Of a DNA stretch of 33,561 nucleotides, positions 1 through 33,561 are shown one piece after another. The position numbers and the translations under genes were made by a program. How positions within the stretch are numbered: the stretch's first letter is position 1; each line of letters begins with the position of its first letter. A model generated the notes under the pieces. That model did no database searches. It was not told the origin of the DNA and saw nothing but the letters and a program-made list of their open reading frames with translations. The stretch lies in the NCBI GenBank assembly GCA_002413185.1, contig DHWM01000197.1:2081-35641 (forward strand), given 5' to 3'. The DNA comes from Actinobacteria bacterium UBA5182 (GTDB lineage: Bacteria > Actinomycetota > UBA4738).

Positions 1-1088
1 ACGATGGTCGCGGTGACGTCGAGCGGCCCCGCCACCTCGTCGACCAGCGTTCCGACCTGGCCGGGGCGGATGTCATCGGGCGGGGCGTACTCGACGGGGG
101 AGCGTTCCCGTTCGAACAGCGGGACCCGGTGCTCCCCTCCGGTGGTGCGATCACCGAAGGCGACGTCGACGGGCGACCCGACCGCCCGGCGGTCACGGCC
201 CCGGGACCACAGGAGCCAGCCGATTCCGAGGAGCAGCAGGAGCAGCAGCCCCCCCGAGACGCCCGCGGTGAACGGCGTGACCGAGAAGGCTCGCCGGAAG
301 CTCCATCGCTCCTCCAGGACCGGATGCGGCGTCGGAACCAGACCGGTAGGGAAGCCGACCACGATGGTGAGCCCCTGGCCGGGGCCGAGCGCCCACGGGC
401 CGAACGGCGAGACGAGATCCTGCCGGAAGGTCGCAATCCGGCCGTCGACGTGACTCCGCGAGCACGGGAGGGCGGACCCGGTGTCACCTGCGAAGCAGGC
501 CACCCGGCCGATCGGTCCCGGTGTGGTGACGCGAACGGAGTTCGCCTCGATGGGGACCTCCCAGTACGAGCCGATGGCGTTCCAGTACAGCTCGTCGTGG
601 CCTGGAAAGCCGTTCAGGGCTCCCCGCACCCGGTAGGTGATCGTGTAGAGGTGCCGGCCCGAGATCATCTTGTCGGGGTCGCCGATCTGGATCCGCAGCA
701 GCGATCCCATCTTCTCGGTCTTGAACTGATCGGGCGTCCCAAGGGAGCCCCGCACCGAGATGTCCTCGATCGGATAGACGCGGTCATAGCGGTCGTCGAA
801 GGTCAGGCGGTCCGGGATGTCCCGGAAGATCCCATGGTGCTCGCGCGGGCCGAAGTCGTAGTCGATCCGTTCGACCACCACGATCGATCCGTCGTGCTGG
901 ATGGCGATGGAGACGTCGTAGGACCGGATGCGCTCAAACGTGAACGTGGGTGTTGCCTGGGCGGAGGCGGCCGTGGGGATCAGGGTCAGGACCGCGGCGG
1001 CGCCGAGGAACCTCCTCAGCGCCGTCCCCAACCGGCCACGAAAGCCCTTTCGGCACCTCCGGACAATGATCGCTGGCTTCCCGGGCAC
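1..1088 (-). CDS. DUF2207-like secreted/membrane protein; C-terminal part runs off the left edge
   Basis: The minus frame is open from the window edge. The translation starts with a signal-like LRRFLGAAAVLTLIPTAASAQA. It continues ERIRSYDVSIAIQHDGSIVVVERIDYDFGPREHHGIFRDIP and later has a hydrophobic LLLLLLLGIGWLLW segment, the pattern I associate with DUF2207. The start is either GTG 1088 or TTG 1031, and an in-frame TAG lies just upstream of 1088. Confidence 0.65.
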   Translation of the reverse strand, partial: MPGKPAIIVRRCRKGFRGRLGTALRRFLGAAAVLTLIPTAASAQATPTFTFERIRSYDVSIAIQHDGSIVVVERIDYDFGPREHHGIFRDIPDRLTFDDRYDRVYPIEDISVRGSLGTPDQFKTEKMGSLLRIQIGDPDKMISGRHLYTITYRVRGALNGFPGHDELYWNAIGSYWEVPIEANSVRVTTPGPIGRVACFAGDTGSALPCSRSHVDGRIATFRQDLVSPFGPWALGPGQGLTIVVGFPTGLVPTPHPVLEERWSFRRAFSVTPFTAGVSGGLLLLLLLGIGWLLWSRGRDRRAVGSPVDVAFGDRTTGGEHRVPLFERERSPVEYAPPDDIRPGQVGTLVDEVAGPLDVTATI

Positions 1089-1180
1089 GTCCGCCTATTC
1101 AAGCCTGCCCCGATGGACCGGCGCAAGGACCGAACGCGGTCCATGCCGTGCCGGCGGTGCCGGCTGGGAGAATCGGCCGG

Positions 1181-2113
1181 ATGGGATCCCCTTCGCCCGA
1201 TCGTGTCGTGGCCGCCGGACGAGCGTCCCGGGCCGGCGTCGTCGCCGTGCTGGTCGCCGTGGTGGGCTGGTCGCTGACCAACCTCATCCTCAAGATCACG
1301 AAGGCGCCGGCGGTGACGTTCGCCTTCTACCGGCTGTGGGGTGGGGCCATCGTCATGCTGATCGTGGCGCCCCTGGCCGGACGCCGCGTGACCTGGGCGA
1401 TGATCAAGGCCTCGGCGCCCGGCGGCGTCCTGTTCGGCGCCAACATCGTCCTGTTCTTCACCGCGTTGAAGGCGACCAGCGTGGCCGACGTCCTGGTGAT
1501 CCAGGCACTGCAGCCTGCCCTGATCCTGATGGTGGCGGGCTCGCTGTTCGGCGAACGGATCACCAGGTGGGACGTGAACTGGACCGTGGTGTCCGTGGTG
1601 GGCGTGGTCCTGGTCACCGTGGGCTCGAGTGGGACGCCGGTGTGGAGCCTCCGGGGCGACGTCCTGGCGGTGGGGTCGCTGCTGGCCTGGACGGCGTACT
1701 TCCTCGTGTCGAAAGGCGTTCGCCGAGCGGTCCCGGCAGTCGAGTACATGACCACTGTGACGTTGGTGGCGGCGATAGTCGTGACGCCGGTGGCGCTGGT
1801 GTCGGGCGAACGCCTGGGCGGTTTGCGATGGCAGGACTGGGGCTGGCTGGGCGTGTTCCTGCTCGCCGCCCAGGGCGGGCACGTCCTGTTGGCGTGGGCC
1901 CACGGGCAGGTGGACGTGTCCGTCTCGGCGCTGCTGATCCTGGCCCAGCCGATCATCGCCACCGTGGCGGCCTTCTTCGTCCTCGGCGAGCCGCTGACCG
2001 GTCTGGAGGTGGCCGGCGGTCTCGTGGTGATCCTCGCTGTGGCGGCGATCGTTCGCCGGGCCACTCGGATCGCCGAACCGGATCCCGAGGCGGCACCGTC
2101 CAGTGGAACGTGA
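1181..2113 (+). CDS. DMT/EamA-family transporter
   Basis: The ORF track 1148..2113 gives a polytopic hydrophobic protein with two EamA-like halves (WSLTNLILK..., LLAWTAYFLVSK...). ATG 1181 is preceded by GGGAGA about 9 nt upstream. GTG 1148 is the longest alternative start. Confidence 0.8.
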   Translation: MGSPSPDRVVAAGRASRAGVVAVLVAVVGWSLTNLILKITKAPAVTFAFYRLWGGAIVMLIVAPLAGRRVTWAMIKASAPGGVLFGANIVLFFTALKATSVADVLVIQALQPALILMVAGSLFGERITRWDVNWTVVSVVGVVLVTVGSSGTPVWSLRGDVLAVGSLLAWTAYFLVSKGVRRAVPAVEYMTTVTLVAAIVVTPVALVSGERLGGLRWQDWGWLGVFLLAAQGGHVLLAWAHGQVDVSVSALLILAQPIIATVAAFFVLGEPLTGLEVAGGLVVILAVAAIVRRATRIAEPDPEAAPSSGT

Positions 2114-2145
2114 CGCCGGGGTCAACGGCGGGAAAGAAGAGGGGC

Positions 2146-2688
2146 GTGGAGAGCCTCCGAGGCCAGCTGCTGATCGCCGGGCCGAGCCTGTTCGACCCGA
2201 ACTTCCGGCGCACCATCATCCTGGTCGGGGAGCACAACGAGGATGGCGCCCTGGGGGTGGTGCTGAACCGCCCGGCTCCGGTTCCCGTTCGGGAGGTGGC
2301 TCCTTCGCTGGCCTCGGTGGTCGGCGACGGGGAACGGCTCTTCGTGGGGGGACCGGTGCAGCCCCAATCAGCCGTGGTCCTGGCCGAGTTCGACGACCCG
2401 GCTCGCGCCGACATCGTCGTGTTCGACGCCATCGGGTTCCTGACGGGAGAGGTCGAAGCGGACGCCGTCCGATGGATCCGCCGAGGGCGGGTGTTCGCCG
2501 GATACGCCGGATGGGGGCCCGGTCAGCTGGAGGACGAGATGGCGGAGGATGGCTGGTTCGTCGAACCGGCGCTGCCGGACGATGTCTTCACGGAGACACC
2601 GGAAACACTGTGGGACAGCGTGGTCCGTCGGAAAGGCGCCCGGTTCGCCATGCTGGCGACGATGCCGTTCGACCCCTCGCTCAATTAG
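2146..2688 (+). CDS. yqgE: YqgE/AlgH family (UPF0301) protein
   Basis: This is the C-terminal part of ORF 928..2688: LRGQLLIAGPSLFDPNFRRTIILVGEHNEDGALGVVLNRP...VFAGYAGWGPGQLEDE, the typical family signature. GTG 2146 sits behind AAGAAGAGGGG. The alternative GTG 2110 forms a GTGA overlap with the transporter stop. Confidence 0.8.
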   Translation: MESLRGQLLIAGPSLFDPNFRRTIILVGEHNEDGALGVVLNRPAPVPVREVAPSLASVVGDGERLFVGGPVQPQSAVVLAEFDDPARADIVVFDAIGFLTGEVEADAVRWIRRGRVFAGYAGWGPGQLEDEMAEDGWFVEPALPDDVFTETPETLWDSVVRRKGARFAMLATMPFDPSLN

Positions 2689-2904
2689 ACGGGGCGCGCC
2701 CTTCCTCTCCAGGAGTTCCGCGCGTGCTTCGTCGGGGAGCCGCACCGCCACGGAGGGGCCGAACAGGGCGAGGAACATGTTCTTGTTGACGAACGCCGCG
2801 CGGTTCCCGAACATCGGCCGGACCTCGACGCCCGGAGCGTTCGGGACGAGCGACCGGAACCACTCCTTGGAGCCCTCATCGGGCTTGGGCATCGACATGC
2901 TCAT
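2368..2904 (-). CDS. TfoX N-terminal-domain-like ORF, 3' end anomalous
   Basis: ATG 2904 overlaps the ligase stop (ATGA). The first ~72 aa (MSMSMPKPDEGSKEWFRSLVPNAPGVEVRPMFGNRAAFVNKNMFLALFGPSVAVRLPDEARAELLERKGA) look like a TfoX_N domain. After that the frame runs without a stop, antisense through yqgE, to 2368. Confidence 0.45.
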   Translation of the reverse strand: MSMSMPKPDEGSKEWFRSLVPNAPGVEVRPMFGNRAAFVNKNMFLALFGPSVAVRLPDEARAELLERKGAPRLIERGVERHRRQHGEPGAFPTDHAVPQCFRCLREDIVRQRRFDEPAILRHLVLQLTGPPSGVSGEHPPSADPSDGVRFDLSRQEPDGVEHDDVGASRVVELGQDHG

Positions 2905-4433
2905 CGGTTCCCTCCTTCGTGGATGGCCCGGACCGCTTCGATCGTATCGACTTCGTCCGGGCCCTTGTCCGGCCGGTAGCCCTTGACCCGGGCGAACCGC
3001 AGGGTGACGCCGCCCGGGTACCGTGGGCTGGCCTGGACGCCGTCGAACGCCACTTCCACCACCAGCTCCGGCCGGACGTGGACCGCGTACGCATCCCGCG
3101 ACACTTCGAGCTCCAGGAGGCGTTCGGTCTGCCACGCCAGCATCTGGTCGGTCATCCCCTTGAAGGTCTTCCCCAGCATGACGAAGCCACCTCGCTCCGG
3201 GTCCCGCGCCCCCAGGTGGAGGTTGGAGAGCCATCCACGCCGGCGGCCGTGTCCCCATTCGGCTGCCAGGACCACCAGGTCGAGCGTGTGGGCCCGTTTG
3301 ACCTTGATCCAGCTGGCCCCGCGGCGTCCGGCCTCGTAGGGGGCGTCGAGCGCCTTCACCATGACGCCCTCGTGGCCCCGCCCGAGCGCATCCTCGAGGA
3401 ACCCCTCGGCCTCGTGGGGATCCCCCGTCACGATCCGGCGTACCCGGAGATGCTCCGGCACCCGCCCCATCAGCGCTTCGGATCGCGCCGCGGCCGGAAG
3501 GTCCAGGAGGTCCTCGCCGTCGAGGTGCAGGCAGTCGAAGAAGAACGGTGACAGGGAGACCGCTCGCCGCGGCTCCACGGCGGTGCGGGTGCCGAACCGG
3601 CTCATGGTGGTCTGGAACGGCAGGGGACGTCCGTCCGCCCGCAGCGCGATCGCCTCGCCGTCCAGGACGAGCGCTTCGCTCCCCAACGCCTGGACGCCCT
3701 CCACGATCTCGGGGACCCGGTCGGTGACGTCGGCGAGATTTCGGGTGAACACCCGGACGACCCCGCCCAGCCGGTGGACCTGGATGCGGGCGCCGTCCAG
3801 CTTCCACTCGACCGCGGCCGGCCGGATGCGGGCGAACGCGGCCGGGACGTCTGGGGCGGACTGAGCCAGCATGGGCTGGAAGGGCCGAAGGACGGTGAGC
3901 CGGAAGTCGGCCAGGCCGGCTGGTCCTTCGGTCAGGGCGGCGGCGGCGACGGGTCCCAGACTGCCGGCGACCATCAGGGCCCGCCGGACGTCTCCGGCGG
4001 GGACGCCGGCCGCCTTCGCCACCGATTCGATCATCACACCCTCCAACGCGCCCTGCCGGATCTCGCCCATGAGGAGTCCGGTCAGGAAGCGGCGCTCCGG
4101 CTCCGTGGCCGCGCCGAACAGCTCGGCCAGCGCTCGTCGCCGGATGGCCTGAGAGCCGGGGCCCGTGGCCGCGGCGATGCGATGGAGCGCCGCGTCCACG
4201 TCGAGCACATGGAGCGTCGGCGGGGGCGGTGCGGGGGCGGGCAGCTCCCGCAGGGACGCCCACCCGACCCCGACCGAACCCTGGGGCAGCTCGCCGGACA
4301 GGTAGGCCACCGCCACAGGCACCTCCCGGGGGCGAACCCGGCGAAGACAGCCCGCCAGACGCTCGACCTTGGTGAGTCGGGACGCTGCCCCGCCGACGTC
4401 CGCCGACGTTCCCGCGATCTCGGCGAAGAGCAT
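2901..4433 (-). CDS. ligB: ATP-dependent DNA ligase (LigB/Lig1-type)
   Basis: ORF 2901..4589 contains the adenylation motif EWKLDGARIQVHR (KxDG) plus downstream ligase motifs (EGVMVK, WIKVK). The N-terminus MLFAEIAGTSADVGGAASRLTKVERLAGCL starts at ATG 4433, as is typical for this family. Confidence 0.9.
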   Translation of the reverse strand: MLFAEIAGTSADVGGAASRLTKVERLAGCLRRVRPREVPVAVAYLSGELPQGSVGVGWASLRELPAPAPPPPTLHVLDVDAALHRIAAATGPGSQAIRRRALAELFGAATEPERRFLTGLLMGEIRQGALEGVMIESVAKAAGVPAGDVRRALMVAGSLGPVAAAALTEGPAGLADFRLTVLRPFQPMLAQSAPDVPAAFARIRPAAVEWKLDGARIQVHRLGGVVRVFTRNLADVTDRVPEIVEGVQALGSEALVLDGEAIALRADGRPLPFQTTMSRFGTRTAVEPRRAVSLSPFFFDCLHLDGEDLLDLPAAARSEALMGRVPEHLRVRRIVTGDPHEAEGFLEDALGRGHEGVMVKALDAPYEAGRRGASWIKVKRAHTLDLVVLAAEWGHGRRRGWLSNLHLGARDPERGGFVMLGKTFKGMTDQMLAWQTERLLELEVSRDAYAVHVRPELVVEVAFDGVQASPRYPGGVTLRFARVKGYRPDKGPDEVDTIEAVRAIHEGGNR

Positions 4434-4555
4434 GTGGTGATTGTGGAACGAACCCTGCGCGCGCGGAGCGCACGCCGTCTCGACCAGACGCCATCCCCGG
4501 GCGTACAGTCCGGCCAGCCGACCGCCCGGATCAGCATGCGACCAGGGAGACCGCC

Positions 4556-5947
4556 ATGCCGCTGATGCACCCAGCGAACGACGCCGCACGGCCGCCCGAC
4601 CTTGCGATCAACCCGCTGTACACGCGAGGCGGGGAGACCACCGCGGTCCCCCGGAACGAGCTGCCGGCCGGAGAGATGCTGCCGGCCACGGCGTACGAGA
4701 TCATCCACGACGAGCTCATGCTGGACGGGAACGCTCGGATGAACCTGGCCACCTTCGTGACCACGTGGATGGAGCCCGAGGCCCGCGAGCTGATGTCCGA
4801 GTGCTTCGACAAGAACATGATCGACAAGGACGAGTACCCGCAGACCGCTGAGCTGGAGGTGCGGTGCGTCCACATGCTGTCGCGGCTGTGGAACGCCCCC
4901 GACCCCGAGCACGCCATCGGGTGCTCCACCACCGGGTCCAGCGAGGCCGCCATGCTGGGAGGGCTCGCGCTGAAACGGCGGTGGCAGCACGCCCGCAGGG
5001 CCGCCGGCAAGACAGCCGACCGGCCCAACATGGTGATGGGCGTCAACGTCCAGGTGTGTTGGGAGAAGTTCACGAACTACTGGGACGTCGAAGCGCGTCT
5101 GGTCCCGGTGGAGGGCGACACCTTTCACCTGACGCCGGAGGCGGCGGCCGAACGGTGCGACGAGAACACCATCGGCGTGGTCGCGGTGCTCGGCTCGACG
5201 TTCGACGGGAGCTACGAGCCGGTGAAGGAGATCGCCTCGGCCCTCGATGGGCTCCAGGCCTCGACCGGACTGGACGTGCCGCTGCATGTCGACGGGGCCT
5301 CCGGAGGGATGATCGCCCCGTTCCTCGACGAGGGTATCGAGTGGGACTTCCGGCTGGGCCGCGTGGCTTCGATCAACACCTCGGGGCACAAGTACGGGCT
5401 GGTGTTCCCCGGCGTGGGGTGGATCGTGTGGCGGGACCTTCCGGCACTGCCGGAGGACCTCATCTTCCACGTGAACTACCTGGGCGGGTCGATGCCGACG
5501 TTCGCCCTGAACTTCTCCCGCCCCGGCGCCCAGGTCGTGGGGCAGTACTACAACTTCCTCAGGCTTGGGTTCGAGGGGTATCGCCTGGTCCAGCAGACGT
5601 CGAGGGACACCGCGACGTGGCTCTCGGGTCAGGTCGGCGCCCTCGGTCCGTTCGAGCTGGTGACGGACGGAAGCGAGCTCCCCGTGTTCGCGTTCCGGCT
5701 CGCTGACGAGGTGGACGGCTACACGGTGTTCGACGTATCCGACGGCCTGCGGCAGCGGGGCTGGCAGGTCCCCGCCTACACCATGCCGCCGAACCGAGAG
5801 GACCTGGCGGTCCTGCGGATCGTGGTCCGGAACGGGTTCAGCTACGACATGGCCGCGATGCTCCTGGAGGACTTGAAGCGGGTGGTCGAGAAGCTCGAGC
5901 AGCGCGCTCCCATCCACGAGAACCAGCGAACCGCCTTCAGTCACTAG
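4556..5947 (+). CDS. gadB: glutamate decarboxylase (PLP-dependent)
   Basis: Full-length 463-aa ORF carrying NARMNLATFVTTWMEPEA, DKDEYPQTAELE and the PLP-lysine motif SGHKYGLVFPGVGW. An AGGGAGA Shine-Dalgarno lies 5 nt upstream of ATG 4556. Confidence 0.92.
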   Translation: MPLMHPANDAARPPDLAINPLYTRGGETTAVPRNELPAGEMLPATAYEIIHDELMLDGNARMNLATFVTTWMEPEARELMSECFDKNMIDKDEYPQTAELEVRCVHMLSRLWNAPDPEHAIGCSTTGSSEAAMLGGLALKRRWQHARRAAGKTADRPNMVMGVNVQVCWEKFTNYWDVEARLVPVEGDTFHLTPEAAAERCDENTIGVVAVLGSTFDGSYEPVKEIASALDGLQASTGLDVPLHVDGASGGMIAPFLDEGIEWDFRLGRVASINTSGHKYGLVFPGVGWIVWRDLPALPEDLIFHVNYLGGSMPTFALNFSRPGAQVVGQYYNFLRLGFEGYRLVQQTSRDTATWLSGQVGALGPFELVTDGSELPVFAFRLADEVDGYTVFDVSDGLRQRGWQVPAYTMPPNREDLAVLRIVVRNGFSYDMAAMLLEDLKRVVEKLEQRAPIHENQRTAFSH

Positions 5948-5985
5948 GCTGGGACCGTCGGCCGTTCCCGACGCCACATCCGCTC

Positions 5986-6612
5986 ATGGCGACCGCATCC
6001 GAGCCCGAGCCTCGAACCGTCCCCAAGGTCTGCGATCTCCACAGCACGCCCGTCGCCGTCCTCCTGATCGCGGCGGCCGCGATCCTGGTCGAGATGGCCG
6101 TGAGCACGTGGTACGGGAATCACCGCGACGAGCTCTACTTCTTGCGCTGTGGCGACCACCTGGCCTGGCGGTTCGTCAACCAGCCCCCCTTCACCCCCGC
6201 CCTCGCCCGGCTGGCCACGGTGGTTGCGGGTGGGGCGCTCCCGGTGGTTCGGCTGTTCCCGGCCCTAAGCCTGGGGGGGCTCGTCTTCATCGGCGCGATC
6301 ATCGCCCGAGAGCTCGGGGCGCGGCGGTACGGGCAGCGCCCCGATCTGGATCTGCCGGGGCTTTCGACGTTCCTGGGCTTTGACGTGGCCACGGCTGAAG
6401 CACTAGGGGTGAGCGACCCGCGCGCTGACCTTCCTTCGAGTCAGCGCGCGAAGAAGTGCAGGCCCAACCAGGCCCATCCGGCCACCACGCCCAGGCGGCC
6501 GGGCCTCGTCCGCATCACCCTTCGAAACACCGCGCCCAGAGATGGGACGCGGGATCCGGACCGCCTGCTTCGGAGCTGGAGCGCCAGCCCTGCCCCGGCC
6601 AGGAGCGCGTAG
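5986..6612 (+). pseudogene. N-terminal remnant of a GT39/PMT_2-type membrane glycosyltransferase
   Basis: Only about the first 120 aa look like the family N-terminus (YGNHRDELYFLRCGDHLAWRFVNQPPFTPALARLA...ARELGARRYGQ). The rest of the ORF is non-membrane-like and overlaps the convergent gene at 6441..6641. The roughly 350 aa expected downstream are absent in all frames. Confidence 0.5.
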
Positions 6613-6641
6613 CCCGCCACGGTGACCTCCCGGCTAGTCAT
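6441..6641 (-). CDS. small (66 aa) membrane protein
   Basis: MTSREVTVAGYALLAGAGLALQL...RLGVVAGWAWLGLHFFAR has two hydrophobic segments. ATG 6641 overlaps the stop of the upstream gene (ATGA at 6638-6641). Confidence 0.6.
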   Translation of the reverse strand: MTSREVTVAGYALLAGAGLALQLRSRRSGSRVPSLGAVFRRVMRTRPGRLGVVAGWAWLGLHFFAR

Positions 6642-7267
6642 GTCTGGAGGAGGAACCATCCGATGGCCAGCCAGACGAACAACGCGATCGACCGGCCGAG
6701 GTGCGTGGCCAGCGCGGGGTCGGTCAGCACGCTCAACGTGGGGTGGGCGGGGGAGTCGGTGGTGAGCGAGGGCTGGAGCAGCAGGGCCGCCAGCTCCCAC
6801 AGTCCCAGGGCGACGAAGGCCGACGCCCACGCGATCGTCCCCGTCGCGGGGAGCCTCCCCTGGTCCCCCGGCGGGTTGCGTGAGCGCCGCCACGCCAGGG
6901 CCAGGACCCCGGCCGCGGGGACGATGACGGCGACGGTGATCGGCCAGGAATAACGGCCCAGGCTGCCGACGACGATGGCGTACAGAAGCCCGACGGTCAG
7001 CGCCACCGGGAGCGGGGGGAGTGGAAGCGGTTTCGACGCCGAGACCGGGAGTGCCTGGCCTCCGGTTCCTCCGAACAGCGCGTCCCACAGCAGGGCTGCC
7101 GCCACCGCGAACAGCAGGATCGAGTGAGGCGGGTTCCCGGAGATCCAGTCGAAGATCCCGGCGACGATGAGGATCGGCGCGACCGGGTCGCGGAGCCATC
7201 GCCCTGGGCGCGGGGCGGAGGGCGCGCGGGGCCTGTTCGAGTCGACGTTTCGCTCGCGCCCCTCCAT
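6638..7267 (-). CDS. integral membrane protein, unknown function
   Basis: The 209-aa ORF has several hydrophobic helices (ILIVAGIFDWISG, ILLFAVAAALLW, VALTVGLLYAIVVG, ITVAVIVPAAGVLALAW, IAWASAFVALGLWELAALLL, IALFVWLAIGWFLL). It is translationally coupled to 6441..6641. Confidence 0.7.
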   Translation of the reverse strand: MEGRERNVDSNRPRAPSAPRPGRWLRDPVAPILIVAGIFDWISGNPPHSILLFAVAAALLWDALFGGTGGQALPVSASKPLPLPPLPVALTVGLLYAIVVGSLGRYSWPITVAVIVPAAGVLALAWRRSRNPPGDQGRLPATGTIAWASAFVALGLWELAALLLQPSLTTDSPAHPTLSVLTDPALATHLGRSIALFVWLAIGWFLLQT

Positions 7268-7357
7268 CTTCTTCGCTCCTCCGGGCGCCGCCCCCGCGGC
7301 CGCTTCGAGGCACCATACCGCCTTCGCCCCGAAACAGAAGAATCCGAAACGATGCGT

Positions 7358-7381
7358 CCCGGGCGCCTCAGACCGCCCGGG
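7358..7381 (-). terminator. GC-rich hairpin downstream of the SRPBCC gene
   Basis: CCCGGGCG (7358-7365) pairs with CGCCCGGG (7374-7381) around an 8-nt loop. It begins 13 nt past the stop at 7394. A T-rich stretch (tttcggattcttctgtttc) follows on the minus strand but is not immediately adjacent. Confidence 0.45.
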
Positions 7382-7393
7382 AGAGGTTGATCC

Positions 7394-7858
7394 CTAGGCG
7401 GACGGACTTCCCTCCTTCTCCATCTTGTCCAGGGCCTTCTTGATGGAAGCGGCGATCGGCTTCCCTTTCGTCATCGTGATCATCGTCACCGCCATCCGCC
7501 CGACGAACGACGAAGCCGTCCGGTCCCACACCACGTGGATGTGGCTTCCACCACCCTCTTTCGGCGAGACGGTCGCCGAGACGTTGCTGCCGGGCGTGCA
7601 GAAGTTGCTCTCCTGGACCGTCCACTTCACGGTGCCGGGGGTCGACCAGTCGTAGTGCTCCTTGGCCCACACCGTGGTCCCGGGGAACTTGCTCCCCTCC
7701 TTGATGTCGGCGGTGGTCTCACCCACCGCGTACACCTCGTACAGGCTTGGCTCGATCCCCGGCCAGATCTCGGGGCGTCGGGCCGAGAAGTCGGTCAAGG
7801 CTCCCAGGACCCGCTCCGGAGGCAGCGTCGTTTCGAGGTCGAGCTCAACTCTGGGCAT
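7394..7858 (-). CDS. SRPBCC-family (polyketide cyclase/START-like) protein
   Basis: The 154-aa tail of ORF 7394..8572 starts at ATG 7858: MPRVELDLETTLPPERVLGALTDFSARRPEIWPGIEPSLYEVYAVGE... Size and N-terminal pattern are typical of the SRPBCC superfamily. Confidence 0.7.
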   Translation of the reverse strand: MPRVELDLETTLPPERVLGALTDFSARRPEIWPGIEPSLYEVYAVGETTADIKEGSKFPGTTVWAKEHYDWSTPGTVKWTVQESNFCTPGSNVSATVSPKEGGGSHIHVVWDRTASSFVGRMAVTMITMTKGKPIAASIKKALDKMEKEGSPSA

Positions 7859-8003
7859 CCTGGTTCCCTTCGTTCCACTCCGAAGCCCGCGCTCCGGGAC
7901 CGGGGGTGATTCTGTTCGCAGGGCAGCGAGATATGCAAGCGTTACCGCCGACGCGCGCCCATGAGCGAGGGACCGGAGCGTTCTGACATCACGTTTGAGG
8001 TTG

Positions 8004-8039
8004 GATGGCGGCCGGGCCTGTGCAGGCCCGGCCGCCATC
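8004..8039 (-). terminator. perfect 16-bp stem / 4-nt loop hairpin after the sulfotransferase gene
   Basis: GATGGCGGCCGGGCCT (8004-8019), loop GTGC, then AGGCCCGGCCGCCATC (8024-8039). It starts 8 nt beyond the stop at 8047. There is no clear U-tract. Confidence 0.5.
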
Positions 8040-8046
8040 TGCACCT

Positions 8047-9063
8047 TCACTCCAGGTCGCCGGCGATGCGTTCGACCCACGGCGCCTCGATCCGAGAGAG
8101 CACGGACCAGGCCTCCCGGATCTGTTCGGGCGTGAGCCGCCGCCGCCACCGCCCCGGTTGTTCGGCCGCGACCCGGAACGTGCTGTAACCGGTCCCGGGC
8201 CGGTTCGACTCGCGGAGGAAGGCACCTGCGAGGTCCGTCCATTCCAGGCCCAGCTGCGAGTAGAGGTTCCGGAAACCGCCTGCCGGATCCGCGGAGAGGG
8301 ACTCGTGGGAGACGGCGACCCAGTCGCCGTGGACGTCCAGCCCGGCCTGGAGGGCGCACGTGAACAGCCCGACCTGCCACGCCACCCGTTCTAACCGGGA
8401 GGCGCCCGGATCCAGTTCGGGCAGTCCCCACCGAGCGCCGAACCGCCGCCGGACCTCCGGGTTGGTCTCCAGGGCGCAGCTGCCCCAGCCGAGCTCTTCC
8501 CAACTGGCGATGACGTTCATGGGATGGCGAAGGACAACCACGACCCTGGGCCGAAAGCGCGCCGCCACCCATCCGAGGGCAAGGGGAGCGTGGACTGACT
8601 TCACCACCACCTGCCCCTTCGCTCTCGGGTCCCTCCTAGAAGGGGGTCGGGCGCCCAGCATCAACAGCCGAAGGCGCGAGGAGACACGGGGACCGGCGTG
8701 ATCGCACAGCGCCCGCCACAAGTCCGCGTTGGCTCTCTCGCCTCCAAGCCGCCGGGCCGCGGCGGTTCGGAATCTGGGCGGCCGGAACCCGGCGAAGGCC
8801 CGCTCCCACAACCGGTCGTAGTCGAAGGGGGCTCGATCCCCCTCCTCCAGGACCGGGTACTGGCCCAACGAGAGCTTGGCCTTCAATGCGAACGGGTTCG
8901 GCCACTCGTTGTCGGGCTCGTTGATGAGCGTGGCCCCGTCGGCCACGCTGAGGGCCCGAGCCACCCACGTGGTCCCCGTTCTGGGCGCGCTGGCCACGAG
9001 CAGTGGCTGATCACTCCTCTGCGGTGTCTCTGCCACGGGCCTCCTCTCGTGGTCGACGCCCAT
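8047..9063 (-). CDS. sulfotransferase family protein
   Basis: The 338-aa ORF carries the PAPS 5'-phosphosulfate-binding-type motif SAPRTGTTW near the N-terminus and a later VVVLRHPMNVIASW segment (3'-PB-like). Confidence 0.75.
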   Translation of the reverse strand: MGVDHERRPVAETPQRSDQPLLVASAPRTGTTWVARALSVADGATLINEPDNEWPNPFALKAKLSLGQYPVLEEGDRAPFDYDRLWERAFAGFRPPRFRTAAARRLGGERANADLWRALCDHAGPRVSSRLRLLMLGARPPSRRDPRAKGQVVVKSVHAPLALGWVAARFRPRVVVVLRHPMNVIASWEELGWGSCALETNPEVRRRFGARWGLPELDPGASRLERVAWQVGLFTCALQAGLDVHGDWVAVSHESLSADPAGGFRNLYSQLGLEWTDLAGAFLRESNRPGTGYSTFRVAAEQPGRWRRRLTPEQIREAWSVLSRIEAPWVERIAGDLE

Positions 9064-9194
9064 CCGAGACCGGACCGGACTCAGCGGCCCACTGGAAATT
9101 ACCTCTCTGGTATGTCAAGCTGCCGGTAGTCAAGCCGCGCAGGGGGATGCGTCAGGGATCCATCTTCCGTGCTGCGCATCAAGGGGGGGTGGAA

Positions 9195-10781
9195 GTGACC
9201 AGGCGCTTTTCGTTCGTTGTCCTGTTCCTGCTCGCTGTCGGGGCGGTGGCGTCGGCAGCGCCTGCCGGTGCCCAGCCGGCTCGCTATGACGGTCGCGGCT
9301 CGCTTCGGGACCTTGGGTACGTCTCCGCTCGAAGCCCGATCCACGTGAAGGCCAAGGCCGATGCGGCGCGGCTGGCGGCTCAGCTCCATCCGCAGGCCCG
9401 GCCGTCGGCCCTTTCAACCCCCACCACCGGGGCGAGCTGGAACGGCGTGTCGGACGGCACCCTCTCCCCGCCGGACACGAACGGCGCCATCGGGCCCAAC
9501 AGCTACGTCGAGATCATCAACCTCCAGGTCGGCGTGTACAGCCGAACCGGAGCGAAGATCACGTCCGGCACCCTGCAGAGACTGACCGGGCACTCCCAGT
9601 TCAACCTGAGCGACCCGATGGTCCTGTGGGACCCGGACACCCAGCGGTTCTACTACAACGTGTGGGACACTTCGGCGGCCACGATGGCCATCGGGTTCAG
9701 CAAGACCTCGAATCCCACGAACCTCAGCACGAACTGGTGCAAATACACGGCCAGCTTCGGCTACAGCACGAGCAACGCGCCCGACTACCCGAAGCTCGGC
9801 CAGACCAAGGGCTTCCTGCTGATTGGCGTGAACTTCTATCCCTCCTTCTCCAGCCTGCTCTCGACCCAGTCGGACCTTCTGTGGCTCACCAAGCCGGCGG
9901 GAAGCGGAGCCATCACCACATGTCCGGCCGCCAGCACCTTCAAGATCGGGAAGTTCTCGAACCTGAAGAACGTCAACGGGACTCAGGCCTTCACTCCCGT
10001 TCCACCGATCCAGGCGGACACCTCGAGCAAGGGATTCGTGGTCGCCAGCGCCGATGTCGAAGACGGCTCGACGGGCAACTTCTTGACGGTCTTCCAGGTG
10101 AAGCCCAGCGGCACCGATCCAACGGTGCCGGTCATCTCGGCTCCGCACCAGGTGGCGGTGGCCACGTACCAGATGGGTCCCGACGCTCCGCAGAGCGGGA
10201 CCAACCGCCTTCTCGACACCCTCGACGGCCGCCTCAGTCACGCCGTCCAGGCGATGGACCCGCGTGCCGGGGCCACCACGGTGTGGACGTCGCATGCCGT
10301 CATGGGAGGCGTGGGAACCGAGGTCCGGTGGTATGAGATCAGACCGACGCCGCTCTCGACTCCCACCGTGTTCCAGAGCGGCACGATCAACGACGCCACG
10401 CTGTACGTCTTCAACGGGGCCGTGTCGCCGGACCGTACGGTGAACCCGGGCGGATCCGCGCACGGTCAGAACATGGTGGCCGGGTTCACCTCGTCCTCCA
10501 CGACCACGTTCTCGGCCGACCAGATGGTGTCGAAGGTCGGGAGCGGGGCGCAGTCGGCGTTCGTGCTGGTCAATCAGTCGCCCGGCAAGAACGAGGACTT
10601 CACCTGCACCACCGCCGGCTCCACGTGCCGATGGGGGGACTACGGTGGGGCCACGCCGGACCCGGCGGCGAGCCTTACGGCCGCGACGGGTGAGGTCTGG
10701 CTGACCAACGAGTGGAATGCCACCAGCACGAATCCCAACGGCGTGTGGTGGCGGACCTGGAACTGGGAGGCCACCCCGTAA
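9195..10781 (+). CDS. secreted protein of unknown function (possibly sialidase/beta-propeller-like fold)
   Basis: GTG 9195 lies behind AAGGGGGGG. A signal peptide VTRRFSFVVLFLLAVGAVASAAPAGA is followed by a Ser/Thr/Asn/Gly-rich mature protein with PPDTNGAIGPNSYVEIIN, DPMVLWDPDTQRFYY and RWGDYGGATPDP motifs. ATG 9147 is an alternative start. Confidence 0.75.
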   Translation: MTRRFSFVVLFLLAVGAVASAAPAGAQPARYDGRGSLRDLGYVSARSPIHVKAKADAARLAAQLHPQARPSALSTPTTGASWNGVSDGTLSPPDTNGAIGPNSYVEIINLQVGVYSRTGAKITSGTLQRLTGHSQFNLSDPMVLWDPDTQRFYYNVWDTSAATMAIGFSKTSNPTNLSTNWCKYTASFGYSTSNAPDYPKLGQTKGFLLIGVNFYPSFSSLLSTQSDLLWLTKPAGSGAITTCPAASTFKIGKFSNLKNVNGTQAFTPVPPIQADTSSKGFVVASADVEDGSTGNFLTVFQVKPSGTDPTVPVISAPHQVAVATYQMGPDAPQSGTNRLLDTLDGRLSHAVQAMDPRAGATTVWTSHAVMGGVGTEVRWYEIRPTPLSTPTVFQSGTINDATLYVFNGAVSPDRTVNPGGSAHGQNMVAGFTSSSTTTFSADQMVSKVGSGAQSAFVLVNQSPGKNEDFTCTTAGSTCRWGDYGGATPDPAASLTAATGEVWLTNEWNATSTNPNGVWWRTWNWEATP

Positions 10782-10882
10782 CGGCCGACACCGCAACCTC
10801 GCTCGCTGTCGAATCGAGGCCGGCCCGTTCGTCGTTATGGGTAGAGACCCCGGAGGGTGGGTCACGAGAGAAGGAGGGAGCC

Positions 10883-11233
10883 ATGGGAGCTCCGGTCGTT
10901 CACTGGGAGATCCTGTCCAAGAACGCTGAGGGACTACAGAAGTTCTTCGGCGAGCTGTTCGACTGGCACGTGGACACGAACAACCCGCAGGGGTACGGCC
11001 TGGTCGACACGCACTCCGACAAGGGGATCCCGGGGGGGATCGGCGCGCCGCAGCAGGGTGACGGATGGGTGACGGTCTACGTGATGGTGGAGGACCTGCA
11101 GGCCACCCTGGACCGCGCCGAGAGCCTCGGAGGTCGAACGATCATGCCGCCGATGGACGTGGCGCCCGACGTGAAGCTGGCCATCCTGGCCGACCCCGAG
11201 GGCCATCCCATCGGGTTGACGCAGGGGTCGTAG
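10883..11233 (+). CDS. VOC (glyoxalase/bleomycin-resistance) family protein
   Basis: ATG 10883 lies behind AAGGAGGG. MGAPVVHWEILSKNAEGLQKFFGELFDWHV...ILADPEGHPIGL is a single VOC module. Confidence 0.8.
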   Translation: MGAPVVHWEILSKNAEGLQKFFGELFDWHVDTNNPQGYGLVDTHSDKGIPGGIGAPQQGDGWVTVYVMVEDLQATLDRAESLGGRTIMPPMDVAPDVKLAILADPEGHPIGLTQGS

Positions 11234-11330
11234 CCCGGCAGAGTCACCGGGCGAGAGAAGGGGACCGGGGCCCGCCCGGTCTCCGTCCTCGTTCGGTTCC
11301 CGAAGGTCCGCGGGCGGAGGTGCATCGCTG

Positions 11331-11804
11331 ATGGAAGCGCCGAAGCGGGTCAAGCCGAAGCGGCTGAACGACTACCTCGAGGTGATGACCAAGGCCGTCT
11401 TCCAGGCCGGCATCAGGTGGCGGGTGATCGAGGTGAAGTGGCCGGGGTTCAAGGGCGCGTTCTTCGACTTCGATCCCGAGCGGATCGCTCGACTGTCGCC
11501 TCGAGAGGTCGACGCGCTGGCGGCCGACACGCGGATCGTCCGGAACCGGCGGAAGATCGAGGCAACCGTCGAGAACGCCGCGACGATGCTGGAGCTGAAC
11601 GCCGAACACGGCTCGTTCCGGAAGTACCTTCGGTCCCACGGCGACTTCGCGTCGACCGTGTCCGACCTGAAGAAACGCTTCAGGTTCGTGGGCGACACGG
11701 GGGCGTACTACGTCCTCTATGTGGTCGGAGAGGAAGTCCCTCCGCACGAGGAGGTCATGGCCGGGATGCCGCCTGCCCGGCGGCCGAAGCCGCGCGGCCG
11801 CTGA
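11331..11804 (+). CDS. tag: DNA-3-methyladenine glycosylase I (Tag)-like protein, short form
   Basis: LEVMTKAVFQAGIRWRVIEVKWPGFKGAFFDFDPERIARL...IVRNRRKIEATVENA...FRFVGDTGAYY aligns by eye with the Tag helix-hairpin-helix core. The N-terminal ~25 aa of classical Tag are missing. Confidence 0.65.
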   Translation: MEAPKRVKPKRLNDYLEVMTKAVFQAGIRWRVIEVKWPGFKGAFFDFDPERIARLSPREVDALAADTRIVRNRRKIEATVENAATMLELNAEHGSFRKYLRSHGDFASTVSDLKKRFRFVGDTGAYYVLYVVGEEVPPHEEVMAGMPPARRPKPRGR

Positions 11805-12963
11805 GGAGCCGGGCCCGAAGGCGTTCGTCGCCCGCCGCGTCGATGCAGGTCCAGGCCATGGCGGTCGCGCCGCGGAGGATGGCGTCGTCCGCCGACGGCG
11901 TCCCGCAGTACGCGGCGAACTCCGCCTGGTGGTTGACCGCCACCCCACTCTCGATGCCCACTGTCGGGTGGATCGTCGGGATGGCCAGCGAGATGTTCGC
12001 CATGTCGGTCGAATAGAAGACATCCGCCTCGGCCGGGTGCGGCGTGGTCCCGAGCGCCGAGAGGTTCGCGGCGTACAGGGCCTCCAGGTCCTCGTCACCG
12101 TGGAAGTGCGAATAGGTCTCGCCGTCGTGCGTGATCTCCACGTGGCAGCCGGTGCCAACTGCGCCCGCCTGAAGGCAGTCGACGACCCGGCGCTCCAGTT
12201 CGCGCAGACGATCCAGCGTCCGGGCCCGGACGAAGTAGCTCATCGAGGCACGCTCGGGGATCACGTTCGGAGCGGCGCCGCCATGGGTGACGATGCCATG
12301 GACGCGATCGCCGGGCTCGAGGTGCTGGCGCAGCAGGCCCACGGCGACCTGGGCCACGGTCGCGGCGTCCGCGGCGTTCAGGCCCTGCTGGGGATAGGCC
12401 GCGGCGTGGGCGGCCTTCCCCGTGTACGTGACGACGAGCTCCGAGCACGCGATGGCGGAGCAGGTCACCTCGTCGATCCCATAGGGTCCCGGATGCACCA
12501 GCATCGCCGCGTGCACGCCGTCGAACGCGCCCCGCTCCAGCATGAGGATCTTCCCGCCGCCCCTCTCCTCGGCAGGGGTTCCGAGGACCTTCACGGTGAT
12601 CCGCAGCTCGTCGGCGGCGGCGGCCAGGGCGATGCCCGCCCCGACCGACGCGGCCGCGATGACATTGTGGCCGCACGCGTGCCCAACCTCGGGAAGCGCG
12701 TCGTACTCGGCGCACAGACCGATGACGAGCTCACCGGACCCGGAGGTGGCGACGAGCGCGGTGGGGAGTTCGGCCACGCCCCGATCGACGTCGAACCCGT
12801 GGGCGGAGAGCGCCTCGGCAACCCGGGCGGATGCCAGGTGCTCCTCGAAGGCGAGCTCGGGGTTCTCCTGGATGCCGTGGCTGAGCGCGACGAGCTCCTC
12901 GGCCGCTGCCTCCACCGCCTGCCGCGCCCGTTCCTTCAGCTCGCCCGGATCGATGTCCCTCAC
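11755..12963 (-). CDS. M20/M20D-family amidohydrolase (AbgB-like)
   Basis: This is the tail of ORF 11755..13947 from GTG 12963, which lies behind GAAAGGAGAG. It carries ENPELAFEEH, CAEYDALPEVGHACGHNVIAAASVG and LGTPAEERGGGK. The GTGA overlaps the upstream gene stop, and the 3' end overlaps tag by 50 nt in convergent orientation. Confidence 0.85.
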   Translation of the reverse strand: MRDIDPGELKERARQAVEAAAEELVALSHGIQENPELAFEEHLASARVAEALSAHGFDVDRGVAELPTALVATSGSGELVIGLCAEYDALPEVGHACGHNVIAAASVGAGIALAAAADELRITVKVLGTPAEERGGGKILMLERGAFDGVHAAMLVHPGPYGIDEVTCSAIACSELVVTYTGKAAHAAAYPQQGLNAADAATVAQVAVGLLRQHLEPGDRVHGIVTHGGAAPNVIPERASMSYFVRARTLDRLRELERRVVDCLQAGAVGTGCHVEITHDGETYSHFHGDEDLEALYAANLSALGTTPHPAEADVFYSTDMANISLAIPTIHPTVGIESGVAVNHQAEFAAYCGTPSADDAILRGATAMAWTCIDAAGDERLRARLLSGRAASAAGQAASRP

Positions 12964-13925
12964 GGGTCTCTCCTTTCTCGGTCCAGCTCCTGCAGCACGG
13001 CTCCCAGCCCTTCGATCGAACGAAGGGTGATCGGATCGAGCACGAGCTGCACGCGCGAGATCCCCTCGGCGGCGAACGATCGCAGCTCCCCCGCCAGCTC
13101 TTGGGGTGAGCCGGTCAGCGGTGGGACCTTGGGCTCCCGTCCGCCGCGCGACGGGACCCCGCCCTCTTCGATTTGCACCAGGACGGCCACCGTTCGCTCC
13201 AGCGTGCCCGGGTCGCGACCCTCCGCGGCGCACGCCTGGTCCACCTTGTCCCGAACCGGCCCGATCCCCTCCGGCCGGTTGCCGTACCACGTGTACCAGG
13301 CGTTCCAGGCATCCGCGTGCGCCGCGGCGAGCCGGAGCATCCGCGGTCCCTTGGTGCCGACCATGATGGGTGGACCGCCCGGACGGGAGGGGCTCGGGAG
13401 GAGCACGCAGTCCCTGGCCTCGTGGTAGCGCCCGGCGAAGTCGACCGCGCCCTCCCGGAGGAGCCCCCTGATGATGGCGAAGGCCTCCTCGAACCGGTCC
13501 ACCCGATGATCGAACGGAAAGCCGAACGCCTGGTATTCGGGTTCGTTCCAGCCGGCCCCGAGGCCGAGGATGAGCCGGCCGCCGCTGATCTCGTCGATGG
13601 TCGCGGCCTTCTTCGCCAGCATCGCCGGGTTGTGGAACGAGACGCTCGCCACCAGGGGTCCCAGTTCGACCCGCTCGGTGACCGCGGCCACCGCGGCGAG
13701 GACCGACCACGCCTCCCATGGTCCGCGGGGAGGTTCGCCGGGGTCCCGGTAGAGCAGGTGGTCGCCCACCCACAGGGAATCGAACCCGACCGCCTCCGCC
13801 GCCCGGGCCATGTCCCGCAATTCGGGCCACCTGACCTCGCGCTCCACCTCGGGGAGTTGCACGCCGACGCGAAGCGGCCTGGTCGGCACCGATGGAGGCG
13901 ACATGGGCATCAGCGTATACAACAC
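12960..13925 (-). CDS. LLM-class (luciferase-like) F420-dependent oxidoreductase
   Basis: RVGVQLPEVEREVRWPELRDMARAAEAVGFDSLWVGDHLL...GRLILGLGAGWNEPEYQAFGFPFDHRVDRFEEA is the typical LLM signature. The start is ambiguous: GTG 13925, ATG 13910 or ATG 13904. Confidence 0.85.
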   Translation of the reverse strand: MLYTLMPMSPPSVPTRPLRVGVQLPEVEREVRWPELRDMARAAEAVGFDSLWVGDHLLYRDPGEPPRGPWEAWSVLAAVAAVTERVELGPLVASVSFHNPAMLAKKAATIDEISGGRLILGLGAGWNEPEYQAFGFPFDHRVDRFEEAFAIIRGLLREGAVDFAGRYHEARDCVLLPSPSRPGGPPIMVGTKGPRMLRLAAAHADAWNAWYTWYGNRPEGIGPVRDKVDQACAAEGRDPGTLERTVAVLVQIEEGGVPSRGGREPKVPPLTGSPQELAGELRSFAAEGISRVQLVLDPITLRSIEGLGAVLQELDRERRDP

Positions 13926-13974
13926 GCGGGAGCGCCCTGTGGCTCACGCCTCCGGGCGACTCGGACGGGCGAGA

Positions 13975-14376
13975 TCAGACGGCCTGGCTGAGCTCGAACA
14001 GATGGCCATCAGGGTCGCGGAAGAAGCACCGGATCTCGAACCCGTGGTCGACCGGGGGCGTCAGGAACTCCGCCCCACGCGCTCGGAGAGTTTCGTACGC
14101 CGCGCGGCAATCGGGGACACGGATGGTGAACGAATGGTCCACCCGGTCCGGGTCCGAGGGCGGCGCGAAGGTAACGTTCGGCTTGTCCTCGGTCGGTCCG
14201 CCGCCCTCCACCAGCAGGAACCAGTTCCCCATCAGCCGAAGGACGATCGACGAGCCGTACTCCCGGTACAGCTCCGCGCCCAGGACCTCGACATAGAAGT
14301 ATCGGGCCCGCCCGGTGTCACCCGACACCAGGATGTGCGTGAGCTCCGTTCCCTCGGTGGGGAAGCCGTTCGCCAT
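13975..14376 (-). CDS. VOC (glyoxalase) family protein
   Basis: MANGFPTEGTELTHILVSGD...FFRDPDGHLFELSQ. The ORF track extends it to TTG 14394. Confidence 0.75.
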   Translation of the reverse strand: MANGFPTEGTELTHILVSGDTGRARYFYVEVLGAELYREYGSSIVLRLMGNWFLLVEGGGPTEDKPNVTFAPPSDPDRVDHSFTIRVPDCRAAYETLRARGAEFLTPPVDHGFEIRCFFRDPDGHLFELSQAV

Positions 14377-14431
14377 GATGGTACCGTACCCCAAGCGTCA
14401 AACCGCCCGAGGGTCGCGGACCGAGCAGGCG

Positions 14432-14931
14432 TCAGTCGATCTCGAGCGTGATCGGCACCGACCGGCCCACCGCGTCGTGGACGGGACAGTGCACCGCGGC
14501 GTCCTCCACGATGGAACGCAACGGGGCCGAAGGGTCTTTGGCACTGACCTGAACGCGAACCCGGACGCTGAGCGGCCCCGCCGGCACATCGCCCGCGAGG
14601 CCGAGGATCCCTCGGTCGTCGGACTCACTGTCGACCACGACCTGGAGTCGTTCCAGGTCGATGCCGGCGCCTGCGGCTCGCATGGCGATCAGCGTCGCCT
14701 CGCAGCTCGCCAGGGCCGCTCGGAACAGCCAACCGGGGGAGGGCGCCGCGTCCCCTCCGCCCACTGACCCCGGCATGTCGGTCGTGGTCGAATGCCCGTC
14801 GGCCCCGTCGACTCGGACGCGCAACCCGGTCTCTAGGACCGCCGTCGCGGCCGAATCCCTGTAGCGGGCCTCATTCGGGTGCTCCGAAAGGTACGCCTCG
14901 GCTGCTTGGAGTGAAACCCTGTGTCGCCCAT
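14432..14931 (-). CDS. OsmC family protein with an apparent 1-nt frame break near the 5' end
   Basis: The OsmC frame is open from 14917 down to 14432: AEAYLSEHPNEARYRDSAATAVLETGLRVRVDG...SPGWLFRAALASCEATLIAMRAAGAGIDLERLQVVVDSESDDRGILG. It has no plausible in-frame start. An ATG at 14931 with an SD (GAGAGGGGA) sits in a different frame, and one extra G in the GGG run (plus-strand CCC 14917-14919) would join the two. Confidence 0.7.
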
Positions 14932-15047
14932 CGCATCCCCTCTCGCCGTGCGCCGGCCGGCTGTTGGGAGATGGTAGCGGCTGGAATGCGAGAGACTCGG
15001 GTGTCCGCTCGCTTTCGCGCGGGCGATCGAACAGGCAGGAGGGAGCC

Positions 15048-15731
15048 ATGAGGATCGGCGTACTCGGCACCGGGATGGTCGGACAGACGTTGAGCGGGGC
15101 GCTGGCCCGGCTCGGCCATGAGGTCGTGATCGGCACGCGAGACCCGGAGGCGGCGGTGGCCCGCACGGAGGCGCCTCGCCCGGGGATGTCGTCGTTCTCG
15201 GAATGGCACGCCGCGAACCCGAGGGTGAAGGTGGCCACGTTCGCCGAGGCCGCCGGGCACGGCGAGATCGTCTTCAACGCGACCTCGGGGACGGGCGCGT
15301 TGGATGCGCTCCGAGCCGCCGGGGAGGAGAGGCTGGAAGGCAAGATCCTGGTCGACATCGCCAACCCGCTCGACTTCTCGGCCGGGATGCCGCCTACGCT
15401 GTCCGTGGCCAACACCGACTCGCTGGGGGAGCAGATCCAGCGAGCGTTCCCGGAGGCGAAGGTGGTGAAAACGTTGAACACGGTGACCGCGGCCGTGATG
15501 GTCGAGCCACAGGCTGTCGGCGACGGCGATCACCACCTCTTCGTCAGCGGCGACGATCCTGCTGCCAAGCGTGAGGTCACCCGGTTGCTCCAGGAGTGGT
15601 TCGGCTGGCGGAACGTGATCGACCTCGGCGACATCACGACCTCCCGAGGGACCGAGATGTACCTGGCACTGTGGATCCGCCTGATGCCGGCGACGGGTTC
15701 GCCGATGTTCAACATCAAGGTCGTGTTGTAG
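15048..15731 (+). CDS. NADPH-dependent F420 reductase-like NAD(P)-binding oxidoreductase
   Basis: ATG 15048 lies behind GGAGGGAG. MRIGVLGTGMVGQTLSGALARLGHEVVIGTRDPE is a Rossmann N-terminus, and the length and C-terminus are typical of the NpdG-like family. Confidence 0.8.
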   Translation: MRIGVLGTGMVGQTLSGALARLGHEVVIGTRDPEAAVARTEAPRPGMSSFSEWHAANPRVKVATFAEAAGHGEIVFNATSGTGALDALRAAGEERLEGKILVDIANPLDFSAGMPPTLSVANTDSLGEQIQRAFPEAKVVKTLNTVTAAVMVEPQAVGDGDHHLFVSGDDPAAKREVTRLLQEWFGWRNVIDLGDITTSRGTEMYLALWIRLMPATGSPMFNIKVVL

Positions 15732-15856
15732 CGGCCGGTCGCTTTCCCAGCCCGGTCGCGATCGCGGCGCTGATCGTTGCCCGAAGGGTGGGTACCTCGA
15801 TGAACGAGAGGGCCACCTGATCTATCCAGATCGCCGGGACTCTCGTAGGAACAGGC

Positions 15857-16799
15857 GTGGGCGAGAGGAGTTCGCGGCGGTCGGTGGTCTTGGCCGGCGT
15901 CGCTGCTTCTTGGGGCGGCGTGTGGCCGGGCGGGGTCCGGCGATCGCCCGTCGTCGGGAGGTTCACCGTCGAACTCCGCCTCTTCGCCCGCTCCGGCGTC
16001 CCCCTCGCCCGCCCTGCTCGGATCGGTGATCGCGACCCATCCCCGTGGCCGACGATGCCGACCCGCTCCTGTTCGCGTTCGGCTCGATCTGGGTCGGCCA
16101 CTATCGGGAACAGGTCCTCGAACGGATCGACCCGGCGACAAACCGAGTCGTGGCCCGGCTCCGCACGGGGTACTCCCCGATCGACCTGGTGGCGGCGTTC
16201 GGCTCGGTGTGGACCGCGGACTACGACGGCAACGACCTCTCTCGCGTAGATCCACGAACGAACCGGGTCGTCGCCTCGATCCGGGTGGGGAATTCCCCGG
16301 AAGGAATCATCGCGACGAGCGAGGCCGTGTGGTCGATCGACCAGGGGAGCGGAGTCCTCTCGAAGGTCGATCCGGCTCGATCTGGGTCACCGAGCAGGGA
16401 CCGGGGATGCTCCATCGCTTGGACGAGCGAACGGGCGCCACCCAGGCCAGCATCCCCGTGTGCGGTACTCCAGTGCACGCCGCCGCCGGGCTGGGAGCGG
16501 TCTGGGTTTCCTGCGATCACGAAAGTGTCGTCCAGCGGGTCGATCCGGCAACCAACCGCGTCACCGCCACCATATCGGCGACCCCGGATGCCCGGTTGGA
16601 CCCCCTCGCCGTCCACGGCGGGGCCGTGTGGGTGGTCGGCGACTCAGATAACCGGGTCTACCGCATCGACCCGGCCAAGCTGGCCGTCGTGGCCGCGCTG
16701 ACCCTTGACTCCGAGCCCCGGAACCTGGCCTTCGCTGATGGCGACCTGTGGGTGGCAGGCTTCGCAGCCGGGCAGGTATTCCGGATCCACCTCCCCTGA
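15857..16799 (+). pseudogene. beta-propeller-repeat lipoprotein gene split over three frames
   Basis: Frame 2 from GTG 15857 gives VGERSSRRSVVLAGVAA. Frame 3 then gives LLLGAACG (lipobox-like) plus a Ser/Pro linker. Frame 1 from 16045 gives repeats ...GSIWVGHYREQVLERIDPATNRVVARL...VDPRTNRVVASIRVG.... Frame 3 from ~16375 gives GSIWVTEQGPGMLHRLDERTG...VQRVDPATNRVTATI...VYRIDPAKLAVVA...RIHLP. The switch points lie at short homopolymers (15907-15915, CCCC 16041-16044, GG 16374-16375). Confidence 0.7.
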
Positions 16800-17028
16800 C
16801 AACGGCGGGAGCCCATCTCGAGGGCATAACCGTGACCTCGCCCGAAGGTTCGGGCCAGCTCTTCCACGAGCGCGTTCCGCCGCTGCGATACTCGCCTCCG
16901 GTTCGCCAGGACGTTGTCTCTCGAGCACATGTCGGCGCCTCGGCCGATCTTTCATCGGTCGGTGGAACGGATCGCTCTCGACGCCGTCGCGGTTCGGATT
17001 CGGACCGATCAACGTGCTGCTTGACGGC

Positions 17029-17934
17029 TCAGGGGTCCACACCCGACATCGTGGCCAGGACCTCGAAGAGCACCGCGAAGTCCTTCCTCTCCCAACCGAG
17101 GGCTCGAGCCGCGGTGAGCAACTGGTTCGCGGTCGCGGTGGTGGGGAGAGGGACGTCCAGCTGGCGTCCCATCTCCAGGGCCACCAGGAGATCCTTCTGC
17201 ATCATGTTCACGTCGAACCAGGCCTCGTCGGGCTGCCCCAGCACGAACGGCCCCCGGTACTTGATCATCGGAGAGGCGATCACGCTGTTCAGCAGGACGT
17301 GGACCGCGGTCTCGCGACTGATACCGCTCCGCTCGGCGAGCAGCACCCCCTCGCTGAAGGCGAGCATCTGCACGGCGAGGCTGAGGTTCGTCGCGATCTT
17401 CATGGCTACCGCCTGCCCGTTGGGCCCGACGTGGGTGACGGTTGGTCCGATGTCTCGCAGGACCGGCAGCACCTGCTCGACGGTCCTCGCGTCACCGCCG
17501 ACCATGATGGAGAGCTTCCCTTCCTCGAGGGTGGCGACGCTGCCCGACACCGGGGCGTCGAGCATGCTCGCCCCGGCGGCGTCCACCTTCGCCGCGAGCG
17601 CCCGGCTCGCCTCCGGGCTGATGGAGCTCATGTCCACGTACACCTTGCCCGGCGAGAGGCCGGCGACCAGCCCATCGGGTCCCTCCGTGACGGCCTGCAG
17701 GGCGGCGGTGTCGGTAACCATGCTGAAAACGACGTCGGCGGACTCGGCCACGGCTCTGGGCGTGTCGGCCCACCCCATCCCGGCGGCGACGAGCCAGTCC
17801 GCCTTGGAGCGGGTGCGATTGTGGCCCGTCACGTCGTGTCCCGCGTCCAGGAGGCGCTTGGCGATTCGGCCGCCCATGACTCCCAAGCCCACGAAACCCA
17901 GATTGGCCACCGCCGCTCCTCTCTTGGCGCTCAT
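17029..17934 (-). CDS. beta-hydroxyacid dehydrogenase (3-hydroxyisobutyrate dehydrogenase / tartronate-semialdehyde reductase family)
   Basis: The 301-aa ORF carries NLGFVGLGVMGGRIAKRLLDAGHDVTGHNRT, DAPVSGS and MKIATNL motifs. ATG 17934 overlaps the livF stop (ATGA). Confidence 0.88.
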   Translation of the reverse strand: MSAKRGAAVANLGFVGLGVMGGRIAKRLLDAGHDVTGHNRTRSKADWLVAAGMGWADTPRAVAESADVVFSMVTDTAALQAVTEGPDGLVAGLSPGKVYVDMSSISPEASRALAAKVDAAGASMLDAPVSGSVATLEEGKLSIMVGGDARTVEQVLPVLRDIGPTVTHVGPNGQAVAMKIATNLSLAVQMLAFSEGVLLAERSGISRETAVHVLLNSVIASPMIKYRGPFVLGQPDEAWFDVNMMQKDLLVALEMGRQLDVPLPTTATANQLLTAARALGWERKDFAVLFEVLATMSGVDP

Positions 17935-18665
17935 CCTCGGTTCGCCGGCGCCGCGCCCAAAAAGAGGCGCGCCACCTCCGGATCCGCCAGCAAGCTCGAT
18001 CCCGTCCCCTCCAGCCGAACCCTTCCCGACTCCATCACCGCCCCGTGATGGGCGATGGCGAGCCCCGATCGGGCGTTCTGCTCGACCAGGAGCACCGTCC
18101 GGCCGCCTTCGTTGATCTCGGTGATGGTGTGGAACACCAGCTGCCGGGCCCTGGGATCGAGGCCGGTCGACGGCTCGTCCATCAACACCAGCACCGGGTC
18201 GAGCATCAACGCCCTCGCGATCTCGACGATCTTCTGCTCTCCACCGGACAGGGATCCCGCTCGCTCGTGGCGACGGTTTGCGACGATGGGGAATCGGTCC
18301 GCGATGTGCTCGATTCGCCTCCGGACCACCGCGCGGTCTCTCAGGACGAATCCACCCATCAACACGTTGTCCCAGACCGACATCGACGGGAACAGGCTTC
18401 GCTCCTGGGGGACGTGGACCACACCGTGGCTCAGGACGGCCTGCGGGCTCAGCCCCCCGATGTCGCGGCCCAGCAGGGTGATCCGGCCCCTTTTCGGTCG
18501 GAGCAGTCCACTCACCGTCTTCAGCACGGTGGATTTCCCCGCCCCGTTCGGCCCGATCAGGCAGGTGACCGCGCCCTCCTCCACGGTGAGGTCGACGCCG
18601 TGGAGCACGTCGCCCCGGCCGTAGCCGGCAACGACGCCCTGCAGACGGAGCAGCGCGGTCCCCAT
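17931..18665 (-). CDS. livF: branched-chain-amino-acid-type ABC transporter ATP-binding protein (LivF-like)
   Basis: The 244-aa tail of ORF 17931..19331 has Walker A GPNGAGKST, signature LSGGEQ and Walker B LVLMDEPS. ATG 18665 shares 1 nt with the livG stop (TGATG). Confidence 0.9.
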   Translation of the reverse strand: MGTALLRLQGVVAGYGRGDVLHGVDLTVEEGAVTCLIGPNGAGKSTVLKTVSGLLRPKRGRITLLGRDIGGLSPQAVLSHGVVHVPQERSLFPSMSVWDNVLMGGFVLRDRAVVRRRIEHIADRFPIVANRRHERAGSLSGGEQKIVEIARALMLDPVLVLMDEPSTGLDPRARQLVFHTITEINEGGRTVLLVEQNARSGLAIAHHGAVMESGRVRLEGTGSSLLADPEVARLFLGAAPANRG

Positions 18666-19396
18666 CAGGTTCCCAGGTAGGCGTCCAGCACGAGGGGGTC
18701 TCGCTGCACCTCGGCCGGCCGCCCCTCCGCCAGCTTCGCGCCGTGGTCGAGCACGATGACCGGGTCGCACAGGCGCATGACGAGGTTCATCTCGTGCTCC
18801 ACTACCAGGAACGTGATCCCCTGGCGATGGAGGTCCCGGATGTGCTGTTCCATCGTCTCCACCATCACGGGATTCACCCCGGCGGTGGGTTCGTCCAGCA
18901 GCACGAGCTTGGGCCGGCCCATGAGGACGGCGGCGAACTCCAGGAGCTTCTGCTGGCCGAAGGAAAGCTCCCGCGCCTTGTTGCCCATGAGGTCCCCGAG
19001 GCGGAAGTCGGCGAGCACCTCCTCTGCCCGCCGTCGGTCGGTCGGAGGGACGTCTCGTCCGAGGAGGGCCCACCACGGCCGGTTCGCGGCGACGGCCAGG
19101 TTTTCCACCAGCGTCAGCTCCCGGAAGACTCGCGGCTGCTGGAACGTTCGGCTGAGGCCGGCCCGGTAGAAGCGGGCGGGGTCGGGCCTCGAGGCGCGGC
19201 GACCGTCGAAGGAGACCGCCCCGGCGTCCGGCCGGAGGTATCCGGTGACCATGTTGAAGACGGTGGTCTTCCCCGAGCCGTTCGGGCCGATGAGCGCGGT
19301 GATGGAGCCGGCCGACACCTCGAACGTGCACCCGTCAACCGCGGTGACGCCACCGAAGCGCTTGGTGAGGGCCCTCACCTCGAGGAGCGCGCTCAC
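18665..19396 (-). CDS. livG: ABC transporter ATP-binding protein (LivG-like)
   Basis: Starting from GTG 19396: VSALLEVRALTKRFGGVTAVDG..., GPNGSGKTT, LSFGQQK, LVLLDEPTAG. A GTGA overlaps the livM stop. Confidence 0.9.
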   Translation of the reverse strand: MSALLEVRALTKRFGGVTAVDGCTFEVSAGSITALIGPNGSGKTTVFNMVTGYLRPDAGAVSFDGRRASRPDPARFYRAGLSRTFQQPRVFRELTLVENLAVAANRPWWALLGRDVPPTDRRRAEEVLADFRLGDLMGNKARELSFGQQKLLEFAAVLMGRPKLVLLDEPTAGVNPVMVETMEQHIRDLHRQGITFLVVEHEMNLVMRLCDPVIVLDHGAKLAEGRPAEVQRDPLVLDAYLGT

Positions 19397-20406
19397 GAGG
19401 CGATCTCCTCTCGGGCCGAACCGACGGGCAGCCGGGGAGTGGTTCGCCCGTCCCGCCGCCGCGCCACCATGTCGGCGATCGAGGGCAGGATCCCTCGCGG
19501 CAGCAGCAGGATGATCGCCAGGAACACCGCCGCGTACGCGATCAGGTACAGCTCGCTCGCCCCGTACCGGTACGCCAGCCACTGTTGGGCCGGAACCAGG
19601 ATGAACGCCCCGAGCACCGGACCCCACACCGTTCCCGCTCCGCCGAGGAACACCGGCAGCAGCGATCCGATCATGACGAGCGGGTCGATGGCGAACTGTG
19701 GATAGACGTAGCCGATGTAGTAGGCCCACACGGCGCCGATCATCGCGGTCATGCCGACGCTCACGGCGAACGTGAAGACCTTCGCCTCCGTGGCCCGCAC
19801 GCCGACGCCTCTTGCCTTGTCCTCGTCGTCCCTGATGGCGAACAGCATCAGCCCGAGGCGATCCCGCCGGACGTGCCACGTGACCAGCGTGGCCAGGGCG
19901 AAGATCGCCAGAAGGGCCAGATAGAACGGCCGCTCGTACAGAGAGAACGTGGGACTCGGCACCGATACGCCCTGCGAGCCGTGGGTGAGGCCGCGCAGGT
20001 TGAACGCAAGCTGCTGCACCACGAACAAGAGCGTCAGCGTGACGATGGCGAAGGTCATGTGGCGGGTTCGCAGCGCGACCCACGCCACGGGCACGCTGGT
20101 GAGCGCGACGGCGATCCCGATCGCGGGCAGCACCAGGAGGGGCAGGAACCCGCGGGAGCCGATCCCGATGTGGCTGAACAGGATGGCTTCGGAATAGGCG
20201 CCGAGCCCGAAGAAGGCCACGTGGCCGAGCGAGATGTATCCGGAGTAGCCGCCCAGGAGGTTCCAGGCCTGTGCCAGCCCCGCGTACATGAGCACGAAGA
20301 ACGCCATGTTCAGCACCCAGTGCTGCGAGAACACGAACGGGAAGGCCACGAGCGCGCACATCACGACCCCCCCGCGGGCCAGGCCGGCAGCCGACAGGCG
20401 ATTCAC
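19393..20406 (-). CDS. livM: ABC transporter permease (LivM-like)
   Basis: Starting from GTG 20406, this is a hydrophobic 337-aa protein with NLLGGYSGYISLGHVAFFGLGAY and IRDDEDKARGVGV motifs. A GTGA overlaps the livH stop. Confidence 0.88.
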   Translation of the reverse strand: MNRLSAAGLARGGVVMCALVAFPFVFSQHWVLNMAFFVLMYAGLAQAWNLLGGYSGYISLGHVAFFGLGAYSEAILFSHIGIGSRGFLPLLVLPAIGIAVALTSVPVAWVALRTRHMTFAIVTLTLLFVVQQLAFNLRGLTHGSQGVSVPSPTFSLYERPFYLALLAIFALATLVTWHVRRDRLGLMLFAIRDDEDKARGVGVRATEAKVFTFAVSVGMTAMIGAVWAYYIGYVYPQFAIDPLVMIGSLLPVFLGGAGTVWGPVLGAFILVPAQQWLAYRYGASELYLIAYAAVFLAIILLLPRGILPSIADMVARRRDGRTTPRLPVGSAREEIAS

Positions 20407-21296
20407 AGCGCCCCCCGCTCCCGGACCCCGAACAGCCCCTGCGGGCGGAACACCAGGATCACGATGAGCACGATGAAGAAGACGAACGACGACCACGACG
20501 GGGAGATCATGACCGCCACGACCGACTCCCCGACCCCGAGAAGGAGGGCGGCGACGACCGCCCCGCCGAGGCTGCCCAGGCCGCCGAGCACGACGATGGA
20601 CAGGAGCCGGGAGATGAGGTCGTAATGGCTCCCCGGGTTGAACGGGTAGATGATCCCGAAGACGGCGCCGGCCGCGGCGGCGGTGGAGATGCCGATGCCG
20701 AAGCCGAGGGCGGATACCCGGTCGGCGTCGACCCCCAGGAGCTTCGCCGACGTCGGATTCTGCACGGTGGCCCGAACGGAGCGGCCGAACCTGGTCCGAG
20801 CGAGCAGCAGCGAGAGCGCGCTCAGGATCACCACGGAGATGACGAAGCCGAAGACTCGCACTTCCGCGACCCGGTAGCCCAGGATGATCCAGGACCTCTG
20901 GGCGTAGCCGGGGATGGTCGAACGCAGGTTGGTGGTGTAGGTGACCGACAGGACGCCCTCGATTGCCAGGGCCGTGGCCCACGTCACCAGAAGGGACATC
21001 TCCTCGCCGCTCTCGGCACGTAGCGCCCGGATGAACACGCGATGGATGCCAACACCGAGCGCGAACATCACCGGAGCGATCAACAGGATCGACAGCAATG
21101 GATCGATCCCCACCGAGCTGAACAGGGTGTAGCTGAGGTAGGCGCCCAGGATCACCATGGCTCCCTGCGCGACGTTGATGACTCGCATGATCCCGAAGAC
21201 GAGGGTCAGGCCGCTCGCCATGAGCGCGTACACCCCGCCGATCAGGATCCCGAGGATGACGGCTTGGACGAGAAGGTGCATCAGGTTCTCGGACAC
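20403..21296 (-). CDS. livH: ABC transporter permease (LivH-like)
   Basis: The 297-aa ORF begins (M)SENLMHLLVQAVILGILIGGVYALMASGLTLVFGIMRVINVAQGA. The start is GTG, preceded by AAGGGGGAG. Confidence 0.9.
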   Translation of the reverse strand: MSENLMHLLVQAVILGILIGGVYALMASGLTLVFGIMRVINVAQGAMVILGAYLSYTLFSSVGIDPLLSILLIAPVMFALGVGIHRVFIRALRAESGEEMSLLVTWATALAIEGVLSVTYTTNLRSTIPGYAQRSWIILGYRVAEVRVFGFVISVVILSALSLLLARTRFGRSVRATVQNPTSAKLLGVDADRVSALGFGIGISTAAAAGAVFGIIYPFNPGSHYDLISRLLSIVVLGGLGSLGGAVVAALLLGVGESVVAVMISPSWSSFVFFIVLIVILVFRPQGLFGVRERGAL

Positions 21297-21335
21297 CTCC
21301 CCCTTATGGGTGGTGCTCGCCAGGGACTTGGCCGG

Positions 21336-22553
21336 CTAGCCCGCCCAGTTGGGCTTCGGGATCGTCGGCGCCGCAAGGGCCACCGATGCCGGGTAGACCG
21401 GCACCAGCTTGCCGCCGATCCACTCCACCAACAGGTCCTGGCCCTGGGGCTCTCCTACTGAGTTCCACGAGAGGTTCCCCTCCACGCTGGCCCACGAGCC
21501 CTGGTGCAGCGCGGCGATGATCTTCCCGTTGTCGAGCGACCCGACCTTCGACACCACCGCCTGGAGGATCTGGCCGCATGCGTAGGCCTCGGCGGACGTC
21601 GAGTCGATCGGGCCGGGCCCGTACGCCGCGTGATACGCGGCCACGAACTCCGCGTTGCCCGGCGACTTCTCGTCCTCGAACCAGTCACCGGCGCCGAAGA
21701 CGCCGTTCACGTTGCTCGCCCCGATCTTGTCGGGGAAGTTCACCGGGTCGTTCGATCCGTTGGAGAGGAACAGGAACTTCGGGCTGAACTTTTCGCTGAT
21801 CATGGCCTTCACCAGCCCGAAGGCGTCCGCGACCTGAGTTCCACCCACCACGATGTCGGGGCTCGCGTGGGCCAGCTTGGTGACGATGGTGGTGAACTCG
21901 GCCGTCTCGGCCGGATAGATCTGCTTGAAGACCGTCGTGATGCCCGCCGCCTCGAACTTCTGGCGGACCGTCTCGGCGATGGGCGCGGCGAAGGGGTCGT
22001 CGAGCTCGGGATACCCGGCCGTTTTGGGCCGCTGGTCGGCGGGGAGCGACAGGATGTAGTTGGCGAACACCGTGCCGCTGTCGACGACGGGGGCCGGCTG
22101 GACGAAGAAGATGTTGTGCAGGTTCTCATCGAAGATGGCCGGGCCGCCGCCCGCCGGTTCGATGAACGCGTACCCGTACCGGTTGGCCACCTTGGCGGCC
22201 GGAGCGCTGAGCAGAGTGGAAAAGGGCCCGAACACGATGTCGACCTTGTCCTTGGTGATCAGGTTCTGGTAGTTGGTGACGACCTGGTCGGGGCTGCTCG
22301 TGTCGTCGACGATCTTGAGCTGGACCTGTCGGCCCATGATGCCCCCGTGCGCGTCGACGGTCTTGGCCCAGAGCTCGTAGCCCTTCTTGGCGGCCGCGCT
22401 GGGATCGGAGAAGTCGCCGCTGGCCGAGAGCGAGATCCCGATGACGATCGGCTTGGTGTTGGTGGAGTTGGTTCCTTTCGAGCTGCACGCCGCCCCGACC
22501 AGCGCGGCCAGCGCCACGAACGTCGCCACCCCGCCCCAGCGTCCTCGTGACAT
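21336..22553 (-). CDS. Liv/amide-type (PBP1) ABC substrate-binding lipoprotein
   Basis: ATG 22553 lies behind GAGAGGAGG. MSRGRWGGVATFVALAALVGAACSS carries a lipobox, followed by IVIGISLSASGDFSDPSAAAKKGYELW..., typical of the family. Confidence 0.88.
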   Translation of the reverse strand: MSRGRWGGVATFVALAALVGAACSSKGTNSTNTKPIVIGISLSASGDFSDPSAAAKKGYELWAKTVDAHGGIMGRQVQLKIVDDTSSPDQVVTNYQNLITKDKVDIVFGPFSTLLSAPAAKVANRYGYAFIEPAGGGPAIFDENLHNIFFVQPAPVVDSGTVFANYILSLPADQRPKTAGYPELDDPFAAPIAETVRQKFEAAGITTVFKQIYPAETAEFTTIVTKLAHASPDIVVGGTQVADAFGLVKAMISEKFSPKFLFLSNGSNDPVNFPDKIGASNVNGVFGAGDWFEDEKSPGNAEFVAAYHAAYGPGPIDSTSAEAYACGQILQAVVSKVGSLDNGKIIAALHQGSWASVEGNLSWNSVGEPQGQDLLVEWIGGKLVPVYPASVALAAPTIPKPNWAG

Positions 22554-22597
22554 CACGCCTCCTCTCGCCCCCGGCCATAACCGATCCGGCCCAGGCC

Positions 22598-22611
22598 TGC
22601 AAACCTTTGCA
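22598..22611. promoter_or_regulatory. LacI-family operator candidate O2 (TGCAAACCTTTGCA)
   Basis: The site has perfect 6+6 arms, extendable to CCTGCAAA/TTTGCAGG (22596-22613). It lies between the lacI-like stop (22650) and the binding-protein start (22553). Confidence 0.65.
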
Positions 22612-22649
22612 GGACCGCGCCGCATGCTAGGCAGCAGGATCGTTCGAAG

Positions 22650-23684
22650 TCAAACCGGCGGGCCGGACGGCGGAAGCCGTGGGGGCCTGGTCGAGCCCCG
22701 GACCACCAGCTCGGGCGCGATCAGGATGGTCTCGGGATGCTGATCCGGGTTCTCGATCCGGCTCAGGAGCAGTTGGGCGGCACGGCGGCCGATCTCGTAT
22801 TCGGGGATCCTCACCGTCGTCAGTGGCGGCCTGAATCTGTCCACGAACGGCATGTCGTTGAACCCGACCACGGAGAGGTCCTCGGGGCATCGACGGCCGC
22901 TCTCCTCTGCCGCCTCGATCGTCCCCAGCGCGATCAGATCGTTCGCTGCCACGACGGCGGTGAGGTCGGGGTTCCGGGAGAGGAGCGTGCGGGCGGCCTC
23001 GCGTCCGGCGATCTCGGCGAACGCCTCCGACCGGACCATGGGTCCGGCCGGTAGCCCCAGCAGGTTCGATGCCTCGGCGAACCCCGCCGCGCGCCGGGCC
23101 CCCGTGGAGGTGTCGGCGGGCCCCCCGACGTGGCCGATCCGGCGGTGTCCTTGCTGGTGGAGGTGCTCGACGGCCAGCATCATCCCGGCGTGGTCGTCTG
23201 GGATGACGGCCGCCACCCCGCCCCGGTCGATCGTTCGGTTCACCAACACCAGAGGGGCCTGTCGCCCCCGCAGCTCCTCCACCAGCGGATCCCGGCGGCG
23301 GGCCATGGCCAGGAGCAGCCCGTCCACTTGGCGCTCGAGCATCGCGGCGACGTGGCGGCGCTCCTTGCCGTCGTCGTTGTCCGTATTGCCCAGGAACAGG
23401 GTGTATCCGCTCTCGGCGAGGCAGTCTTCCGCCCCGCGCACGATGGGCGGGAAGAACGGGTTGGTGATGTCCGGAACGAGCATCCCGATGATGAACGATC
23501 GGTTCAGCTTCAGCCCTCGCGCCATCCTGTTGACGCGGTAGCCGAGGTCGGACGCGGCCTGCCGGACCCGCTCCACCGTCTCCGCCCGGACCATGGTCGA
23601 ACGGCTGTCATCGAGCGCCCTGGAGGCCGTCGCCACGTGGACACCCGCGGCCTCGGCGACGTCCTTCAGGCGCGGCGTCCTCAC
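22650..23684 (-). CDS. LacI-family transcriptional regulator
   Basis: GTG 23684 lies behind GGGGAGA. (M)RTPRLKDVAEAAGVHVATASRALDDS... is the HTH, followed by a periplasmic-binding-protein-like effector domain (GYTLFLGNTDND, VVAANDLIALG, VVGFND). Confidence 0.9.
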   Translation of the reverse strand: MRTPRLKDVAEAAGVHVATASRALDDSRSTMVRAETVERVRQAASDLGYRVNRMARGLKLNRSFIIGMLVPDITNPFFPPIVRGAEDCLAESGYTLFLGNTDNDDGKERRHVAAMLERQVDGLLLAMARRRDPLVEELRGRQAPLVLVNRTIDRGGVAAVIPDDHAGMMLAVEHLHQQGHRRIGHVGGPADTSTGARRAAGFAEASNLLGLPAGPMVRSEAFAEIAGREAARTLLSRNPDLTAVVAANDLIALGTIEAAEESGRRCPEDLSVVGFNDMPFVDRFRPPLTTVRIPEYEIGRRAAQLLLSRIENPDQHPETILIAPELVVRGSTRPPRLPPSGPPV

Positions 23685-23725
23685 GGCAGGAGTCTCCCCG
23701 CGGACGCCACATCGCCCGTCATCGT

Positions 23726-23739
23726 TGCAAGCGATTGCA
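23726..23739. promoter_or_regulatory. LacI-family operator candidate O1 (TGCAAGCGATTGCA)
   Basis: 12 of 14 positions are self-complementary and the centre is the canonical CG. It lies 42 nt upstream of the lacI-like GTG and downstream of the E1-beta stop (23772). Confidence 0.65.
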
Positions 23740-23771
23740 CCGTCGCTACCGCCCCGTCTCCCCGCAGCCCG

Positions 23772-24746
23772 CTATCCCAGGTTCGCCCGGATGGTCTCGA
23801 CGATGCGGGCGACCGATGGCACGGCCGCGTCCTCCAAGGCGTCGGCCGCCGGCACCGGGACGTGTGGGGTCGTGATCCGGATCGGCGCGGCATCCAGATC
23901 GTCGAAGCACTCCTCCGCGACGATCGAGACCAACTCGGCACCCCATCCGCACAGCCGGGGGTTCTCCTCGACCGTCACCAGGCGGCTGGTCCTGCGTACC
24001 GAGTCGAGTATCGTCGCGGTATCGAGCGGGACCAGCGACCGGACATCGATCACCTCGGCCGAGACGCCCTCCTCGGCCAGGCGCCCCGCAGCCTCCACCG
24101 CGCGCGGGACCATGGGTCCCAGGGCGGCGATCGTGAGGTCCTCGCCCACCCGAAGGACCGCCGCCCTCCCCAGCTCCTCGACGTGCTCGCCGTCGGGGAC
24201 CTCGCCCTTGACCGCGTACAGCGACTTGGCCTCGAACACGATGACCGGATCGGGGTCGCGAACGGCGGCGGCGATGAGTCCCTTGACGTCGGCGGGCGTG
24301 GTCGGTGCCACCACCTTCAGGCCGGGAACGGCCATCGCCCAGTTCTCCAGGGCCTGGGAGTGCTGAGCGCCGAACCGCGAACCCGCCCCGTTCGCCGTCC
24401 GGATGACCAGCGGCATCGCCACCTGCCCGTTCGTCATATAGCGGGTCTTGGCGATCTGGTTCGCCACGATGTCCCAGCACGTGGCCAGGAAGTCCGAGAA
24501 CATGAGCTCGACGATGGGCCGCAGGCCGGTCATCGCCGCGCCCATGGCGGCGCCGACGATGGCCTCCTCGGAGATGGGGGTGTCGCGAACCCGATCCGGC
24601 CCGAACCGCTCGAGCAGGCCGACCGTGGCCTTGAACACGCCTCCCGCGGCGGCGACGTCCTCGCCGATGAAGTACACGGTCGGATCGCGCTCCATCTCCT
24701 GCGCGATGCCGGCGGCGACCGCGTCGCGATAGGTCAGTTCCGCCAC
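23772..24746 (-). CDS. alpha-ketoacid (pyruvate/acetoin-type) dehydrogenase E1 component beta subunit
   Basis: Starting from GTG 24746, with GGGAG 7 nt upstream: VAELTYRDAVAAGIAQEMERDPTVYFIGEDVAAAGGVFKAT...DTPISEEAIVGAAMGAAMTGLRPIVELMF. The 5' end overlaps the E1-alpha 3' end by 13 nt. Confidence 0.9.
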   Translation of the reverse strand: MAELTYRDAVAAGIAQEMERDPTVYFIGEDVAAAGGVFKATVGLLERFGPDRVRDTPISEEAIVGAAMGAAMTGLRPIVELMFSDFLATCWDIVANQIAKTRYMTNGQVAMPLVIRTANGAGSRFGAQHSQALENWAMAVPGLKVVAPTTPADVKGLIAAAVRDPDPVIVFEAKSLYAVKGEVPDGEHVEELGRAAVLRVGEDLTIAALGPMVPRAVEAAGRLAEEGVSAEVIDVRSLVPLDTATILDSVRRTSRLVTVEENPRLCGWGAELVSIVAEECFDDLDAAPIRITTPHVPVPAADALEDAAVPSVARIVETIRANLG

Positions 24747-25756
24747 GTCGAGCTCCCGTCGCTCCAGACGTCGGTCTCCACCAGATCGACCGGCGGCGGC
24801 GGACTGGCTTTCGCCGCCTCCGTGGCTTCGTCCACCTTCCGGAGGGCCTCGACGTCGATGTCCTGGAGCGTCGCGTCGGCGACCCCAAGCTCGGAGAGCC
24901 TGGCGCGGTACAGGGGAACCGGATCGCGCCCCATCCACGACTGGATCTCCTCGGCCGGCCGGTACTTGCCCGGATCGGCGCGCGAATGTCCACCGTGCCG
25001 GTACGTGACCGCCTCGATGAGCGACGGGCCCTGTCCGGAGCGGGCTCGGTCGATGGTCCGGACGGCCACCTCGTAGACGGCGTCGGGGTCGTTGCCGTCC
25101 ACGATGATCGGCTCCAACCCGTATGCGGACGCGCGGTCGGCGGCAGGGTTCGGCACCGCCGTCACTGACCGGATCGGCGTGTACTCCATGTAGAGGTTGT
25201 TCTCGCACACGAACACGACGGGGAGCCGCCATACCGCTCCCAAGTTCAAGGCCTCGTGGAAGGCGCCGATGTTCGTGGCCCCGTCCCCGAAGAAGCACAC
25301 GGCCACCTGCCCCGACCCCCGGGCCTGCGCCGACCAGGCCGCTCCCACGGCGATCGGGAGGTGGGCGCCGACGATGGCGTAGGACCCCATCACGCCGTGC
25401 TCGACGCTGGTGAGGTGCATCGACCCGCCCTTGCCGGCCATCAGGCCGCCCTCTCGCCCGAGGAGCTCGGCCATGACCGGCGTCATCGGAACCCCTCGGG
25501 CCAGGGTGTGAGCGTGGCCCCGGTAGGTGCAGAACGTGTAGTCGTCGGCACGCATGGCAGTGCCGAACCCGGCCGCGATGGCCTCCATGCCGAGCGAGAG
25601 GTGGCTTGTCCCCTTGACCAGGTTCTGCAGGAAGAGGTCGTACGCGCGCTTCTCGAAGGTCCGGATCTCGACGATCGACCGGTACATCGCCAAGCGTGTT
25701 TCCATGTCGATATCGCCGGCCTCGGACCGTCTCTCTCGCGTGCTCGTGTCGCCCAC
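24734..25756 (-). CDS. TPP-dependent dehydrogenase E1 component alpha subunit
   Basis: The start is GTG 25756 behind GGAGGGA. It carries YRGHAHTLARG, GKGGSMHL and the TPP motif GDGATNIGAFHEALNLGAVWRLPVVFVCENN. Confidence 0.9.
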   Translation of the reverse strand: MGDTSTRERRSEAGDIDMETRLAMYRSIVEIRTFEKRAYDLFLQNLVKGTSHLSLGMEAIAAGFGTAMRADDYTFCTYRGHAHTLARGVPMTPVMAELLGREGGLMAGKGGSMHLTSVEHGVMGSYAIVGAHLPIAVGAAWSAQARGSGQVAVCFFGDGATNIGAFHEALNLGAVWRLPVVFVCENNLYMEYTPIRSVTAVPNPAADRASAYGLEPIIVDGNDPDAVYEVAVRTIDRARSGQGPSLIEAVTYRHGGHSRADPGKYRPAEEIQSWMGRDPVPLYRARLSELGVADATLQDIDVEALRKVDEATEAAKASPPPPVDLVETDVWSDGSSTWRN

Positions 25757-25792
25757 TGTTCCCTCCGCTCGTGGATCGGCCGCCCGATCCGG

Positions 25793-27043
25793 TCAGTAGC
25801 GGTTCGCCACCATCAGCTCCTCCGCCGGAAAGAGCGTGAGCAGCTGGGGCCCGTCCGCCGTGACCACGATCTCCTCTTCGATTCGCGCCGCGGAGTGGCC
25901 GTCGTCGGCCGGGCAGTACGTTTCCAGCGCGAACACCATGCCCTCCTGCAGCTCGACGGGGTGCTGCAGCGAGTTCAGGCGGCTGAAGATGGGCCGCTCG
26001 TGCAGGGCCAGCCCGAGGCCGTGGCCGAACTGCAGCCCGAACGCCTCCATCTCGTCGGCGAACCCGAACTCCTGCGCCTCCGGCCACACCCGGACGATCT
26101 CGTCGGTGCTCACCCCGGGCTTCACCAGCGCGATGGCGGCGTCCATCCACTCCCGGGCCCGCGCGTACGCATCCCGCTGGCTCTGTGTGGCCCGCCCGAC
26201 ACTGAACGTCCGGTAGTAGCACGTCCGGTAGCCGTTGTACGAGTGGATGATGTCGAAGAACGCCTGGTCGCCGGGGCGGATCATCCGGTCCGAGAAGATG
26301 TGGGGGTGCGGGCTGCACCGTTCGCCGGAGATCGCGTTCACGCCCTCCACGTCGTCGGAGCCCATCTCGTACAGGCGCTTGTTCACCAGCGCGACGATGT
26401 CGTTCTCGCGGATGCCCGGCTTCAGGGCCTCGTAGATCATGTGGTAGACGCCGTCCACCATGGAGGCGGCCATGGACAGCAGCGTGATCTCGTCGTTCGA
26501 CTTGATCATGCGGGCGTCCAGCATGGTCTGCTGCGCGTCGCGAACCTCCAGGCCGAGCGCTTGGAGCTCGAACACCATGGGCAGCTCCGCGATGTCCAGG
26601 CCGAGCGGCTCGTGCGCCACGCCGTTCTCCTCGAGGACCGCCTTGACCTCGCGCGCCGTGCTGGCGAAGAAGCCGGCCTCGGGCGCGACGGAGCCGCGAA
26701 GACCGGTCATCCCGGCTCGCGAGTTCTCCGGCGCCAGCCACGGCGAGTGCAGGCGGTGGGCCTTCGCCGCCGAGCCGAAGTCCCACAGCACGGGCGGGCC
26801 GGTCCGCGTCAGCAAGGCGAACCGCATGAGTTTGTCGCGGGCCCACTCGCCGATGTTCGTGCTGGTCAGGTACCGGATGTTGTTCATGTCGAAGCAGAGC
26901 ACGGCGCCCAAATCCGACTGCTCGAGGGCGTGACGGGCCCGGCCCAGCCGGTAGGCGCGCAGCCGGTCGAAGTCGACCCGAGCCTCGAAGTCGACGTTCA
27001 TGCCGCCGGGGGCGGGGATGGAGGTCTGGGCGAACTCGTTCAC
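25793..27043 (-). CDS. M24-family hydrolase (creatinase/prolidase/DddP-like fold), non-canonical metal site
   Basis: A creatinase_N-like N-terminus (FDRLRAYRLGRARHALEQSDLGAVLCFDMNNIRYLTS) precedes the pita-bread domain (GDQAFFDIIHSYNGYRTCYYRTF, GHGLGLALHERP, FALETY, RIEEEIVVT). GTG 27043 has GGAG 8 nt upstream. ATG 27001 and the ORF-track start at 27172 are alternatives. Confidence 0.85.
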   Translation of the reverse strand: MNEFAQTSIPAPGGMNVDFEARVDFDRLRAYRLGRARHALEQSDLGAVLCFDMNNIRYLTSTNIGEWARDKLMRFALLTRTGPPVLWDFGSAAKAHRLHSPWLAPENSRAGMTGLRGSVAPEAGFFASTAREVKAVLEENGVAHEPLGLDIAELPMVFELQALGLEVRDAQQTMLDARMIKSNDEITLLSMAASMVDGVYHMIYEALKPGIRENDIVALVNKRLYEMGSDDVEGVNAISGERCSPHPHIFSDRMIRPGDQAFFDIIHSYNGYRTCYYRTFSVGRATQSQRDAYARAREWMDAAIALVKPGVSTDEIVRVWPEAQEFGFADEMEAFGLQFGHGLGLALHERPIFSRLNSLQHPVELQEGMVFALETYCPADDGHSAARIEEEIVVTADGPQLLTLFPAEELMVANRY

Positions 27044-27077
27044 GTTCGGCGCTCCGGGTTCGGCGAGGTGATCTGCC

Positions 27078-27112
27078 TGCAAACGTTCGCACCGGGGGCG
27101 AGCACGTGTCAA
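27078..27112 (-). promoter_or_regulatory. LacI-family operator candidate O3 (TGCAAACGTTCGCA, 27078-27091) with a TTGACA -35 box (27107-27112)
   Basis: On the minus strand the sequence reads TTGACA, 17-18 nt, then CGAACGT, overlapping the operator TGCGAACGTTTGCA. This sits 35 nt upstream of GTG 27043. Confidence 0.55.
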
Positions 27113-27391
27113 CTCCGAACCTGCACGAATCCGGCCGGTCGGAAATAGGGCCTGGGTCCCGGCTGGTCCCATCCAACCACGAAGTGGATCCGGCGGCCCG
27201 CTTGGGCCGCCGTCGACCGTGAGAGGGACCCGCCCTCGCGTTCGACCAGGTGAGGCAACGGCTCGACCTCGGGCTGCCCGGATGGCGCATTCACAGCCAG
27301 ACCATCATCCTGTCCGGCCGTCGTTCGGCCCCATCCAGCCCCTACCATCCTCCGAAGCGAGCGCGATCGAGCTCGGACGAGGGGGAATGCG

Positions 27392-27535
27392 ATGATCGTG
27401 GTCCTGTTCTCCTACGTGATGCGCGACGACGCGAACGTCGAGGAGGAGGCGGCGGCGGCCGATCGGATGTGGTCGATCGTCACGTCGATGCCGGGCTTCA
27501 TCTCGTACAAGGTCAAGAGACTGGGCGGCGCGTGA
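27392..27535 (+). pseudogene. truncated ABM (antibiotic-biosynthesis-monooxygenase-like) domain gene
   Basis: ATG 27392 lies behind ACGAGGGGGA. MIVVLFSYVMRDDANVEEEAAAADRMWSIVTSMPGFISYK looks like the first half of an ABM/Dabb fold, then stops after 47 aa. Downstream frames show only faint continuation (GQETGRRVSVS, FGIESAESVLLY). Confidence 0.4.
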
Positions 27536-27692
27536 GCGTTTCGGCATAGAGAGCGCCGAGAGTGTTCTCCTCTATCCCGAGCTCTCCGGCCCAGCGATCC
27601 CCAGATTCCCAGGGACGAGGATCGGATTTGCAGGCTCGCCCCACCCGCCATAGGCTCCCGACACGGGGCGGCACGAGGGGAAGGAGGCACCA

Positions 27693-27986
27693 ATGGCCAC
27701 GTTCGTCACGTTGGTCAACTGGACCGAGCAGGGGATCCAGAACTACCAGGACACGGTGAAGCGGGCTGAGGCCTTCGAGCAGGTCGTCGGGCAGCACGGA
27801 GGGAAGCTCCGCGAGATCCTGTGGACGATCGGGCCTTACGACATCGTCGCCATCGTGGACGCTCCAGACGACGAGACCGTCACGGCGATCGCGCTCCAGA
27901 CGGGGGCGGGCGGGAACATCCGCACCACGACGCTTCGCGGCTTCAACCGGGACGAGATCGCCGCGATCATCGAAAAGACCCGCTGA
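27693..27986 (+). CDS. GYD-domain protein
   Basis: ATG 27693 lies behind GGAAGGAGG. MATFVTLVNWTEQGIQNYQDTVKRAEAFEQVV...TIGPYDIVAIVDAPDDETVTAIALQTGAGGNIRTTTLRGF is the typical GYD family pattern. Confidence 0.85.
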   Translation: MATFVTLVNWTEQGIQNYQDTVKRAEAFEQVVGQHGGKLREILWTIGPYDIVAIVDAPDDETVTAIALQTGAGGNIRTTTLRGFNRDEIAAIIEKTR

Positions 27987-28045
27987 ACGAGAAGCGAGCC
28001 GGGCCGGTCTGCACCCCGCCCCGTGGATCCGGCTCCCCGATCCGC

Positions 28046-28216
28046 TCAGCTCGAGGGTTCCGATTGCTCCGTGTGCGCCGTCAACTCCTTGACGGCCCGG
28101 TCGATCGCGTCCATCAGGCCGCCGTAGCTGCCCTCGTCGTCGGTCCGCCCCTCCTGCTCGTCCGGTGACGCTGACGAGCTGGAAAGGAGCACCCGCCCGA
28201 GCTGCGACATCATCAT
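28046..28216 (-). CDS. small acidic hypothetical protein (56 aa)
   Basis: A strong SD (AGGAAAGAGGAGGA) lies 5 nt before a triple ATG. The product is MMMSQLGRVLLSSSSASPDEQEGRTDDEGSYGGLMDAIDRAVKELTAHTEQSEPSS. I recognise no family. Confidence 0.45.
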   Translation of the reverse strand: MMMSQLGRVLLSSSSASPDEQEGRTDDEGSYGGLMDAIDRAVKELTAHTEQSEPSS

Positions 28217-28242
28217 CGCGTTCCTCCTCTTTCCTAAGGTCG

Positions 28243-28647
28243 TCACAGGAGGCGGCCACTTGAGCCTGCCGCTTGTCCGGAAGGCCCTTCCCAGAACTCC
28301 TCGGCCCATTCGACCCGCGAGAGACGAAGTCCGGGTCTGCTCGTCGCCCGGTTGGGGGGTGCGGATGCGCCCGTACGTCGACGAGACGCTAGCCCGTCAG
28401 CTCCTGTTCGAGGGGGGTGTGGAAACGCGGGGTAACTCTGACATCGCCGAGCCACTCCCTTATACAGCGCCCGCTCGATCGCCCCGACGTTCGCGTCCCG
28501 CATCCGGGCCCGCGCCGCCAGGAACACCGTCTTCGGATCGGTGGCGTGCAGTCCCACCAGGTCCCGCGCCACCTCGACGACGTCGCCCGCCACCGCCGCC
28601 GTGGCCAGATGGTGTCGAACGCCCAGACGCGCTCGCCGCTGCTCCAT
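28243..28647 (-). pseudogene. N-terminal fragment of an AlkZ/YcaQ-like (winged-helix, DUF1006) DNA glycosylase
   Basis: MEQRRARLGVRHHLATAAVAGDVVEVARDLVGLHATDPKTVFLAARARMRDANVGAIERALY matches the family N-terminus by eye. Similarity ends at about aa 62, and the remaining ORF (to 28243) is low-complexity Arg/Pro/Ser-rich. ATG 28662 is an alternative start. Confidence 0.45.
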
Positions 28648-28834
28648 CCCCACGCGCCTCATGGCCGGTCATTCTCCCCGCTGGCCATCCAGTCGAAGGA
28701 GGGTCAGGCCCTCGGCCTTCGGCGAGCTAGCATCTCGCGGTCGGCCATGGGAGAGGAGTTTCGTCCGTGCCCGGTTCGATCACCCGCATGCCCGGCTAGG
28801 ATGGCCCTCGTCGTCGAGGGAAGGGAGATTCGTC

Positions 28835-29599
28835 ATGCCTGACGCGCCGTTGCAGCCGCCGAACCACCCCATCTGGGCCGACCTGGCGTCGCCCGACATC
28901 GAGGCTTCGAAGCAATTCTACGGCGGGCTGTTCGGATGGGAGGCCGAAACCGTCGCGCCGCCCGAGGCGGGTACCTACACCCTGTGGCGCCTGGACGGGA
29001 AGACCGCCGCGGCCATCCAGACCACCATGGACGGCCAGATGCCGCCGGTGTGGCGCGCGTACATCCACGCGGCCGACGCTGCGGCCACCACCGAGAAGGC
29101 ACGCCAGGCCGGCGCCACCATCTTCATGGAACCGATGGACGTGTTCGACAGCGGCCGGCTGGCCTTCTTCGCCGACCCCACCGGTGCCGCGATCGGCCTG
29201 TGGCAGCCCCTGACCATGGCCGGCGCGGAGGTCATGTTCGAACCTGGCTCGCTCGGCTGGATCGAACTGGCCACGACGGACATGGACGCGGCGAAGCGGT
29301 TCTACAAGGACGTTTTCGGCTGGGACTCGCACACGAGCGAGGGCGAGATGCCGTACACGGAATGGCAGCTCGACGGGCGGTCGATCGCCGGAGCGATGAC
29401 GATGGGCCCGCAGATGGAGGGCGTGCCCCCGCACTGGCAGGTGTACTTCTCGGTCGAGGACGTTGACAAGTCGGCCGCCCAGGTCCAGGAGCTCGGCGGA
29501 AGCCTCATGGTTCCTGCGATGGACTTCCCGGGCGGACGATTCGCCATCGTGGGCGACCCTCACGGTTCGACGTTCGGGCTGATGTTCCTGCGGCGCTGA
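28835..29599 (+). CDS. two-domain VOC (glyoxalase-fold) protein
   Basis: ATG 28835 lies behind GAGGGAAGGGAGA. It has two repeats of the VOC module (IWADLASPDIEASKQFYGGLFGWEAE...FFADPTGAAIGLWQ and WIELATTDMDAAKRFYKDVFGWDS...IVGDPHGSTFGLM). Confidence 0.85.
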   Translation: MPDAPLQPPNHPIWADLASPDIEASKQFYGGLFGWEAETVAPPEAGTYTLWRLDGKTAAAIQTTMDGQMPPVWRAYIHAADAAATTEKARQAGATIFMEPMDVFDSGRLAFFADPTGAAIGLWQPLTMAGAEVMFEPGSLGWIELATTDMDAAKRFYKDVFGWDSHTSEGEMPYTEWQLDGRSIAGAMTMGPQMEGVPPHWQVYFSVEDVDKSAAQVQELGGSLMVPAMDFPGGRFAIVGDPHGSTFGLMFLRR

Positions 29600-29678
29600 C
29601 CTCCTCCGAGACGCGCCTCTCTTGGCGGTGTCTCTCGGGAGCTGGCCCTGTCCCGGGCTGAAGGCTCCCCAAGAGCGG

Positions 29679-30749
29679 TCAACCGGGGAATCGAGCCACG
29701 AAATGGTCGTGGACGCCCTGGCCGTACGCGGTGGGCGTGCCGGCGCTGTAGTCGCTGATCAGGGCCGGCCCGCTCGAGCAGTCCCAGGTGTTCCACGTCC
29801 AGGCGAGGTACCCGATGCCCTGCGTGTCGGCCCATGACATGAGCCCGTCCACGAACCCGTGGGCGCAGTCGTTCTCGCCGAATTCGCCGAGGAGGAGCGG
29901 AGCCTTCCCGGCAACCCCGGCCACCGTGTCGTTCCAGCACGTCTCGCCCGTGCACGCGTTGAAGTTGTACACGTGCCAGGCCGCGACCAGTTGCCCCAGC
30001 GTGTCGATCGGCATGTGGGCTCCCCACTCGATGAGATCGTTCGAGTAGGCCAGGCCGCCCAGCATGATCACGTTCTGGGCGCCGCTGTTTCGAACCGCAT
30101 CGACGAGCTGTTGCATCCCAGCCGCCTTCCAGGTGCCATCGACCAGACAACCGCGGAGCCAGCAGTCCCACGTGATCCCGAAGGGCTCGTTGAAGAGGTC
30201 GAAGAGGATCGCGCGGTCACGCCCGAACCGCTTGGCCACCGAACGCCAGAACGCGGGGGAGTGGTCTGCGTCGGGCATCTGCACCTGGTGATCCGCGGGG
30301 GTCGAGCCTGGGGCCGACCAGTGAAGGTCCAGAATGACGTTCAGGCCGCGGCTCTCCAGACGATGCACGTAGGCCGTCACGGCCTGTCGGTATGTGTGTC
30401 CGCCGTACTGCGGGCTCGGCATGTTGATGCCGAGCCAACAGTCCTCGTTGAGCGGCACCCGCACCGCGTGGACATGCCAGGTCTTCATGACCTGGATGCT
30501 CGGCCCGTCCACCGGACCGTCGAAGATGCCCCAGCCCTGGATGCACGCGTACTCGGTTCCGGAATGGTTCACGCCGTTCAACTGCACGACCTGGTTCTGA
30601 TCGTCGAGGAGCTGGGTGCCGGACACGTGCAAGGAGGGCGCGGTGCTGACGAACGCGGCAGGAGCCGCCGCCGCGGGCGGTCCGCCGATCCCGAGCGCGA
30701 CCAACGCGATCGAGGCAAGCACAGCGACTCCTGGACCGGGTCTCGCCAT
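29679..30749 (-). CDS. secreted glycoside hydrolase family 5 (cellulase-like)
   Basis: After the signal MARPGPGVAVLASIALVALGIGGPPAAAAPA come GVNHSGTEY, the acid/base motif LFDLFNEP, and the nucleophile region LLLGEFGEND. ATG 30791 is an alternative start. Confidence 0.85.
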   Translation of the reverse strand: MARPGPGVAVLASIALVALGIGGPPAAAAPAAFVSTAPSLHVSGTQLLDDQNQVVQLNGVNHSGTEYACIQGWGIFDGPVDGPSIQVMKTWHVHAVRVPLNEDCWLGINMPSPQYGGHTYRQAVTAYVHRLESRGLNVILDLHWSAPGSTPADHQVQMPDADHSPAFWRSVAKRFGRDRAILFDLFNEPFGITWDCWLRGCLVDGTWKAAGMQQLVDAVRNSGAQNVIMLGGLAYSNDLIEWGAHMPIDTLGQLVAAWHVYNFNACTGETCWNDTVAGVAGKAPLLLGEFGENDCAHGFVDGLMSWADTQGIGYLAWTWNTWDCSSGPALISDYSAGTPTAYGQGVHDHFVARFPG

Positions 30750-30856
30750 TCCTCCTACGCTCCCCTTTCGGGCCGTGATCACCGCTATCATCCCGGCTCA
30801 GCTGCGGGAAGACCAGCGCCGGCCGCCTTATCGCCGTCAGTTGGCGCGTCACGCAG

Positions 30857-31863
30857 TCAGCGGACGCACTGGAGCTTCGGCCGGCGGCCGCCGATCAGCC
30901 ATTCGGTCAGATAGACGTTGCCCTGGCTGTCCGCGGCGATGGCGTGAGGGCTGTTCAGGACCTCTGGACGCAGCGTGGGCGACCGAACCGGCTCGCCGGC
31001 TGGGCCTTCCGCATTCGGCCAGCCGGGTTTCGACGGCGCGGCGGCGTCTTCGAACAGGCGTGTCACCACTCGGTCTGCGCGGTCAAGGACGGTGATCCGC
31101 GGCGGCTTGAACTCGACGACGAAGAGCAGGTCGTCGATGGGGCAGAACGCGGTCGGCGAGGCGAGTTCGCCTTCGCCGACCACTCGCTTGAACACGCCAT
31201 CGAGGTCGTAGACCTGGACGCGCCCGTTCGATCGGCGATCCAGAGCTCCGCCTCGTCGCCGCGGCGGTCGATGAAGACGGCGTGCGGCCGATCGAACCTA
31301 CCGGCGCCCTCCTCGCCGGTGAGCGTGGAGATCTGCCGGCCGTCGGCTGAGAAGCGGTGAACCAGGCTCGACCCATAGCCGTCAGAGACCCAGATGTCGC
31401 CCCTGCCGTCGAACCGCGGCTCGTCCACGGCGACGTTCGTCGGGCAGTAAGCGCCACCGGCCTCGTAGGCGGCATGCGTGGGACGCGGAAGCGACATGAC
31501 GGTCGTGCCGTCGAGCGCGACCTTGACGACCGCAGCCCCCCTGTCGTCAGGCGCGGCCTTGTACTCGGCATGCGGCCGCATCTTCATGGTGGCGTCGGAT
31601 GCCCAGAGGAACGAGACGCCGTCCTCTACCACCAGGGTGAGCCCGTGTGCCTCGTCCAGTCCGCAGGGGACCGTTCTGCGGAGTTCACCCTCGAGCGAAA
31701 AGCACACCAGAGCGGGGTCGGAGGGGTGAAATGTGACCACCTCGTCCTCCGGAGTGACCACCATGCCCGCGTGCGGCCATGCGCGCCGCGTTTCGGGATC
31801 GTCGGGGAATCGTCCCCAGTCGTCGATCCACTCCCACTCGTAGCCAGCGACCTGGGTCGTCAC
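30857..31863 (-). pseudogene. NHL-repeat six-bladed-propeller (PAL-like) protein gene with one frame break
   Basis: GTG 31863 lies behind AAGGAGGA. Frame A runs ...GDIWVSDGYGSSLVHRFSADGRQ...RPHAVFIDRRGDEAELWIADR and frame B runs NGRVQVYDLDGVFKRVVGEG...PHAIAADSQGNVYLTEW. Adding one A to the AA run (plus-strand TT 31227-31228) restores the canonical ADRNGRVQVY repeat. Confidence 0.7.
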
Positions 31864-31929
31864 GGCGACATTCCTCCTTGCAGGCGTTCGGACGGACCAA
31901 TTACAGTCCGGCTCGATCGTTCGCTCAAG

Positions 31930-31958
31930 TTGACGAGGCGGTGGCCGCCAAGTATGCT
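31930..31958 (+). promoter_or_regulatory. sigma-70-like promoter for the HARE-HTH/PIN pair
   Basis: TTGACG (31930-31935), a 17-nt spacer, then TATGCT (31953-31958). The spacer contains GGCGG-N3-CCGCC. A GAGGTGA SD follows, 6 nt before ATG 31983. Confidence 0.5.
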
Positions 31959-31982
31959 GCATCTCGTCTGAGGTGATGAAGT

Positions 31983-32516
31983 ATGAATATGCAAGACCAG
32001 CTACGAGAAGCTGCGGCAGGACCTATCGAGAGTCCGGATGACGCAGAGAAGGTTCGAGAAGCCGCCGATCTCCTCGCCGCATACTTCCGCCTGGACGAGC
32101 GGGCGGCGCGAGTGCTGGCTCCCGAAGAGCCACCTACTGGGAAGACCGGCGGAGACCTCCGCGGAGCGACGCTTGACGATGCGGCAGAGCGGGTTCTGCG
32201 AGATGCCGGTGTGCCGCTCCACGCCAGGGAACTCGGTGCCCGGATCAAGGCGAGGGGGTGGCGCCATCCGCGCTCCCTGAATGCCCGTCCGGATCAGATC
32301 GTGTTCCAGCTCGCTGCGCGCCTCCCGAGGCAGCCTCACCGGTTCCGCCGGGTCGCCCCCAACACGTTCGCGCTGGCGAAGTGGGATCCGGGTGGAGCTC
32401 CAAATCGGCAGGCGCCGAGGGTGGCTCTGTTCCGCGGCCCGGGGTCTCCGATCGGTCGAACGATCGGAGAGAGCGAAGCGCCCGCCTCGGAGGGGGAGTC
32501 GGATTGGCGCTCGTGA
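31983..32516 (+). CDS. HARE-HTH (winged-helix) domain protein in antitoxin position
   Basis: In the 177-aa ORF, residues ~62-134 (ATLDDAAERVLRDAGVPLHARELGARIKARGWRHPRSLNARPDQIVFQLAARLPRQPHRFRRVAPNTFALAKW) fit the HARE-HTH pattern by eye. The N-terminus is an acidic helix and the C-terminal tail of ~40 aa looks disordered. Confidence 0.6.
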   Translation: MNMQDQLREAAAGPIESPDDAEKVREAADLLAAYFRLDERAARVLAPEEPPTGKTGGDLRGATLDDAAERVLRDAGVPLHARELGARIKARGWRHPRSLNARPDQIVFQLAARLPRQPHRFRRVAPNTFALAKWDPGGAPNRQAPRVALFRGPGSPIGRTIGESEAPASEGESDWRS

Positions 32517-32920
32517 TCGACACGGGCGTCCTCTATGCGGCTCTGGATGCGTCCGATCCTGATCACGAACCGTGTTCGGCCTTGCTCGGCGAGAGCACAG
32601 AACAGCTCGTCGTCCCTGCGCCGGTGTTCGTCGAGCTCGACTACTGGATCCGAAAGTTCGCGTCGGCCGACGTCTGGCTCGCCTTCTGCGAGGACGTGGT
32701 GGGCGGCGCGTACGCCGTGTACCCACTGGATGCCGAGTTGCTCGTCGAAGCCGCGCGGATCCAGGCGCGGTACGCGGACCAGCCAGTGGGATTGGTCGAC
32801 GCGGCCGTCTTCGCGACATGCGAGGTGCTGGGCGAGCGAAAGGTCGCCACGCTCGACCATCGCCACTTCGGCATTTTGCGGACGTCAGATGGCCGAGGGC
32901 TGGAAATCGTCCCGAACTGA
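32504..32920 (+). CDS. vapC: PIN-domain ribonuclease (VapC-like toxin)
   Basis: TTG 32504 lies 5-6 nt behind GGAGGGGGAG; alternatively GTG 32513 forms GTGA with the upstream stop. In LALVIDTGVLYAALD...VFVELDYW...GLVDAAVFATCE...TLDHRHF all four conserved acidic PIN positions are present. Confidence 0.8.
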   Translation: MALVIDTGVLYAALDASDPDHEPCSALLGESTEQLVVPAPVFVELDYWIRKFASADVWLAFCEDVVGGAYAVYPLDAELLVEAARIQARYADQPVGLVDAAVFATCEVLGERKVATLDHRHFGILRTSDGRGLEIVPN

Positions 32921-33120
32921 AGCGTGACCCCGTAGCGAGGCGCATCGGGACGCCGCCGGCAAGCTCAGGGGTTCGAGGCAGGATGAAGCGCCGCTTCAAT
33001 TCGGTCTCCCTTCGGCTCGGAATCCGAATGGGGCTGCTTTCCCCACTCAAAACCTGAACCTCGCCCGAGATGAGCTACACGTGGCCTGAGCAGGGGGAAT
33101 GCGCCCCTGACTCGCTAAGG

Positions 33121-33141
33121 CCTGAGTCCGAGACGCTCAAG
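33121..33141. promoter_or_regulatory. HAIR-like (HspR-associated inverted repeat) element upstream of lon
   Basis: CCTGAGT-N7-GCTCAAG has two mismatches to the HAIR consensus CTTGAGT-N7-ACTCAAG. It lies 77 nt upstream of the lon GTG. A TTGACG hexamer sits at 33180-33185. Confidence 0.5.
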
Positions 33142-33217
33142 GTTCAGTCCGTCCGGGAATAGCCTCTCGCCAGGTTCCGTTGACGGTCTTGTTGAGGGCC
33201 CGAGATAGGAGAGACAC

Positions 33218-33561
33218 GTGCCTGAACAGCTCGATACGAAGATCCTTCCTTTGCTTCCGCTGAACACCGGCGTCGTCCTGCCTGGCATGGTGGTCACGCT
33301 CACGCTCGAGACCCCCGAGGCTCGGGCGGCCGTGCACGCCGCCCGGACCGCCGAGGACACCCTCCTTCTGGTTCCGCGGCGGGAGAACGGGTCCTACGCT
33401 CGCGTCGGGACCGTCGCGCACATCGAGGAGATGGGGCGCACCCCCGGCGGGACCGAGGCCATCGTGATCCGCGGTCTCCACCGGGCCACCATCGGCTCGG
33501 GGATCGCCGGCACCGGCGACGCCACGTGGGTTCAGTTCGACCCTCGGCCCGACGACCCCGC
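33218..33561 (+). CDS. lon: Lon protease (endopeptidase La), N-terminal part; runs off the right edge
   Basis: GTG 33218 lies behind GATAGGAGAGA. (M)PEQLDTKILPLLPLNTGVVLPGMVVTLTLETPEARAAV...YARVGTVAHIEEM...EAIVIRGLHRATI is the LON substrate-binding N-domain signature. The frame is open to the window end. Confidence 0.85.
   Translation, partial: MPEQLDTKILPLLPLNTGVVLPGMVVTLTLETPEARAAVHAARTAEDTLLLVPRRENGSYARVGTVAHIEEMGRTPGGTEAIVIRGLHRATIGSGIAGTGDATWVQFDPRPDDP

Follow-up and report, generated by a model that had tools for sequence, protein, structure and literature searches.

PurR and CytR, both of the LacI family, have non-sugar roles, and DddP, a C-S lyase that releases DMS from DMSP, is the closest characterised relative of the M24-family enzyme considered here. 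The window (the whole 33,561-nucleotide stretch of DNA that was analysed) brings these families together in a block of ten minus-strand genes that encodes a DddP-like M24 protein, the alpha and beta subunits of a TPP-dependent E1, a LacI-family regulator, a five-gene Liv/HAAT importer and a beta-hydroxyacid dehydrogenase. All ten are real genes by Pfam and NCBIfam, which upholds the same-strand block and the gene families that a sequence-only reading of this DNA had named. Neighbouring gene ends either overlap by 1-13 nt or are separated by gaps of 36-96 nt. We suggest, with a probability of roughly 0.6, that the block is a substrate-inducible uptake-and-catabolism regulon for a small organic acid, under the control of a LacI-family repressor. 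The genes and candidate control elements are as follows.

27107..27112, minus strand: TTGACA, -35-like hexamer of the presumed promoter of the M24 operon, read from the sequence
27078..27091, no strand assigned: candidate operator O1, reading TGCGAACGTTTGCA on the coding strand; its end is 35 nt short of the M24 GTG
25793..27043, minus strand: M24-family protein, probably a metalloenzyme, DddP-like clade, 416 aa, GTG start (PF00557, 1e-38)
24734..25756, minus strand: TPP-dependent dehydrogenase E1 alpha subunit, pyruvate/acetoin type (PF00676, 1e-72)
23772..24746, minus strand: E1 beta subunit, GTG start (Transket_pyr and Transketolase_C)
23726..23739, no strand assigned: candidate operator O2, TGCAATCGCTTGCA on the coding strand, between E1 beta and the regulator gene, ending 41 nt before the LacI GTG
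22650..23684, minus strand: LacI/GalR-family transcription regulator, 344 aa (LacI HTH and Peripla_BP_1/3 domains)
22624..22653, minus strand: sigma-70-like promoter TTGACT-18-TAGCAT of the transporter genes, from a promoter scan
22598..22611, no strand assigned: candidate operator O3, TGCAAAGGTTTGCA on the coding strand, ending 44 nt before the binding-protein ATG
21336..22553, minus strand: substrate-binding protein of a HAAT (Liv/Urt-type) ABC importer (Peripla_BP_6, 2e-47)
20403..21296, minus strand: ABC permease, LivH/UrtB-like (BPD_transp_2; NCBIfam matches)
19393..20406, minus strand: ABC permease, LivM/UrtC-like (BPD_transp_2; NCBIfam matches)
18665..19396, minus strand: ABC ATPase, LivG/UrtD-like (ABC_tran and BCA_ABC_TP_C; NCBIfam matches)
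17931..18665, minus strand: ABC ATPase, LivF/UrtE-like (ABC_tran; NCBIfam matches)
17029..17934, minus strand: HIBADH-family beta-hydroxyacid dehydrogenase, last gene of the block (NAD_binding_2 and NAD_binding_11)

The three LacI-type palindromes had already been recognised, with exact coordinates, as occurring solely at strategic positions, and our scans bear this out: all three are intergenic and lie upstream of block genes. They are the sole matches in the window to the pattern TGCAANCNNTNGCA (0 expected from 100 shuffles), and when up to three mismatches to the consensus TGCAAACGTTTGCA were allowed they were again the only matches in 33,561 bases, against 0.31 expected, with no shuffle reaching three. 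The 14-bp operator consensus is TGCAA(A/T)CG(A/T)TTGCA, and O3 has CC/GG at its centre instead of CG. The sequence-only reading had O1 overlapping a TTGACA promoter; the hexamer itself stands 15 nt upstream of O1, so that O1 covers the expected -10 region. With this TTGACA we saw no good -10 hexamer (GAACGT lies at 18 nt spacing), and a generic promoter scan called no promoter at O1 or O2. At the transporter genes, the TTGACT -35 hexamer overlaps the LacI stop codon, and O3 sits 12 nt downstream of the TAGCAT -10 hexamer.

Comparison of gene neighbourhoods across genomes, which the sequence-only reading had proposed, supports a LacI regulon. In an independent assembly (GCA_016853205.1, here L090), whose M24 is 85% identical to that of the window, the same ten-gene order is found between unrelated flanks, with operators at the same three positions: TGCGAACGTTTGCA at O1 and TGCAAAGGTTTGCA at O3, both identical to those of the window, and CGCAATCGCTTGCA at O2. 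The promoter hexamers recur there as well, and the spacing from TTGACA to the operator is 15 nt in both and 14 nt in a further locus, L089, where the counterpart of O3 is TGCAAACGATTGCA with a TTGACA-17-TAGAAT promoter. We counted 53 copies of the motif in the 80 loci (1.5 Mb) that are anchored on M24 orthologues, whereas each of seven independent composition-matched controls gave 1-4; this is a 13- to 50-fold enrichment over composition-matched palindromes, and for 43 of the 53 sites a gene start follows within 350 bp. The genes 3' of the sites, for the most part M24, dehydrogenase, regulator and transporter genes, include M24 (11), HIBADH-like (11) and LacI (6), along with transporters of several families, TauE, FrsA-like and MoCo genes. 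The surroundings of E1 orthologues (0.59 Mb) contain 31 sites, compared with 1-4 in controls. LacI orthologues of 45-62% identity are present in 24 of the 80 M24-anchored loci, and the motif was seen in 18 of these 24 versus 13 of the 56 loci without one (Fisher p = 3e-5).

In NCBIfam the regulator comes closest to RbsR, CytR and PurR, without reaching the cut-off of any, and UriR is also among its nearest named models; its gene is presumably autoregulated, as the position of O2 suggests. The control of a non-sugar pathway by a sugar-type LacI protein had been thought unusual; it is less odd given that PurR and CytR belong to the same family, and given that relatives of the E1 occupy sugar-type clusters elsewhere.

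In the scheme we propose, the order of steps is deduced solely from enzyme-family chemistry and gene adjacency. The repressor, encoded in the middle of the block, would bind all three 14-bp palindromes: O1 on the -10 region of the promoter that precedes M24, E1 alpha and E1 beta, O2 in front of its own gene, where it would act through autoregulation or as a roadblock, and O3 just downstream of the TTGACT-18-TAGCAT promoter that would serve the genes of the importer and the dehydrogenase. Once the imported compound, or an intermediate of the pathway, occupied the periplasmic-binding-protein-like domain of the repressor, this protein would come off the DNA and all ten genes would be switched on. 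The HAAT-type ABC importer would bring in a small polar organic acid, in which the DddP-like M24 enzyme would cleave a carbon-heteroatom bond, most probably C-N (an amide, amidine or ureido group) or, alternatively, C-S, to leave a pyruvate- or acetoin-like carbonyl compound. This would be split by the TPP-dependent E1 alpha/beta into an acetyl unit, destined for a lipoyl E2 that must be encoded elsewhere in the genome, outside the window, and an acidic aldehyde or CO2. The beta-hydroxyacid dehydrogenase would interconvert the acidic aldehyde and its hydroxy-acid, a final step for which most other genomes would have an oxidative version, the GabD-type aldehyde dehydrogenase. As substrate we favour first the class of small N-containing acids that arise when ureides, amidines or heterocycles are broken down, with a C2/C3 organosulfonate a close second.

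Family assignments of the individual proteins are consistent with this scheme. E1 beta scores 373 bits against PRK09212 (cut-off 321), whereas E1 alpha reaches 324 bits against PDH_E1_alph_y, below its cut-off of 394, and matches human PDH E1 alpha (204 bits) better than BCKDH (136 bits); the E1 is of the pyruvate/acetoin type, and the earlier description as a 2-oxoacid E1 was too generic. The E1 beta start overlaps the E1 alpha stop by 13 nt, as it does in L089 and L090. The nearest solved structures to the binding protein are the amino-acid/GABA binders 4n0q and 3ip5, at only 1e-20. The dehydrogenase resembles glyoxylate/succinic-semialdehyde reductases and conserves the catalytic Lys; it scores 228 bits against the tartronate semialdehyde reductase model (cut-off 341), and its top PDB matches, which have generic titles, are 3pef and 3pdu (2e-54), which we take to be Geobacter GHB dehydrogenase/succinic semialdehyde reductases, and also 3doj, presumably Arabidopsis GLYR1.

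The core enzymes are found again in hundreds of bacteria from soil and marine habitats, spread over several phyla, with M24, E1 alpha and E1 beta 65-88% identical across Actinomycetota, Chloroflexota, Dormibacterota, Acidobacteriota and Proteobacteria. In 37 of the 52 E1-anchored loci with room for it, M24 immediately precedes E1 alpha, and a HIBADH-type gene immediately precedes M24 in numerous loci of five phyla. Elsewhere the core is usually accompanied by a lipoyl E2 and/or a GabD-type aldehyde dehydrogenase, one or other being downstream of E1 beta in 33 of 41 E1-anchored loci, and Roseobacter plasmids carry full E1/lipoyl/E2/LpdA sets. No lipoyl E2, lipoyl protein or aldehyde dehydrogenase was found in the window, so the set is less self-contained than had been supposed. 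The importer also differs by lineage (HAAT, the commonest; SsuA/NMT1-like ABC; TRAP; CUT2 sugar ABC; TonB receptors; and, in some lineages, an unconfirmed family-5-like binding protein). Therefore, the imported compound may differ between lineages, with the core handling only a shared intermediate. The set had earlier defied mapping onto a characterised pathway; it did so here as well, and full-text literature searches yielded no description of it.

Among the alternatives, it is possible, if doubtful, that the cassette mineralises a C2 or C3 sulfonate, for instance DHPS, sulfolactate, cysteate or a compound of the taurine type. Conversions among sulfo-alcohol, sulfo-aldehyde and sulfo-acid would fall to the HIBADH-type and GabD-type enzymes, and both families do include sulfolactaldehyde-converting members, a reductase and a dehydrogenase (6sm7 and 8c54 are among the matches). 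The M24 enzyme would be a C-S lyase that forms sulfite and pyruvate by beta-elimination, in the manner of DddP, although it has a hydrolase-type His-Glu pair in place of that enzyme's Asp377; alternatively or additionally, E1 would perform a TPP-dependent desulfonating cleavage like Xsc. E1 and E2 would make acetyl-CoA, although known sulfolactate pathways do without a dedicated pyruvate dehydrogenase, and TauE would export sulfite or sulfonate. TauE/SafE exporters are present in just six of the 80 loci, all proteobacterial, yet three of these (L037, L048, L078) have an operator upstream of TauE, in L037 and L078 within an intergenic region common with the dehydrogenase gene. Four operons (L177, L081, L084, L067) contain SsuBC-type ABC genes and SsuA-family-like binding proteins, the latter scoring 46-125 bits, below the cut-off of 163.5, but the commonest importer, including that of the window, is of the amino-acid/amide type. 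The L078 operon has a cysteine-desulfurase/sulfinase-like gene, and a 62%-identical E1 in Rhodococcus adjoins an arylsulfatase and a formylglycine-generating enzyme; however, the monooxygenase adjoining the Streptomyces cluster is not SsuD-like, and no sulfite-handling gene was found in the window.

A sugar-derived substrate, whether an Amadori/opine-type sugar-amine, a deoxy-sugar acid or a nucleoside derivative, appears unlikely. Here a dehydrogenase would generate an alpha-hydroxyketone, which the acetoin-type E1/E2 would convert to acetyl-CoA and an acidic aldose fragment for the HIBADH or GabD enzymes, while M24 would remove an amino-acid or amide part. The regulator's family and nearest named models fit such a substrate, as does the aldehyde dehydrogenase between E1 beta and E2 in several loci, which would suit an aldehyde co-product of acetoin-type cleavage. 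Roseobacter versions adjoin a CUT2 sugar ABC system, two SDRs and ThuA, and a relative of E1 in Agrobacterium is encoded, together with E2, LpdA and LipA, in a sugar ABC/PfkB/SorC cluster, but the window's importer is not of the sugar type, and neither the window nor most loci contain a glycosidase, sugar kinase or isomerase. In L175 and L128, E1 beta is followed by psuK/psuG-like genes, one PfkB and one Indigoidine_A; this link is confined to these two related loci, whose kinase matches ribokinase-type models weakly and whose Indigoidine_A gene has no NCBIfam match at 1e-8.

Public annotations carry exactly the names expected of ordinary peptide and branched-chain amino-acid use (an Xaa-Pro dipeptidase, a Leu/Ile/Val importer, a branched-chain 2-oxoacid dehydrogenase and the 3-hydroxyisobutyrate dehydrogenase of valine catabolism), and family-level Pfam assignments fit them, yet we consider this very unlikely. 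No equivalog cut-off is met (PepQ 82 bits versus 630, HIBADH 167 versus 292, LivJ-type binding protein 82 versus 477), E1 is nearer PDH than BCKDH, and M24 lacks one of five canonical metal ligands, with Cys there in all orthologues. The partner aldehyde dehydrogenase is GabD-type, the regulator is LacI-type, and the importers of other lineages are TRAP, sugar-type or SsuA-like; in the loci examined, no acyl-CoA dehydrogenase, enoyl-CoA hydratase, hydroxyisobutyryl-CoA hydrolase or methylmalonate-semialdehyde dehydrogenase lies beside the core. Least probable, and already disfavoured, is that the palindromes are chance or another factor's sites and the ten genes two or three unrelated adjacent operons, for despite the uncalled promoters at O1 and O2 and the altered centre of O3, the excess of intergenic matches, the same sites and gene order in L090 and the strong, independent, LacI-linked enrichment around orthologous loci all argue otherwise.

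DddP is the best NCBIfam match of the M24 enzyme (112 bits, against a cut-off of 600) and its top match in both PDB and Foldseek (4s01, 4b28), and orthologues span the full 416 aa, which supports the start at 27043. It retains D264, H341, H348-E349, E374 and E389 and is thus probably a metalloenzyme. In the active-site alignment, however, Cys275 replaces the second metal-binding Asp, and Cys occupies this position in 91 of 91 motif instances; we rejected assignment as either a prolidase or DddP on account of this invariant Cys. The enzyme also differs from DddP in keeping the hydrolase-type His-Glu pair at the position of Asp377, which we take to be the catalytic residue of DddP. The Asp-to-Cys change at the metal site is, to our knowledge, unprecedented, and the chemistry of this enzyme may therefore differ from that of any known M24 enzyme.

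The sequence-only reading had taken the ten minus-strand genes between 17029 and 27043 of the window for a LacI-type regulon with three palindromic operators, and that proposal is supported by four independent lines of evidence: by the conserved gene order and sites of a second genome, by enrichment of the motif around orthologous genes, by the placement of its sites and by its association with orthologues of the regulator. We therefore suggest that the ten genes form a regulon under a LacI-type regulator that would act through the predicted operators O1 (27078-27091), O2 (23726-23739) and O3 (22598-22611).

Genes of the block (window coordinates, strand and product, identified by Pfam and NCBIfam)
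25793-27043, minus strand: M24-family protein, its GTG start at 27043 backed by full-length 416-aa orthologues
24734-25756, minus strand: E1alpha
23772-24746, minus strand: E1beta, assigned to the PRK09212 subfamily at 373 bits, above the cut-off of 321
22650-23684, minus strand: LacI-family regulator
21336-22553, minus strand: Peripla_BP_6 binding protein
20403-21296, minus strand: BPD_transp_2 permease
19393-20406, minus strand: BPD_transp_2 permease
18665-19396, minus strand: ABC ATPase
17931-18665, minus strand: ABC ATPase
17029-17934, minus strand: HIBADH-family dehydrogenase

Adjacent genes of the block overlap by 1-13 nt or are separated by gaps of 36-96 nt. The regulator carries a LacI-type HTH (PF00356, 1.5e-11) and an effector-type domain (PF13377, 1.5e-40; PF00532, 1.5e-34); it reaches no equivalog cut-off, and its top NCBIfam match is RbsR, with 222 bits against a required 382. 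The three palindromes are exactly where they had been reported, and a scan of the whole window for TGCAAACGTTTGCA, allowing up to three mismatches, finds these three alone, where 0.31 would be expected; none of 100 shuffles gave three. Each site differs from TGCAAACGTTTGCA by one or two mismatches, all are intergenic, and O3 has CC/GG at its centre. The distance from operator end to start codon is 35-44 nt for O1 and the M24 gene, O2 and the regulator gene, and O3 and the binding-protein gene. O3 lies directly 3' of a scan-called promoter, TTGACT-18-TAGCAT. O1 had been thought to overlap a TTGACA hexamer, but the hexamer ends 15 nt upstream, so that O1 covers the expected -10 region and not the hexamer itself.

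Comparison of gene neighbourhoods across genomes, which the sequence-only reading had proposed as a check, showed that the ten-gene order and the three sites recur in L090, the orthologous locus of a metagenome-assembled genome (GCA_016853205.1), between flanks that differ. In L090, M24 is preceded by TTGACA-15 nt-TGCGAACGTTTGCA, the regulator by CGCAATCGCTTGCA, and the binding protein by TTGACT-18-TAGCAT and then TGCAAAGGTTTGCA. The order is permuted in two further orthologous loci, L089 and L176 (dehydrogenase, M24, E1alpha, E1beta, LacI, transporter), and the L089 operators lie before the dehydrogenase and binding-protein genes. Across 80 loci around M24 orthologues in species-representative genomes (1.5 Mb), the motif was found 53 times with up to two mismatches, compared with 1-4 times for each of seven palindromes of the same composition, and 80 further metagenome loci anchored on E1alpha gave 31 sites against 1-4 for the controls. 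Most of the 53 sites (43) are located upstream of a called gene start, at a distance of at most 350 bp. The genes 3' of the sites encode M24 (11), HIBADH-type enzymes (11), the LacI regulator (6) and transporters of several families, as well as TauE exporters, an alpha/beta-hydrolase and a Mo enzyme; the consensus derived from these sites is TGCAA(A/T)CG(A/T)TTGCA. Of 24 loci with a LacI orthologue (at least 45% identity), 18 have the motif, as do 13 of the 56 that lack such an orthologue (Fisher p = 3e-5). The pair of regulator and operator recurs in Actinomycetota, Chloroflexota/Dormibacterota, Alphaproteobacteria and Gammaproteobacteria.

The surrounding window (G+C about 69%) encodes proteins that are not related to the block, among them a beta-propeller, a GYD protein, VOC proteins, a GH5 glycosidase and an F420-type luciferase-like oxidoreductase. 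Just outside the block are the genes for this F420-dependent luciferase-like oxidoreductase (12960-13943, minus strand), a VOC/glyoxalase-fold protein (13975-14394, minus strand) and an F420_oxidored-domain protein (14964-15731, plus strand), which are probably not part of the regulon because no operator motif lies near them. The divergent genes for an ATP-dependent DNA ligase (2901-4589, minus strand) and a PLP-dependent decarboxylase (4556-5947, plus strand) overlap by about 34 nt when the longest ORFs are taken, so that one of the two true start codons probably lies further in. Rfam searches at gathering thresholds, aimed at a riboswitch that might point to the ligand, gave no hit of any kind for the window or for five diverse loci.

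An unusual M24 protein is at the centre of the cassette. Its closest full-length match in both sequence and fold is the DMSP lyase DddP (PDB 4s01, 4b28), with the N-terminal and pita-bread domains both covered at an identity of about 23-24% in the Foldseek alignment. DddP is also the fold nearest to the AlphaFold2 model of the protein, whose pLDDT of 67 is moderate and which says nothing about substrate. That the protein is DddP itself is ruled out by an NCBIfam score of 112 bits against a cut-off of 600 and by its residues: of the metal and catalytic residues of DddP (D295, D297, D307, H371, D377, E406 and E421), D297 is absent, D307 corresponds to Cys275, and D377 is replaced by a His (H348), which belongs to the canonical His-Glu pair in M24. 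The genomic context is also entirely different from that of DddP. Cys275 (codon 26219-26221, minus strand; motif FFDII.S.NGYRTCYYRT) occupies the position of the second canonical metal-binding Asp of the M24 fold. It is kept in all 91 orthologous motif instances in the fetched loci, and to our knowledge no characterised M24 enzyme among the matches carries it. The same Cys argues against an Xaa-Pro dipeptidase or aminopeptidase P (M24B), in which the canonical ligands are Asp, Asp, His, Glu and Glu, and the prolidase models are far from reached (PepQ, 82 bits against 630; PRK10879, 40 against 465). The best 120 relatives of the protein, with identities of 75-88%, belong to Actinomycetota, Chloroflexota and Dormibacterota; crude ORF calls also gave apparent HIBADH-M24 fusions of about 700 aa, which were alternative-frame artefacts. 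With Cys at a metal-ligand position, the M24 enzyme would widen the chemistry known for the pita-bread fold.

The E1 pair is of the heterodimeric TPP-dependent type (Pfam E1_dh in alpha; Transket_pyr and Transketolase_C in beta), and scores 204 bits with PDH E1 versus 136 bits with branched-chain E1. Searches with tblastn found no lipoyl domain or E2 in the 33.5-kb window, and E2 and aldehyde dehydrogenase are absent from both the window and its nearest relatives (L089, L090, L173 and L176); the E1 of the window may use an E2 encoded elsewhere. Elsewhere among the orthologous clusters, 33 of 41 loci have a GabD-type aldehyde dehydrogenase and/or a lipoyl E2 3' of E1beta, and these partners argue that the E1 is normally part of an acyl-transferring complex. 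The dehydrogenase is a member of the HIBADH/TSR/GLYR family, with NAD_binding_2 and NAD_binding_11 domains, the APVSG motif and an invariant catalytic Lys (K179), and misses the specific equivalogs (TSR, 228 bits against 341; HIBADH, 167 against 292). Two non-orthologous HIBADH types that are only 33-36% identical share one slot (window 17029-17934 compared with L089:9021-10004, L081:8980-9987 and L078:13232-14167). The type found in the window is the last gene of the operon and resembles glyoxylate/succinic-semialdehyde reductases; the commoner type lies directly 5' of M24, has a conserved C-terminal PE..V.DGL tail, and ranges from Actinomycetota to Gammaproteobacteria. The catalytic Lys is kept in both. 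A valine or branched-chain amino-acid operon can be dismissed, since the E1 is nearer to PDH than to BCKDH, the window has no E2, acyl-CoA dehydrogenase, enoyl-CoA hydratase or methylmalonate-semialdehyde dehydrogenase, and the last three are not recurrent in the orthologous loci.

The cassette is widespread, strongly conserved and apparently uncharacterised. An M24 relative is encoded in at least 577 stretches of the species-representative genomes scanned, and the core of M24, E1alpha and E1beta is found in at least 592 metagenome stretches, with 65-88% identity across at least five phyla and on plasmids of Roseobacters, Streptomyces and Paenarthrobacter. Cultured strains that carry it include Plantactinospora soyae, Kibdelosporangium philippinense ATCC 49844, Wenjunlia tyrosinilytica CGMCC 4.7201, Acidothermaceae bacterium B102 and Phaeobacter gallaeciensis DSM 26640 (on plasmid pGal_E78). 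M24-E1alpha-E1beta is a fixed triad wherever the contig reaches beyond M24, with E1 subunits 65-78% identical, and when loci are anchored on E1, M24 lies directly 5' in 37 of the 52 with room for it; in many lineages a HIBADH-type gene is immediately 5' of M24. The breadth and identity of this conservation suggest a common environmental compound with a bacterial breakdown route that is not described in the literature searched. Full-text searches, covering a literature largely outside the subscription journals, found no description of the gene set.

Partner genes differ between lineages. Roseobacter plasmids carry an SDR, M24, E1alpha, E1beta, a double-lipoyl protein, GabD, an E2 catalytic domain and LpdA. 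Four such loci, L082 (Phaeobacter gallaeciensis pGal_E78, record 31460-42428), L085, L087 and L088, have the complete E1/lipoyl protein/GabD/E2/LpdA set together with M24, and their neighbours include a divergent CUT2 sugar ABC, two SDRs, a HIBADH-like gene and ThuA; compared with the window, their E1alpha is only about 41% identical and their M24 64%. The Plantactinospora set consists of an alpha/beta-hydrolase, dehydrogenase, M24, E1alpha, E1beta, aldehyde dehydrogenase and a 76-aa lipoyl protein. In Plantactinospora soyae (L081:12254-12394) an annotated 46-codon ORF of a repetitive GYAA(D/V)(Q/E/D) type lies between E1alpha and E1beta; tblastn found no match to it elsewhere, and it may be a calling artefact. 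Related E1 genes also occur in two other plasmid settings. On a Rhodococcus sp. USK13 plasmid (L171, record about 297773-306650), E1alpha and E1beta are 62% identical to those of the window and are found without M24, with an aldehyde dehydrogenase 5' and a cluster of a Rieske oxygenase subunit, an arylsulfatase, a formylglycine-generating enzyme and an SsuBC-like ABC. On Agrobacterium tumefaciens pAtCFBP7129b (L172, record 139397-153598), an E1alpha 47% identical to that of the window is accompanied by E1beta, E2, LpdA and LipA, and the same operon encodes a CUT1 sugar ABC, a PfkB kinase and a SorC-type regulator. Acetoin-type complexes have here a further uncharacterised use, in a cluster of the sugar type.

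The importer of the window is of the HAAT type, with Peripla_BP_6, two BPD_transp_2 permeases and two ATPases, one with a BCA_ABC_TP_C tail. It falls below every NCBIfam equivalog cut-off (LivJ, UrtA and others), and so receives no substrate assignment; solved structures matching the Liv-type and SsuA-like binding proteins are too distant to point to a ligand. HAAT importers are shared by the window and most Actinomycetota, Chloroflexota and Acidobacteriota, and other lineages have SsuA/NMT1-like ABC, TRAP or CUT2 sugar ABC importers or TonB-dependent receptors. This variation by lineage would mean either that the core handles a shared intermediate or that the compound is of mixed chemical character.

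From the enzyme families found here, we infer a step order and chemistry in which the M24 enzyme would break a carbon-heteroatom bond and so yield a carbonyl compound that is pyruvate- or acetoin-like, the E1, together with E2 where present, would convert this to an acetyl unit and CO2 or an acidic aldehyde, and the HIBADH or GabD enzymes would process the acidic aldehyde. We consider it possible, with a chance of about one in four, that the Cys-bearing M24 and its dedicated acetoin/pyruvate-type E1(/E2) constitute an undescribed and widespread two-enzyme core that cleaves an abundant environmental solute. The conserved operator offers a direct experimental handle on the substrate.

The most attractive version of the two-enzyme core would be a new mineralisation of C2/C3 organosulfonates (DHPS, sulfolactate, cysteate or taurine-type compounds) in soil Actinomycetota and Chloroflexota and in marine Proteobacteria, with M24 as a metal-dependent sulfo-lyase and/or the E1 carrying out a TPP-dependent desulfonation. 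Genes for TauE/SafE exporters accompany the cassette in six proteobacterial loci.

TauE/SafE exporter genes (locus coordinates and associated operator)
L026:15061-16559: no operator site assigned
L037:12255-13007: operator in the intergenic region common to TauE and the dehydrogenase gene
L078:12313-13062: operator in the intergenic region common to TauE and the dehydrogenase gene
L048, about 8658-9398: operator upstream of TauE
L071:8690-9442: no operator site assigned

Several operons also contain SsuA-like binding proteins, one has a cysteine-desulfurase/sulfinase-like gene, and an E1 orthologue adjoins a sulfatase. The HIBADH and GabD families include sulfolactaldehyde reductase and dehydrogenase, and M24 has its kinship to DddP. 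A luciferase-like monooxygenase beside a Streptomyces cluster, weighed as SsuD, was not supported as such, at only 30 bits.

Equally novel, as an alternative to organosulfonate breakdown, would be a new way of opening the ring of a pyrimidine- or ureide-type compound. A C-N bond is the target of nearly all characterised M24 enzymes, and a nitrogen theme runs through the partner genes: TRZ/ATZ-type aminohydrolases are in the operon at nine loci, Amidohydro_2 decarboxylase-like genes at about six, and an FAD amine-oxidase/CrtI-family enzyme at ten or more; amidase and RidA genes also occur, and several loci have a xanthine-oxidase-family Mo enzyme in the regulon. Models for allantoinase, allantoicase and ureidoglycolate enzymes gave no match. 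If the substrate is organosulfonate or nucleobase-derived, the cassette would close a gap in the sulfur or nitrogen cycling of soil phyla that are abundant and poorly cultured. A third possibility is that the substrate is sugar- or nucleoside-derived. PfkB and Indigoidine_A genes (psuK/psuG-like; the latter of the pseudouridine-5'-phosphate-glycosidase family) lie 3' of E1beta on the same strand at L175:13264-14975 and L128:7984-9317, which hints that, in one lineage, the cassette is connected with pseudouridine or C-nucleoside metabolism; because the pair was found in only two loci, it can serve as a lead but does not amount to a rule. Pantothenate, carnitine, S-methylmethionine, hydroxyectoine, guanidinobutyrate, allantoin-derived ureides and Amadori compounds were also weighed and set aside, as none explains all of the core genes and none has a specific marker gene.

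Judged by its sequence, the regulatory part follows the LacI/GalR textbook, with an operator of the PurR/CytR kind, and its mechanism appears ordinary. Like LacI/GalR regulons with PurR/CytR/CcpA-type operators (TGnAAnCGnTTnCA), it combines HTH_LacI with a type I periplasmic-binding-protein fold, and has a 14-bp palindrome with a central CG, operators that overlap or follow the promoter, and one site before the regulator's own gene; unlike them, its targets are not the sugar or nucleotide genes of any described regulon.

By gene content, the catabolic part belongs to none of the acetoin dehydrogenase system, ectoine catabolism or the gcl-glxR module. The allantoin/glyoxylate module of E. coli comprises the TPP enzyme gcl, the tartronate-semialdehyde reductase glxR, amidohydrolases and a cupin. 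The block similarly pairs a TPP enzyme with a HIBADH-family reductase whose top NCBIfam model is tartronate semialdehyde reductase, and clusters of other lineages add TRZ/ATZ-type amidohydrolases, bicupins and a xanthine-oxidase-family Mo enzyme; its TPP enzyme, however, is a two-subunit E1 normally found with a lipoyl E2 and not a glyoxylate carboligase. Ectoine catabolism uses the M24 hydrolase doeA/eutD, a GabD-like semialdehyde dehydrogenase and a dedicated importer, and would share with the cassette the logic of a C-N-opening M24 for a small polar solute, a GabD-family enzyme, a high-affinity importer and a dedicated regulator. DoeA is among the M24 matches, weakly (E = 4e-9). In contrast to ectoine catabolism, the block has a TPP E1 and a HIBADH enzyme in place of a deacetylase or transaminase, and a LacI-type regulator in place of a MocR/GntR-type one.

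By analogy, the catabolic part most resembles the acoABCL acetoin dehydrogenase system in its E1/E2/aldehyde-dehydrogenase logic. Both have catabolic E1alpha and E1beta of the pyruvate/acetoin type, presumably inducible in the block as well, and most orthologous clusters add a lipoyl E2, sometimes LpdA, and an aldehyde dehydrogenase for an aldehyde co-product. An alpha/beta-hydrolase and a stand-alone lipoyl protein take the place of a classical E2 in some loci, a possible parallel to the hydrolase-fold AcoC proteins. Unlike the acetoin system, the block lacks acoR and acoX, the window has no E2, and the E1 is always coupled to M24 and a HIBADH-type dehydrogenase; the partner aldehyde dehydrogenase is of the GabD type, which points to an acidic aldehyde and not to acetaldehyde.

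Follow-up and report, generated by a model that had tools for sequence, protein, structure and literature searches.

The window analysed here, a stretch of 33,561 nucleotides from a contig of Actinobacteria bacterium UBA5182 (DHWM01000197.1, GenBank assembly GCA_002413185.1), carries a small gene whose stop codon overlaps the start of a gene for a PIN-domain protein. An earlier note, made from the sequence alone, had described this pair as an operon resembling type II toxin–antitoxin (TA) systems, in which a HARE-HTH protein stands where the antitoxin partner of an intact VapC-type PIN gene is expected. This raises the question of whether a protein built around a HARE-HTH winged helix can act as a VapB antitoxin. 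The domain assignments, predicted fold, genomic co-occurrence and C-terminal tail of the first gene product support the description, and the pair is probably a conserved chromosomal type II TA cassette of the VapBC type, in which the antitoxin is a mosaic. The two genes are called A and B below, and the features of the cassette and its surroundings are as follows.

31930–31958, + strand: promoter-like site (-35 TTGACG at 31930–31935, 17-nt spacer, -10 TATGCT at 31953–31958)
31937–31949, no strand: short inverted repeat GGCGG-tgg-CCGCC with 5-bp arms in the promoter spacer, a weak candidate operator
31970–31975, + strand: Shine-Dalgarno sequence GAGGTG of gene A, read from the sequence, 7 nt before the ATG at 31983
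31983–32516, + strand: gene A, open reading frame for a 177-aa mosaic antitoxin candidate (helical hairpin, HARE-HTH and VapB26-type tail)
31989–32117, + strand: N-terminal helical hairpin of A, residues 3–45 (AlphaFold2 helices 3–12 and 18–45)
32169–32384, + strand: HARE-HTH winged helix of A, residues 63–134, net charge +9 (Pfam PF05066)
32403–32495, + strand: VapB26-type toxin-binding segment of A predicted by hhalign, residues 141–171 (APRVALFRGPGSPIGRTIGE...), inside the disordered tail 135–177
32504–32516, + strand: 13-nt dual-coding overlap, in which A reads W-R-S-stop and B reads (TTG)M-A-L-V-I
32504–32920, + strand: gene B, 138-aa PIN/VapC toxin candidate, VapC26-like, with a TTG start (Pfam PIN)
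33218–33561, + strand: 5' end of lon, given for context and outside the module (PF02190 Lon substrate-binding domain, E 6.4e-15)

Pfam analysis of A, a check that the earlier note had itself suggested, placed PF05066 on residues 63–134 with a score above the curated cut-off (E 4.6e-7, 30.6 bits against 25.9, model positions 2–71 of 71). The AlphaFold2 model agrees with this HARE-HTH core, with helices at residues 64–75, 81–90 and 103–116 and a beta-hairpin at 121–131. The folded region of the model spans residues 3–131, with block-mean pLDDT values of 92–98 over residues 1–40, and is followed by a tail (residues 135–177) with pLDDT of about 50, in line with the disordered C-terminus that had been proposed. 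Residues L7, A21, A27, A28 and L31 of the N-terminal hairpin are nearly invariant in the A family alignment, and this hairpin may be a dimerisation module. Most of the top Foldseek matches of A are N-terminal domains of the RNA polymerase (RNAP) delta subunit (2krc, 8x6g_E, 9a6y and 2m4k; probability 0.96–1.0), with TM-scores on the target of 0.53–0.66, 18–22% identity and an E value of about 0.1, while searching the PDB with a sequence profile of the full A family returned no match, delta subunit included. Pfam found no domain in A besides HARE-HTH, so the AbrB, RHH, Phd/YefM, Xre and MerR folds are not represented, as the earlier note had stated for the partner of the PIN gene. NCBIfam holds no model for A or B, and no antitoxin model for A. 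Searches for homologs of A returned 183 word-indexed matches, with 43 clusters at 50% identity and E ≤ 1e-30. Nearly all of the homologs carry PF05066, and the recognition helix of the HARE-HTH domain is nearly invariant across the family. Database labels for these proteins are "hypothetical", "HB1/ASXL restriction endonuclease HTH" and "winged helix-turn-helix domain-containing protein". The first 60 nt of gene A have a GC content of 53% compared with 69% for the window; the AT-richness remarked on in the earlier note is therefore present, but such a value is usual where a gene begins. No RNA gene was detected in the region by Rfam or tRNA scans.

Gene B has a clear PIN domain (PF01850, E 8.8e-12), and its sole PDB sequence match is Mycobacterium tuberculosis VapC26 (5x3t_B, E 2.3e-21), to which it aligns with 36% identity over 135 residues and no gaps. 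In this alignment the acidic residues D6, E44, D99 and D118 of B fall on D4, E42, D97 and D116 of VapC26, and all four are invariant in 13 aligned homologs of B, which bears out the claim that the PIN domain keeps every acidic catalytic position. VapC26 cleaves the sarcin–ricin loop of 23S rRNA, and the similarity between the two proteins suggests that B may share this RNA target. By our own mapping of the groove residues listed for VapC26 (PMC5737657), 15 of the 18 are identical or conservatively hydrophobic in B. Identity between loci is higher for the toxin (61–75%) than for the antitoxin (45–62%).

The relationship of A to a known antitoxin lies in its tail. When the VapB26 family was compared with the A family using hhalign, only the tail segment aligned, with P values of 5e-4 when full profiles were used and 3.2e-5 for the tail by itself. 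The tail alignment scored 25.4, compared with 9.6 ± 2.2 (maximum 19.7) in 300 column shuffles, none of which reached the observed value. The homology covers 21–30 columns with an hhalign probability of only 31–73%, and it emerged only when profile was aligned against profile; with one VapB26 sequence in place of the family, hhalign did not pick up the tail of the A family, and the tail profile searched by itself against the PDB gave only a chance match (E 6). The A and VapB26 tails have the motif PRxG[LM][FY]xG..I[AG]R in common, and the invariant residues P145 and F150 of A align with P46 and Y51 of VapB26, which are contact residues for VapC26 (PMC5737657). These comparisons show the tail of A to be homologous to the VapC-binding tail of the RHH antitoxin VapB26, a relationship that the earlier note had not foreseen. 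With P145 and F150 placed on P46 and Y51, this homology makes A a candidate mosaic VapB that consists of a helical hairpin, a HARE-HTH domain and then a VapB26-type tail. A putative DNA-binding domain followed by a disordered toxin-binding tail, the layout of type II antitoxins, is found in A by prediction and homology. Its membership of the VapBC26 subfamily comes from the tail only, as the RHH domain is absent.

The earlier note had given the overlap between the two genes as 13 nt or 4 nt depending on the start codon of the PIN gene, and both options are present: the TGA stop of A at 32514–32516 lies inside the PIN frame, with 13 shared nt if this frame starts at the TTG at 32504 and 4 shared nt if it starts at the GTG at 32513. 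A comparison of 42 non-identical junctions, with overlaps of 10–16 nt, identified the TTG as the homologous start of B. The Ala codon of the B start region is GCG in 39 of these 42 junctions, which keeps an Arg in A; in an earlier 15-locus subset, GCG was used in 14 cases against a background of 38% (binomial P 1.2e-5). The Leu codon at the junction is CTC in 36/42 and CTG in 0/42, despite a CTG background of 38%. Codon usage at the junction thus shows that selection at a position synonymous for the PIN gene preserves Arg176 of A. In many VapBs a conserved Arg acts at the active site of VapC (PMC13373217). We also considered the invariant C-terminal WRSS of A as a free-standing motif, an idea that was rejected in part, since the start codon of the PIN gene and the following Ala dictate the Trp, and Arg is the only residue of the four with signs of independent selection.

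The recurrent pairing of A and B, for which the earlier note had proposed a survey, was found at every informative locus. This PIN gene follows A at all 14 genome loci with downstream DNA (160–205 bits, with a 10–16 nt overlap with the A stop), directly after A in 6/6 contig look-ups, and at each of the 48 metagenome loci whose downstream sequence reaches about 420 nt or more. Together with the 48 metagenome loci, genomes and contig look-ups gave 21 loci at which a close A homolog has enough downstream DNA, and at every one of them the PIN gene overlaps A by 10–16 nt. The A–B pair is not a chance juxtaposition. Distant HARE-HTH open reading frames never have this PIN gene alongside; the small ones adjoin DDE transposases or unrelated genes, and the idea that HARE-HTH proteins are general PIN partners was rejected.

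Close homologs of A come from metagenome-assembled genomes (MAGs) of Actinomycetota and have a patchy distribution, with 15 loci among 185,579 species genomes and one copy of the module in each of the 15 MAGs. Between loci only the A–B pair is conserved, while the flanks are non-syntenic and the neighbours differ: cellulase, glyoxalase and lon genes in the window, the suf operon at locus L035, and glyoxalase and luciferase-like genes at L033. Other TA genes adjoin the pair at L001, L004, L007, L030 and L034, and its surroundings at L030 comprise TA genes together with a DUF2397 gene that is truncated. No third conserved gene or modification enzyme was found beside the pair at the loci examined for context, and tblastn searches of plasmids and phages and a scan of IMG/VR did not find the module. 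The variable context suggests that the cassette may be mobile. The position of lon directly downstream, which the earlier note had considered meaningful, is real in that lon starts 297 nt after the PIN stop; a functional link is unsupported, since among about 21 loci lon is adjacent only in the window and in one close relative, L032, and it was rejected as a conserved neighbour.

The cassette has its own promoter-like site. TTGACG-17-TATGCT lies where it had been reported and is the single sigma-70-like match in the 1.9 kb between 31500 and 33400, where 0.3 would be expected, and a related arrangement (TTGnnn-16..19-TAnnnT, 35–60 nt 5' of gene A) is visible at most of the homologous loci whose upstream regions were compared. 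The inverted repeat that had been noted in the promoter spacer fared less well: it has 5-bp arms, is absent from the repeat-finder output and is not above chance in DNA of 69% GC. Across the family, inverted repeats occur in the last 55 nt upstream of the pair at 28 of 48 loci, compared with 15.1 ± 3.2 in shuffles, but their sequences differ and show no conservation over these 48 loci. Searches with k-mers and half-sites revealed no operator motif common to 16–19 upstream regions. A palindrome class of the form NTCA..TGAN occurs at 11 loci against 1.1 expected; it was defined post hoc and is not counted as evidence. The weak candidate operator of the window has the sequence GGCGGtggCCGCC. A recognition helix that hardly varies, combined with the lack of a shared operator, is not what would be expected of a sequence-specific autorepressor. 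In RNAP delta, the best structural match, the HARE-HTH domain acts through contact with RNA polymerase and not with an operator.

In the mechanism that we propose, a single promoter would serve both genes, and the 13-nt dual-coding overlap would couple their translation. The product of gene B is predicted to be a Mg2+-dependent PIN endoribonuclease related to VapC26. A would dimerise through its N-terminal hairpin, and its basic HARE-HTH domain may bind the promoter DNA of the cassette and repress it. The tail of A would fold along the PIN domain and occupy its hydrophobic groove, with Pro145 and Phe150 in the roles of VapB26 Pro46 and Tyr51, and the C-terminal Trp-Arg of A would block B by extending into the acidic active site. 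Loss of a labile antitoxin would then free the RNase and stop translation. The order and overlap of the genes, their domain identities, strict co-occurrence, tail homology, intact catalytic residues and varying surroundings are observed directly, whereas the toxicity of B, its RNA target, its neutralisation by A, DNA binding with autoregulation and the lability of A are all inferred here.

Some features of A would also be compatible with another role. HARE-HTH domains are fused to restriction-type nucleases and are present in conflict systems (PMC3417536; PMC12839542), and a VapC with a non-canonical partner can be anti-phage, as in VapKSC (PMC13373217). A could therefore be a sensor in defence or abortive infection, whose HARE-HTH domain detects foreign or modified DNA and releases or activates the PIN RNase when a phage infects the cell. 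Such a non-operator ligand would fit a recognition helix that is nearly invariant although no operator is conserved, and the surroundings of the pair at L030, with TA genes and a truncated DUF2397 gene, fit as well. However, PADLOC-DB 2.0 contains no family matching A or B at E ≤ 0.01, the module is missing from the phage, plasmid and viral collections that were searched, the contexts are mostly housekeeping (window, L035 and L033), and neither a modification enzyme nor a third conserved gene accompanies the pair. Moreover, the retained VapB26-type tail would already account for neutralisation in the ordinary way. We consider the sensor role unlikely, and the suggestion in the earlier note of a defence-oriented module finds no support in these searches. 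The broader version, in which the HARE-HTH domain either reads foreign DNA or a DNA modification state or attaches to RNA polymerase, and this ligand controls release of the VapC26-like RNase, is similarly doubtful; if true, the pair would be a two-gene nucleic-acid-sensing abortive-infection module on a VapBC chassis.

Docking on RNA polymerase in the manner of Firmicutes RpoE, with the PIN RNase tethered at or released from transcription complexes, is suggested specifically by the structural matches, most of which are delta N-terminal domains and which include the RNAP-bound 8x6g_E and 9a6y. This similarity is at the level of the fold, with low identity, a Foldseek E value of about 0.1 and no delta match in the PDB sequence-profile search. 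The HARE-HTH domain of A also has a net charge of +9, and its tail (residues 135–177; net charge -1) is VapB26-like and does not have the long polyacidic stretch of delta; a delta-like function is thus highly improbable. Single copies in each of the 15 MAGs, often in housekeeping surroundings, would suit a non-toxic pair in which A is an ordinary transcription factor and B a non-inhibitory housekeeping or regulatory RNase or a co-repressor, which would place the operon outside the addiction and stress modules. Yet the sole solved sequence homolog of B, VapC26, is strongly growth-inhibitory (PMC5175351), B has a full catalytic tetrad, A carries the type of tail that blocks the VapC26 active site, and the patchy, non-syntenic spread of the pair (15 loci in 185,579 species genomes) argues against a core function. 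A non-toxic pair is therefore very unlikely.

The VapBC reading can be placed among known systems. The closest is M. tuberculosis VapBC26 (Rv0581/Rv0582; PDB 5X3T), which has a homologous toxin with the same catalytic acids and a largely conserved groove, an antitoxin gene in first position, and a homologous antitoxin tail that is disordered when free. In contrast to A, with its 177 aa, hairpin and HARE-HTH domain, VapB26 has 71 aa and an N-terminal DNA-binding RHH dimer, and its extreme C-terminus is GFGER rather than the WR(SS) that is dual-coded with the PIN start. RpoE, the RNAP delta subunit of Firmicutes, is the archetypal bacterial HARE-HTH protein. It is likewise small, belongs to the same Pfam family, has the same fold as residues 63–134 of A and continues into a disordered tail after the HARE-HTH domain. 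Unlike RpoE, A has no polyacidic tail, a basic domain (+9) and an extra N-terminal hairpin, is obligately paired with a PIN gene and is found in Actinomycetota MAGs. With canonical VapBC systems in general, the cassette shares an overlapping two-gene operon, its own promoter, a PIN toxin, a modular antitoxin and the better conservation of the toxin, whereas the DNA-binding module of A is of the HARE-HTH family and not AbrB, RHH, Phd/YefM, Xre or MerR. A literature search, with the original HARE-HTH paper (PMC3272235) outside its scope, found no paper that names HARE-HTH as an antitoxin domain, and we could not find an earlier description of a HARE-HTH variant of VapBC.

VapKSC (PMC13373217) is comparable in that a PIN VapC is restrained by a partner with a globular domain not typical of VapB and a C-terminal segment next to the active site. 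That system has three genes, including a toxin-releasing kinase, and its VapS binds mainly via a STAS domain and is no DNA-binding protein, whereas here there are two conserved genes and a VapB26-type tail. Fusions of HARE-HTH to restriction endonucleases contain the same winged-helix family, proposed to read DNA or its modification state (PMC3417536); A is not fused to a DNase, has no linked modification gene, and is partnered by a separate RNase gene.

As a mosaic VapB, A would add HARE-HTH to the DNA-binding domain families used by type II antitoxins. The cassette would also be an unusually clean natural case of antitoxin modularity, in which the toxin-binding tail of VapB26, an RHH antitoxin, persists beside a VapC26-like toxin and a different DNA-binding half has taken the place of the original one. 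The junction is a compact example of two-frame selection as well, since the terminal Trp-Arg of the antitoxin overlaps the Met-Ala-Leu of the toxin. HARE-HTH domains matter in eukaryotic ASXL proteins and in restriction systems, and with A there is a small bacterial protein on which the DNA binding of this domain could be measured directly. For about 180 proteins that are currently labelled "hypothetical" or "winged helix-turn-helix domain-containing", the proposed antitoxin role would provide a testable function.

The cassette comprises two overlapping genes, termed here A (the candidate antitoxin) and B (the candidate PIN toxin), and the window carries the following features around them:

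31930-31958, forward strand: sigma-70-like site (TTGACG, 17-nt spacer, TATGCT)
Between the -35 and -10 elements of this site: spacer repeat GGCGG-tgg-CCGCC, read from the sequence
31970, forward strand: Shine-Dalgarno-like GAGGTG, 5' of ATG 31983
31983 to TGA 32514-32516, forward strand: gene A, an ORF of 177 aa
TTG 32504 or GTG 32513 to 32920, forward strand: gene B (PIN), whose frame opens within the last codons of A
From 33218: Lon N-terminal domain (Pfam)

All features listed in an earlier note, which had proposed a HARE-HTH protein in the antitoxin slot of a VapC-type PIN gene, were found where it had placed them, and this core reading is supported by the conserved pairing, the domains of both proteins and a VapB26-type tail on A. 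The cassette is probably a VapBC-type toxin-antitoxin system with a mosaic antitoxin, in which a HARE-HTH domain is combined with a VapB26 tail.

The predicted HARE-HTH core was recovered by Pfam at residues 63-134 of A (PF05066, E 4.6e-7; its 30.6 bits exceed the curated cut-off of 25.9), spanning nearly the full model. In an AlphaFold2 model built with a 104-sequence alignment (mean pLDDT 80), residues 1-40 are confident (block-mean pLDDT 92-98) and belong to a hairpin of helices 3-12 and 18-45. A flexible linker joins this hairpin to a winged helix made of helices 64-75, 81-90 and 103-116 and a hairpin at 121-131, and residues 135-177 have a pLDDT of about 50, as expected for the disordered C-terminal tail that had been suggested. 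The top Foldseek matches were mostly the RNA polymerase delta N-terminal domain (2krc, 8x6g_E, 9a6y and 2m4k) and otherwise further winged helices, among them ZBP1 Zalpha; probabilities were 0.96-1.0, although the small size of the domain keeps E-values at about 0.1. The winged helix has a net charge of +9, which fits nucleic-acid binding. NCBIfam has no model for A-family proteins, and database labels of homologs are hypothetical or generic wHTH. Gene A opens AT-richer than the window, as had been remarked (53% GC in its first 60 nt versus 69%), but this is ordinary. A 21-codon out-of-frame ORF (ATG 31976, ATGAAGTATGAA...; 31976-32041, forward strand) overlaps the gene A start.

B is a PIN domain protein (Pfam E 8.8e-12) whose sole solved relative by sequence is Mycobacterium tuberculosis VapC26 (5X3T chain B, E 2.3e-21), with 36% identity over 135 residues and no gaps. 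The four acidic catalytic positions are intact: the VapC26 active-site residues Asp4, Glu42, Asp97 and Asp116 (PMC5737657) align with B D6, E44, D99 and D118, which are invariant across 13 aligned homologs. VapC26 halts Mycobacterium smegmatis growth and cuts 23S rRNA in its sarcin-ricin loop (PMC5175351). Because VapC phylogeny has previously predicted targets (PMC5175351), the same loop is a reasonable guess as the target of B.

The tail of A connects the antitoxin to the same system. Its family consensus, RPRxGLFxGPGxxIGRxxGE...WRSS, resembles the toxin-binding C-terminus of the VapB26 family, RPRPRGGLYxGxxPIARRVDELLxGFGER, and in a profile-profile alignment of the two families these segments align and nothing else does (P 5e-4 with full-length profiles, 3.2e-5 with the tail alone). 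Shuffling the tail columns 300 times never gave a score as high as the observed 25.4 (mean 9.6, sd 2.2, max 19.7). The VapB26 segment is unfolded when free, and in the VapBC26 crystal it sits in a groove formed by VapC26 helices 1-4, where it occludes the active site by steric hindrance; its key contacts are Pro46 and Tyr51, with Tyr51 mutation having the largest effect (PMC5737657). These residues align with Pro145 and Phe150 of A, of which Phe150 is invariant among the 104 family members and Pro145 is kept in at least 90%. When the 18 listed groove residues of VapC26 (PMC5737657) were mapped by us onto B through the B/VapC26 alignment, 7 were identical and 8 conservatively hydrophobic. Tail homology and groove conservation together make A look like a VapB26-type antitoxin with an exchanged N-terminal half, in which the ribbon-helix-helix dimer has been swapped for a helical hairpin and HARE-HTH.

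The overlap between the A stop and the B start is real and, of the TTG and GTG alternatives considered earlier, comparison of 42 non-identical family junctions identified TTG 32504 as the homologous start (family start codons: GTG 25, ATG 12, TTG 5). The junction DNA, NTG-GCG-CTC-GTC-CTA-GAC, encodes M-A-L-V-L-D in the PIN frame and W-R-S-S-stop in the A frame. The terminal Trp of A is forced by the PIN start codon and a G-initial codon, while its Arg is set by the third base of the PIN Ala codon, which is GCG in 39 of the 42 junctions; in the first 15 loci this codon was GCG in 14, against a 38% share for GCG in the rest of these genes (binomial P 1.2e-5). The PIN Leu codon is CTC in 36/42 junctions and CTG in 0/42, against a CTG background of 38%; CTG here would turn the Ser of A into Trp. 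Rare CTA and TTA codons are confined to sites that create the A stop. Arg176 is therefore under selection in the A protein itself. In many VapB antitoxins a conserved Arg sits at the metal site of VapC (PMC13373217), and we infer that W175-R176 of A would reach the acidic pocket of B.

A search with protein A returned 183 relatives, nearly all of 170-200 aa with PF05066 and from Actinomycetota metagenome bins. Searched without filters, 1.84 billion cluster representatives yielded 43 clusters at E<=1e-30, below which scores fall steeply to generic HARE-HTH proteins, indicating a compact family. Close A homologs occur in 15 loci of species-representative genomes, and the 14 with sequence beyond A each have a PIN gene (160-205 bits against the window PIN) that starts 10-16 nt before the A stop. 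Exact protein look-up found the same pair on 6 more contigs, and a metagenome scan found the PIN gene in 48/48 close-A loci with at least about 420 nt downstream; in 8 others lacking a complete PIN ORF the contig ends 22-399 nt past the A stop, and at least 2 of these show the PIN start. Co-occurrence of HARE-HTH and PIN genes therefore holds at all informative close-A loci, but none of the distant small HARE-HTH ORFs has an adjacent PIN gene. Between loci, A and B alone are conserved and their flanks are unrelated. PIN identity among homologs (61-75%) exceeds that of A (45-62%), as is usual for a toxin compared with its antitoxin.

The distant ORFs (loci L020-L029; about 105-170 aa, mostly Desulfobacterota) are in most cases followed by an ORF of roughly 380-480 aa (e.g. 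L022:808-2690, L025:3962-5555). The two neighbours tested, those in L022 and L025, are DDE transposases (PF13546, PF01609), and an insertion-sequence family may carry HARE-HTH here as an accessory ORF. A wider set of small proteins from the cluster search (P0412-P0500, about 140-170 aa) start with a coiled-coil, continue with HARE-HTH and finish in a short acidic stretch; they lack the VapB26-type tail.

The neighbours of the pair range from housekeeping genes (the suf operon in locus L035; cellulase, glyoxalase and lon in the window) to toxin-antitoxin-rich islands. One such island (L030, 2119-12746) carries BrnT/BrnA, Phd-ParE, an ImmA/IrrE-Xre pair with DUF3368 and a truncated DUF2397 gene, and another (L034, 4895-7344) has three extra PIN ORFs; extra PINs also occur in L001, and Doc-like and HipBA-like genes were read from the ORFs of L004 and L007. 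On a single 7276-bp contig (JGI sample 3300043313), metagenome protein P0043 combines an A-type protein (59% identity over 94% of A, including the PRxGxF..IGR tail part) with a fused MNT nucleotidyltransferase domain, and the gene after it encodes a HEPN protein instead of a PIN. It may be a recombinant of two toxin-antitoxin systems, hinting at more shuffling among them, or an assembly chimera. In the window, the gene 5' of the module (30857-31962, reverse strand) is frameshifted near 31195-31215, one frame reading ...EAELWIADRTG and another continuing ...NGRVQVYDLDGVFKRVVGEG. It has no Pfam match at E<=1e-3 and reads like an NHL repeat protein; the break marks a pseudogene or is an error in sequencing.

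The proposed promoter at 31930-31958 is the sole such match in 1.9 kb (0.3 in shuffles), and most homologous loci have a TTGnnn-16..19-TAnnnT site 35-60 nt 5' of A. The inverted repeat noted in its spacer is present but carries no weight alone, as a repeat search of the region did not report it. In 28 of 48 non-redundant but related loci, the last 55 nt before A contain an inverted repeat with arms of 5 bp or more, an enrichment over the 15.1 +/- 3.2 in mononucleotide shuffles; the repeat sequences vary by locus (upstream region in the window: 31883-31982). Autoregulation of the cassette by A at its own promoter is plausible. Members of the A family share an almost unchanged recognition helix (QLAARLP) and GWRHPRS loop, yet no common operator sequence was found among 16-19 regions upstream of A homologs, a mismatch that would be unusual for a sequence-specific repressor of its own promoter.

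Nothing supports the suggested association of the pair with defence: PADLOC returned no match for it, the module was not found in phage, plasmid or viral collections, and no linked modification gene was seen at the examined loci. A link to the downstream lon gene is not supported either. Of the loci examined, the window and L032 (9004-13533), a close relative (Lon N-terminus 75-90% identical) and the closest by Lon sequence, are the only ones with lon 3' of the module. In L032, lon is separated from the PIN gene by two inserted HNH_2 endonuclease genes, and it is called in fragments and hence frameshifted.

The toxin and antitoxin tail place the module with VapBC26, and it is predicted to work like that system, whereas the DNA-binding half of A fits none of the classical VapB domain classes. 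In agreement with the earlier note, HARE-HTH was not found as an antitoxin domain in the literature searched, which excluded the original HARE-HTH description; no co-mention of HARE-HTH and antitoxins was in that sense, and PF05066 was absent from them. Antitoxins are known to exchange DNA-binding modules. VapC toxins with unusual partners are also known, such as that paired with the STAS-domain protein VapS (PMC13373217). The cassette therefore varies a known theme and is not a new kind of system, and its interest would be greater only if the HARE-HTH domain senses something besides its own operator.
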